Shown here in pieces: positions 1 to 64,000 of a DNA stretch of 64,000 bases. This DNA is from Squalus acanthias (lineage: Eukaryota). The position numbers were made by a program, and so were the translations under genes. Numbering within the stretch: the stretch's first letter is position 1; each line of letters starts with the position of its first letter. Below the pieces are notes generated by a model, which saw nothing but the letters and a program-made list of their open reading frames with translations, made no database searches and was not told the DNA's origin. The stretch covers positions 496,001-560,000 of the forward strand of contig JASTWF010000034.1 in NCBI GenBank assembly GCA_030390025.1, written 5' to 3'.

Positions 1-29
1 GGGCAGGTACAGGGGTTCGATTATTTAAT

Positions 30-312
30 GGCCATCAATATAAGTTGGTCACTAATAAAACCAACAAGGAATTCAGGAGAAACATCTTCACCCAGAGAGT
101 GTGAGAATGTGGAGCTCGCGACCACATGGAGTATTTGAGGCGAATAACATCGTTGCATTTTAGGGCAAGCTGTAAAAGTACATGAGGGAGAAAGGAATAG
201 AAGGATGTGAGATGAAGTAGGGTGGGAGGAGGTCGTGTGGAGCATAAACACCGGCATGGACCTGGTGGGCCGAATAGCCTGTGTCCGTGCTGTAAATACG
301 ATGTAATGTAAT
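30..312 (+). mobile_element. CR1 LINE 3' end fragment
   Basis: Contains ttcaggagaaacatcttcacccagagagt (RRNIFTQR-like), a 3' UTR ...gggccgaatagcctgt... and a short (tgtaa)n-like tail, as in other CR1 ends in the window. Confidence 0.7.
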
Positions 313-371
313 AGATTAAAGTTCCTTCGACATTGCCCCATCAAATACACCCAGGGCAGGTACAGCATAGA

Positions 372-530
372 CCTTCCCGTTTGTTCTTTCTTCCCATCCC
401 ACCCTTTCCCTGCCTCTGTACTTGCTTAAAATCAGTTACAACTGCAACATGTTTCAGTTCTGATGTAAGGTCATCGATCTGAAACTCTAACTCTGTTTCT
501 CCCTTCGCAGATGCTGCCTGACCTGCTGAG
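372..530 (+). mobile_element. Penelope-like terminal fragment with degenerate hammerhead motif
   Basis: cagttctgatgtaaggtcatcgatctgaaactctaactctg...cagatgctgcctgacctgctgag. Reverse-complement copies occur at ~3385-3520 and ~42850-43070. Confidence 0.55.
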
Positions 531-2500
531 CAATGTTCCCTGTAAGGTGCGTGGATGCGTGGTGATCTGTAAGGTCCCGCGCACTGAAATTCACAGGCCG
601 CGCAGTGAGCTGGAGCAGGCGGAGGAGCCCAATACCCAATAATCCATGAATCCTCACAGAGCTTTTTGTGACCTCAAAGAGCTGAGCTGAATTGGAACAA
701 CATTTGCTGATATACGGAGCCCTGGAACCCGGCGAGCGTTGTCTAAGGATTCTTTCAGCACTGTTTCCATGGAGACGCGTGTTGTCCGTTCCCGGGGACT
801 GAGCGGCGGCCGCAGGTTGGAACAACACAGGTGGAGGCGCAGCGCGTATACAATGGTACAATGGCCACTGGAAGGAGGCGAAAACAAACATTTTTTAGCA
901 CCTCATTGAAACTAAAATATGAACATTTTTTTGATTTTTAATTCAGAAAATTGTTTAAACCCGCAAAGGGATATGGCAAAGTGATGCTGAATGTGTTGTG
1001 CTAAGTTCCAGTTCAATTTTGCCAGGGCTTGTCCCGTTTTTGAAACAGTTTATCAGGGTTATTTAAATCATGTTGCGAGAGAGGGAGAAAAGTTTGTGCC
1101 CCAGTTTGTACCTCAGGGTCTGAGAGACGGAGGGAACGGCAGCAGAAAAACAGGAAACAAAATCTCCAAAAGCTGATTCCAACTCATCGCCAAGTCTGGG
1201 GAGAGTTACCCTCACCGCCTTCTGAGGAAGTTTAACCACTTTATTCACTTTCTGATTTGAGCTCCGTTTGGAATCAGACTTTATTTTTATGTTTTTTGTT
1301 GTATGTTTCACGACTGCATTGAAGGGGGAAGGAGATACTTGGAGCAACTTCTTCTGTCAAAACTGCAATGAGACTTGAAATAATTTAAAGATTTTTAATG
1401 AACATTTTACAAAAAATGAGTATTAAAAACACGTTTTCCCCCTGAATATCGTATATGATTTTGGAAGATACTGAAGCAAAAGCCAATTTTCCCCTCACCT
1501 AAACAAGTTTCAAACAGGTCTTGAATTCCAAACGCTTTTAAAGATTCTCTGAAATGCTTAAAATGTTTTAAAATTGAAATTTCTCAATATTTGATTTGAG
1601 CGATCAAGTGAAGTTAACAGCTTTACACAAACATGCAACCATGGTGTTGAGGAGGGGGAGGGCAGGGGAGGATTTGTAGGAGTTACATATTAATTTTTTA
1701 TGACTTTTTAAAAATATACCATTAAGAAATTTAGGAAGAGAACCAAAAAAGGGGAAACACAAACCATTTTATTCTGTCTGTTTTCTATAGTCCTAACAAG
1801 TCACAGGAATAATGTAAATATAGATTTCCTCTTAAACATTTAGTGGAGTGTTAATAGAAACAAGAGTTATGTAATGATATATAAAAAATGCAGAAGCTAC
1901 TTTAGAAGAAACCATCCTTGTTTATTGAGAAAGACACAGACAGTGCTTTGATGAAACTGATAACTTACAATTCGATTTGGTTTGAATATCTGAAATAGGA
2001 GATTAAAAATTGAGAGTACAATGAAGTTTGTTTCCCGCATTTAATTGCAAATTACCTAAAATAATTCAACACTTTTTGTGATAAGAGCAGGGATTAATAT
2101 TGTGGAGAATGTTTGAGAGAAAAACATTAGAAGTGAAATCGGTACATTATAAATCTTCACGTGAACATATGAATAAATATTTCCAAGTCAGTCTGACTGG
2201 TTCTCCTGTCCAGGAAGAAAGACAAATGTTTATTTCTGTTAAATCATAGCTTTTCCTGCTTTTTGGTTTTTATATCAGTGAAGCAAATTCCATGTGTTTT
2301 TCTACACTTGTGAATAAGTGCTGCATTTCTGACATGTTACATGGGTGGTGTGCTGGTTCAAGAAAACAGCATTTGCTAATGGAAGTGATTGAAGTTGAAA
2401 ATACGGATACCCATTTTATTCAGTTCTTTTTAATACTTCGAATTAAAGAAGTACAGCACTTTATATTTGTTGATTGTCTGGTTGCATTGTGATTAATATT
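531..2500. mobile_element. Possible decayed hAT-like DNA transposon relic (one end only)
   Basis: Starts abruptly with caatgttccctgtaaggtgcg, resembling CARTGTTCCCTCTAA-type hAT termini. A GC-rich segment and then AT-rich sequence follow. No right TIR and no recognisable transposase motif found. Confidence 0.25.
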
Positions 2501-2524
2501 TTAATAACTTACGTGACGTAACAT

Positions 2525-3340
2525 GTGGTTGGAATATGAAGTTATCCACTTTGGTAGGAAATATAGAAAAGCAGAGTATTTTTTAAATGATGAGAGATTG
2601 GGAAATGTGGGTGTTCAGAGGGACCTTGGTGTCCTTCTGCACGAATTACTGAACGTTAACCTGCAGGTATAGCAAGCAATTAGGAAAGCAAATGGTATGT
2701 TGGTCTTCATTACAAAATATTTGTGTATAAGAGTAAAGACGTCTTACTGCAATTATATAGGGCCCTGGTGAGACCACACCTGTAGTACTGTGTACAGTTT
2801 TGGTCTCCTTACCTAACGAAGGATATAACTGCCAAAGAGGGAGTGCAACGAAGTTTCACCGGACTGTTTCCTGGGATGGGGGGATTGTCCTATGAGGAGA
2901 GATTGAGTAGACTAGGCCTATATTCACTAGAGTTTAGAAGAATAAGAGGTGATCTCATTGAAAAAAACAACATTCAGGGCTTGAAAGGGTAGATGCAAGG
3001 AGGATGTTTCCCCTGGCTGGGGATTCTACAACCAGGAGTCACAGTCTCAGAATAAGGAGTCGGCCATTTAGGACTGAGAGGAGGAGACATTTCTTCACTC
3101 AGAGGGTGGTGAATTTTTGGAATTATCTAGCCCAGAGGGCTGTGGACGCTCAGTCATTGAGTATATTCAAGACAGAGATCGATAGATTCTTGAATATTGA
3201 GGGTATCAAGGGATATGGGGATAGTGCAGGAAAGTGGAGTTGAGGTAGAAGGTCAGCCATGATCATATTGAATGGCGGAGCAGGCTCGATGTGCCAAATG
3301 GCCTAACCCTGCTCCTATTTCTTATGTACTTATGTTCTTA
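2525..3340 (+). mobile_element. CR1 LINE, 5'-truncated (ORF2 C-terminus and 3' UTR), decayed
   Basis: Encodes ...LYRALVRPHL.YCVQFWSPY... and MFPLAG...FFTQRVVNFWN (ORF 3004-3243). Ends in a cttatgtacttatgttctta tail. Confidence 0.9.
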
Positions 3341-3384
3341 AAGCTCCCTCAATACTGTCCGATCAAACAATTCCAGGCAGGCGC

Positions 3385-3520
3385 ACAAAAGCAAAATACT
3401 GCGGATGCTGGAAATCTGAAGTAAACACAGAAAATGCTCGAAATACCCAGCAGGTCAGGCGGCATCTGTGGAGAGAGAAACAGAGTTAACGTTTCAGGTC
3501 GTTGAACTTTCATTGGAACA
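3385..3520 (-). mobile_element. Penelope-like terminal fragment
   Basis: gcggatgctggaaatctgaa...gcaggtcaggcggcatctgtggagagagaaacagagttaacgtttcaggtc is the reverse complement of the element at 372-530. Confidence 0.55.
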
Positions 3521-3559
3521 GGCAGGTACACATGGGTTAGAGGTAGAGTAATGCTCCAC

Positions 3560-4245
3560 TCACCTCACTTTATCACTCTGATAATATCCACACCATTCAC
3601 TCTAACACTCTGATATACCCCTCACTTTCATCCTCTCTTACATATCCCAAACTGTCACTGTAACAGACCGATATACGCAACTCACCTCACTTTAACACTC
3701 TGATATAACCGACACACCTCAATGTAACACTTTGATATAACCCACACCCCTCACTGTAATATTCTGCTGTACCCCACAACCCTCACTCTAGCACTCTGGT
3801 ATACCTCACTACACTCTGATATGCCCACACCGTTCACTGAAGCACTCAGATACACCCCACTCTCTTTCATACCCCAAACCTCTCACTGTAACATACTGAT
3901 ATAACATACTCATTGTAACACTCTGATACACCCCACACCCCTCACTGTAACACTCTGATAATACACCCAACTGTAACATTCTGATATAACTCACACGCCT
4001 CGCTGTAATACTCTGATGTACCCCACACCCCTCACTGTAACACTCTGATATACCTCACACTCCTGACTGTAACCCTCTCTTACGTACCCCAAACCTCTCA
4101 CTGTAACACACCGTTATACCCCATGCCGCTCACTGTAACACTCTCTCATACACTCCACACCCCTCACGGTAACACTCTGATATACCTCACACCCCTCGCC
4201 GTAACACTCTCATATACCTCACACCCCTCACTGTAACACTCTGAT
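3560..4245. repeat. Satellite A, ~32 bp unit, left block
   Basis: Diverged tandem copies of cacacccctcactgtaacactctgatataccc. Confidence 0.9.
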
Positions 4246-5794
4246 GGAAATCCCGCAGAGGTGCTAAAACATCGGGGGGGGGAAGCACTATTGGCGCGAA
4301 TACAGTGGCTGAAGAGCTCCTCCCAGATTTGCAATGTGGATTCCGCCCACTAAGAAGCACAATGGACATGATCTTCACCGCGCGTCAACTACAAGAGAAA
4401 TGCCGGGAACTGCACCAAAAGCTGTACATGGCCTTCTTTGAACTCACAAATGCCTTTGACACCATCAACCGTGAGGGATTATGGAGTGTCGTCCTCAAAT
4501 TTGGATGCCCTCAAAAGTTTGTCACCACCCTCCGCCTGCTTCACGACGACATGCAAGCCGTGATCCTGACGAACGGATCCACCACAGACCCAATTCACGT
4601 ACGGACCGGGCTCAAGCAAGGCTGTGTCATCACACCAAAGCTCTTCTCGATCCTCCTGGCTGCAATGCTCCATCTCACCCTCAGTAAGCTCCCCGCTGTA
4701 GTGGAGCTAATCTACAGAGCAAATGGGAATTCTTTCAACCTCTGTCGCCTCCAGTCCAGATCCAAGGTAGTCCCACCCTATGTAATCGAATTACAGCATG
4801 CAGACGATGCTTGCGTTTATGCACACTCTGAGGTGCAACTCCAAACCATCGTCAGCATCTTCACCGAAGCATACCAGAGCATGGGCCATATGCTAAACAT
4901 CCGTAAGACAAAGGTCCTCTACCAACCTGCCCCCGCCACACAGAACTGCTCTTCGACTATCAAAATCCATGACGAGGCCTTGGACAACGTGGACCACTTT
5001 CCATACCTCGGGAGCATACTGTCAACAAGGGTAGACGTCGATAACGAAGTCCAACACCGTCTTCAGTGTGCCATGCAGCCTTCGGTCGCCTGAGGAAGAG
5101 AGTGTTTGAAGAACAGGACCTCAAAGCCGGCAGTAAGCTCATGGTCTACAGAGCAGCAGTGATATCCGCCCTCCTGTATGCTTCAGAGACATGGACCATG
5201 TACAGCAGGCACCTCAAAGCGCTGGAGAGGTGCCACCAACGCTGCCTCCGCAGGATTCTGCAAATCCATTGGCAGGATAGGCGCACCAACATCATCAGTG
5301 TTCTCGCTCAGGCCAGCATCCCCAGCATCGAAGCTTTGACCACGCTCAATCAGCTCCGATGGATGGGTCACATCGTCTCTGCATGCCCGATACGAGACTC
5401 CAAAAACAAGCGGTCAACTCGGAGCTCCGAGACGGCAAGAGTGTCTCAGGTGGGCAGAGGAAACGCTTCAAGGATACGCTCAAAGCCTCCTTGAGAAAGT
5501 GTAACATCCCCACCGACACCTGGGAAACCCTGGCCCAAGACCACACAATGTGAAGGAGAAGCATTCGGGAAGGCGGCGAACACCGAGAGTCTCTTCGCTG
5601 GGAGCAAGCGGAATCCAAGTGCAAGCAGCTCAAGGAGAGCACGTCAACCCAAGCAACCCACCCGCCCCTTCAACCACTGCCTGCTCCACCTGTGACAGAG
5701 ACTGTAGGTCCCGCATTGGACTCATCAGTCACCTAATAACTCATTTTTAGCGTGGAAACAAGTCATCCTCGCTTCCGAGGGACTGCCTAAGAAG
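4246..5794 (+). mobile_element. RTE-clade (BovB-like) LINE, 5'-truncated and frameshifted
   Basis: RT motifs QCGFR, AFDTINREGLW, GLKQGC, HADD and FPYLGS in ORF 4305-5093, a C-terminal C2H2 (CSTCDRDC...HLITH) and a taagaag tail. Flanked by aacactctgat at 4235-4245 and 5795-5805. Same family as 32926-36475. Confidence 0.93.
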
Positions 5795-6434
5795 AACACT
5801 CTGATATACCCACACACCTCACTGTAATTCTCTGATATACCCCACACCCCTCACTGCAAAACTGTGATACAACCAATACACCTCACTGTAACACTCTGAT
5901 ATCCCCAACACCCCTCAAGGTAACACACTGATATACCACACACCCCTCACTGTAACAGTCTGATATACCCCACACCCCTCACTGTAACAGTTTATTATAC
6001 CCCACACCCATCACTAATTCTCTGATATATCCCACACCCCTCACTATAACATTCTGAAATTCCCCACATCATTCACTTTAACACTCTGATATAAACCTCA
6101 CTTTAATCCTTTCTTACATATTCCAAACCTCTCACTGTAACTGACTGATATACCCCACTCACCTCACTTTAACACTCTTATATACCCCACACCCCTCGCT
6201 GTAACACTGTGATTTACCCCACACCGCTCACTGTAACACGCAGTTATACCCCACACCCCTCACTGTAACACGCTGATATATCCCACACCATTCACTGTAA
6301 CACCGAAAGACCCCACACCACTCACTGTAATTCTCTGATAAACCCCACACCCCTCACTGTAATACTCTCATACAACCCACACCCCTCACTGTAACACTCT
6401 GATATCCCCCACACCTCTCAAGGTAACACACTGA
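5795..6434. repeat. Satellite A, ~32 bp unit, right block
   Basis: Same unit as 3560-4245. Period of 32 measured between 5941 and 5973. Confidence 0.92.
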
Positions 6435-6960
6435 GGGCTAAAAATTCAGTTGGTTGCGCCTCCCGTTAGCGCCTTAAGAGGGCGCTAATGGGGCGCAAAG
6501 CAGCCAGCGTGCAGGCGCGCCGAAGTTTGCGCCGCTCGCGAACTTAACTAGACATTTTGCGGCGGCGCTAAACTTAATTGCCGCGATCTCCTGCGCACGC
6601 AGATTCTGACGTCATACGAGGGTGCAACGCCCTTGTGGCGCCCCGGAGCAGAAATTGAGTGGCGCCCCCATCCTTACCGCCTGGCGCATCCAACGACCGG
6701 AAGACTGGAACGCTATCAATCGCTATGGGGCTGTGGGGGGGGGGGGGGGGGGGGGCGCTATTTAAAGGGGCCCTCTTCCTGTCTTTCTCTGTGGTTGACA
6801 TTTTTGCACCACTCGTTCTGAGAGAGAGAGAGAGATTCGGAGAGAGAGAAAGAGAGACTTCTGCATTGAGTCAACGCTGTGTGAGGTAGTTTTGTCTACT
6901 GATCATAACTTCGCTGGTAGTTTGGTTTTTGGCCTTCATAACTTTGCCAACTAAGAGACT

Positions 6961-8177
6961 ATGGGGGCTGCACTGATTGGGGGCGTCGTCCTGTGCCAGC
7001 TGAATCGGAGGACACAGAGACCCAGAGAGACAGTGGCAATGATGGCCAGACGGAGGACGGCCAACAGGCGTCTGTACAGGCGAGCTTACCCTCCCAGGGT
7101 ATATCGTGACCAGCTCTCCTACATTCATATGTCTGATGAGCAGTGTTTGCGAAGGCTGCGCTTCAGCAAGGAGGTGGTCACTGAGCTCTGCCACCTGCTG
7201 CAGCCAGATCTGCAGCCTCAACTGAGGTCCAGGACGTCTCTGTCGGTGGCAGTGAAGATCACAGTGGCTCATTTCAATCTGCTGCTGGGGACATCGCCAA
7301 TATCTCCCAGTTCGCGGTGCATTGCTGCATCTGTCCCGTCACAAATGCCCTCTTTAAAAGGAGACGAGAGTACATTTCTTTCCCCATGACCCCAGACAAG
7401 CAGCATGAACGCGCTCTGGGCTTTGCGAGGATAGCGGGCTTCCCCATGGTGCAGGGCGCCATTGACTGCACGCATGTGGCTTTGCGTGCTCCGCATGAGA
7501 ATGCCGAGGATTTCCGGAACAGAAAGGGGTTCCATTCCTTGAATGTTCAGTTGGTCTGTGACCACAGACAGCTGATACTCGCTGTCAATGCCCACTATCC
7601 TGGCAGCTGCCACGATGCTTTCATCCTGCGCCAGACTACTGTGGCAGAACTTTTTGAGGCACCGCATCAGCCAGTTGGTTGGCTTCTCGGGGACAAGGGG
7701 TATCCACTGAGCACCTGGCTGATGACACCGCTCCGTACGCCCAACACCCCTGCTGAGCTGCGGTACAACGAGAGCCATTAAGCTACCAGGAACATCGTTG
7801 AGCACACAATCGGCGTGCTGAAGCAACGGTTCCGCTGTCTGGACCATTCTGGAGGAGCCCTGCAGTACTCGCCTGAGCGAGTTTCCAACTTCGTAGTTGT
7901 GTGCTGCATGCTGCATAACATGGCAATCCTCAGGACCCAGCCAATGCCACCAGGCCTTGGAGCACCACCAGAGGAGGAGGAGGAAGAGGAGGAGGAAGAT
8001 GATCATCAGCAGCACCAAGGCGTGAGGGCGGCCCACAATGGTGAAACTGCAAGGGCCGTCCGTCAACGGCTGATAGCAAGCCGCTTCTGGGCCCCTGCTG
8101 TGGAAATGGCTTCTGCCATTGAGAACAACATGAATGAACCCAACACGCAACCCCTAAGCCGGCCAAGGCACCAATGA
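6961..8177 (+). pseudogene. Harbinger (HARBI1-like) DDE transposase, disrupted
   Basis: Motifs CLRRLRFSKE, FPMVQGAIDCTHV, NRKGFHSLNVQLVCD, PGSCHDAFIL, LLGDKGYPL, TRNIVEHTIGVLKQRFRCL and CCMLHN. Frameshifting deletion near 7270 and in-frame TAA at 7779-7781. Confidence 0.95.
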
Positions 8178-8401
8178 TTCCAAACACCAAACATGTATAT
8201 TTTGAATACAAAAACTTATTTATTTTACAAACTCTATGTGTGTCATTTCTTCATGACAAACTAATAGAAATAAACACAAAAAAACAGTCATTACCATAAC
8301 TGGTTCTCACAACCTGGAGATAATTTCCAAAACACTAAACAAAAGTTTGACCACGAACCTCGGCCTTTAATAAAAAAATGACCAACATTTTGTCACACCT
8401 C

Positions 8402-10597
8402 CTACTTTTTGACCTTCGAGGGTGATCTCCTTCCCTTGCGCACTTCCCCCCTTCTTACCCTACTGCTCCTCCGTAATGGGACCTCAGTGGCTGCAGCAAG
8501 GCTGGTGGAAGGCTGCTGATTGTCAGACCCTGACACTGCAGATGCCCTTGAAGGACAGCCTCGACCAGTTCTGGGCCTGGAGGGCCCGGCTGCAGACTGC
8601 ACCAACTCTGCATGGGCGTCAGCAGTCTGTCCTACAGGCGGTGGCAAGTGCAGTGGAGAAGTGACAGTGTTGGCAGCAGGAATGCTGTCATCTTGAGAGA
8701 GGACAGCAACTCCCTGCTCGACCGACACACTGGCACTCCCACGGGGCAGCACTTCAGCATCCAGAGCAATCTGCTGGAGCACAGATTGCTGGCCTGCTGC
8801 AGCGTGGTGAGAGCCCCGGGGAAATGTGTACGAACCATCGAGGATGGCAGCAGTCAGTGCTCGCGTGGCCTCAATCTGAGCCTGCAGAAGAGCAGTCAGA
8901 GCTGGGTTCATGGCAGCCATTGACTGAATTGCAGCACTAAACATTTGCGTGGCATTCGCCTGTGCTACAGCGAAGTGCTCCACACTCCGTGCCAGTGATT
9001 CAATGCATTCGGGCACCCTTCCCACTGCATCCATGAGCTCAGTGTGCATGTCCACCGCATGGGTGTTCATTTCAACGATGAGCCGCTCCTCCTCTGCGTC
9101 CAGTGCAGTAGGACTCGCTGGCATACTCACCCCCCGGGGAGAAGGCCCCCGAGCTTCCCTACACCCATTGCGTTGATGCAGCCCGCTGGGTCCTGGAGCT
9201 TCACCCTCATCAGACCCTTCCCCCCTGCTCCCCTCCAGTGAAGGCGTGTTCCCAGTGTGGGCATGGGCTTCCTCGGGAGAGGGTGGCGCTGATGCTCCGC
9301 CTTCATCTTCCTCCTCGGCTGCAGCTTCACTCCCACTGGCAGCTTGAGGGCCCGTCTCCTCAGCTGGTGAATCACCATCTGAAAGCCGGGAGGTACAAGA
9401 GTGGCTTTAGCGTGAGGACAGGGGGGCAGTAAGGGAGAAATGAGTGCAGCGATTTAATAAGTTGGATTGAAAGTGTCAAAGGCTGGCGTTGTGAGGGACA
9501 AGTGGAAGGACAGAGGCAAAAAGGTGATGACCTTACCATTGCTGTCCAGAACGGGGTCGGCGTCTCCAGTGGCGATGGGACCGATCACCCGGCTTGCCAC
9601 AATCCTGTGGATGCGCATCTCAAGATCGCTGAGGGGTTGCAGCTGAGGCCGTCCTCCACCCACCGTTGCTGCTGTCTCCTATTATGAGATAGCTTGGACT
9701 GCAGGAAAAAGGACGGCGTCTGAGTAAATATGCAGCCATGGTCTTGCCTGATGTGCCTCCCATAGCTGAATAGCCCTTACTGTATGCAGCCATGGTCTTG
9801 CCTGATGTGCCTCCCAGAGATGAATAGCCTTTACTGTATGCAGCCATCGTCTTGCCTGATGTGCCTCCCATAGCTGAATAGCCCTTACTGTATGCAGACA
9901 TGGTCTTGCCTGATGTGCCTCCCATAGGTGAATAGCCTTTACTGTATGCAGCCATCGTCTTGCCTGCTGTGCCTCCCATAGTTGAATAGCCCTTACTGTA
10001 TGCAGCCATGGTCTTGCCTGATGTGCCTCCCATAGGTGAATAGCCCTTACTGTATGCAGCCATGGTCTTGCCTGATGTGCCTCCCATAGGTGAATAGCCC
10101 TTACTGTATGCAGCCATGGTCTTGCCTGATGTGCCTCCCATAGGTGAATAGCCCTTACTGTATGCAGCCATGTTCTTACCTGATGTGCCTCCCATAGGTG
10201 AATAGCCTTTACTGTATGCAAAGTGTGGAATGTGCGTGTATGTTTCATGAGAGGGCCATAGGTGTTGGATGAGCGTTGTGCATTGGGGTTTTAAGACCCT
10301 CTGGCCATAGAGTGAGGTTGAGATGGAGGGATGGAGAGGTATTGAAAAAAAGCCACTCACCCTGACGATCTGAGTGAGGTCGTTGAACTTTTTTCGACAT
10401 TGTATATGGGTCCTGGGCACCTTGCTCCTGGAGGAGACGCTCTGAGCCACCTCCCTCCACACTCTTCTGTACTCGCGCGGCAAAGGCCTCCTGCCACGCT
10501 CAGGGAAGAGTATAGATCTTCTGCGCTGCACCGCTCCAACCAGAGAATCCAAGGCCCGCTCGCTGAAGTGCTGAGATCGTTCTCTCACCCTCTCCAT
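8402..10597 (-). pseudogene. Harbinger Myb/SANT-like DNA-binding protein gene, 3 exons (10597-10361, 9698-9537, 9378-8402)
   Basis: Exon 1 encodes FSERALDSLV...WREVAQSV...RTHIQCRKKFNDL. Donors GTGAGT (10360) and GTAAGG (9536); acceptors ttttcctgcAG and ggctttcAG. Exon 3 is open to the TAG at 8402. Exon 2 is 162 nt where the phases require 163 (1-nt loss near 9664). Confidence 0.88.
9729..10220. repeat. 54 bp minisatellite (~9 copies) in intron 1 of the Myb/SANT gene
   Basis: Unit tatgcagccatggtcttgcctgatgtgcctcccataggtgaatagcccttactg. Period of 54 between 9729 and 9783. Confidence 0.95.
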
Positions 10598-13500
10598 AGT
10601 CCTTGGCTGGAAGATTTAGGCACAGGTCTCTCCAGGCCGAGATTTAAGGCTCCAATGAGCAGGGTGTGGCAAGATCGACCCTCCCCTTTAAGAACTGTCC
10701 GGCGCCAGTGTGTCTGTGTTCCATCACTAACTGACAGCACCTGGGCTGCGCCCGCGCTCTGTGTTAGCGCCGCGCTCCTCGGCCTTTGCGCCTCAAGACA
10801 GGTGTGTAGCGCCTGATTTAGTGCTCCAATCACCTCCTGGGGCGATAAAAGTCAAGTTTGCAGTCAGAGGCAATAATTAGCGCCAGGCGCCAATCTTGGC
10901 ACCCGGCCGATAATTGCACCGCAAATGGGGCGATACTGAATTTCACCCCCTTAGTTAATTGTTAAAGTGGATATGGTAACCAAAGCACAGTGTAAAACTG
11001 TTACAATTAATTGTTAAATTGAATATTATAACCAATACACATGTTTAAGCTGACACAGTTTATTCTTAAATTGGGTAAAATAACCAATACACAGTGTAAA
11101 ACTGTCAGGTAATTGTTAAATTGGGCATGATAACCAAAAGAAAGGGGAAAACTATCAAAGGTAATTGTTAAATTGGGTATTTTAACCAATACACAGGTTA
11201 AAACTGTCACAGTTAATTCTTAAATTGGGTATGAAAATCAATATACAGGGTAAAACACACACAGGTAATTTTTAAATTGTGTATGATAAAAAATACACAG
11301 GGTAAAACTGCTTCAGTTAATTGTTAAATTGGGTAAAATAACTAATTCACAGGGTAAAACAGTTAATGAATTGTTAAGCTGGGTATGATAACCAAAACAA
11401 TGGGTAAAACTGTTAGTTAATTGTTAAATTGGGTATGATAATCAATACACAGGGTAAAACTGTCACAGTTAATTGTTAAATTGAATATTATAACCAATGT
11501 ACATGTTTAGCTGACACAGATAATTGTTAAATTGGGTATTTTAAGCAATACATAGGGTTAAACTGTTAGTTAATTTTTAAATTGGGTGTGGCAACCAATA
11601 CACAGGTTAAAACTGTCACAGGTAATTGTTAAATTGGGTATGATAATCAATACACAGGGTAAAAATGTTAGTTAATTGTTAAATTGGGTAAGATAACCAG
11701 TACAAAGAGTAAAACTATTAGTTAATTGTTAAATTGGGTGTGATAACCAATACACATGTTTAAACTGTCACAGTTAATTGTTAAATTGGGTATGATAATC
11801 AAAACACATAGTTGAACTGCTACAATTAATTGTTAAGTTGGTTATGACAACTAATACACAGGGTAAAACTATTAGTTAATTGCTAAATTGGATAAGATAA
11901 CCAATACACAAGGTAAAACTGTTATATTTAATTGTTCAATTGGGTATGATGACCAATACACAGGTTAAACCTGTCAGTTAATTCTTAAATTGGTTAAAAT
12001 AACCAGTACACAGTGTAAAACTCTTAGTTAATTGTTAAATTAAATATTATAAACAATAAACATGTGTAAGCTGACACAGTTAATTGTTAAATTGTGTATG
12101 ATAACTAATACACAGGGTAAAAATGTTACAGTTAATTGTTAAATTGGGTATGATAACCAATACACAGGGTAAAACTGTCACAGTTAATTCTTAAATTGAG
12201 TATGAAAATCAATACACAGGGTAAAACTGTCACAGGTAATTGTTAAATTGTGTATGATAACCAATACATAGGTTAAAACTGTTAGGTAATTCTTAAATTG
12301 GGTATGATAACAAATACACAGGGTAAAACTGCTTCAGTTAATTGTTAAATTGGGTAAAATAACTAATTCACAGGGTAAAACATTTAGTGAATTGTTACGC
12401 TGGGTATGAAAACCGATACATAGCGTAGAAATTTCACAGTTGATTGTTAAATTGTGTATGATAATCATAGAGTAAAACTTTTACAGTTAATTTTTGCAGT
12501 GGGTATGATAATCAATACACAGGGTGAAACTGTTACAGTTAATTGTTAAATTGAATATTATAACAAATAAAAATGTTTAGCTGACACAGTTAATTGTTAA
12601 TTTGGGTATTTTAACCAAAACATGGGGTTAAACTGTTAGTTAATTGTTTAATTGGGTATGATACCGAATACACAGGTTAAAACTGTCACAGGTAATTGTT
12701 AAATTGGGTATGATAATCAATACACATGGTTAAACTGTCACAGGTAATTGTTAAATTGTGTATGATAACCAATACACAGGGTAAAACTGTCACAGGTAAT
12801 TGTTAAATTGGGTATGATAACCAATAAACAAGGTAAATCTTTTAGTTAATTGTTAAATTGGGTATGATAACCAAAATACAGGGTAAAAATGTCACAATTA
12901 ATTGTTAAATTGGGTATGATAATCAATATACAGTGTAAAGCTGTCACAGTTAATTGTTAAATTGGGTATGAAATACAATACACAGGTTAAAACAGTCACA
13001 GTTAATTGTGAAATTGGGTATGATAAACAGTACAAAGTGTGAAGCTGCTTCAGTTAATTGGTAAACTGATTATAATAACTAATACACAGGGTAAAACAGT
13101 TAGTTAATTGATAAATTGGGTATGACAACTAATACACAGGGTAAAACTGTCACAAGTAATTGTTAAATTGTGTATGATAAACAATACACAGGGTAAAACA
13201 GTCACATTTAATTGTTAAATTGAGTATGATAACCAATAGATAAGGTAAAAATGTCACAGGTAATTGTTAAATTGGGTATGGTAACCAATACAAAGGTTAA
13301 AACTGTTAGTTAATTGTTAAATTGGGGATGATAACCAATTCACAGGGTAAAACTTTTACAATTAATTGTTACAGTGGGTATGATAATCAATACACAGGGT
13401 GAAACTGTTAGTTAATTGGCCTAAAAATGGCCAAAAACTGTCTGAGGTAATTGTTAAATTGGGTATGGTAACCAAAGTACAGTGTAAAACTGTTACAGTT

Positions 13501-15138
13501 AATTGTTAAATTGAATATTATAATCAATACACATGTTTAAACTGACACAGTTAATTCTTAAATTGTGTAAATAACCTGCACAGTGTAAAACTCTTAGTTA
13601 ATTGTTAAATTGGGTATGATAACCAATACACAGGATAAAACTGTAACAGTTAATTGTTAAATTGTGTATGATAACCAATACACAGGGTAAAACTGTCACA
13701 GTTAATTGTTAAATTGTGTATGATAACCAATACACAGGGTAAAACTATCACAGGTAATTGCTAAAATTAGGTATTTTAAGCAATACATAGGGTAAAACTG
13801 TTCGTTAATTGTTAAATTGGATATGATAAGCAATAAACGGGGTAAAACTATCACAGCTAATTTCTAATTTGGGAATGATAACCAAAACACAGGGTAAACC
13901 TGTTACAGTTCATTGTTACCGTGGGTATAATAACCAATGCACAGGGTAAATCATGTAGTTAATTGTTAAACTGGAAATGATAATCAATATACAGTGTAAA
14001 ACTGTTACATTTAATAGATAAATTGGGTATGATAACCAATACACAGGGTAAAACTGTTCCAGGTAATTGCTAAATTGGGTATGATAACCAATACACAGGG
14101 TAAAAATGTCCCAGGTAATTGCTAAATTGGGTAAGGTAACCAACGCACATTGTTAAACTGTTATATTTAATTGTTAAATTGGTTATGATAACCAACACAC
14201 AGGGTAAAAATCTTACATTTAATTGTCAAATCGGTTACTTTAAGTAATACACAGGGTAAAACTGTTAGTTAATTGTTAAATTGCGTATGATAAACAATAC
14301 ACAGGGTAAAACAGTTCGTTAATTGTTACATTGGATATGATAATCAATATACAGTTTAAAACTGTCACAGCTAATTGTTAAATTGGGCATGATAATCAAT
14401 ATACAATGTAAAACTGTTACAGTTCATTGTTAAATTGGGTATGATAACCAATACACAGGGTAAACAGTCACAGTTAATTGTTAAATTGGGTATGATAACC
14501 AATACACAGGGTAAAGCTGTCACAGTTAATTGTTAAGTTGGCTATGACAACTAAAACACAGGATAAAACAGTCACAGTTAATTGTTAAATTGGGTATGAT
14601 AACAATACACAGGTTGAAACTGTTATACGATTAATTGTTTAATTGGGTTTGATAACACATACACAGGTAAAACTGTCACAGGTAATTGATACATTGTGTA
14701 TGATAACCAATACACAGGGTAAAACTGTACCAGATAATTTTTAAATTGGTTATGATAATCAATACACAGGGTAAAACTGTCACAGGTAATTGTTAAATTG
14801 GGTATCATAACCAATAATCTCAGTAAAACTGTCACAGTAAATTTTTAAATTGGGTATGATAACCAATAAACAGGGAAAAACAGTTAGTTAATTGTTAAAT
14901 TAGGTATGATAACCAAAGCATAGTGCAAAACCGTTGCAGTTAATTGTTAAATTGAATATTATAACCAATACACATGTTTAAGCTGACACAGTTAATTCTT
15001 ACATTGAGTATCATAACCAATACACAGAGTCAAACTGTTACAGGTAATTTCTAAATTGGGTAAGATATCCAATACACAGGTTAAAACTGTTACACAGTTA
15101 ATTGTTAAATTTGGTATGACAACCAATGCACAGTGTAA

Positions 15139-15690
15139 GCGTTCTCCAAGGCAACCTTAGAAACACACGACAACGCAAAATCATCGAGCAGAAACTGATA
15201 GCCAAGTTCCGCACTCATGAAGACGGTCTCAATCGGGATCTTGGGTTTATGTCACGATACATGACGTGATCCGGACTCGAGTCGTCGTTAGCTTGTTCAC
15301 AGATGTGATTCCCAGTAAAAAAGTAAAAATTTTCCCAGTAAAAAAGTAATTTTTTTTTAAAGCTTTTCGTTTTACAGACAGACGGCAGCTTTTGACACGT
15401 TAGAACCCCTGCGACTACACCTCATTGTCTCAGTTGTATCTTGCTATGTCTTTGATGTGGTACCTTCCTGGCTGACTTAATTAACTTTATCACACCTCGG
15501 CAGATAGTCAGGATGATTTAATTTAGTGGTCTGCAATTGTAAAGTACACATGCTTTGTTTTCTATCTATATATGCTTTGGCGATTCTGTAGCTAATTTAC
15601 TTCACCTGAGAAGGAGCAATCGATAGCTCCGAAAGCTTGTGATTTCAAATAAAACTGTTGGACTATAACCTGGTGTTGTGCGACCTCTCA
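15139..15690 (+). mobile_element. Penelope-like retroelement, 5'-truncated
   Basis: Encodes VLQGNLRNTRQRKIIEQKLIAKFRTHEDGLNRDLGFMSRYMT*, resembling a Penelope GIY-YIG C-terminus. 3' end has a hammerhead-like motif and aataaa. acagtgtaa is duplicated at 15130-15138 and 15691-15699. Confidence 0.85.
15602..15642 (+). ncRNA. Minimal type I hammerhead ribozyme-like motif (core mutated)
   Basis: tcac-CTGAGAA-ggagc(aatcgata)gctcc-GAAA-gctt-gtga: stem I tcac/gtga, stem II ggagc/gctcc, palindromic AGCT in place of stem III. Core deviates from CUGANGA. Confidence 0.65.
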
Positions 15691-17818
15691 ACAGTGTAAA
15701 ACTGCCATAGTTAATTATTAAATTGGGTATGATAACCAATATACAGGGTAAAACTGTCACAGGTAATTTTTAAATTGGGTATGATGACCAATACACAGGG
15801 TAAAACTGTTACAGTTTATTGCTAAATTCGGTATGATAACTAATACACAGGGTTATACTGTTACAGTTAATTGTTAAGTTGGGCATGACAACTAATACAC
15901 AGGGTAAAACTGTTAGTTAATTGTTAAATTGAGTATGATAACCAATACACAGGGTAAAACTGTCACAGTTAATTGTTAAATTGGGTATGATATGCAAAAC
16001 ACAGGGTAAAACTGTCAGTTAATTTTTAAATTCGGTATGATAACCAATTCACAGGGTATGAATGCCAGTTAATTTTTAAATTGGGTATGATAACCAATGC
16101 ACCGGATAAAACTGTTAGATCATTGTTAAATTTGTAATGATAATCAATACACATCGTAAAATTTACATTTAATTGTTAAATTGGGTATGATAATCAATAC
16201 ACATGTTAAAACAGTTATATTTAATTGCAAAATTGGGTATGATAACCAATACACAGGGTAAAAGAGCACCAATTCATTGTTAAATTGGGTATGATAACCA
16301 ATACACAAGGTAAAACTGGCACAGGTAATTGTTAAATTGGGTATGATAATTGATAGACAGGGTAATTGTTAAATTTGGCATGATAACCAATACATAGGGT
16401 AAACATGTTAGTTAATTATTAAATTAGGTATGATACCCAAAACACACGGTAAAACAGTTACGTTTAATTGTTCAATTGGGTCTGATAACCAATACACCTT
16501 TTAAAACTGGCAGTTAAGTGTTAAATTTGGTATGATAATCAATACACAGGAAAACAGTCAGCTAATTGTTAAATTGGGCATCATAACCAATACACATGGT
16601 AAAACTGTCGCAGTTAATTGTTAAATTGGGTATGACAACCAATACACAGTGTGAAATATTCACAGGTAATTGTTAAATTTGTTATTTTAAGCAATACAGA
16701 GGGTAAAACAGTTACATTTAATTGTTGGGTATGATAACCAATACACAGTGTAAAACTGTCACAGGTCATTGTTAAACTGGATATGATAACCAGTACACAG
16801 GGTAAAAATGTTATATTTAATTTTTAAAATGTGTATGAAAAACAATGCGCACGGTAAACCTGTCACAGTTAACTGTTACATTCGGAATTGTAACCGATAC
16901 ACAGGGTAAAACTGTTAATTAATTTGTTATCACAACAAATATAACAATTAATTAACAGTTTTACCCTGTGTATTGATTTTCATAACAAATTTAACAATAC
17001 ACAGGGTAAAACTGTTAGTTAATTGTTAAATTGGAATTGATATCCAAAACATAGGTTAAAACTGTTAATTATTGGTTAATTACTGTATGATAATCAATAC
17101 ACAGGGGAAAGTAGTAACATTTATTTTTTTAATGGGGTAAGATAATCAATACGCAGGCTAAAACAGTTACATTTCATTGTTAAATTAGCATGATAACCAA
17201 TACACAGGGTAAAACTGTCACAGGTAATTGTTAAATTGTGTATGATAACCAATACACATGGTAAAACTGTCACAGTTAATTGTTAAATTGGGTATGATAA
17301 CCAATACACAGGGTAAAACTGTCACAGTTAATTGTTAAATTGGGTATGATAACCAATACACATGGTAAAACTGTTACAGTTAATTGTTAAATTGGGTATG
17401 ATAACCAATACACAGGGTAAAACTGTCACAGTTAATTGTTAAATTGGGTATGATAACCAATACACAGGGTAAAACTGTCACAGTTAATTGTTAAATTGGG
17501 TATGATAACCAATACACAGGGTAAAACTGTCACAGGTATTTGTTTAATTGATAATGATAACAATACAGAGGGTAAAACAGTTAGATTTAATTATTAAATT
17601 GGGTATGATAAACAATATACAGGGTAAAACTGTTTGTTAATTGTTAAAATGGGTATGATAACTATTACACAGGATAAAAATGTTCATTAATTTTTAAATT
17701 GGTTATGATTAACAATACACAGGGTAAAACTGTCAGTTAATTGTCAAATTGGGTATGATAGCCAATAAACAAGAGAGTAAAGTTTATTGTTAATTATTAT
17801 ATTCGACATAAGCAATAC

Positions 17819-18070
17819 ACAACAACAACAACAACAACTTGTATTTATATAGCGCCTTTAATGCAGTAAAAGAACAAAACACGCTTCACAGGTGTGCTAT
17901 CAAACAACATTTAACATCGAGTCACATAAGGAGATATTAGTGCAGATAACCAAAAGCTTGGTCAAGGAGGTAGGTTTTAAGAAGCTTCTTGATGGAGGTG
18001 AGAGAGGCAGAGAGCTTTACTGGCAGAATTCCAGCGCTTAGGGCCCAGGCAATGGTTTGGCGATTAAAAT
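17819..18070 (-). mobile_element. L2-type LINE 3' end fragment
   Basis: (aac)n tail followed by ttgtatttatatagcgcc, the reverse complement of the ggcgctatataaat L2/SINE-type 3' terminus. Confidence 0.6.
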
Positions 18071-18328
18071 CAGAGATACATTGAGAGGGTCATTGAGCGA
18101 GACACTGACTGAAACATAGAGCAAGACATTGAGAGGGCCATAGAGATGGAGAGAGACAGACAGAGACAAAAATAAAGAAATAGAAACAGAGAGAGTGAGC
18201 AGATAGACAGATAGAAACAGAGACAGAGAAACGGGGGAGAGCCACAGACAGCCAGAGAGAGACAGAGACAGACAGAGAGGCAGAGAGATACAGAGGGAAG
18301 AGAAATACCGTGATAGAAAGTGAGAGTT
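18071..18328. repeat. GA-rich low-complexity tract
   Basis: Degenerate (gaga/gaca)n. Confidence 0.8.
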
Positions 18329-18329
18329 A

Positions 18330-19800
18330 GAACATAGGAACATAAGAAATAGGAGCAGGAGTAGGCCATTCGGCCCATCGAGCCTGCTCCACCATTCAAT
18401 AAGATCATGGCTGATCTTCTACCTCAATTCCACTTACCAGAACTATCCCATATGCTTTGATTCCCTTATTATCCAAAACTCTATCAATCTCAGTCTTGAA
18501 TATACTCAACGACTGAGCGTCCACAGCCCTCTGGGGTAGAGAATTCCAAAAATTCATCACCCTCTGAGGGAAGAGATTTCACCTCATCTCAGACCTAAAT
18601 AGCCGACCCCTTATTCTGAGACTGTGACCCCTGGTTCTAGACACCCTTTCCAGGGGAAACATCCTCCCTGCATCTACCCTGTCAAGCCGTGTAAGAATTT
18701 TGTATGTTTCAATGTGATCACCTCTCATTGTTCTAAACTCTAGAGAATATAGGCCCATTCCACTCAATCTGTTCTCATAGGACAATCCCCCCATCCCAGG
18801 AACCAGTCTGGTGAACCTTCGTTGCACTCCCTCTTTGGCAATTATATCCTTCCTTAGGTAAGGTGACCAAAACTGTACACAATACTCCTGGTGTGGTCTC
18901 ACCAGGGCCTTATATAATTGCAGTAAGACGTCTTTACTCTTATACTGAAATGCTCTTGTAATAAAGGCAAACATACCATTTGCTTTCCTAATTGCTTGCT
19001 GCACCTGCATTTTAACTTTCAGTGATTCATGTACAAGGACACCCAGGTCCCTCTGAAAGCCAACATTTCCCAATCTCTCTCCATTTAAAAAATACACTGC
19101 TTTTCTATTTTTCCCAACTTCACATTTCTCTACGTTATATTCCATTTGCCATGTTCTTGCCCACTCACTTAGTTGGTCTGTATCTCTTTCAACCCTCCTT
19201 GCATCCTGCTCACAACTTACATTCCCACCCAACTTTGTATCATCAGCAAACTTGGATATATTACATTTGGTCCCCTCATCCAAATTATTGATATAGACTG
19301 TGAATAGCTGAGGCCCAAGTACTAATCCTTGCGGTACCCCACTAGTTACAGCCTGCCAACCCGAAAATGGCCCGTTTATTGCTACTCTCTGTTTACTGTC
19401 CGTTAACCAATCCTCAAGCAATGCTAGTAGATTACCCCCAATCGCCTTTTGTTTAATAACCTCTTGTGTGGCACCTTTTCGAATGCCTTCTGAAAATCCA
19501 AATCCAACACATCTACTGGCTCCCCTTATCTATTCTATTAGTTACAACCTCAAAAAACTCTAACAGATTCGTCAAACACGATTTCCCTTTCCTAAATCCG
19601 TGTTGACTCTGCCCAATCCTATTATCATTTTCTAAGTGCCCTGTTTCCACGTCCTTAATAATAGATTCCAGCATTTTCCCTACTATTGATGTCAGGATAA
19701 CTGGTCTGTAGTTACCCGTTTTCTCTCTCCCTCCTTTCTTAAATAGTGGGGTTATATTTGCTACATTCCAATCCTCCGTAATCGTTCTGGAATCTATGGA
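18330..19800 (-). mobile_element. CR1 LINE, 5'-truncated (RT and 3' UTR)
   Basis: ORF 18579-19421 has SGVPQG.VLGP.LF, SKFADDTKL and LYKALVRPH. Tail aacataggaacataagaa at the left end. Confidence 0.93.
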
Positions 19801-19834
19801 ATTTATGGAATTTCATCTGCCTTCTATTTTCTTT

Positions 19835-21172
19835 TCCTTTTTTATTCATTCATGGGATGTGGCCATCACTGACACGGCCGGCATTTATTGCCCAGCCCTA
19901 GTTGCCCTTGAGAAGGTGGTGGTGAGCCGCCCGCTTGAACCGCTGCAGTCTGTGATGTGAAGGTGCTCCCACTGTGCTGTTGCAGAGGGATTTGCAGGAT
20001 TTTGACCCAGCGACGATGAAGGAACGGCGATACAATTCCAAGTCAGGATCGTATGTGACTTGGAGGGTAACTTACAGGTGATGGTGTTCCCATGCTCCTG
20101 CTGCCCTTGTACTTCTAGGTGGAAGAGGTCGCGGGTTTGGGAGGTGCTGCCGAAGAAGCCTTGGCGAGTTGATGCAGCGCATCTTTAAGATGGTGCACAC
20201 TGCAGCCAAGGTGCGCCGTTGGTGGAGGGTGTGAATGTTTAAGGTGATGGATGGGGTACCAATCAAGTGGGCTGCTTAGTCCTGGATGATGTTGAGCTTC
20301 TTGAGTTTTGTTGGAGCTGCACCCATCCAGGCAAGTGAAGAATATTCCATCACACTACTGACTTGTGCCTTGTAGATTGTGGAAAGGTTTTGGGGAGTCA
20401 GGAGGTGAGACACTCTCCGTAGAATACCCAGCCTTGACCTGCTCTTTTAGCCATAGTATTTAAGTGGTTTGTCCAGTTAAGGTTCTGGTCAATGGTGACC
20501 CCCAGGATTTTGATGGTGGCGGATTTGGCGATGCTAATCCAATTGAATTTCAAGGGGGACTGGCTCTTGTTGGAGATAGTCATTGTTTCGCACTTCTGTG
20601 GTGCGATTTTTACTTGCCACTTATCAGCCCAAGCCTGAATGTCATCCAGGTCTTGCTGCATGCGGACTTGGACTGCTTAATTATCTGAGGAGTTGCAAAT
20701 GGAATTGAACACTGAGCAGTCATCAGCGAACATGCCCACTTATAACCATATGATGCAGGGAAGGTTATTGATGAAGTAGCTGAAGATGGTTGGGCCGAGG
20801 ACACTGGCCTGAGGAACTCATGCAACGATGTCCTGGGGCTGTGATGATTGACCTCCAAAAACCACAAACATCTTCCTTTGTGCTAGATATGACACGAGCC
20901 AGTGGAGAGTTATCCCCTTGCCTCCCATTTACTTCAATTTTACTTATGCTCCTTGATGCCACACTCTGTCAAATGCTGCCTTGATATCAAGGGTAGTCAC
21001 TCTCACCTCACCTCTGGAATTCATCTCTTTTGTCCATGTTTGGACCAAGGCAGAAATGAGGTCTGGAGCCGAGTGGTCCTGGCGGAACTCAAACTGGGCA
21101 TCGGTGAGCAGGTTATTGGTGAGTAAGTGCCACTTAATAGCACTGTCGACGACATTTTTCATCACTTTGCTC
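19835..21172 (-). mobile_element. CR1/L2-group LINE fragment of a second family (RT C-terminal half and 3' end)
   Basis: QFEFRQDHSAPDL, LDIKAAFDRVWHQG, QQDLDDIQAWADKWQV and ILGVTIDQNLNW spread over frameshifted ORFs. Confidence 0.85.
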
Positions 21173-21174
21173 AA

Positions 21175-21281
21175 TTCACTAAGCTTTCTATGTCCTCCTG
21201 AAGCCAACTACTATCCCGCTCAGTGTTTACTACATTTCCGAGTTTTGTGTCATCCGCAAACGTTCAAATTATGCCTATATT

Positions 21282-21314
<33 letters not shown>

Positions 21315-21912
21315 ATATCGATATCTATATCTATCTATATATATATATATATATCTCAAAAAGAGCAGTGGCACCACTGTACACTTCTCTCCAGTCTGAA
21401 CAACAACCGTTCACCACTACTTTCGGTTTTCTGTCCCTTAGCCAATATCAGATCCGCACTACCACAGAACTTTCGGTCCGAACAAAACTATTCAATTGCA
21501 CTTTATCAACTGCATTTTTAAAGTCTATATACACAACATCAACCCCATTACACTCATCAACCCTCTCCGTTACTTCATGAAAGAACTCAATCGGGTTTGT
21601 CAGACACACTTTGCCGTTAACATATCTGTGCTGGATGTAATTTATTAATCCATTTTTTTTCCAAAGACAGATAATTTTGTCCTGGAAAATGGCCTCCAGA
21701 AGTTTCCCCAGCACTGACGTTAGGCTGACTGTCCTGCAGTTAGAGAGTTTAACCCTCTCTCCTTTTTTAAACAGGGTGTAACATTTGCAACCCTCCAGTC
21801 CTCTGGCACCACTCCCATATCCGAGGAGGATTGAAAGATTCTGGCCAGAGCCTGCGCTATTTCCACCATTCCTTCCCTCAGCAATCCGCATACATCCCAT
21901 CCGAACCGGGTA
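21175..21912 (-). mobile_element. CR1 RT fragment with embedded (GT)n/(AT)n microsatellite at ~21282-21354
   Basis: LFKKGER...SLTSVLGKLLE...VDVVYIDFKNAVDKV (ORF 21448-21900). Confidence 0.85.
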
Positions 21913-21934
21913 AATATTCTACTTTACTGCGGTA

Positions 21935-22140
21935 CAAAAAGTGTTGGATTGAAAGGAGTTAACTGAAGCTGTTTGTTCAGTGACTGTAATTAATGTCAGT
22001 CTCCACGGGTTAACTGAAGCTGTTTATTCAGTGACTGTAAATAATGTCAGTCTCCATGGACCGTAATTGTATCAGTGCAGGGTTTCCCTCTTCTATTAAT
22101 AATGGGCTCCTTTCAATGTGTTATCCCATAGTGTCAGTGA
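21935..22140 (+). promoter_or_regulatory. Putative promoter of GPR139-like exon A
   Basis: Shares ctgtttgttcartgactgtaattaa and ...tttccctct...aataa..gctcc blocks with the upstream region of exon B (~47130-47270). TATA-like tattaataa near 22094. Confidence 0.45.
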
Positions 22141-22209
22141 GAGCATCAGCACGCTGCTCCACAGAGAAGGACTCGGAATCTGAGAACAGTAGATTGGAAT
22201 GTTACAGCA

Positions 22210-22432
22210 ATGGGTCGAAATCTGAGGACAGTAGATTGGAATGTTACAACAATGGATCAGAATCTGAGAACAGTAGATTCGAATGTTACAACAATGGGCA
22301 GGAGTTTCAGCTGGCAGTTTGACTATCTTTCAGAATATTACGATGAACTACCATTGGACTCGCGGATAGAGTTGGCATTTCAGATTATGCAATGCATTTA
22401 TTACCCCCTCCTTGCTGCTGTTGGTTTTCCTG
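22210..22432 (+). CDS. First coding exon of a GPR139/GPR142-like class A GPCR (exon A; exon 2 not found)
   Basis: MGRNLRTVDWNVTT...FQIMQCIYYPLLAAVGFP followed by a phase-1 GTAAGT donor. Resembles the YY.LL..GLP|A end of GPR139 exon 1. Two NVT glycosylation sequons. Confidence 0.7.
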
Positions 22433-22814
22433 GTAAGTCTCTCTATCCAGCTATTAACTCTGCACACCTTTGCTAACTCTATTACTATTCTTCATTCTTT
22501 GATGCTGTTGGTGTCCTTGGTAAGTCTCTATATACAGACATTGGATCTGTAAACCACATTTCACTGTATTACTCTTTTTCATTTAAATCTTTGGAAGAGC
22601 AAAGCCATTGTCTTCGGTCCTAATCCTTAAGATCAAATTCCACCATGGCCTCACCCCCACAATCAGTCCCATTCCCTTGCTCTTTTCCCATAGTCCTGTA
22701 AATTGTTCCCCTTCAAGTGTTTATCCAACCCCCATTTTAAAGTTAATGTATTTTCATCTACCTCTCCCAGTCATTGTGCCTCTATTTTCCTCTCTCTCTT
22801 TCCCTTGCTCAAAG

Positions 22815-23160
22815 AATCATAGTATGACGCAGCACAGTAGGAGACCATTCGGCCCATCATGTCCGTGTTGTCTCTTTGAAAGAGCTATCTAAATAGCCCT
22901 ACTCTTTAGCCAGAGCCCTGTAAATCTTCCAGTTCTACTAATTAACCAATTCCCTTTCGAAAGTTATTATTAAATCTGCTTTCATCATGTTCTCAGACAG
23001 GGCATTCCAGATCACAACAACTCACTGCATAAAGAAAATTCTCCTCATCTCTCCTCCGGTTCTTTTACCAATTACTTTAAATCTGTGCCCTCTGGTCACC
23101 CACCATTCTGCCAGTGGAAACTGACTTACTCTATCAAAAGACAGCATGATTTTTTAACAT
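22815..23160 (-). mobile_element. CR1 3' end fragment
   Basis: agaatcatag...ccattcggcccatc and aaattctcctcatctc, the reverse complement of a CR1 3' region. Confidence 0.7.
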
Positions 23161-23179
23161 CTATATTGAATGTCCCCTT

Positions 23180-25218
23180 TTGGACAAAAGGACACAGATA
23201 GATCAGGTGTAAAAGTTCTCAATTGGGGAAAGGCCAATTTTACTAAGCTGAGATGTGATTTTACAAAAGTGGACTGGAAACAGCTACTTGATGGGAAATC
23301 AGTGTCAGAGCAATGGGAGGCAGTCAAAGAGGAGATAGTCAGGGTTCAAAGCAACTATGTTCCCAAAAATAAAAAAGGAAGGAAGGGACTGCCAGATCTG
23401 GAGCCCCCTGGATGTCAACGAGCATACAGGGTAGGATAAGACAAAAAAGGGAAGTTATTGACAGATACCGTGAGCTCAATACAACAGAAAGCCGAGAGGA
23501 GTATAGAAAGTGCAGGGGTGAAATTAAAAAAAAGGATTGTAGGAAAGCACAGCGAAGGCATCAAAAATATTGGCAAGTAAAATCAAGGAAAACTCAAAGA
23601 TGTTTTATAAATACATAAAGAGCAAGAGGATAACCACGGAAAGGATAGGGCCTATTAGAGACCAAAAAGGTAATCTGTTTGTGGAGGTGGAAGATGTCGA
23701 GGTGGATGAGGGGACCAAATTTAATATATCCAAGTGTGCTTATGATACAAAGCTGGGTGGGAATGTAAGTTGTGAAAGGATGCAAGGAGACTTCAAGGAG
23801 ATATAGACAAGCTATGTGGGTGGGAAAGAACATGGCAAATGGAATATAATGTGGAGAAATGTGAAGTTATCCACTTTGGTCGGAAAAATAGAAAAGCAGT
23901 GTATTTTTTAAATGGTGAGAATTTGGGAAATGTTGATGTTCAGAGGGACCTGGGTATCCTTGTACATGAATCACTGCAAGTTAGCATGCAGGTACAGCAA
24001 GCAATTAGGAAAGCAAATGGTATGCTGGCCTTTATTACAAGAGGATTTGAGTATAAGCGTAACAACGTCTTACTGCCATTATATAGGGCCCTGGTGGGAC
24101 CACACCTGGAGTACTGTGCACAGTTTTGGTCTCCTGCTTTTTGTGGTATATATCAATGATTTAGATTTCAATGTTGGGGCCATGATTAAGAATTTTGCTG
24201 ATGATACAAAAAATTGCCATGTGGTTGATAGTGAGGAAGATAGCTGTAGACTGCAGGAAGAAAGCAAGGTACTGGTCAGGTGGGCAGAGAAGTGGCAAAT
24301 GGAATTCAATCCGGAGAATTGTAAGCTAATGCATTTGGGGAGGGATAACCAGGCAAGGGAATACAAAAAAAATGGTAGGACACAGGGAAGTGTGGAGGAA
24401 AAAAGGGACCTTGGAGTGCATGTGCACAGATCCCTGAAAGTAGACGACGTGTAGAAGAAAAGCAAGACTTGCTTTTGTATAGCGCCTTTCACGACCACCG
24501 GACAACTCAAAGTGCTTTACTGAAAATGAAGTACTTTTGGAGTGTAGTCACTGTTGTAATGATAGGGTCGTTAAGAAGGCATATGGCATACTTTGATTTA
24601 TTAGCCGAGGCATAGAATATGAGAGCAGGGAGGTTATGCTAGAACTGTATAAAACATTAGTTAGACCACAGCTAGAGCACTGTGCACAGTTCTGGTCACC
24701 ACATTACAGGAAAGATGTGATTACACGAGACACGTTATAGAGGAGATTTACGGGGATGTTGCCAGGACTGGAGAATTTTAGCTATGAAGAAAGATTGGAT
24801 ATGTTGGGGTTGTTTACTTTAGAACATAGGAGGCTGCGGGGAGATTTGATTGAGTTGTATAAAATTGAGAGGACTAGATAGAGTGGATAGGAAACAATTA
24901 TTTCCCATAGCAGAGAGATCAATAACCAGGGACATAGATTTAAAGTAATTATTAGAAGGATAAAAGGGGAGATGAGGAGAATTGTTTTCACCCAGAGGGC
25001 GGTGGGGACCTGGAACTGACTGCCTGAAAGAGGCGGAATGCCTCATCACATTTAAAAAGTACTTGGATATGCATGTCAAGTGCAGTAACCTGCAAGGCTA
25101 TGGACCAAGAGCTGTAAAGTGGGATTAGGCTGGATTGCTCTTTTTCGACCAGCGCAGTCACGATAGGCCGAATGTCCTCCTTTTGTGCCGTAAATTTCTA
25201 TGATTCTATAATTCTATG
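23180..25218 (+). mobile_element. Mosaic of CR1 ORF2 fragments with a nested SINE piece (~24455-24560)
   Basis: VLNWGKANF, FYKYIKSKR, ADDTK and MEFNPENC motifs. The RT C-terminal region occurs twice (23700-24135 and from 24135). (ttctatga)n-type tail. Confidence 0.85.
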
Positions 25219-25224
25219 TTTCTT

Positions 25225-25995
25225 AACATTCGCTGCTCTAAAAAGAACAATCCCAGCTTCTCCAGTCTCTCCATGTAACTGAAGTCCCAGATCCCTGGTA
25301 CCAATCTGGTAAATCTCCTCTACACGTTCTCTAATCCTTGACATGCTTGCCAAAGTGTGATTCTCAGAATTAGACGCAGTACTCCAGCTGAGGCCGAACC
25401 AATGATTTATAAAACGTTTGCATTTCTTTCTGGATTTTGTTACTCTGTGAATCTGTTTGCAAACCCAAGGACTCTGTATGCTTTATTAAAAGTCATCGCT
25501 ACTTGTCCTGCCACCATCAAAGGTTTGTGTAAGTACGCCCCAGGTCTCTCTGATCGTGCACCCGCTTTAAAATTGTACCGTTTAGTTTATATTGCCTCTC
25601 CTCTTGCTTTCTACCAAAATGTATCACTTTACCCTTTTCTGCGTTAAATTGTATCTGCCATGCGTCTGCCCATTTCACGAGTCTGTCGGTGTCCTCCTGA
25701 AGTATTTACTGCCCTTCTCGCTGTTTATTAACATTTCTGAGTTTCTTGTCATCTGCAGACTTCGAAATGATGTGCTGTGTAACCAAGTCCACAGCATTGA
25801 TATATATGAAATTAGCAATGGTCCCAACACCGACCCCTGGGGAACACCAGTGTAGACTGAGTCTGAAAAACAACCGTTTGCCACTACTCTCTGCTTTCTG
25901 TCTCTTAGCCAGTTTCTGAGCCATGCTGCCACTGCCACTGTAATCCCATTGGCTTCAATTTTGATCTTATGTGGTATTTTGTCGAGCACCTTTTT
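25225..25995 (-). mobile_element. CR1 RT fragment
   Basis: WLRNWLRDRKQRVVANG...GVPQGSVLGPLL (ORF 25675-26046). Confidence 0.85.
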
Positions 25996-26150
25996 GAAAA
26001 GATAGGAGGATTGGGAATTTATGAGCAGTAACAATCCTAGAGTCATACAATTAGTGAGCCAAGTTGTGAGACAATTTGTTTAGCGGAGCATGACGCCCCG
26101 CTCCGATCACAGGCCTCGCCTGGGTTCAATCAATGAATTACAAAATCTAT

Positions 26151-26933
26151 GGGCTGGATTTTGATACAGGGGCCGGTTGGGGTCATGTCATCCGCATTTC
26201 GGGTTATCCACCCGCCTGCAATTGGATGTGGGAGATTGATGCAATTTTCACTTAATTGGGCAATTGCGTTCCAGCATGTGGGAACCCATGAGCCAATTAA
26301 TGGTTTCAGTCTGAAAGTCGCCTCTGAAGAGGTCATCATTGCAGGTCAGAGACTGCCTGGTCTCAGAGATTGCCTGGCCTTTGCTGTGAGAGGACCTGGA
26401 TGCAAAATGAGCAGCATCTCAGAGAGAGAGAGAGAGAGAGAGATTTTTTTTTGCAATCAAGTCCTCCAAGGCAGTCTCTGAAGACATTCAATGCAGCAGC
26501 ATCAGAGGCGACATTCAGACCAAATACTACTACTACCTTCATCACAATACTACTACTACCTTCATCACAATACTAACTTCATCACATCTCCGTTGTAATA
26601 GTGGACCTGCAGCCGATAGTTAGCTATCCAATTGTGCTCCTGCCAGGTTTCACTGGCGTGTTTCACATCAGGCGTACTTCACGTCGGAAAAGGGTTAAAC
26701 TAGCTAAAACGTTTCAAAATGGCATTACAGAGCCAATTTAGCGCTTGTTAAGGGCTTTAATGGCCTCTCCCGCCTTTTGGAGGCGGGACGGAGTCGGGAA
26801 CCCCGCGACCGATTTTGTCAAAATTGCGTGGAGGTGGAATGGAGTCGGGATAGGGTCGGGACCCCCGAATCTGCAACTTTAACCCCCCACACGCCTCCAA
26901 ACCCGACTCCACGGGTCATTGAAAATCCATCCC
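26151..26933. mobile_element. Non-autonomous TIR element, PIF/Harbinger-MITE-like
   Basis: gggctggatttt at 26151 vs aaaatccatccc ending at 26933 (11/12 inverted match). No coding capacity and no clean TSD. Confidence 0.55.
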
Positions 26934-26974
26934 ATTGATTCTATTACTATTTTTTCTATCGATTTGTTCTCAGG

Positions 26975-27560
26975 CTAGGGGTGATGCTGTCAAGGTTGGT
27001 ATCACTTGCCCATCCCTAGTTACCCATGAGAAAATGGTGGGCCTTCATCTTGAGCCGCTGCAGTCCGTGTGGTGAAGGTGCTTCCACAATACTGTTACTG
27101 AAGGAATTTCAGGCTTTTGTCCCAGTGATGATGAAGGAACGGCGATATATTTGAAGGGTATGGTAGCATAGTGGTTAAGTAGCTGGACTAGAAAACCAGA
27201 AGCCTGGATAAATGATCAACAGATATGAGTTCAAATCCCACCAGCGGGGGAATTTAATTCAATGAATTAAACAAATCTGGAATAAAAAGCCAGTGTCAGT
27301 AATGGTAACCATGAAACTACCGAATTGTTGTAAAAACTCATCTGGGCCACTAATTTCCTTTGAAATGTGACTCCAGACCCAGTTTGATTCCTAACTGCCT
27401 CTGAAATGGCTTAGCAGGCCACCCAGTTGTATAAGGCGGCTCTCCACATCCTACTCAACGGCAATTAGGGAAGTACACACCGTGAATGAATAAATACATT
27501 GTCCAAGTCTAGATAGTGTGTGACTTGAAGGGGGACAATGGAGGTGATGGTGTTTTGTGC
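26975..27560 (-). mobile_element. 3' end of the second CR1/L2-group family, split by a SINE
   Basis: Colinear with 19885-20090 (gcccatccctagtt...ccgctgcagtccgtgtggtgaaggtgct...gatgaaggaacggcgata | tccaagtc...gtgtgacttg). Confidence 0.75.
27157..27495 (+). mobile_element. tRNA-derived SINE
   Basis: A box-like tagcatagtgg, B box-like agttcaaatcc, and a gtgaatgaataaa 3' end. Nested in the LINE tail. Confidence 0.7.
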
Positions 27561-27679
27561 TACTGTCAGAGCCGAATTCTAGCCGAATTCTAGCCCCTCC
27601 CCTGTGCCTCTTGTTCCCTTGATGCCAATTGTAGAAATCCACCTGTGGCCCTGACGGTAAAATACTAAACTGCTTCTAA

Positions 27680-28386
27680 TGAGTCTGTCCCGCGGTGTCT
27701 CCTTCTAGTGAGTGTTTCCCGCGGTGCGCCTCCTGCCAGTGAATGTGCCCCGCAGTGTCTCCTGCTAGTTAATGTGTCCCGCAGTGTCTCCTACCAGTAA
27801 GTGTGTCCCGCAGTGTCTCCTTCCAGTGAGTGTGTCCCGCAGTGTCTCCTTCCAGTGAGTGTGTCCCGCAGTGTCTCCTTCTAGTGAGTGTGTCCCGCAG
27901 TGTCTTCTTCCAGGGAGTGTGTCCCGCAGTGTCTCCTACCAGTGAATGTGTCCCACGGTGTCTTCTTCCAGTGAATGTGTCCCGCGGTGTCTCCTTCCAG
28001 TGAATGTGTCCCACGGTGTCTCCTTCCAGTGAGTGTGTCCCGCAGTGTCTCTACCAGTGAATGTGTTCCGCAATGTCTCCTTCCGGTGAGTGTGTCCCGC
28101 AATGTCTCCTTCCAGTGATGTGTCCCGCGGTGCATCTCCTTCCAGTGACTGTGTCCCGCAGTGTCTCCTTCCAGTGAGTGTGTCCCGCAGTGTCTCCTTC
28201 CTGTGAGTGTGTCCCGCGGTGTTTCCTTCCAGTGAGTGTGTCCCGCAGTGTCTACACCAGTGAAGGTGTCCTGCAGTGTGTCCTTCCAGTGAATGTGTCC
28301 CGCAATGTCTCCTTCCAGTGAGTGTGTCCCGAGGTGTCTTGTTCCAGTGAGTGTGTCCCTCGGTGTCTCCTTCCAGGGAATGTGTC
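27680..28386. repeat. Satellite C, 29 bp unit, left block
   Basis: Unit ccagtgagtgtgtcccgcagtgtctcctt. Period of 29 at 27781, 27810 and 27839. Confidence 0.95.
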
Positions 28387-31300
28387 ATAGAAACATAGAA
28401 ACATAGAAAATAGGTGCAGGAGTAGACCATTCGGTCCTTCGAGCCTGCACCGCCATTTAATGCGTTCATGGCTGAACATGCAACCTCAGTACCCCATTCC
28501 TGCTTTCTCGCCATGCCCCTTGATCCCACTAGTTGTGAGTATTATATCTAACTCCCTTTTGAATATATTTAGCGAACTGGCCTCAACAACCTTCTGTGGT
28601 AGAGAATTCCACAGATTCACCACTCTCTGGGTGAAGAAGTTCCTCCTCATCTCAGTCTTAAATGGCTTCCCCTTTATCCTTAGACTGTGACACGTGGTTT
28701 TAGTTTCCCCTAACATTGGAAACATTCTGCCCGCATCTAATTTGTCTAAACCAGTCAGGATTTTAAACGTCTCTATAAGATCCCCCCTCATTCTTCTGAA
28801 CTCCAGAGGATACAAGTTCAGTTGATCCAGTCTTTCTTGATATGTCAGTCTGGCCATCCCAGGAATCAATCTAGTGAACCTTCGTTGCACTCCCTCAATA
28901 GCAAGAATGTCCTTCCTCAAGTTGGAGACCAAAACTGCACACAATACTCCAGGTGTGGCCTCACCAAGGCCCTGTACAACTGTAGCATCACCTCCCTACT
29001 CCTGTACTCAAATCCCCTTGCTATGAAGGCCATCATGCCATTTGCTTTCTTGACTACCTGCTGCACTTGCCTTCCCACCTTCAGTGACTGATGTACCATG
29101 ACGCCCATGTCTCGTTGCACCTCCCCTTTCCCTAATCTGCCAACATTCAGGTAATAGTCTGCCTCCCTATTTTTACCACCAAAGTGGATAACCTCACATT
29201 TATCCACATTGTACTTCATCTGCCATACATTTGCCCATTCACCCAACCTGTCCAAGTCACTCTGTAGCCTCCTAGCATCCTCCTCATTGTTCACACTGCC
29301 TCCCAATTTAGTTTCATCCGCAAATTTGGAGATATTACAATTAAGCCCTTCGTCCAAATCATTAATATATAATGTAAACAGCTGGGGCCCCAGCAACGAA
29401 CCCTGCGGTACCCCGCTGGTCACTGCCTGCCATTCTGAAAAGTACCCATTTACTCCTACTCTTTGTTTCCTGTGTGCCAACCAGTTCTCAATCCACGTCA
29501 ACACATTACCCCCAATCCCATGTGCTTTAACTTTGCACACCAATCTCTTGTGTGGGACCTTGTCGAAGGCCTTCTGAAAGTCCAAATACACCACATCTAC
29601 TGGTTCCCCCCGTCCACCCTTTTGGAAACATCCTCAAAAAATTCCAGAAGATTTGTCAAGCATGATTTCCCTTTCACAAATCCATGCTGACTTGGACCTA
29701 TCATGTCGCCACTTTCCAAATGGTCTGTTATGACATCTTTAATAATTGATTCCATCATTTTACCCACCACCGATGTCAGGCTGACCGGTCTATAATTCCC
29801 TGCTTTCTCCCTCCCTCCTTTTTTAAAAAGAGGGGTTACATTAGCCAACCTCCACTCCTTCGGAACTGATCCAGAGTCTAAGGAATGTTGGAAAATGATC
29901 GTCAAATGCATTCACTATTTCCAAGGCCACCTCGTTAAGTACTCTGGAATGCAGACCATCAGGCCCTGGGGATTTATCAGTCTTCAGTCCCATCAATTTC
30001 CCCAACACCTTTACCCGACTGATAAGGATTTCCCTCAGCTCCTCCCTCTTACCAGATCCTTTGATCTCTTTTATTTCCGGAAGGTTGTTTGTGTCCTCCA
30101 AAGTAAACAGCGAACCAAAGTACTTGTTCAATTGATCTGCCATTTCTTTGTTCCCCATTATGACTTCCCCTGTTTCTGACTGCAGGGGACCTACGTTTGT
30201 TTTTACTAACCTCTTTCTTTATACATATTTATAGAAGCATTTGCAGTCCGTTTTAATGTTCTCCGCAAGCTTCCTTTAATATTTTATTTTCCCTGCCCTA
30301 ATCAAACCCTTCGCCCTCCTCTGCTGAGTTTTAAAGTTCTCCCAGTCCCCGGGTTTGCTACTACTTCTGGCCAATTTGTATGCCACTGCCTTGCTTTTAA
30401 TACTATCCCTGATTTCCCTTGTTAGCCATGGTTGAGCCACCTTCCCTTTTTTATTTTTACGCCAGACAGGGATGTACAATTGCTGTAGTTCATCCATGCG
30501 ATCTCTAAATGTCTGCCATTGCCCTTCCACTGATAACCCCTTAAATATCGCTTGCCAATCTAACCTCGCCAATTCACGCCTCATACCCTCAAAGTTGCCC
30601 TTATTTAAGTTCTGGACCATGGTCTCTGAATTAACTGTTTCCTTCTCCATCCTAATGTAGAACTCCACCATAATATGGTCACTCTTCCCCAAGGGGCCTC
30701 GCACTACAAGATTGCTGATTAGTCCTTCCTCATTACACAACACCCAGTCCAGGATGGCCGCCCCTCTAGTTGGTTCCTCAACATATTGGTTTAGGAAACC
30801 ATCCCTTAAACACTCCAGGAATTCCTCCTCCACCGTATTACTTCCAGTTTGAGTAGCCCAATCTATATGCATATTAAAGTCACCCATGATAACTGCTGCG
30901 CCTTTTTTGCATGCACCTCTGATTTCCTGTTTCATACCCTCCCCCACCTCACTACTACTGTTTGGAGGTCTGTACACAACCCCCACTACCGTTTTCTGCC
31001 CTTTGGTGTTCTGCAGCTCAACCCATATTGATTCCACATCCTCCAAGCTAATGTCCTTGCTAGCTATTGCATTAATCTCCTTTTTAACCAGCAATGCTAC
31101 CCCACCCCCTTTTCCTTTTATTCTATCCTTCCTGAATGTTGAATACCCCTGGATATTCAGTTCCCAGCCTTGATTGTTCTGGAGCCACGTCTTTGTAATC
31201 CCAATCACATCATATCCGTTAACATCAATTTGCACAGTCAATTCATCCACCTTATTACGGATACTCCTTGCATTAAGACACAGAGCCTTTAGGCTTGTTT

Positions 31301-31936
31301 TATTAACACCCTTTGCCCTTTTAGACTTATGATTTAGTATGGCCCTTTGTGTTTCTTGCCTTTGTTTAATCGGATTTCCCTTATTGTTTCTCACCCTTCC
31401 AACATTTGTTTCTGACTGCATATTACTTCCCCCTGTTTCGCTACATAGGTTCCCATTCCCCTGCCATATTAGTTTAAATCCTCCCGAACTGCCTTAGCAA
31501 ATATTACCCAGAGGACATCGGTTCCAGTCCTGCCAAAGTGCAGACCGTCCCTTTTTAACAGGTCCCACTTCCCCCAGAACTGGTTCCAATGCCTCAGGTA
31601 TTTGAATCCCTCCCTCCTGCACCACTGCTCAAGCCACGTATTTAATCTCGCTATCCTGTTCATGCTACTCTGATTAGCACGTGGCACTGGTAGCAACCCA
31701 GAGATTACTGCCTTTGAGGTCCTACTTTTCAATTTAGCTCCTAGCTCCCTAAATTCTGCTTGTAGGACCTCTTCCTCTCTTTTTACCTATATCGTTGGTA
31801 CCTACATGCACCACGACAGCTGGCTCTTCACCCTCCCTTTCCAGAATGTCCTGCAGCCGCTCCGAGAAATCCTTGACCCTTGCACCAGGGAGGCAACATA
31901 CCATCCTGGAATCTCGGTTGCGGCCACAGAAACTCC
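28387..31936 (-). mobile_element. CR1 LINE with complete but frameshifted ORF2 and ORF1 esterase C-terminus
   Basis: APE domain (LCLNARSIRNK, GGGVALL, YRPP, MGDFN, SDH; ORF 30276-31421), RT (YLDFQKAFDKV, GVPQGS, KFADET), ORF1 SGNH-like DGLH and a (catagaaa)n tail. Confidence 0.96.
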
Positions 31937-32925
31937 TGTCTCCTTCCAGGGAGCGTGTCCCGCGGTGTCTCCTTCCAGTGAGTGTGTCCCGCAGTGTCTC
32001 CTTCCAATGAATGTGTCCCGCGGTGTCTCCTTCAGTGAGTGTGTCCCGCGGTGTCTCCTTCCAGTGATTGTGTCCCGCGGTGTCTCATTCCAGTGAATGT
32101 GCCCCGCGGTGTCTCAAAACAGTGAATGTGTCCTGAGGTGTCTCATTCCAGTGAGTGTGTCCCGCAGTGTCTCCTTCCAGTGAGTGTGTCCCGCAGTGTC
32201 TCCTTCCAGTGAGTGTGTACCGCGGTGTCTCCTTCCAGTGAGTGTGTGCCGTGGTGTCTCCTTCCAGTGAGTGTGTCCCGCAGTGCCTCCTTCCAGTGAG
32301 TGTGTACCGCGGTGTCTCCTTCCAGTGAGTGTGTGCCGTGGTGTCTCCTTCCAGTGAGTGTGTCCCGCGGTGTCTCCTTCCAGTGAGTGTGTCCCGCGGT
32401 GTCTCCTTCCAGTGAGTGTGTCCCGCAGTGTCTCCTTCCAGTGAGTGTGTCCCGCGGTGTCTCCTTCCAGTGAGTGTGTCCCGCATTGTCTGCTTCCAAT
32501 GATTGTGTCCCGCGGTGTCCCCTTCCAGGGAATGTATCCCGCAGTGTCTCCTTCTAGTGAGTGTGTCCCATGGTGTCTCCTTCCAGGGAATGTGTCCTGC
32601 AGTGTGTCCTTCCAGTGAGTGTGTCCCACAGTGTCTCCTTCCAAAGGGAATGTGTCCCGCAGTGTCTCCTTCTAGTGAGTGTGTCCCGCGGTGTCTCCTT
32701 CCAGTGAATGTGTCCTGCAGTGTGTCCTTCCAATGAGTGTGTCCCACGGTGTCTCATTCCAGTGAGTGTGTCCCGCAGTGCTGCCTTCCAGTGAATGTGT
32801 CCTGCGGTGTCTCCTTCCAGTGAGTGTGTCCCGCAGTGTATCTCTTTCCAGTGAGTGTGTCTCGCGTTGCGTCTTCTTCCAGTGAGTGTGTCCTGCGGTA
32901 TGTCTCCTTTCAGTGAGTGTGTCCC
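31937..32925. repeat. Satellite C, 29 bp unit, right block
   Basis: Same unit as 27680-28386. Confidence 0.95.
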
Positions 32926-35900
32926 GTAGAAGCTATGGACCCAGGAGCGAGGACCAGGACGGGGCCCAGGAGCGAGGTCGGGAACCAGGAGTGGCGCAGT
33001 GTGGACCAGCAGCGGGTTCGGGAGGACCACAATGCAGCCCATGAAACCAAGGCAGAGAGGACCTGCGGGAAGGAGGGAGGGGGGCAGTAGTGATGGGTTT
33101 GTGTGTGCGTACTATGCCGATGTAGCAGAGCCTGGTCTCCAATCTTCTTGGAACCCCTTGCCATTGAACCAAGACTTTGCTCTTTCAAGCCAATGTGGTA
33201 GCTCGTGTGCAAGGGCCACCCCACCTTAAAAGAATTCACGCACAGGCATCTTCCACTCTTTAAAATGAAGTTCGGGACCTGGAACATCAGTACCCTCATG
33301 GATAACCCCTTCAGTGACAGACTGGAACGCCGTACTGCTACTGTTGCCCGGGAGCTCAGACGTTTCGACATAGACATCGCTGCCTTAAGCAAGGGCCGGC
33401 GGGCAGGGGAAGGCCAGCTCAAGGAGCAAAGCGGTGGTTACACTTTCTTCTGGAAAGGCAAACCTGAAGAAGAACGCTGACTCCATGGGGTAGGCTTAGG
33501 CCTTTTGGAATAAAGGAACGTCTCATGACGCTACAGCTCACCCTAGCCAGGAACCAGTGCGCTACGGTCATCAGTGCGTACGCCCCAACACTGGGAGCCA
33601 CAGATGAGACCAAAGAGGTATTCTACTCCAGCCTCGAACAATCCCTGTCCCGAGTCCCAACGGGCGACAAGCTGATCCTCCTTGGCGACTTTAACGCCAG
33701 AGTTGGAAAAGACACAGCCCTCTGTGAACGTGTGATCGGCAGAGTGAAGGTAGGGAAAGCCAACTCCAACGGTACCCTCCTCCTGAGGAAATGCTTAGAA
33801 CATGGCCTTTTCATAATCAACAGCTTGTTTCGTCAGAGAGACAAGTACAAGGCTTCATGGCAGCACCCTCGCTCCAAGCACTGGCATCGGCTGGACTACA
33901 TCATTGTCCTAGCGAGGGACCGCAAGAGCGTCCGCATGACCCACGCCATGATAGGAGCTGACGGCTGCTGGACAGACCACTGTCTAATCCACTGTGTCAT
34001 CTCTATCAACGTAGCCCCTAAACAGTGGCGGCAACAGAAGCAATACCACAGGAATATCAACACTGGAGCACTCAAAGACCCTGCTAAGAAAGCCCTATTC
34101 ATCTTGCGCCTCACAACCAAACTGACAACTCCCAGTGATTCAGAGACACAGTGTCCACAGCGCCTGGTCTGCACTGAAGGCCTCCATAATCAGCACCTAT
34201 TAAGAGACGCTCGGTCACTCGACCAGGAAACATCAAGACAAGTTCAATGAGAACAACCAGGAGAATCATGAGCTAATAAGCCGCAAGCGCAAGGCATTCC
34301 TGATCTGGAAACAGCAAGAGAACTCGAGAGCAAGAAAGCAGCTCTACAGACACCGGAAGGCCGAGGTCCAACAAAAACCTCGCGACCTAAAGAACAGATG
34401 GTGAGTGGAGAAAGCGCAGGAGATCCAGCAGCTAGCCGACAACCACGACGTGCGCGGATTCTTTAGCGCATTCAATACCACCTACGGCCCAAGCACGCAA
34501 GGTCCTACCCCAATGCGGGTCAAGAACGGAGAGCTACTCATCAAGGACAGAGACGTAGTCAGTGCCCGCTAGAAGGAGCACTTTGAAGATCTCCTTCACC
34601 GAGACTCTGTCTTCGACGCGAGTGTCCTCAACTCCATCCCGCAGCATACTACACGGCATCACCTCAGCACAACCTCAGTCCGGCATGAGGTTGAAAAGGC
34701 CATCCGACAACTGAAGAATAACAAGGCCTCAGGAGCAGATGGAATCCCCGCCGAGGCGCTAAAACATGGCGGAGAAGCACTATTGACACGAATACATCAA
34801 CCCGTTTCTCTTATTTGGAAGGAGGAGGGCATGCCAAGGGATCTCAGAGACCCCGTAATCGTGATCATCTTCAAGAAAGGTGACAAATCCGATTGCGGTA
34901 ATTACAGAGGAGTCTCCCTGCTGTTTGCCACAGGGAAAGTCATCACAAGAATCCTCCTCAATCGCAATCTCCCAGTGGCTGAAGAGCTCCTCCCTGTGTT
35001 GCAATGCGGGTTCCGCCCACTATGGGGCACAATGGACATGATCTTCACCCAGCGTCAACTACAAGAGAAAGGCAGGGAACAGCACCAACCGCTGTACATG
35101 GCCTTCTTTGACCTCACAAAGGCCTTCAACACAATCAACCATGAGGAATTATGGAGTGTCCTCCAAAAATTCGGCTGCCCTCAAAATTTTTCAACATCCT
35201 CCACCTGCTTCACGACAACATGCAAGCCGTGATCCTGACCAACAGATCCACCACAGACTCAATTCACGTACGGAACGGGGTCAAGCAAGACTGTGTCATC
35301 GCACCAACGCTGTTCTCGATCATCCTGGCTGCAAAATTCCATCTCACCCTCAGTAAGCACCCCGCTGGAATGGAGCTAATCTACAGAACAAACGGGAAAA
35401 TGTTCAATCTCCGTGGCCTCCAGTACAAATCCAAGGTCGTCCCATCCTCTGTCATCGAATTGCATTATCCAGACGATGCTTGCATCTGCGCACACTCGGA
35501 GGTCGAACACCTAACCATCGTCAACACCTTCAACGAAGCGTACGAAAGCATAGGCCTGACACTAAACATCCGTAAGACAAAGTCCTCTTCCAACCTGCCC
35601 CCGTCGCGCAGTACTGCTCCCCGATTATCAAAATCCACAACGAGGCCTTGGACAACGAGGACGACATTTCATACCTCAGGAGCATACTGTCAACAAGGGC
35701 AGATATCGATGACAAGTCCAACACCGCCTTCAGTGTGCCAGTGCAGGCTTCGGTCGCGTGAAGAAGACAGTGTTTGGAGACCAAGACCTCAAACCGAAGA
35801 CCAAGCTCATGGTCTACAGAGCAGTAGTAATACTCGCCCTCCTGTATGCTTCAGAGACATGGACCATGTACAGCAGGTACCTCAAAGCACTGGAGAGGTA

Positions 35901-36475
35901 CCATCAACGCTGCCTCCACAAGATCCTGCAAATCCATTGGCAGGATAGGCGCACCAACGTCAGTGTTTTCGCTCAGGCCGGCATAGAAGCTTTGACCATG
36001 CTCGATCAGCTCCGATGGACGGGCCATATCTTCTGCATGCCCCATACAAGACTACCAAACCAAGTGCTCCACTCGGAGCTCCGACATGGCAAGAGACCAC
36101 CAGATGGTCAGAGGAAACGCTTCAAGGACACCCTCAAAGCCTCCTTGAAAAAGTGTAACATCCCCACGGACACCTGGGAATCCTTGGCCCAAGATCGCAC
36201 AAAGTGGAGGCGACGCAGCCGGGAAGGCACCAAACACCTCGAGTCTCTTCGCCGGGAGCAAGCAGAAGCCAAGCACAAACAGCGGAAAGAGCGCACGTCA
36301 ACCCAAGCAACCCAACCACCCGCCCCTTCAACCACCGTCTGCCCTAGCTGTGACAGAGACTGTAAGTCGCACACTGGACTCATCAGTCACCTGCTATCTC
36401 ATTTTTAGTGTGGAAGCAAGTTATCCTCGGTTCCGAGGCACTGCCAAAGAAGAAGAAGAAGAAGGAGAAGAAGAA
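32926..36475 (+). mobile_element. RTE-clade (BovB-like) LINE, near full length, decayed
   Basis: ORF from ATG 33265 (MKFGTWNISTLMD), APE motifs (SAYAPT, LGDFNARVG, TDH), RT motifs (QCGFR, FFDLTKAF, GVKQ), C2H2 finger ending 36408 and a (gaa)n tail. Several stops and frameshifts. Confidence 0.96.
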
Positions 36476-36529
36476 AATACTAAACATAAACAAGCTAACG
36501 TTTGGCATTTTCAGGACGCAAATTCTTTA

Positions 36530-36700
36530 CTGGATACTTGTCAATGAGTGGGTGCTGAACACGTGGATGTGATTTTTAAAATTGAGGCATTGCCGGACCG
36601 GGAGCCAAGGGAGACAATGTAGGTCAGCGAGCACAGGGGTGATGGGTGAACGGGACTTGGTGCGAATTAGGACACGGACATCAGAGTTTTGGATGAGACA
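36530..36700 (-). mobile_element. L2 LINE ORF2 C-terminal fragment
   Basis: RTKSRSPITPVLADLH.LPWLPV...FK on the minus strand (ORF 36527-36757). Confidence 0.7.
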
Positions 36701-37199
36701 GAAATGCTTGTAATTAATTTTAGATATAACTCTTAAATCTCCCCACCCCTGGACCAATCTGTCTCGGAAGATAATAAATGACTCTGAATGGGTTCAAGCC
36801 GCGCCTTTGAGTGACAAAGTCTTAGTTCAATTCATCAGCAAGCTGTGCCATATGGTATCTGACGATGTCCGCAGACAAGGGCCGGGAAATTGGTCTCGAA
36901 TGGTGGGTTAAACGGACGGTATCGGGTCGGGCGCCCGTTCCACTCAGCGCCTGATAATTGGTTCCACTGCAGTCAATGACGGGTTTCTAATCCTAGATCT
37001 TCAATTCCTCACACTATCTTTCCAGCAAAGGTTTCTCTGTAACTCTGTGAAGCCACTTCATTGTCAAACAACTAATCTGCGTAATCCTGCACCATCAACA
37101 CCCCTGTAGTCCCCTGTTTAAAAACAAACTCCATTCTGGCTCTTCTTAATTGTCTAACATGCAATGAACATCTAAACAAGAGGGCGGAGCCACAGTCAA

Positions 37200-39560
37200 T
37201 GACACAGAACCATTCACACCGGCTTTCTAAAGAGACAGGACCAGTCACACAGGCTTTCTAAAGAGACCGGAACAGTCAAGCATGGTTTCTAAAGAGACAG
37301 GACCAGTCACACAGGCTTTCTAAAGAGACAGGACCAGTCACACAGGCTCTTAAAAGTGACAGGACTAGTCACACAGGCTTTTTAAAGAGTCAGGGCCGGT
37401 CACAGAGCCTTTCTAAAGAGACAGGACCAGTCACACATGCTTTCTAAAGAGACAGGACTGGTCACACTGGCTTTATAAAGAGACAGGACCAGTCACACAA
37501 GTTTTGTAAAGAGACAGGGCCAGTCACACAGGCATTTTAAAGAGACAGGACCATTCAGACAGGCTTTTTAAAGAGACAGGACTGGTCACACAACCTTTCT
37601 AAAGAGACAAGACCAGTCACACAGGCTTTTTAAAGAGACAGGACCAGTCACACATGCTTTCAAAAGAGACAGGAGCAGTGACACAGGCTTTTTAGAGAGA
37701 CAGGACCAGTCACACAAGTTTTTTAAAGAGACAGGGCCAGTCACACAGGCATTTTAAAGAGACAGGACTAGTCACACAGGCTTTTAAAAAAGGCAGGACC
37801 AGTCACACAATTTCTAAAGAGGCAGGACCGGTCACACAGGCTTTCTAAAGAGGCAGGACCAGTCACACAGGCTTTTCTAATGAGACAGGACCAGTCACAC
37901 AGGCTTTTTGAAAAGACAGGGACTGTCACACAGGCTTTTTAGAGAGACAGGACCAGTGACACAGGCTTTGAAAAGAGACAGGACCAGTCACACTTGCTTT
38001 CTAAAGAGAGAGGACCGGTCACACAGGCATTTACAGAGACAGGAACAGTCACACAGGCTTTTTACAGACACAGGACCAGTCACACAGGCTTTTAAAAGAG
38101 ACAGGACCAGTCACACAGGCTTTTTAAAGAGACAGGGACTGTCACACAGGCTTTTTACAGAGACAGGAACAGTGACACAGTCTTTTTAAAGAGTCAAGAC
38201 CGGACACACAGGCTTTTTAACGAGACAGGACCAGTCACACATGCTTTCTAAAGAGACAGCTCCAGTCACACAGGCTTTTAAAGAGACAGGACCAGTCACA
38301 CAGTCTTGTTAACGGGACAGGACCCGTCAACGACGCTTTTTAAAGAGACAGGAGCAGTCACACAGGCTTTTTAAAGAGACAGGACTAGTCACACAGGCGT
38401 TTTAAACAGACAGAACCAGTGACACAGGCTTTTTAAAGAGACAGGGTCAGTCACACAGGCTTTTTAAAGAGTCAGGACCAGTCACACAGGCTTTTTAAAG
38501 AGACAGGAACAGTCACACAGTCTTGTTAACGGGACAGGACCCGTCAACGACGCTTTTTAAAGAGACAGGAGCAGTCACACAGGCTTTTTAAAGAGACAGG
38601 ACTAGTCACACAGGCTTTTTAAAGAGACAGGGCCAGTCACACAGGCTTTTAAAACAGACAGGATCAGTGACACAGGCTTTTTAAAGAGACAGGGCCAGTC
38701 ACACAGGCTTTTTAAAGAGTCAGGACCAGTCACACATGCTTTCTAAAGAGACAGGACCGGTCACCCAGGCTTTTACAGAGACAGGTACATGTCACACATG
38801 CTTTCTAAAGAAACAGGACCAGTCACCCAGGCTTTTTAAAGAGACAGGACCAGTCACACAAGTTTTTGAAAGAGACAGGACCAGTCACACAGGCTTTTAC
38901 AGAGACAGTACCAGTCACAGAGGCTTTTTAAAAAGACAAGACCAGTCACACAGGCTTTTTAAAGAGACAAGAACAGTCACACAGGCTTGTTAACGTGTCA
39001 GGACCCGTCAACGAGGCTTTTTAAAGCGACAGGACCAATCACACAGGCTTTTTAAAGAGACAGGACCAGTCACAGAGGCATTTTAATGAGACAGGAACAG
39101 TCACAGAGGCTTTTTAATGAGACAGGACCAGTCACACAGGCTTTTTAAAGAGACAGCTCCAGCAACAGAGGCTTTCTAAAGAGACAGCAACAGTAACACA
39201 GGCTTTTTAAAGAGACAGGACCAGACGCAGAGGCTTTCTAATGAGACAGGACCAGTGACACAGGCTTTTTAAAGAGACAGGGACTGTCACACAGGCTTTT
39301 TACACAGACAGGACCAATCACACAGGCTTTTTTAAAGAGACAGGACCAGTCACACAGGCTTTTTACGGACACAGGACCAATCACACAGGCTTTTTAAAGA
39401 GACAGGACCAGTCACACAGGCTTGTTACAGAGACAGGTCCAGTCACACAGGCCTTTTAAAGAGAAAGGACCAGTCACACAGGTTTTTTAAAGAGACAGAA
39501 CTGTTCACACAGGCTTTTTAAAGAGACAGGACCAGTCACACAGGCTTTTCAAAGTGACAA
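37200..39560. repeat. Satellite D, 31 bp unit, ~75 copies
   Basis: Unit tttttaaagagacaggaccagtcacacaggc. Period of 31 between 37231 and 37262. Confidence 0.95.
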
Positions 39561-39879
39561 AACGCTGCAAACAAAAGGGCCGAGAAATTGCTCTCGGGTG
39601 GTGGCACAAAATGGACAAATCAGATCCGAAATTCCGAGCGGATATTCTCCGCCCTCATATCTGTCCTTACAGAGTATCAGAGTCTATTAATTGTCATTCA
39701 CAGATTCTAACCTTGTCCTGAATATGACCCCTTAGAATCTGCTTATTTTGCAGCCATTTGATTTTAAAAATTGTACCTGTTCTTAACATTGAGAAATGTT
39801 TTAAAAAGTTATTACAATTAATAGGGTCCTGCCCACATATCAACCCTCTGTCTACAGACAGTAATCCATAACACTCTTG

Positions 39880-41112
39880 AATTGTGCCTTGTTGGTGTTG
39901 GAGAAGCTTTGGGGAGTCAGGAGGTCCATTACTCACTGCAGAACACCCAGCCTCTGACCTGCTGTAGTAGCCGCGGCATTTATGTGGCTGGTCCTGTTGA
40001 GTTTCTGATCAATGGCGACCCCTAGCATTTTGATTGTGGGGGATTCGGTGATTAAATGCCGTTGACTGTCAAGTGGAAGATGTTAGATTCCCTCTTGTTG
40101 GTATTCTGACAAATAAGCATCTCAATCAACATCACTAAAACAGATGATCAGGTCATTATCACATTGCTGATTGTGGGAGCTTGCTGGGCTGAAATTGATT
40201 GCCACCTTTCCTATAGTACAACAGTGACTACACTTCAAATGTACTTCATTGTCTGTAAAGCGCGTTGGGACATCCCAAAATCGTGAAAAGCGCTGTATCA
40301 ATGCAATTCTTTCTTCCTTTTTTAACTGTAACTTCCAAAAGCTAATTGGATATATACTTGGAAATGAGAAATTTTCAGGGCTATGTGGAAACGGCTCTGT
40401 TGTTCATTATCATTCACGACAGCATATGACAGATTTGAAATAATCTGATCTGTTGGTTGTGGGATCGCTTGGCTCTGTCCAATTTCATTCCATTGATCAC
40501 CATGGTAGAGGCAAATGATATTATGGAGGGTGGCCTCAGGGTGAAGGCGAGTCTTATTCTCCACAAAATATTGTGCAGTGGTCAGTCCTACCAATATCGT
40601 CATGGACAGATGCACATGCGATAGGTAGCTTGGTGAGAACGAGGTCAAGCAGGCTATTCTCACATGTTGGCTCTCCCAGCACCTGCTGCAATCCCAGTCT
40701 GGCAGCTGTGTTCTTCAGGGCTCGGCTAATGATGGTACTTCCGAGCCACTCTTGGTGATGGACATTGAAGTTTCCCCCTCCCGACCCAGAGTATAATTTG
40801 CACCCTTTCTGCTCTCGGTGCTCCCATCAACTGGTGTTCAGCATGAAGATGTGCCGATTCATCAGCTGAGGGAGGGTGGCAGGGGGTAATCGGCAGGAAA
40901 TTACCTTACCCATGTCTGACTGGAAGCCATGAGACTTCATTATATCCTTAGGCAATGTTGTGGAATTGCAGGGTCTCGCCCAAGTGACTGTATAAGATTG
41001 TGCCCCCACCTCTGGTGGGCCTGTGCTGCCGGTGGAACAGGACACAGCCTGGGATGGTGATGGGGGATTCGGGAATGTTCACTGATATGTATGGTTCTGT
41101 GAGTATGACTAT
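39880..41112 (-). mobile_element. Fragments of the second CR1/L2-group family (RT piece ~39880-40100, endonuclease region ~40460-41110)
   Basis: 39880-40100 is colinear with 20365-20570. 40460-41110 has decayed endonuclease-like coding sequence (...ENKTRLHPEATLH...). Confidence 0.6.
40110..40315 (+). mobile_element. Deu-domain SINE (SacSINE1-like) 3' half
   Basis: gtcattatcacattgctgattgtgggagcttgctg...acagtgactacacttcaaa, matching the reverse complement of 46335-46510. Confidence 0.7.
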
Positions 41113-42849
41113 GCGAAAATTCATTGTTTACAGAGCCTTTCATGGAGTATTGGGGTGTTTACAGGGTATTTATCTCATTGATTAATATTTTAAACGTTTT
41201 CCTTTGATTCCTTGGTATCAACCCTGTCCTCCTTTTAATTTTCCTTCCCCTCGGTCAAACAGCATTACATATTTGTCTGGTTAAGATCACTCTTTAGAAA
41301 CAGGTTGTTCGTATTCTTGTTCTGGTTAAAGGGAATAGAGAAATGTACTGGGAATTAAATTCCTGGACTGAGGCGGGAGCAGTGTAAACTAGGTGGCCCT
41401 GGGAATTAAATTTCTGGATTGAGGTGGGTGCAATGTCATGTAGCCGAGTCGCATCGTTCCCTTACTGGGCTCATCTCTCAGATCCTGCCGTTTAGGACCA
41501 TTTCATTATTATTTTTTATCCTGAAGCCTTGCATGGAATAAATCAGAGAACAGGATTGGGGAATCAATTATTTTCAGTGATCTGCACAGAGTGATCCTAA
41601 AAGGAGTGGTTCTAACCAGAATGCTCAGATTGTGAATTTGGAGAGAGTAGGAATTAGGAACAGGAGGGGAAGGAGGAGAGAGCGAGAGGAGCGGCCGGAG
41701 ATAAAGGTAGGTCACAGAACCCGGAGCCCGGAGCGAGCGCAAGGAACGAGGTAAGTGATGTCGGCACAAGCGAAGGCGCTGAAAAGAAAAGAAATGGTGA
41801 GTAGATGGTGTTTTTTTAAGTCGAGTTTAATTCAGTTGATTTAGTTAATAGTCTATTAAAGAGACATGGCAGGGCACCTCAGTCCCGTGGAATGCACATC
41901 TTGTGCCATGTGGGAACTCCAGGACACTTCCCACGGGTTTCGGAGCTTGAGCAGCAGCTGGCGTCACTACGGTGCATCCTTGGGGCTGAGAGCTCCGTGG
42001 ATAGCACGTTCCAAGAGGTGGTCACCCCGCAGCATAAGAGTGTGCAGGCAGAGGGTGAATGGGTGACTGTCAGACAGACAAGGTAGTGCAGGAGTCCCCT
42101 GAGCGCATCTCACTCTCTAACCAGTATTCGATGTTTCCTCTGGGGAGTACAGCCAGAGCCAAGTCCACGGAATCCACGGGGGCTCAGCTGTAGGTGGGGG
42201 AGGAGGAAGATCGGGAAAGCAATAGTGATAGGAAATTAGATAGTTAGGGGAACAGACATTATTTTCTCCGGCCACAGACGTAACCCCAGGATGATATGTT
42301 GCCTCCCTGGTGCCAGGGTCAAGGATGTCACGTTGTGAATGCAGGACATTCTGAGGGGGGCGGGTAAACAGACTGAGGTCGTGGTCCATATTGGTATCAT
42401 CGACATAGGTAGAAAGAGGGATGTGGTCCTGCAGGCAGATAACAGGGAGCCAGGAAAGAGATTAAAAATCAGGACCTCGAAGGTAGTAATCTCCGAATTA
42501 CTCCCGGTGCCACGAACTAGTGAGTACAGAAATAGAAAGATAGAGCAGATGAATGTGTGGCTAGAGAGATGTTGCAGGAGGGAGTGCTTCAGATTCCTGG
42601 GACATTGGGATCGGTTATGGGGGAGTTGGGTCCTTTACAAGCCGGACCTCAACAGAGCCGGATGGAAGGGGCTTGGTTGCTAGTGCTGTTGGAGAGCATT
42701 TAAACTAATCTGCCAGGGGGATGGGCACCTGGATGTGGCATTAGAAAGGAGAAACAAGGTGCACAAAGAATTGTGTGAGACACATAGCAGTAGAGTGAGA
42801 AATAGTACGGTATTAGGTGGGGTCAGGCTAAGAGAGAATCCAAGAAGGA

Positions 42850-43070
42850 CTGAGAAAGAAACAGAAAATGCTGGAAACACTCAGATGGTCACGCAGCGCC
42901 CGTGGAGAGAGAAACAGAGTTAATGTTTCAGGTCTGTGACCCTTAGTCAGAACTGGAAAAAGTTAGAGATGTAACAGTTTGTAAGCAGGTACAAGGGCAG
43001 GGAAAGGGGGGAGGGGAGGATATAACAAAAGGGACGGTCTGTGATAGAGTGGGAGGCAGGAGTGTTTAAA
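42850..43070 (-). mobile_element. Penelope-like terminal fragment nested in CR1
   Basis: aacagaaaatgctggaaacactcag...gtggagagagaaacagagttaatgtttcaggtc; same family as 3385-3520. Confidence 0.55.
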
Positions 43071-43094
43071 TGTTGCAAATGGCGATGGCAGAAT

Positions 43095-43456
43095 CATCAG
43101 GCAGCCAACTTGCGCACAGCAAGCTCCCACAAACAGCAATGTGATAATGATCAGATAAACTTTTTGTTTTATGTTGATTGAGGGATAAATATTTACCAGG
43201 ACACCGGGGATAATTCCATTACACTTCTTCGAACTAGTGCAATGGGATCTTTTAGGTTCACCTGAGAGAGCAGACGTGGCCTCGGTTTAACGTCTCATCT
43301 GAAAGACGGCACCTCCAACAGTGCAGCACTCCCTCAGTACTAAATTGGAGTGTCAGCCTAGATTTATGAGCTCAAGTCCCTGGAATGGGACTTGGAACCC
43401 ACAACCTTCTGACTCAGAGCCGAATGTGCTATCAACTGAGCCACAGCGGACACTGT
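43095..43456 (-). mobile_element. Deu-domain tRNA-derived SINE nested in CR1
   Basis: Reverse complement has head gctgtggctcagttgatagcac...gggttccaagtccc and Deu core gtttgtgggagcttgctgtgcgcaa. Confidence 0.8.
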
Positions 43457-46329
43457 CAGATAGGTTTACAGTGCATGTTTGTAAACGCACAAAGCGTGGT
43501 AAATAAGGTTGGTGAGCTGCAGCCACAACTAGCCACATAGGAACATGATATTGTGACTATAACAGAGACCTGGCTCAAAAAGGGCAGAATTGGGCACTAA
43601 ATATTCCTGGATATAAGATGTTCGAGAAAGATAAGGAAAGAAAGACAGGAGGTGGGATAGCAGTATTGATTGAGGAGAATATTACAGTGCTGGAGAGATA
43701 GGCTGTCTTGGAGGGATCAAGGACAGAATCTATTTGGTTAGACATCAGAAACAATAGAGGTACCATTATACTACTAGGTTTATTCTATAGGCCACCAACT
43801 AGTGGGAAGTATATAGGGGAGCAAATTTGCAGGGAAATTATAGAGAGGTGGAAGAAACATAGAGTAGTGATAATGGGGGACTTCAGTTACCCTAATATAG
43901 ACTGGGATAGTAATAACATAAAGGGCAGAGAGGGGGAAGAATTTCTGAAGTGAGTTCAAGAGAACTTTCTTGTTTGGTGCATTTACAACCCAAAGAGGAA
44001 GGAGGCATTGCTGGAGCTGGTTCTGAGGAATGAGCTAGGTGCCAATAAGGGAACATTTAGGGAACGGTGGTCATAGTATCATATGGTTTAGATTATCTAT
44101 GGAAAAGGACAGGGAGCAATCTAGAGTAAAAATACTTAATTGGGGGAGGGCCAATTTCAGTGGGTTGAGAACGGAGCTGGCTTGGGTAAATTGGATTCAA
44201 AGATTTGCAGGCAAAACTGTAATCGAACAATGGGCTGCCTTTAAAGAAGAGATGATTCAGGTAAAATCGAGGTACATTCACACGAGGGGGTTAAGTAGGG
44301 CAACCAAAGCCAGAGCTCCATGGATGAAGAAAAATATAGAGAATCAGAGGAAGCAGAAAAATGGGGCTTATGCCAGATGTCAAGTTCAGAATATAATTGA
44401 GAACCAGGCTGAATAGAGAAAGTTCAGAGAGGAAGTGGAAAAGGATATAAGAAGGGCACAGAGAGAGTATGAGAATAGATTGGCAGCTAACATAAAATGG
44501 AATCCATAAAGTCTTCTTCAGGCATATAAGTAGTAAACGGATAGTAAGAGGAGGGGTGGAGCTGATTAAGGACCAAAAAGGAGTCCTACGAATGGAGGCA
44601 GAGGGCAAGGCTGAGATACTAAATGAATACTTTGCATCTGTCAATCCCAAGGAAGAAGCTGCTGCCAAAGTCATAGTGAAAGAGGAGGTAGTTGAGGTAC
44701 TGGATGAGCGAAAATTTGATAAAGACTAGCTACTAGTAAGGCGGGCTGTACTTAAAGTAGATAAGTCACCAGGAGCGGATGGGATGCATCCTCGGATGCT
44801 GAGGGAGTTAAGGGTGGAAATTGCAGAGGTACTGGCCATAATCTTCCAATCCTCCTTAGATACGGTGTGGTGCCAGAGGGCTGGAGAATTGCCAATGTTA
44901 CACCCTTGTTCAAAAACGGGTGTAAGGATAAACCAAGCAACTATAAGCCAACCAGTTTAACTTGGTGGTTGGGAAGCTTTTAGAAACGATAATCCTGGAC
45001 AAAATTAACAGGCACTTGGACAAGTGTCGGTTAATTAAGGCAAGCCAGCACGGATTTGTCAAAGGCAAATCGTATTTTAACAAACTTGATCGAGTTTTTT
45101 GATGATTTAACAGAGAGTGTTGATGAGCGCAATGCGGTTGATGTGGTGTACATGGACTTCAAAATGACACGGAGAAAGTGCCACATAATAGACTTGCCAG
45201 CAAAGTTGAAGCCCATGAAATAAAAGGGACAGTGGCAGCATGGATACGGAATTGGCTAAGTGACAGGAAACAGAGAGTAGTGGTGAACGGTTGTTTTCCG
45301 GACTGGAGGAATTACACAGTGGTGTTCGCAAGGATTCGGTACTAGGACCACTGCTTTTCTTGATATATGTTAATGACTTGGACTTGGGGCATAATTTCGA
45401 AATTTGGAGATGACACAAAACTTGGAAGTATAGTGAAAAGTGAGACATAAAATGATAGACTTGAAGAGGACATAAACATGCTGGTCGAATGGGCGGAAAC
45501 GTGGCAGATGATTTTTAACACAGAAAAATGTTAAATAATACATTTTGGTAGGAAGATTCAGGAGAGACAACATAAACTAAAGGGTACGATTATAAAAGGG
45601 GTGCATGAGCAGAGAGACCTGGGGGTATATGTGCACAAATCGTTGAATGTGGCAGGGCAGGTTGTAAAAGCGGTTAGAAAAGCATACAGGATCCTGGGCT
45701 TCATAAATAGAGGCATCGAGTACAGAAACAAGGCAGTTTTGTGATGAAACTGTATAGAACACTTTTCGGCCTCAACTGGAGTATTGTGTCCAATTATGGA
45801 CATCGCACTTTAGGAAGGATTTGAATGCCTTAGAGCGGTGCGGAAATGATTTACAAGAATGATTCCCAGGATTATGGAATTCAGTTACGTGGATAGACTG
45901 CAGAAGCTCGGGTTGTTATCCTTAGAGCAGAGAAGGTTGAGAGGAGATGTGATAGAGGTGTTCAAAATCATGAGGGGTCTGGACAGAACAGATAGAGAGA
46001 AACTGTTCCCATTGGTGGAAAGGTCGCGAATCAGAGGACACAGATTTAAGGTGATTGGCAGAATAACCAAAGGGGACATGAGAAAAAACATTTTATGCAG
46101 CGAGTGGTTAGGATCTGGAATGCACTGCCATAAAGTGTGGTGGAGGCAGATTCAATCGTAGCTTTCAAAAGAGAATTGGATAAGTACCTAAAGAAAATTA
46201 ATTGCATAGCTACGGGGAAAGCGCGTGGGAGTGGAACTTGCTGAAGTGCTCTTGCAGAGAGCTGGCACGGGCTCGACGGGCCGAATGGCCTCCTTCTGCG
46301 TTGTAACCATTCTATGATTCTATCTTTTA

Positions 46330-46795
46330 AGAAAGAAAGACTTGCAATTATATGGAACCTTTCACGACCACCGGATATCTCAAACTGCTTTACAGCCAAT
46401 GAAGTAGTTTCGGAAGTGTAGTCACTGTTGCAGTGTGGGAAACGCAGCAACCAATCTGCGCACAGCAAGCTCCCACAAACAGCAATGTGATGATGACCAG
46501 ATAATTTGTTTCTGTTATGTTGATTGAGGGTTAAATATTGGCCAGTACACCTGGGATAACTCCCCTGCTCCTCTTAAAAATAGCGCCATGGAATATTTTA
46601 TGTCCACCTGAGAGCACAGACGGGGCCTCGATTTAATGTCTCATCCGAAAGACGGCACCCCCGACAGTGCAGCACTCCCTCAGCACTGCAGTGTCAGGCA
46701 AGATGTATGTGCTACAAGTCCTTGGAGTGGGACTTGAACCCACAACCTTCTGAGATCAGAAGCGAGTGTCCTACCCACTGAGCCACAGCTAACAC
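46330..46795 (-). mobile_element. Full-length Deu-domain tRNA-derived SINE (SacSINE1-like)
   Basis: A box tggctcagtgg and B box ggttcaagtcc on the minus strand, Deu core, and a (tttc)n tail. Confidence 0.85.
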
Positions 46796-46894
46796 ATTAT
46801 TCCTCCCTTTTTCTGTCACTTTCTAGTCTTTTGTTCTCAGCTTTAGATCAATACAGGAAGAGAAACTCCCTTCTCTCTGTTCTGCCCTCGGTAT

Positions 46895-47050
46895 TTTTGG
46901 ACTCTACAGGAATCAAGGCATATGAGGATGGGGTGGGTGTGGGGGGAATGTGGATTTGAGGTCGAAGATCAGCCATGATCTTATTCAATGAAGGGCTCGA
47001 AGGGCCGTGTGGCCAACTCCTGCTCCTAATTCTTATATTCTTATGTTTAT
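46895..47050 (+). mobile_element. CR1 3' tail fragment
   Basis: ggaatcaaggcatatg...gatcagccatgatcttatt...ctcctgctcctaattcttatattcttatg. Confidence 0.75.
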
Positions 47051-47327
47051 GGGCGGATGAAATATTGCGCATTCGCTCACTTTTAATTTAAAACTGTGTA
47101 CAATAAGGTGAGCTAAATTGTGTTGCAGTAAAGTGTTGTGGTGACAATGGATCAGTTAGTCTGTTTGTTCAATGACTGTAATTAACGCCAGTTACAGTGA
47201 GGCCTAATGATGTCACTCGGGGATTTCCCTCTGCTCTAAATAAGGAGCTCCCTTCACTGTGTCACCTCACACAGTCAGCGCGCTGCCCCCAGCACAAAGA
47301 CCACCAGACACTCACAGAAGGGAAGGC

Positions 47328-47418
47328 ATGGATTGGAGTGAAGTGCTTAGGATATTAGGAATATGTTACGATATACAAAATATGTACTATCCCCTCCTCA
47401 CTGCTGTTGATGTTCCTC
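47328..47418 (+). CDS. First coding exon of a second GPR139-like GPCR (exon B), possibly pseudogenised
   Basis: MDWSEVLRILGICYDIQNMYYPLLTAVDVP followed by a phase-1 GTAAGG donor. Upstream region and intron start align with exon A. Asp replaces the Gly of the VGxP motif. Confidence 0.6.
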
Positions 47419-47452
47419 GTAAGGATCTATGTCCAGTTATTAATTCTAAGTA

Positions 47453-50400
47453 ATGGAGAGGCCCAGAGAAAGAGCTTGGCGCTTCAGTAACGAGGCATTG
47501 GTGGTTCTGGTTGGCGCTGTGGAACGGCGATGGGCAGTGTTGTTCCCTGAGAGTGGCAGGAGGACATTGCCCCGGGAGTTTGGAAAGGTGTGGAGGGAGG
47601 TGGCTCAGCACATCTCCCCGAGGGGCCTGGTGCCGAGGACCCACACCCAATGTCAGAAAAGTTCAACGACCTCACTCGGGCGGTCAGGGTGATTACCTAC
47701 TTTTCAATACCTCTACATCCCTCCATCTCAACTTCACTCTGTGCCCAGAGGATTTACAAACCCAAATGCCAAACCTATGTCCATCTCATAAAACACACAT
47801 GCACATCTCACACCTTGCGCACATTAATGGCTATTCAACTAGGGGAGACACATCTGCCAAAAACATGGCTGCACACAATAACGGCTGTTCAACTATGCTA
47901 GGCACATCCTGGTGACTCCACGATAGTATGTTGCCTCCCTGGTGCCAGGGTCAAGGATGTCACTGAACGGCTGCAGGGCATTCTGAAGGGGAAGGGCGAA
48001 CTATCAGAGGTCGTGGTTCACATTGGAACCAACGACATAGGTAGAAAGAGGGATGAGGTCCTGCAACAAGAATTTAGGGAGTTAGGAAGCAGATTAAAAA
48101 GCAGGACCTCAAAGGTTGTAATCTCTGGATTGCTCCCGGTGCCACGTGCCAGTGGGTGTAGGAATAAGAGGATAGAGCAGATGAATGCGTGGCTAAAGAG
48201 TTGGTGCAGGAGGGAGGGCTTTAGTTTCCTGGATCACTGGGTCTCCTTCTGGGGAAGGTGGGACCTGTACAAGTCGGACGGGTTGCACCTGAAGCGGAAA
48301 GGGAACAACATCCTTGCGGGGAGGTTTGCTAGTGCTGTTGGTGTGGGGGAGGGGGGTTAAACTAATATGGCAGGGGGATGGGATACGGAATGGAGCTATA
48401 TTAGGGGGTGATGCACAGCCAAATATAGAGAAAAGAACAAGTCAGTCTGGAAGGCAGAGCAAATATGTAACGGCACAAGGGGTTATGGCAAGGCTGGATG
48501 GCATTTATTTTAATGCAAGGAGTCTTGCGAGTAAGGCAGATGAATTGAAGGTGTTGATGAACACATGGGAGTATGATATTGTTGCTATCACAGAGACATG
48601 GTGGAGTAAGGGGCAGGAATGTCAACTCAATATTCCGGGATATAGATCCTTCAGGCGAGACAGAGGGGTTGTAGAAGAGGAGGGGGTGTCGTAATATTAA
48701 TCAAGGAGTCAATTACTGCTGTAAGGAGGGATGATATGTTAGCAGGTTCCTCCAATTAGACCATATGGGTAGACCTTAAAAACAAAAAGGGGGCAGCACT
48801 TTGCTGGGAGTGTCGTATAGATCCCCAAACAGTCAGGGGGAGATAGAGGAACAGATATGTAGGCAAATCTCAGAGATGTGCAGAAAAAATAGGTTAATAA
48901 TAGTGAGGGATTTCAACTTCCCCAATATTAACTGGGATCGTCAGAGTGTGAAACGTTTAGAGGGTGCGGAATTCTTAAAGTTCATCCAGGAGAGCTTTTT
49001 GAGCCAGCATGTAAAAAGTCCTACAAGAGAGGGGGCGGTACTGGACCTAATTCTAGGGAATGTACGCGGGCAAGTGGTAGAAGCGTCAGTAGGAGAGCAT
49101 TTTGGTGACAGTGACTATAATTCGGTGAGATTTAAGGTAGTCTTGGAAAAGGACAAAGATGGACCAGATATAAATGTTCTAAATTGGTGGAAGGCCGATT
49201 TTAATATGATAAGGCAGGATCTGGCTAAAATGGACTGGGGTCAGCTACTTGTAGGAAAATGCACATCAGAGCAGTGGGAGTCATTCAGAAAGGAAATAGA
49301 AAGTGTACAGCGCCAACATGTTCCCGTAAAGGTCAAGGGTGCGACCAACAAGTCCAGGGAACCCTGGATGTCAAGGGATATACAAGAATGGATTAGGAAA
49401 ACAGGGAGCCTTTTGGGAGATACAAAGGACTAAAAACAGTGGAAGCCCTCGAAGGGTATAGAAAGTGCAGGGGGGTACTTAAAAAATTAATTAGGACAGT
49501 GAAGTAGGGACATGAAAAAACACTGGTGGGCTAAATAAAGGAAAATCCCAAGATGTTTTATAATTATATTAAGGGCAAGAGGATAACCATGGAAAGAATA
49601 GCTCCCATTAGGGATCAAAGTGGCAATCTGTGTGTAGAGCCGGAAGATGTAGGTGAGGTTTTAAATGAATATTTTGCATCTGTGTTCATTATGGAGAAGG
49701 ACGATGTAGGCATTGATATTATGCAGGGGGATTGTGATATACTTGAACAACTTAGCATTGAGAGGGTGGAGATACTAGCGGTTTTTAGCGGGCTTTAAAG
49801 TGGATAAATCCACAGGCCCAGACGAGATGTATCCCAGGCTGTTGTGTGAGGCAAGGGTGGAGATTGCAGGGGCTCTGACACAAATTTTCAGAACCTCTCT
49901 GGCCACAGGGGTGGTGCCAGAGGACTGGAGAACCGTTAACATAGTAGCATTGTTCAAGAAGGGTCATAGGGATAAACCAGGGAATTTCAGGCCAGTGAAC
50001 CTAATATCAGTGGTAGAGAAATTATTGGAAAAATTCTGAGGGACAGATTTAGTCTCCACTTGCAGAGGCAAGGATAAACCCAGGATAGTCAGCATGGCTT
50101 CGTCAGGGGGCGATCATGTCTAAGCAATTTGATTGAATTTTTCGAGGGGGTGACCAGGTGTGTAGATGAGGGTAGTGAAGTTGATGTAGTCTACATGGAC
50201 TTCAGTAAGGCTTTTGACAATGTGCCTCATGGGAGACTGGTCAAGAAGATACGTGCCCATGGGATCCAGGGCAATTTGGCACATTGGATGCAAAATTGGC
50301 TTAGTGGCAGCAGCAGAGGATGATGGTCGAAGTTTTTTTTAAACTGGAAGACTGTGTCCAGTGGTGTACTGCAGTGATCGGTGCTTGGTCCTTTGCTGTT

Positions 50401-52838
50401 TGTAGTGTACATTAATGAATTAGATATGAATGTAGGAGGTATGATCAATAAGTTCGCAGATGACACGAAAATTGGTGGAGTGGTAAATAGCGAGGAGGGA
50501 AGCCTGAGGCTACAGGATGATATAGACGGGTTGGTCAGATGGGGAGAACAGTGGCAAATGGAAATTAAACCTGAAAAGTGTGAGGTGATGCATTTTGGGA
50601 GGATTAAGAAGGCAAGGGAATACACAATGAATGGTAGGACCCTAGGAAGGACAGAGGATCAGAGAGACCTTGGTGTGCATGTTCATAGATCCCTGAATGC
50701 AGTAGGACAGGTAGATAAGGTGGTTAAAAAGGCATATTGGATACTTGCCGTCATTAGCCGAGGCATAGAATATAAGAGCAGGGAGGTTATGATGGAGCTG
50801 TATAAAACGTTGGTTAGGCCACAGCTGGAATACTGTGTGCAGTTCTGGTCACCACACTATAGGAGGGATGTGATTGCATTGGAGAGGGTGCAGAGGAGAT
50901 TCACCAGGATGTTACCTGGGCTGGAGCGTTTCGGCAGTGAAGAGAGACTGGACAGGCTGGGGTTGTTTTCCTTAGAGCAGAGAAGGCTGAGAGGGGACCT
51001 GATTGAGGTGTACAAAATTATGAGGGGCTTAGCTAGGGTGGATAAAAAGGAAATTCTTCACTTCGTAGGGGGGTCAATAACCAGGAGCATGGTTTCAAGG
51101 TAAGGGGCAGGAGGTTTAGAGGGGATTTGAGGCAAGAGGGTGGTTGGAATCTGGACCTCACTGTCTGAAAGGATGGTAGAGGCAGGAACGCTCACAACAT
51201 TCAAGAAGCATTTAGATGATCACTTGAAACGCCGTAGCATACAATGCTACGGACCAAGTGCTGGAAAATGGAATTAGAATAGTTAGGTCTTGATGGCCGG
51301 CGCTGACACGATGGGCCAAAAGCCCTCTTTCTGTGCTGTATAACTCGATGACTCTATCTGCCAAACACATGGCTGCACACAATAACGACTATTCAACTAT
51401 GGTAGGCACATCTGCCAAACACATGACCCCACACTCACTCACAAGCTGTCCTTTTTCTTGCAGGCCAAGTTCTCTCATAACAGACGGTAGCAGCAAAGCA
51501 TGGGAGCAGGACCGGCGGACCTACACCTCCTGACTGAGTTGGAGGACAGAGTGCACAGGATCGTTGCCAGCCAGGTCATAGGTGCCGTGGCCGCTGGAGA
51601 GGTCGACCCCCTCGGGACAGCAATGGTATGTTCATCAGCTTTCACTCCTCTCTCACACCTCTTCACCCTCACAACACCAGCCGTTTACACTTTCAATCCT
51701 ACTAACAGTCTCCAGTGCTTGCTCCCTTCCTGCCCCCCTGCCCTTTTGCTAAAGCCAGTCTAGTACATTCCTGCTTTCAGATAGTGAACCACCTGCTGAC
51801 CAGCCTGTCGCTCAGCCTGCCAGTGGCAGCTATGTGCTAGTCGAGGAGGAAGAGGAAGCCGGAGCCTCACCACCTGCATCTCCCAAGGGTGAAACATCAG
51901 ACACTGGGTCCACGCCTTCCCTGGAGGGGAGCAGGGTGTTAGGGTCTGTCAGGGAGAATCTCCTGGACCCAGCGGGCTGCAGCAATGCCATGTGGGTACG
52001 GGAAGCAGGCGCGTGAGTTCTGCTGCACAGGACTTGGATGAGGACCTCGATATCGCGGCCATGAATACCCAGGCCTTGAGCATGAACACTGAGCTGATGG
52101 GTGCAATGGCAAGGGAGCTTGACAGCATGGATACACTGGCTAGGAGCGTGGAGGAGTCCGCCGCTAGCACAGCTGTCATCTGTGTGCAAGACCTTGAACC
52201 CATCCTTGCCTCATTGCAGAGGATGGTTGAATTGCAGGGAGACCGTGGTGAACCAGAGCCGTGTGTAATGGGTGAGGGGGCACGATCCATTGCAGCACAG
52301 GCCAACGCAACGCAATGACATAGTGCTGCAATTCAGTCATTGGATAGTGCCATCCAGTCTCAGACTGCTGTCATGCCGTCTCAGATTGATGTCACGCAAG
52401 CATGAGTACTGCCATCCTCGCAGGGTCACCCACAGTCCCTCAGGGATCTCACGGTGCCGCAGCAGGCCAGCAATCTGTGCTCGTACAGATTGCTCCGGAT
52501 GCTGAGGTTCTGCCCCGGGGGAGTGGCAGTGTGTCGGTCGAACATGAAGGTGCTGCCCCCTCTCAAGATGACAGCATTCCTGTCCCCCAAACGCCACTTC
52601 CCCATTGCACTTGGCACGGCCTGCAACACAGCCAGCCCAGACTGCTGCCGCCCATACAGAGTTGGTGCAGTCAGCAGCCCGGCCCTACAGGCCCAGAGCT
52701 GATCGAGGGCGTCCGTCAAAGCAATCTCTGGATCCAGCTTTCAGCAGCCTTACGTCAGACTTGCTGCAGCCACTGGGGCCACATTTGGAGGAGCAGTAGG
52801 GTGGGAAGGGGGGAAGTGCGCAGGGGATGGAGGACACC
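47453..52838 (+). pseudogene. Second Harbinger Myb/SANT-like gene copy (exons 47453-47688, 51464-51625, 51781-~52838), disrupted
   Basis: MERPRERAWRFSNEALVVLVGAVERR...WREVAQ...QCQK(K)FNDL, with the same splice positions as the copy at 8402-10597. Multiple frameshifts and stops. No TIR or transposase adjacent. Confidence 0.88.
47909..51355 (+). mobile_element. CR1 LINE (ORF1 esterase and ORF2) inserted in intron 1 of the second Myb/SANT copy
   Basis: VHIGTNDIG...DGLHL, YFNARSL, DFNFPNINW, YMDFSKAFD and KFADDTK motifs. Interrupts ggcacatc|tgccaaa with atc repeated on both sides. Confidence 0.95.
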
Positions 52839-55800
52839 CTCGCTGAAGCCAGTGGGGCCACATTAGGAGGAGCAGTAGGGTGGGAAGGGGGGAAGTGCGC
52901 AGGCGATGGAGGACCCCTTTGCTGCAGCCACTGGGGCCACATTAGGAGGAGCAGTAGAGTGGGAAGGGGGAAAGTGCGCAGGGGATGGAGGTCACCCTCG
53001 CTGCAGCCAGTGGGGCCACATTACAGAGGAGCAGTAGGGTGGGAAGGGGGGAAGTGCGCAGGGGATGGAGGTCACCCTCGCTGCAGCCAGTGGGGCCACA
53101 TTACAGAGGAGCAGCAGGGTGGGAAGGGGGGAAGTGCGCAGGGGATGGAGGTCACCCTCGCTGCAGCCACTGGGGCCACATTAGGAGGAGCAGTAGGGTG
53201 GGAAGGGGGAAGAGCGCAGGGGATGGAGGTCACCCTTCGCTGCAGCCACTGGTGCCACATTACAGAGGAGCAGTAGGGTGAGAAGGGGGAAGTGCGCAGG
53301 GGATGGAGGTCACCTTCGCTGCAGCCACTGGTGCCACAATAAAGAGGAGCAGTAGGGTGGGAAGGGGGCAAGTACGCAGGGGATGGAGGTCACCCTCGCT
53401 GCAGCCAGTGGACCCACATTAGGAGGAGCAGTAGGGTGGGAACGGGGGAAGAGCGCAGGGGGTGGAGGTCACCCTTGCTGCAGCCACTGGGGCCACATTA
53501 GGAGGAGCAGCAGTTTGGGAAGGGGGTAAGTGCGCAGGGGATGGAGGTCACCCTTGCTGCAGCCACTGGGGCCACATTAGGAGGAGCAGCAGTTTGGGAA
53601 GGGGGTAAGTGCGCAGGGGATGGAGGTCACCCTTACTGCAGCCAGTGGACCCACATTAGGAGGAGCAGTAGGGTGGGAAGGGGGGAAGTGCACAGGGGAT
53701 GGAGGTCACCCTCGCTGCAGCCACTGGGGCCACATTAGGAGGAGCAGTAGGGTGGGAAGTGGGAAGTGAGCAGGGGATAGAGGTCACCATTGCTGCAGCC
53801 ACTGGGGCCACATTAGGAGGAGCAGTAGGGTGGTAAGGGGGGAAGTGCGCAGGGGGTGGAGGTCACCCTTCCTGCAGCCAGTGGGGCCCCATTAGGAGGA
53901 GCAGTAGGGTGGGAAGGGGGGATATGCTAAGGGGATGGAGGTCACCCTTGCTGTTTCCAGTAGGGCCACATTACAGAGGAGCAGTAGGGTGGGAAGAGGG
54001 GAAGTGCGCAGGGGGTGGAGGTCACCCTTGCTGCAGCCACTGGGGCCACATTAGGAGGAGCAGTAGGGTGGGAAGGGGGGAGGTGCGCAGGGGGTGGAGG
54101 TCACACTTGCTGCAGCCAGTGGGGCCACATTAGGAGGAGAAGTAGTGTGGGAAGGGGGAAGCGCGCAGGGGATGGAGGTCACTCTCGCTGCAGCCACTGG
54201 GCCGACATTAGGAGGAGCAGAAGGGTGGGAAAGGGGGAAGTGCGCAGGGGATGGAGGTCACCCTTGCTGCAGCCACTGGGGCCACATTAGGAGGAGCAGT
54301 AGGGTGGGAAGGGGGGAAGTGCGCAGGGGATGGAGGTCACCCTCGCTGCAGCCACTGGGGCCACATTATAGAAGAGCAGTAGGGTGGGAAGGTGGAAGTG
54401 CGCAGGGGATGGAGGTCACCCTTGCTGCAGCCATGGGGCCACATTAGGAGGAGCAGTAGGGTGGGAAGTAGGGAAGTGCGCAGGGGATGGAGGTCACCCT
54501 TGCTGCAGTCAGTGGCGCCACATTAGGAGGAGCAGTAGGGTGGGAAGGGGGGAAGTGCGCAGGGGATGGAGGTCACCCTCTCTGCAGCCACTGGGGCCAG
54601 ATTACAGAGGAGCAGTAGGGTGGGAACGGGGCGGTGGGCCGGGGGTGGAGGTCACCCTTGCTGCAGCCAATGGGGCCACATTAGGAGGAGCAGTAGGGTG
54701 GGAAGGGGGGAACCGCGCAGGGGATGGAGGTCACCCTCGCTGCAGCCACTGGGGCCAGATTAGGAGGAGCAGTAGGGTGGGAACGGGGCGGTGGGCCGGG
54801 GGTGGAGGTCACCCTTGCTGCAGCCAATGGGGCCACATTAGGAGGTTCAGTAGGGTGGGAAGGGGGGAAGTGGGCAGAGGATGGAAGTCACCCTTGCTGC
54901 AGCCAGTGGTGCCACAATAGGAGGAGCAGCAGGGTGGGAAGGCGGGGAAGTGCGCAGGGGGTGGAGGTCACCCTCGCTGCAGCCAGTGGGGCCACATTAC
55001 AGAGGAACAGTAGGGTGGGAAGGGAGGAAATGCGCAGGGGATGGAGGTCACCCTTGCTGCAGCCACTAGGGCCACATTAGGAGGAGCAGGAAGGTGGGAA
55101 GGGAGGAAATGCGCAGGGGATGGAGGTCACCCTCGCTGCAGCCACTGGGGGCACGTTAGGAGGAGCAGTAGGGTGGGAAGGGGGAAAGTGCGCAGGGGAT
55201 GGAGGTCACCCTTGCTGCAGCCACTCGGGCCACATTAGGAGGAGCAGTGGAGTGGGAAGTTAGGAACTGAGCAGGGGATGGAGGTCACCCTCGCTGCAGC
55301 CAGTGGGGCCATATTACAGAAGAGCAGTAGGGAGGGAACGGGGGAAATGCGCAGGGGATGGAGGTCACACTTGCTGCAGCCACTGGGGCCACATTAGGAG
55401 GAGCAGTAGGGTGGGAAGAGGGGATGTGCGCAGGGGATGGAGGTCACCCTTGCTGCAGCCACTGGGGCCACATTACAGAGGAGCAGTAGGGTGGGAAGGG
55501 GGGAAGTGCGCAGGGGATGGAGGTCACCATTGCTGCAGCCACTGGGACCACATTAGGAGAAGCAGTAGGACGGGAAGAGGGGAAGTGCGCAGTGGATGGA
55601 GGACACCCTTGCTGCAGCCAGTGGGGCCACATTAGAAGTAACAGCTGTTTGGGAAGGGGGGATGTGCGCAGGGGTTGGAGGTCACCCTTGAAGCAGCCAC
55701 TGGGGCCACATTCGGTGTAGCAGAAGGGGGAGAAGTCCGCAGGGGTTGGAGGTCACACTCGCTGCAGCCTCTGGGACAACATTACAGAGGAGGAGTAGGG

Positions 55801-58800
55801 TGGGAAGGGTGGAAGTGCGCAGGGGGTGGAGGTCACCCTTGCTGCAGCCACTGGGGCCACATTAGGAGGAGCAATAGGGTGGGAAGGGGGGAAGTGCGCA
55901 GGGGAGGGAGGTAACCATTGCTGCAGCCACTGGGGCCACATTAGGAGGAGCAGTAGGGTGGGAAGGGGGGAAGTGCGCAGGGGATGGAGGTCACCCTTCC
56001 TGCAGCCAGTGGGTCCACATTACAGAGGAGCAGTAGGGGGGGAAGTGGGGAAGTGCGCATGGGATGGAGGTCACCATCGCTGCAGCCAGTAGAGCCACAT
56101 TACAGAGGAGCAGTAGGGTGGGAAGAGGTGAAGTGCGCAGGGGGTGGAGGTCACCCTTGCTGCAGCCACAGGGGCCACATTAGGAGGAGCAGTAGGGTGG
56201 GAAGGGGGGAAGTGCGCAGGGGATGGAGGTCACACTTGCTGCAGCCAGTGGGGCCACATTAGGAGGAGAAGTAGTGTGGGAAGGGGGAAGCGCGCAGGGG
56301 ATGGAGGTCACTCTCGCTGCAGCCACTGGGCCGACATTAGGAGGAGCAGGAGGGCGGGAAGGGGGGTAATGCGCAGGGGATGTAGGTCACCCTTGCTGCA
56401 GCCACTGGGGCCACATTACAGAGGAGCAGTAGGGTGGGAGGGGGGGAGGTGGGCCGGAGGTGGAAGTCACCCTTGCTGCAGCCACTGGGGCCACATTCGG
56501 TGGAGCAGAAGGGGGTAAGTGCGCTGGGGATGGAGGTCACCCTCGCTGCAGCCACTGGGGCCATATTACAGAGGAGCAGTAGGGTGGGAAGGCTGGAGGT
56601 GCGCAGGGGATGGAGGTCACCCTCGCTGCAGCCACTGGGGCCACATTACAGAGGAGCAGTAGGGTGGGAAGGTGGAAGTGCGCAGGGGATGGAGGTCACC
56701 CTTGCTGCAGCCACTGGGGCCACATTAGGAGGAGCAGTAGGTTGGGAACGGGGCGGTGGGCCGGGGGTGGAGGTCACCCTTGCTGCAGCCAATGGGGTCA
56801 CATTAGGAGGTTCAGTAGGGTGGGAAGGGGGGAAGTGCGCAGGGGATGGAGGTCACCCTCGCTGCAGCCAGTGGTGCCACATTAGGAGGAGCAGCAGTGT
56901 GGGAAGGGGGGAAGTGCGCAGGGGGTGGAGGTCACCCTCGCTGCAGCCAGTGGTGCCACATTAGGAGGACCATCAGGGTGGGAAGGGGGGAAGTGCACCG
57001 GGGATGGAGGTCACACTTGCAGCAGCCACTGGGGCCACATTAGGAGGAGCAGTAGGGTGCGAAGTTGGGGGAAGTGCGCAGGGGATGGAGGTCACCCTTG
57101 CTGCAGCCACTGGGGGCACATTAGGAGGAGCAGTAGGGTGGGAAGGGGGAAAGTGCGCAGGGGATGGAGGTCACCTTTGCTGCAGCCACTGGGGCCACAT
57201 TAGGAGGAGCAGTAGGGTGGGAAGGGGGAAAGTGCGCAGGGGATGGAGGTCAACGCTGCTGCAGCCACTTGGGCCACATTAGGAGGAGCAGTAGAGTGGG
57301 AAGGTGGGAAGTGCACAGGGGATGGACGTCACCCTCGCTGCAGCCACTGGGGCCACATTACAGAGGAGCAGTAGGGTGGGAAGGGGGGATATGCGCAGGG
57401 GATGGATGTCACCCTCGCTGCAGCCAGTGGGGCCACATTACAGAAGAGCAGGAGCGAGGGAACGGGGGAAATGCGCAGGGGATGGAGGTCACGCTTGCTG
57501 CAGCCACTGGGGCCACATTCGGAGGAGCAGTAGGGTGGGAAGAGGGAAGTGCGCAGGGGATGGAGGTCACCCTCGCTGCAGCCACTGGGGCCACATGAGG
57601 AGGAGCAGTAGGGTGGGAAGGGGGGAAGTGCGCAGGGGATGGAGGTCACCCTCGCTGCAACCAGTGGGCCCACATTACAGAGGAGCAGTAGGGTGGGAAG
57701 GGGGGAAGTGCGCAGAGGGTGGAGGTCACCCGTTTGCAGCCAGTGGGGCCACATTCGGAGGAGCAGTCGGGTGGGAAGGGGGAACCGCGCAGGGGATGGA
57801 GGTCACCCTCGCTGCAGCCACTGGGGCCACATTCGGAGGAGCAGTAGGGTGGGAAGGGGGAACCGCGCAGGGGATGGAGGTCACCCTCGCTGCAGCCACT
57901 GGGGCCACATTACAGAGGAGCAGTAGGGTGGGAAGGGGGGAAGTGCGCAGGGGATGGAGGTCACCCTTGCTGCAGCCACTGGGACCACATTAGGAGGAGC
58001 AGTTGGGCGGGAAGGGGGGAAGTGCGCAGGGGATGGAGGACACCCTTGCTGCAGCCAGTGGGGCCACATTAGGAGGAACAGCTGTTTGGGAAGGGGGGAT
58101 GTGCGCAGGGCTTGGACTCACCCTTGCTGCAGCCAGTGGGGCCACATTAGGAGGAACAGCTGTTTGGGAAGGGGGGATGTGCGCACGGGTTGGAGTTCAC
58201 CCTTGCTGCAGCCACTGGGGCCACATTCGGTGTAGCAGAAGGGGGGGAAGTCCGCAGGGGATGGAGGTGACCCTCGCTGCAGCCACTGGGACAACATTAC
58301 AAAGGAGGAGTAGGGTGGGAAGGGTGTAAGTGCGCAGGGAGTGGAGGTCACCATTGCTGCAGCCACTGGGGCCACATTAGGGGAGCAGTAGGGTGGGAAG
58401 GGGGGAAGTGCGCAGGGGATGGAGGTCATCCTTGCTGCAGCCAGTGGTGCCACATTAGGAGGAGCAGTAGGGTGGGAAGGGGGGAAGTGCGCAGGGGATA
58501 GAGGTCACCCTTGCTGCAGCCAGTGGTGCCACATTAGGAGGAGCAGTAGGGTGGGAAGGGGGGAAGTGCGCAGGGGATGGATGTCACCCTCGCTGCAGCC
58601 ACTGGGGCCACATTACAGAGGAGCAGTAGGGTGGGAAGGGGGGAAGTGCGCAGGGGATGGTGGTCAGCCTTGCTGCAGCCAGTGGGGCCACATTACAGAG
58701 GAACAGTAGGGTGGGAAGGGGGGAAGTGCGCAGTGGGTGGAGGTCACGCTCGCTGCAGCCACTGGGGCCACATTAGGAGGAGCAGTAGGGTGGGAAGGGG

Positions 58801-61800
58801 GGAAGTGCGCAGGGGATGGAAGTCACACTTGCTGCAGCCACTGGGGCCACATTGGGAGGAGCAGTAGGGTGGGAAGGGGGAAAGTGCGCAGGGGATGGAG
58901 GTCAACGCTGCTGCAGCCACTTGGGCCACATTAGGAGGAGCAGTAGAGTGGGAAGGTGGGAAGTGCACAGGGGATGGAGGTCACCCTCGCTGCAGCCACT
59001 GGGGCCACATTACAGAGGAGCAGTAGGGTGGGAAGGGGGGATATGCGCAGGGGATGGATGTCACCCTCGCTGCAGCCAGTGGGGCCACATTACAGAAGAG
59101 CAGGAGCGAGGGAACGGGGGAAATGCGCAGGGGATGGAGGTCACGCTTGCTGCAGCCACTGGGGCCACATTAGGAGGAGCAGTAGGGTGGGAAGGGGGGA
59201 AGTGCGCAGGGGATGGAGGTCACCCTTGCTGCAGCCACTGGGGATACATTAGGAGGAGCAGTAGGGTGGGAAGGGGGAAAGTGCGCAGAGGATGGAGGTC
59301 ACCCTCGCTGCAGCCACTGGGGCCACATTAGGAGGAGCAGTAGGGTGGGAAGAGGGAAGTGCGCAGGGGATGGAGGTCACCCTCGCTGCAGCCAGTGGGC
59401 CCACATTACAGAGGAGCAGTAGGGTGGGAAGGGGGGAAGTGCGCAGGGGGTGGAGGTCACCCTCGCTGCAGCCAGTGGTGCCACATTAGGAGGACCATCA
59501 GGGTGGGAAGGGGGGAAGTGCACCGGGGATGGAGGTCACACTTGCAGCAGCCACTGGGGCCACATTAGGAGGAGCAGTAGGGTGCGAAGTTGGGGGAAGT
59601 GCGCAGGGGATGGAGGTCACCCTTGCTGCAGCCACTGGGGGCACATTAGGAGGAGCAGTAGGGTGGGAAGGGGGAAAGTGCGCAGGGGATGGAGGTCACC
59701 TTTGCTGCAGCCACTGGGGCCACATTAGGAGGAGCAGTAGGGTGGGAAGGGGGAAAGTGCGCAGGGGATGGAGGTCAACGCTGCTGCAGCCACTTGGGCC
59801 ACATTAGGAGGAGCAGTAGAGTGGGAAGGTGGGAAGTGCACAGGGGATGGACGTCACCCTCGCTGCAGCCACTGGGGCCACATTACAGAGGAGCAGTAGG
59901 GTGGGAAGGGGGGATATGCGCAGGGGATGGATGTCACCCTCGCTGCAGCCAGTGGGGCCACATTACAGAAGAGCAGGAGCGAGGGAACGGGGGAAATGCG
60001 CAGGGGATGGAGGTCACGCTTGCTGCAGCCACTGGGGCCACATTCGGAGGAGCAGTAGGGTGGGAAGAGGGAAGTGCGCAGGGGATGGAGGTCACCCTCG
60101 CTGCAGCCACTGGGGCCACATGAGGAGGAGCAGTAGGGTGGGAAGGGGGGAAGTGCGCAGGGGATGGAGGTCACCCTCGCTGCAACCAGTGGGCCCACAT
60201 TACAGAGGAGCAGTAGGGTGGGAAGGGGGGAAGTGCGCAGAGGGTGGAGGTCACCCGTTTGCAGCCAGTGGGGCCACATTCGGAGGAGCAGTCGGGTGGG
60301 AAGGGGGAACCGCGCAGGGGATGGAGGTCACCCTCGCTGCAGCCACTGGGGCCACATTCGGAGGAGCAGTAGGGTGGGAAGGGGGAACCGCGCAGGGGAT
60401 GGAGGTCACCCTCGCTGCAGCCACTGGGGCCACATTACAGAGGAGCAGTAGGGTGGGAAGGGGGGAAGTGCGCAGGGGATGGAGGTCACCCTTGCTGCAG
60501 CCACTGGGACCACATTAGGAGGAGCAGTAGGGCGGGAAGGGGGGAAGTGCGCAGGGGATGGAGGACACCCTTGCTGCAGCCAGTGGGGCCACATTAGGAG
60601 GAACAGCTGTTTGGGAAGGGGGGATGTGCGCAGGGCTTGGAGGTCACCCTTGCTGCAGCCAGTGGGGCCACATTAGGAGGAACAGCTGTTTGGGAAGGGG
60701 GGATGTGCGCACGGGTTGGAGGTCACCCTTGCTGCAGCCACTGGGGCCACATTCGGTGTAGCAGAAGGGGGGGAAGTCCGCAGGGGATGGAGGTCACCCT
60801 CGCTGCAGCCACTGGGACAACATTACAGAGGAGGAGTAGGGTGGGAAGGGTGTAAGTGCGCAGGGAGTGGAGGTCACCATTGCTGCAGCCACTGGGGCCA
60901 CATTAGGAGGAGCAGTAGGGTGGGAAGGGGGGGAAGTGCGCAGGGGATGGAGGTCATCCTTGCTGCAGCCAGTGGTGCCACATTAGGAGGAGCAGTAGGG
61001 TGGGAAGGGGGGAAGTGCGCAGGGGATGGAGGTCACCCTTGCTGCAGCCAGTGGTGCCACATTAGGAGGAGCAGTAGGGTGGGAAGGGGGGAAGTGCGCA
61101 GGGGATGGAGGTCACCCTCGCTGCAGCCACTGGGGCCACATTACAGAGGAGCAGTAGGGTGGGAAGGGGGGAAGTGCGCAGGGGATGGAGGTCAGCCTTG
61201 CTGCAGCCAGTGGGGCCACATTACAGAGGAACAGTAGGGTGGGAAGGGGGGAAGTGCGCAGTGGGTGGAGGTCACGCTCGCTGCAGCCACTGGGGCCACA
61301 TTAGGAGGAGCAGTAGGGTGGGAAGGGGGGAAGTGCGCAGGGGATTTAAGTCACACTTGCTGCAGCCACTGGGGCCACATTGGGAGGAGCAGTAGGGTGG
61401 GAAGGGGGAAGTGCGCAGGGGATGGAGGTCAACGCTGCTGCAGCCACTTGGGCCACATTAGGAGGAGCAGTAGAGTGGGAAGGTGGGAAGTGCACAGGGG
61501 ATGGAGGTCACCCTCGCTGCAGCCACTGGGGCCACATTACAGAGGAGCAGTAGGGTGGGAAGGGGGGATATGCGCAGGGGATGGATGTCACCCTCGCTGC
61601 AGCCAGTGGGGCCACATTACAGAAGAGCAGGAGCGAGGGAACGGGGGAAATGCGCAGGGGATGGAGGTCACGCTTGCTGCAGCCACTGGGGCCACATTAG
61701 GAGGAGCAGTAGGGTGGGAAGGGGGGAAGTGCGCAGGGGATGGAGGTCACCCTTGCTGCAGCCACTGGGGATACATTAGGAGGAGCAGTAGGGTGGGAAG

Positions 61801-64000
61801 GGGGAAAGTGCGCAGGGGATGGAGGTCACCCTCGCTGCAGCCACTGGGGCCACATTAGGAGGAGCAGTAGGGTGGGAAGAGGGAAGTGCGCAGGGGATGG
61901 AGGTCACCCTCGCTGCAGCCAGTGGGCCCACATTACAGAGGAGCAGTAGGGTGGGAAGGGGGGAAGTGCGCAGGGGGTGGAGGTCACCCGTTTGCAGCCA
62001 GTGGGGCCACATTCGGAGGAGCAGTAGGGTGGGAAGGGGGAACAGCGCAGGGGATGGAGGTCACCCTCGCTGCAGCCACTGGGGCCACATTAGGAGGAGC
62101 AGTAGGGTGGGAAGGGGGTAAGTGCGCAGGGGGTGGAGGTCACCCTCGCTGCAGCCACTGGGGCCACATTAGGTGGAGCAGTAGGGTGGGAATTGGGGAA
62201 GTGCGCAGGGGGTGGAGGTCACCCTTGCTGCAGCCACTGGGACCACATCAGGAGGAGCACTAGGGCGGGAAGGGGGGAAGTGCGCAGGGGATGGAGGACT
62301 CCCTTGCTGCAGCCAGTTGGGCCACATTAGGAGGAACAGCTGTTTGGGAAGGGGGGATGTGCGCAGGGGTTGGAGGTCACCCTTGCTGCAGCCACTGGGG
62401 CCACATTCGGTGTAGCAGAAGGGGGGGAAGTCCGCAGGGGATGGAGGTCACCCTCGCTGCAGCCACTGGGACAACATTACAGAGGAGGAGTAGGGTGGGG
62501 AGGGTGTAAGTGCGCAGGGAGTGGAGGTCATCATTGCTGCAGCCACTGGGGCCACATTAGGAGGAGCAGTAGCGTGGGAAGGGGGGAAGTGCGCAGGGGG
62601 TGGAGGTCACCCTTGCTGCAGCCAGTAGGGCCACATTACAGAGGAGCAGTAGGGTGGGAAGAGGGGATGTGCGCAGGGGGTGGAGGTCACACTTGCTGCA
62701 GCTACTGGGGCCACATTAGGAGGAGCAATAGGGTGGGAAGGGGGGAAGTGCGCAGGGGATGGAGGTCACTCTCGCTGCAGCCACTGGGCCACATTATGAG
62801 GAGCAGTAGGGTGTTAAGGGGGGGAAGTGCGCAGGGGATGGAGTTCACCCTTGCTGCAGCCAGTGGTGCCACATTAGGAGGAGCAGTAGGCTGGGAAGTG
62901 GGGAAGTGCGCAGGGGATGGAGGTCACCCTTGCTGCAGCCAGTGGGGCCACATTAGGAGGAGCAGTAGGGTGGGAAGGGGGGAAGTGCGCAGGGGATGGA
63001 GGTCACCCTCGCTGCAGCCACTGGGGCCACATTACAGAGGAGCAGTAGGGTGGGAAGGGGGGAAGAGCGCAGGGGATGGAGATCAGCCTTGCTGCAGCCA
63101 GTGGGGCCACATTACAGAGGAACAGTAGGGTGGGAAGTGGGGAAGTGCGCAGTGGGTGGAGGTCACCCTCGCTGCAGCCACTGGGGCCACATTAGGAGGA
63201 GCAGTAGGGTGGGAAGGGGGGAAGTGCGCAGGGGATGGAGGTCACACTTGCTGCAGCCACTGGGGCCACATTAGGAGGAGCAGTAGGGTGGGAAGGGGGG
63301 AAGTGCGCAGGGGATGGAGGTCACACTTGCTGCAGCCACTGGGGCCACATTAGGAGGAGCAGTAGGGTGCGAAGTGGGGGGAAGTGCGCAGGGGATGGAG
63401 GTCACCCTCGCTGCAGCCACTGGGGCCACATTAGGAGGAGCAGTAGGGTGGGAAGGGGGGAAGTGCGCAGGGGATTGAGGTCACCCTTGCTGCAGCCACT
63501 GGGGCCACATTAGGAGGAGCAGTAGGGTGGGAAGGGGGGAAGTGCGCAGGGGATGGAGGTCACACTTGCTGCAGCCACTGGGGCCACATTAGGAGGAGCA
63601 GTAGGGTGCGAAGTGGGGGGAAGTGCGCAGGGGATGGAGGTCACCCTCGCTGCAGCCACTGGGGCCACATTAGGAGGAGCAGTAGGGTGGGAAGGGGGGA
63701 AGTGCGCAGGGGATTGAGGTCACCCTTGCTGCAGCCACTGGGGCCACATTAGGAGGAGCAGTAGGGTGGGAAGGGGGAAAAGTGCGCAGGGGATGGAGGT
63801 CACCCTTGCTGCAGCCACTGGGGGCTACATTCGGAGGAGCATTAGGGTGGGAAGGGGGAAAGTGCGCAGGGGATGGAGGTCACCCTTGCTATAGCCACTG
63901 GGGGCACATTAGGAGGAGCAGTAGGGTGGTAAGGGGGAAAGTGCGCAGGGGATGGAGGTCACCCTTGCTGCAGCCACTGGGGCCACATTACAGAGGAGCA
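52760..64000. repeat. Satellite E, 79/80 bp G-rich unit, ~140 copies, running off the window end
   Basis: Unit cttgctgcagccactggggccacatta(g/ca)gaggagcagtagggtgggaaggggggaagtgcgcaggggatggaggtcacc. Confidence 0.98.

What the first reader, a model, noticed from the sequence alone, without database searches (positions are those of the whole stretch)
52760..64000. An >11 kb satellite derived from the last 80 coding bases of a Harbinger Myb/SANT gene
Seen: exon 3 of the second Myb/SANT copy runs without a junction into the first monomer. The 80 bp monomer matches the reverse complement of 8421-8500, the single-copy C-terminus (LAAATEVPLRRSSRVRRGEVRKGRRSP) of the other Harbinger copy, at 71/80 positions by manual alignment. 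The unit ends are microhomologous (cagccttg vs caccctcg), which gives a plausible seed for the first duplication. The unamplified state and the amplified array are both in this window. Known: TE-derived satellites exist, often from termini, UTRs or MITEs. Inference: the array arose in situ from the coding exon of the accessory gene. Units of 79 and 80 bp are not multiples of 3, so this is not a protein repeat.
Basis: partly seen in the sequence, partly recalled or inferred. Interest (0 to 1): 0.88.

Follow-up and report, generated by a model that had tools for sequence, protein, structure and literature searches.

The report
Satellite born inside dead Harbinger transposon
An 80-base piece from the end of a jumping gene's helper-protein code was doubled once in a broken copy, grew into tandem arrays up to about 38 kb long, and spread when the surrounding DNA was duplicated; this origin for repeat DNA is already known, but this case is unusually well preserved.

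Summary
Observation confirmed with small corrections. The 79/80-bp array is 17.8 kb long (225.5 units). It continues exon 3 of a LINE-disrupted Harbinger Myb/SANT gene that has lost one terminal repeat. The direction is transposon to satellite. All 38 dispersed copies examined hold one unit, whose consensus reads in frame and differs from the array consensus at 2 of 80 positions. Eight of 15 arrays keep both native Harbinger flanks. All 1237 exact junction matches genome-wide lie in those 15 arrays, about 177 kb in total. The arrays and 10 single-unit copies are paralogues of one segmentally duplicated dead insertion. So the array was most likely born once and spread by duplication and crossover, not by transposition. 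The window's copy may have acquired its array rather than founded it. The 6/8 microhomology and a G-quadruplex motif are weak leads. Precedent: CACTA Jozin tnp2 to CficCl-61-40 (PMC7320549). The scan earlier noted a LINE-derived array on other DNA of this genome (e1-7857509). Verdict: new member of a known kind; interest 0.38.

The parts
52760..64000 (+). 79/80-bp G-rich tandem array; continues to window-equivalent 70573 (G000:C2671:566573), where a LINE fragment cuts it off
52760..52839 (+). First unit, at the native position of the C-terminal coding segment of exon 3; carries the 1-bp-short form
51781..52759 (+). Exon 3 remnant of the second Harbinger Myb/SANT gene (7-14 stops in each frame; 7-bp deletion shared with all 10 single-unit paralogues)
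51464..51625 (+). Exon 2 remnant, 162 nt (154 and 163 nt, both 3n+1, in dispersed copies L161 and L162); bounds read from AG/GT sites, not RNA
47909..51355 (+). LINE inserted in intron 1 (GDSL-type ORF1, endonuclease, reverse transcriptase; CR1-type by recalled motifs), shared with the paralogues
47449..47908 (+). Exon 1 remnant and start of intron 1; the element's first ~358 bp, with the Myb-side terminal repeat, are missing
41605..47448 (.). Non-Harbinger flank shared at 84-99% with other array and single-unit loci: part of the segmentally duplicated block
6435..10950 (.). First Harbinger copy, more distant subfamily, both ends present: Myb/SANT gene on minus (exons 10358-10597, 9537-9698, 8402-9378), DDE transposase on plus (about 6955-8177, split by a frameshift and a stop)
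8421..8500 (-). Single in-frame homologue of the unit in the first copy, 16 nt before the stop codon

Best explanation
A selfish, probably functionless minisatellite-type array. (1, shown) An abundant Harbinger subfamily has this 80-bp segment once, as the near-last codons of its three-exon Myb/SANT gene. (2, shown) One insertion lost its Myb-side end, took a LINE in intron 1 and was multiplied inside a segmental duplication of at least about 20 kb, giving at least 25 paralogous loci on small contigs rich in tandem repeats. (3, inferred) In one paralogue lineage the segment was doubled once, probably by slippage or repair at an imperfect 8-bp microhomology beside a G-quadruplex-type motif. (4, partly shown) Unequal exchange and gene conversion then took arrays to 27-488 units, shuffled the variants inside units and swapped flanks between paralogues. 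A single-unit paralogue can gain an array by crossover in the unit, as the window's copy may have done. An array can also fall back to one unit, as two loci appear to have done. Eight other single-unit loci look never amplified but have exchanged variants with the arrays.
For: Single unit in 38 of 38 dispersed loci; consensus 2 of 80 positions from the array consensus; exon phases and frame open through the unit in L161. Eight of 15 arrays have exon 3 on the left and the native stop region plus transposase end on the right. 1237 of 1237 exact junction matches lie in the 15 arrays; 22 of 22 matches to the dispersed-type junction lie in known arrays. 13 of 15 arrays, and 5 of 5 singles fetched widely (of 10), share non-Harbinger upstream flank. 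The 22 such loci with a right flank form one clade, 100/100, apart from 9 dispersed copies. All 15 arrays share one consensus apart from position 12, and one variant set. Variants are nearly unlinked (r at most 0.14). Left and right flank trees disagree for C3707 and C1637. Loci with 99.5-99.9% identical flanks hold 53 vs 84 and 197 vs 133 units. Right flank: a 1-bp deletion and an A>G are in 12 of 12 arrays and 2 of 2 C2671 singles, but in 0 of 8 other singles and 0 of 26 dispersed copies. Other tandem repeats cover 23.8% of the window's neighbourhood and 11.7% of paralogue stretches, against 1.3-2.1% around dispersed copies. The 79/80 go-back joint is in 3 of 4 public runs laid.
Against: The seed is not shown. 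497 equally good 6/8 microhomologies exist in the same 900 bp. The G4Hunter rank (top tile of 34 in 26 of 38 copies) is one non-independent observation, noticed after the fact. Only 12 of 225 units fit the strict short-loop G4 pattern; 158 of 225 fit with loops up to 12 nt. One birth followed by exchange cannot be fully told from several births later homogenised. No array unit shows the ancestral sequence at positions 26-27, which a simple one-parent duplication does not predict. Closure rests on one exact 23-nt pattern, so diverged arrays would be missed. The dispersed loci were top-scoring hits, not a random sample. Some near-identical loci may be alleles or haplotigs.
Confidence: 0.85

Rival explanations
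1. The satellite is older and the Harbinger family captured one monomer as its C-terminus.
For: None found. An old satellite could in principle have been lost elsewhere.
Against: Homology runs without a break across both unit ends into a subfamily only 72-78% alike. The unit is in frame and followed by the native stop. No arrays were found outside the paralogue family. Run X9 (organism D) holds the unit but showed no go-back joint (contigs cannot prove absence).
Confidence: 0.02
2. Arrays were spread by transposition of a non-autonomous Harbinger carrying the array, as with MITE- or Helitron-borne repeats.
For: The parent family is abundant (thousands of first-look candidates). Twelve arrays keep part of the transposase side, and the far terminal region was found in several paralogues.
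Against: Array loci share kilobases of flank outside the element. No paralogue stretch matched the Myb-side end. No junction match was listed on chromosome-scale contigs.
Confidence: 0.03
3. Several independent births at a sequence hotspot in different paralogues, later homogenised by exchange.
For: Array state needs 2-3 changes on the flank trees. Two junction spellings exist. The unit has microhomology and a G-rich motif.
Against: One unit length and phase, one variant set, and two derived right-flank changes in 12 of 12 arrays. No duplication in 38 dispersed copies and none found by pattern. The two junction spellings differ by a CpG transition.
Confidence: 0.07
4. All 10 single-unit paralogues are collapsed arrays: the array predates the whole segmental duplication.
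For: 0 of 10 singles keep the ancestral positions 26-27. They carry array variants absent from 38 dispersed copies (12G 4 of 10, 55T56A 6 of 10, 67G 3 of 10), in combinations that violate the four-gamete test.
Against: Eight of the 10 keep the ancestral right flank at three sites where 10-12 of 12 arrays are derived, and share their own C>A found in 0 of 12 arrays. The 10 loci represent only about 5 haplotypes.
Confidence: 0.25
5. The array has been kept for a chromosomal function such as centromere or heterochromatin seeding.
For: Arrays reach 30-38 kb and three are cut off by contig ends or N.
Against: About 177 kb in total, 0.005% of the assembly; no strong higher-order period; copy number swings between near-identical loci; one of many unrelated arrays in the region.
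Confidence: 0.04

Closest known systems
CficCl-61-40 satellite from the tnp2 transposase of CACTA-like Jozin, Chenopodium (PMC7320549; abstract and passages read)
   Same: A short coding fragment of a DNA transposon serves as start monomer of an adjoining array, at 82-95% identity to the parent.
   Different: Here the parent is the Harbinger accessory Myb/SANT gene, not a transposase. Both flanks survive in 8 arrays. Evidence points to one birth spread by segmental duplication, whereas the Jozin paper proposes continuous replenishment. Abundance is 0.005% against up to 3.8% of the genome.
ORF-derived satellites listed in the review PMC9659126 (passages and part of Table 1 read): chicken HinfI from CR1, PROsat from L1 ORF2, rye satellite with a gag fragment
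   Same: Tandem repeats derived from coding parts of transposable elements.
   Different: Those parents are retroelements; the review's text has no occurrence of 'Harbinger'.
Microhomology-mediated tandem duplication (PMC13167724; passages read)
   Same: Birth of a tandem duplication between short direct repeats, with ready reversion.
   Different: The homology here is imperfect (6 of 8) and only modestly above chance; the event is inferred.
G-quadruplex-forming human minisatellites CEB1 and CEB25 (PMC7063842; passages read)
   Same: G-rich strand-biased unit; instability there partly depends on G4 formation, and short loops raise it.
   Different: G4 folding is only predicted here, and most units need a loop over 7 nt.

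Membership tests
PIF/Harbinger DNA transposon (parent element) | DDE transposase plus separate Myb/SANT protein | tested here: met
   First copy: DDE_Tnp_4 E 3.8e-24 and Myb_DNA-bind_5 E 7e-10; L161 exon 1 Myb_DNA-bind_5 E 5.7e-07. The array copy is filed by DNA similarity.
PIF/Harbinger DNA transposon (parent element) | Short terminal inverted repeats at both ends | tested here: met
   First copy and dispersed copies show G-run inverted ends. The array-bearing copy lacks the Myb-side end, so it is a remnant.
PIF/Harbinger DNA transposon (parent element) | 3-bp target-site duplication (recalled) | tested here: inconclusive
   First copy is flanked by different triplets and different satellites; not testable for the truncated copy.
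Transposon-derived satellite (Jozin type) | Monomer homologous to a single-copy segment of the parent and contiguous with it | tested here: met
Transposon-derived satellite (Jozin type) | Repeated generation of new arrays from many parent copies (proposed in PMC7320549) | tested here: not met
   38 of 38 dispersed copies single; all junction matches in one paralogue family. It works like Jozin in origin, not in renewal.
Minisatellite / VNTR-type array | Unit under 100 bp, variable copy number, interspersed shuffled variants (recalled definition) | tested here: met
   1 and 27-488 units across paralogues; variants nearly unlinked
Minisatellite / VNTR-type array | Length polymorphism between individuals at one locus | not testable with these tools
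   Only short contigs of public runs were available.
Classical heterochromatic or centromeric satellite | Very large, abundant arrays | tested here: not met
   About 2,230 units, 177 kb, 0.005% of the assembly; three arrays are incomplete
Classical heterochromatic or centromeric satellite | Chromosomal position and chromatin state | not testable with these tools
   Needs FISH or ChIP.
Mobile-element-borne tandem repeat (MITE or Helitron dispersal) | Arrays inside intact mobile copies with unrelated flanks | tested here: not met
   Shared external flanks and missing terminal repeat

The most novel reading that the evidence does not exclude
The family records a whole satellite life cycle in one genome. 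The first duplication was a two-parent dimer, made by unequal crossover at the microhomology between two already diverged paralogues, one with the 80-bp CpG-decayed unit and one with the 79-bp unit; this would explain why no array unit has the ancestral sequence there. Single-unit paralogues then catch the array by crossover inside the unit, and arrays revert to solo units. The G-quadruplex motif chose the segment and the repeat-prone region allowed the growth.
Probability: 0.25. Interest if true: 0.58.

Novelty: new member of a known kind. Interest (0 to 1): 0.38.

Why it matters
Most claims that a satellite came from a transposon rest on similarity alone. Here the parent family, single-unit sister loci, arrays bracketed by both native flanks, recombinant loci and probable revertants coexist, and the family seems fully enumerated in this assembly. 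That makes it a clean natural test of whether local sequence or genomic region decides where satellites are born: the same segment in many chromosomal copies stayed single, and one copy in a repeat-rich duplicated region grew. It shows no new biological function.

Tried and rejected
Harbinger right half beyond the window's array: none in 73 kb. Higher-order repeat: only weak dips at lags 17-33; TRF's 318-bp period is a multiple of the unit. Zinc-finger gene as driver of the duplication: linker motif found only beside the window's own locus, not in the other paralogue stretches held; the full extent of the duplicated block stays unknown. Independent duplication in dispersed copies: none. I first read all singles as collapsed arrays; flank sites argued against this for 8 of 10. 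A fourth right-flank site that I counted by eye as 11 of 12 in my notes is 9 of 12 and absent from the two C2671 singles, so I dropped it. The first columns of the right-flank alignments carry a 1-base offset and were ignored; the zero counts for C3364a were an indexing error, corrected. Automatic splicing failed; only 2 of 6 dispersed copies could be parsed, L161 in frame and L163 frameshifted. Expression: no RNA holder listed. Literature: 8 searches (listings and abstract starts only, apart from the five papers read in passages) listed no paper on a satellite from a Harbinger Myb gene; subscription journals and repeat databases were not searched. No supplements were opened. Protein homologue searches and folding were not run, as they do not bear on the question.
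Full report
Observation. TRF finds a period-79 array at 52760-64000 (142.5 copies). Neighbouring genome stretches extend it to window-equivalent 70573, 17.8 kb and 225.5 units, where a reverse-strand LINE fragment cuts it mid-unit. Window 51368-52842 aligns to the reverse complement of 8417-9794 at 72-78% and passes into the first unit without a break. The first copy (6435-10950) is a Harbinger with a Myb_DNA-bind_5 exon and a DDE_Tnp_4 transposase facing each other. The second copy is dead: it starts about 358 bp into the element, holds a 3.4-kb LINE in intron 1, and has stops in all frames of exon 3.

Direction. The genome is 3.7 Gb; earlier scan notes call it shark, which I did not test. 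The Harbinger family is abundant (3571 and 3429 first-look candidates). All 38 dispersed loci examined hold one unit; they were top hits, not a random draw. Their consensus differs from the consensus of 2182 array units at two positions, a deletion at 26 and one substitution. It reads in frame to a stop a few codons later. In dispersed copy L161 exon phases and frame are open from the Myb domain through the unit. Of 15 arrays, 11 begin at exon 3, three at deletion junctions into the intron LINE, and one runs into N. Twelve end in the native stop region and transposase end, one at a LINE, two at contig ends. Eight have both native flanks. The satellite therefore came from the transposon.

Extent. 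An exact 23-nt junction pattern has 1237 matches genome-wide; 1220 + 11 + 6 = 1237 lie in the 15 arrays. A pattern for the dispersed-type junction has 22 matches, all in known arrays. Sizes run from 27 to about 488 units, about 2,230 units or 177 kb in all (sum), 0.005% of the assembly, with three arrays incomplete. Diverged arrays without the exact pattern would be missed. The 79/80 go-back joint is present in runs X1 and X2 (organism A, two samples) and X6 (organism B), and not seen in X9 (organism D), which holds the unit. The junction is thus not an assembly artefact; X1 may be the assembly's own source, and contigs cannot show absence.

Spread. Thirteen of 15 arrays, and all 5 singles fetched widely (of 10), share non-Harbinger flank upstream; C3452 was fetched only as far as the shared intron LINE, and C3364a could not be read on that side. 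Shared sequence reaches about 11 kb upstream and 8 kb downstream. The 22 loci with a right flank form one clade (100/100) apart from 9 dispersed copies. No paralogue stretch matched the Myb-side end. These are segmental duplicates of one immobile insertion. Other tandem repeats cover 23.8% of the window's neighbourhood and 11.7% of paralogue stretches, against 1.3-2.1% around dispersed copies. A paper on shark genomes reports more tandem repeats on small chromosomes (10.1101/2022.10.17.512540, passages); the contigs here are not placed, so the link is an inference.

Turnover. All arrays share one consensus (apart from position 12) and one variant set. Variants are almost unlinked (r at most 0.14), as expected from exchange inside units. 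Left and right flank trees disagree for C3707 and C1637, and C3364b has the reciprocal pairing. Loci with 99.5-99.9% identical flanks hold 53 vs 84 and 197 vs 133 units; they may be alleles or recent duplicates.

Single-unit paralogues. None of the 10 keeps the ancestral positions 26-27, and they carry array variants seen in 0 of 38 dispersed copies, in recombinant combinations. That suggested collapse. But a 1-bp deletion and an A>G just right of the unit are in 12 of 12 arrays and the two C2671 singles near 2.9 Mb, and in 0 of the other 8 singles, which share a C>A found in no array. I read the two as probable collapsed arrays and the eight as never-amplified sisters that exchanged variants; collapse of all ten is not excluded. 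The window's exon 3 has the 7-bp-deletion haplotype of all 10 singles, shared by 5 of 11 arrays with a left flank. The window's copy may thus have gained its array by crossover; its right flank is lost, so this cannot be checked.

Seed. The unit ends share 6 of 8 bases; 3.3% of random 50-120-bp duplications in this exon would match as well, and 497 such pairs exist in 900 bp. The unit is the top G4Hunter tile of 34 in 26 of 38 copies, but these copies share one ancestor, and only 12 of 225 units fit a short-loop G4 pattern. Both are leads. No array unit shows the ancestral 26-27 sequence, which fits a two-parent first dimer or early loss; this is inference.

Comparison. A coding fragment of a DNA transposon serving as start monomer of an adjoining array is described for CACTA Jozin (PMC7320549, abstract and passages). 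ORF-derived satellites are reviewed in PMC9659126 (passages). Microhomology-mediated duplication and reversion are general (PMC13167724, passages), and G4-dependent minisatellite instability is known (PMC7063842, passages). Eight searches listed no Harbinger-Myb case; that library omits most subscription papers. An earlier scan note reports a LINE-derived 60-kb array in this genome (e1-7857509, not checked), which suggests such births recur here.

Verdict. Real, correctly interpreted in its main claim, and a new member of a known kind. Its value is as a complete, countable case of satellite birth and spread. No function is indicated. Interest 0.38.

Noticed in passing
window 9729-10220: The 54-bp unit in intron 1 is itself variable in the family: 9 copies here, 1-4 per element in 6 dispersed copies and the paralogues, up to about 6 in other dispersed loci. 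A second, family-wide tandem repeat inside the same gene.
   Followed up: partly
window 6435-10950: The first Harbinger copy has a 32-bp satellite on one side and a 52-bp satellite on the other, with unequal flanking triplets; perhaps a recombinant of two insertions or a flank deletion. Its exon 2 is 162 nt, one base short of the family phase.
   Followed up: partly
window 10953-17771: A 52-bp AT-rich satellite of about 6.8 kb abuts the Harbinger end exactly.
   Followed up: no
window 27673-28386, 31937-32926, 37204-39559: Further unrelated arrays with 29- and 31-bp units; origins not examined.
   Followed up: no
L023-L028 (window-equivalent 82782-144000): Many other arrays (27, 28, 31, 32, 34, 39, 40, 46, 67 bp) and a C2H2 zinc-finger stretch at about 88900-89530.
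   Followed up: partly
L064-L067 (C2671 near 3.35 Mb; C3259) and L109-L110 (C3385): Deletions join the intron LINE directly to the array, removing exons 2-3; the C3259 and C2671 copies share one junction, C3385 has another.
   Followed up: partly
L018 and L019, about 150 bp after the unit: A second Harbinger end appears just after the stop region in L018, and a second Myb-gene match follows in both loci: a nested or adjacent insertion on C30.
   Followed up: no
L089/L090 and L084/L085 on C2671: Identical single-unit paralogue pairs in opposite orientation, about 46 kb and 2 Mb apart: inverted duplications or assembly duplicates.
   Followed up: no
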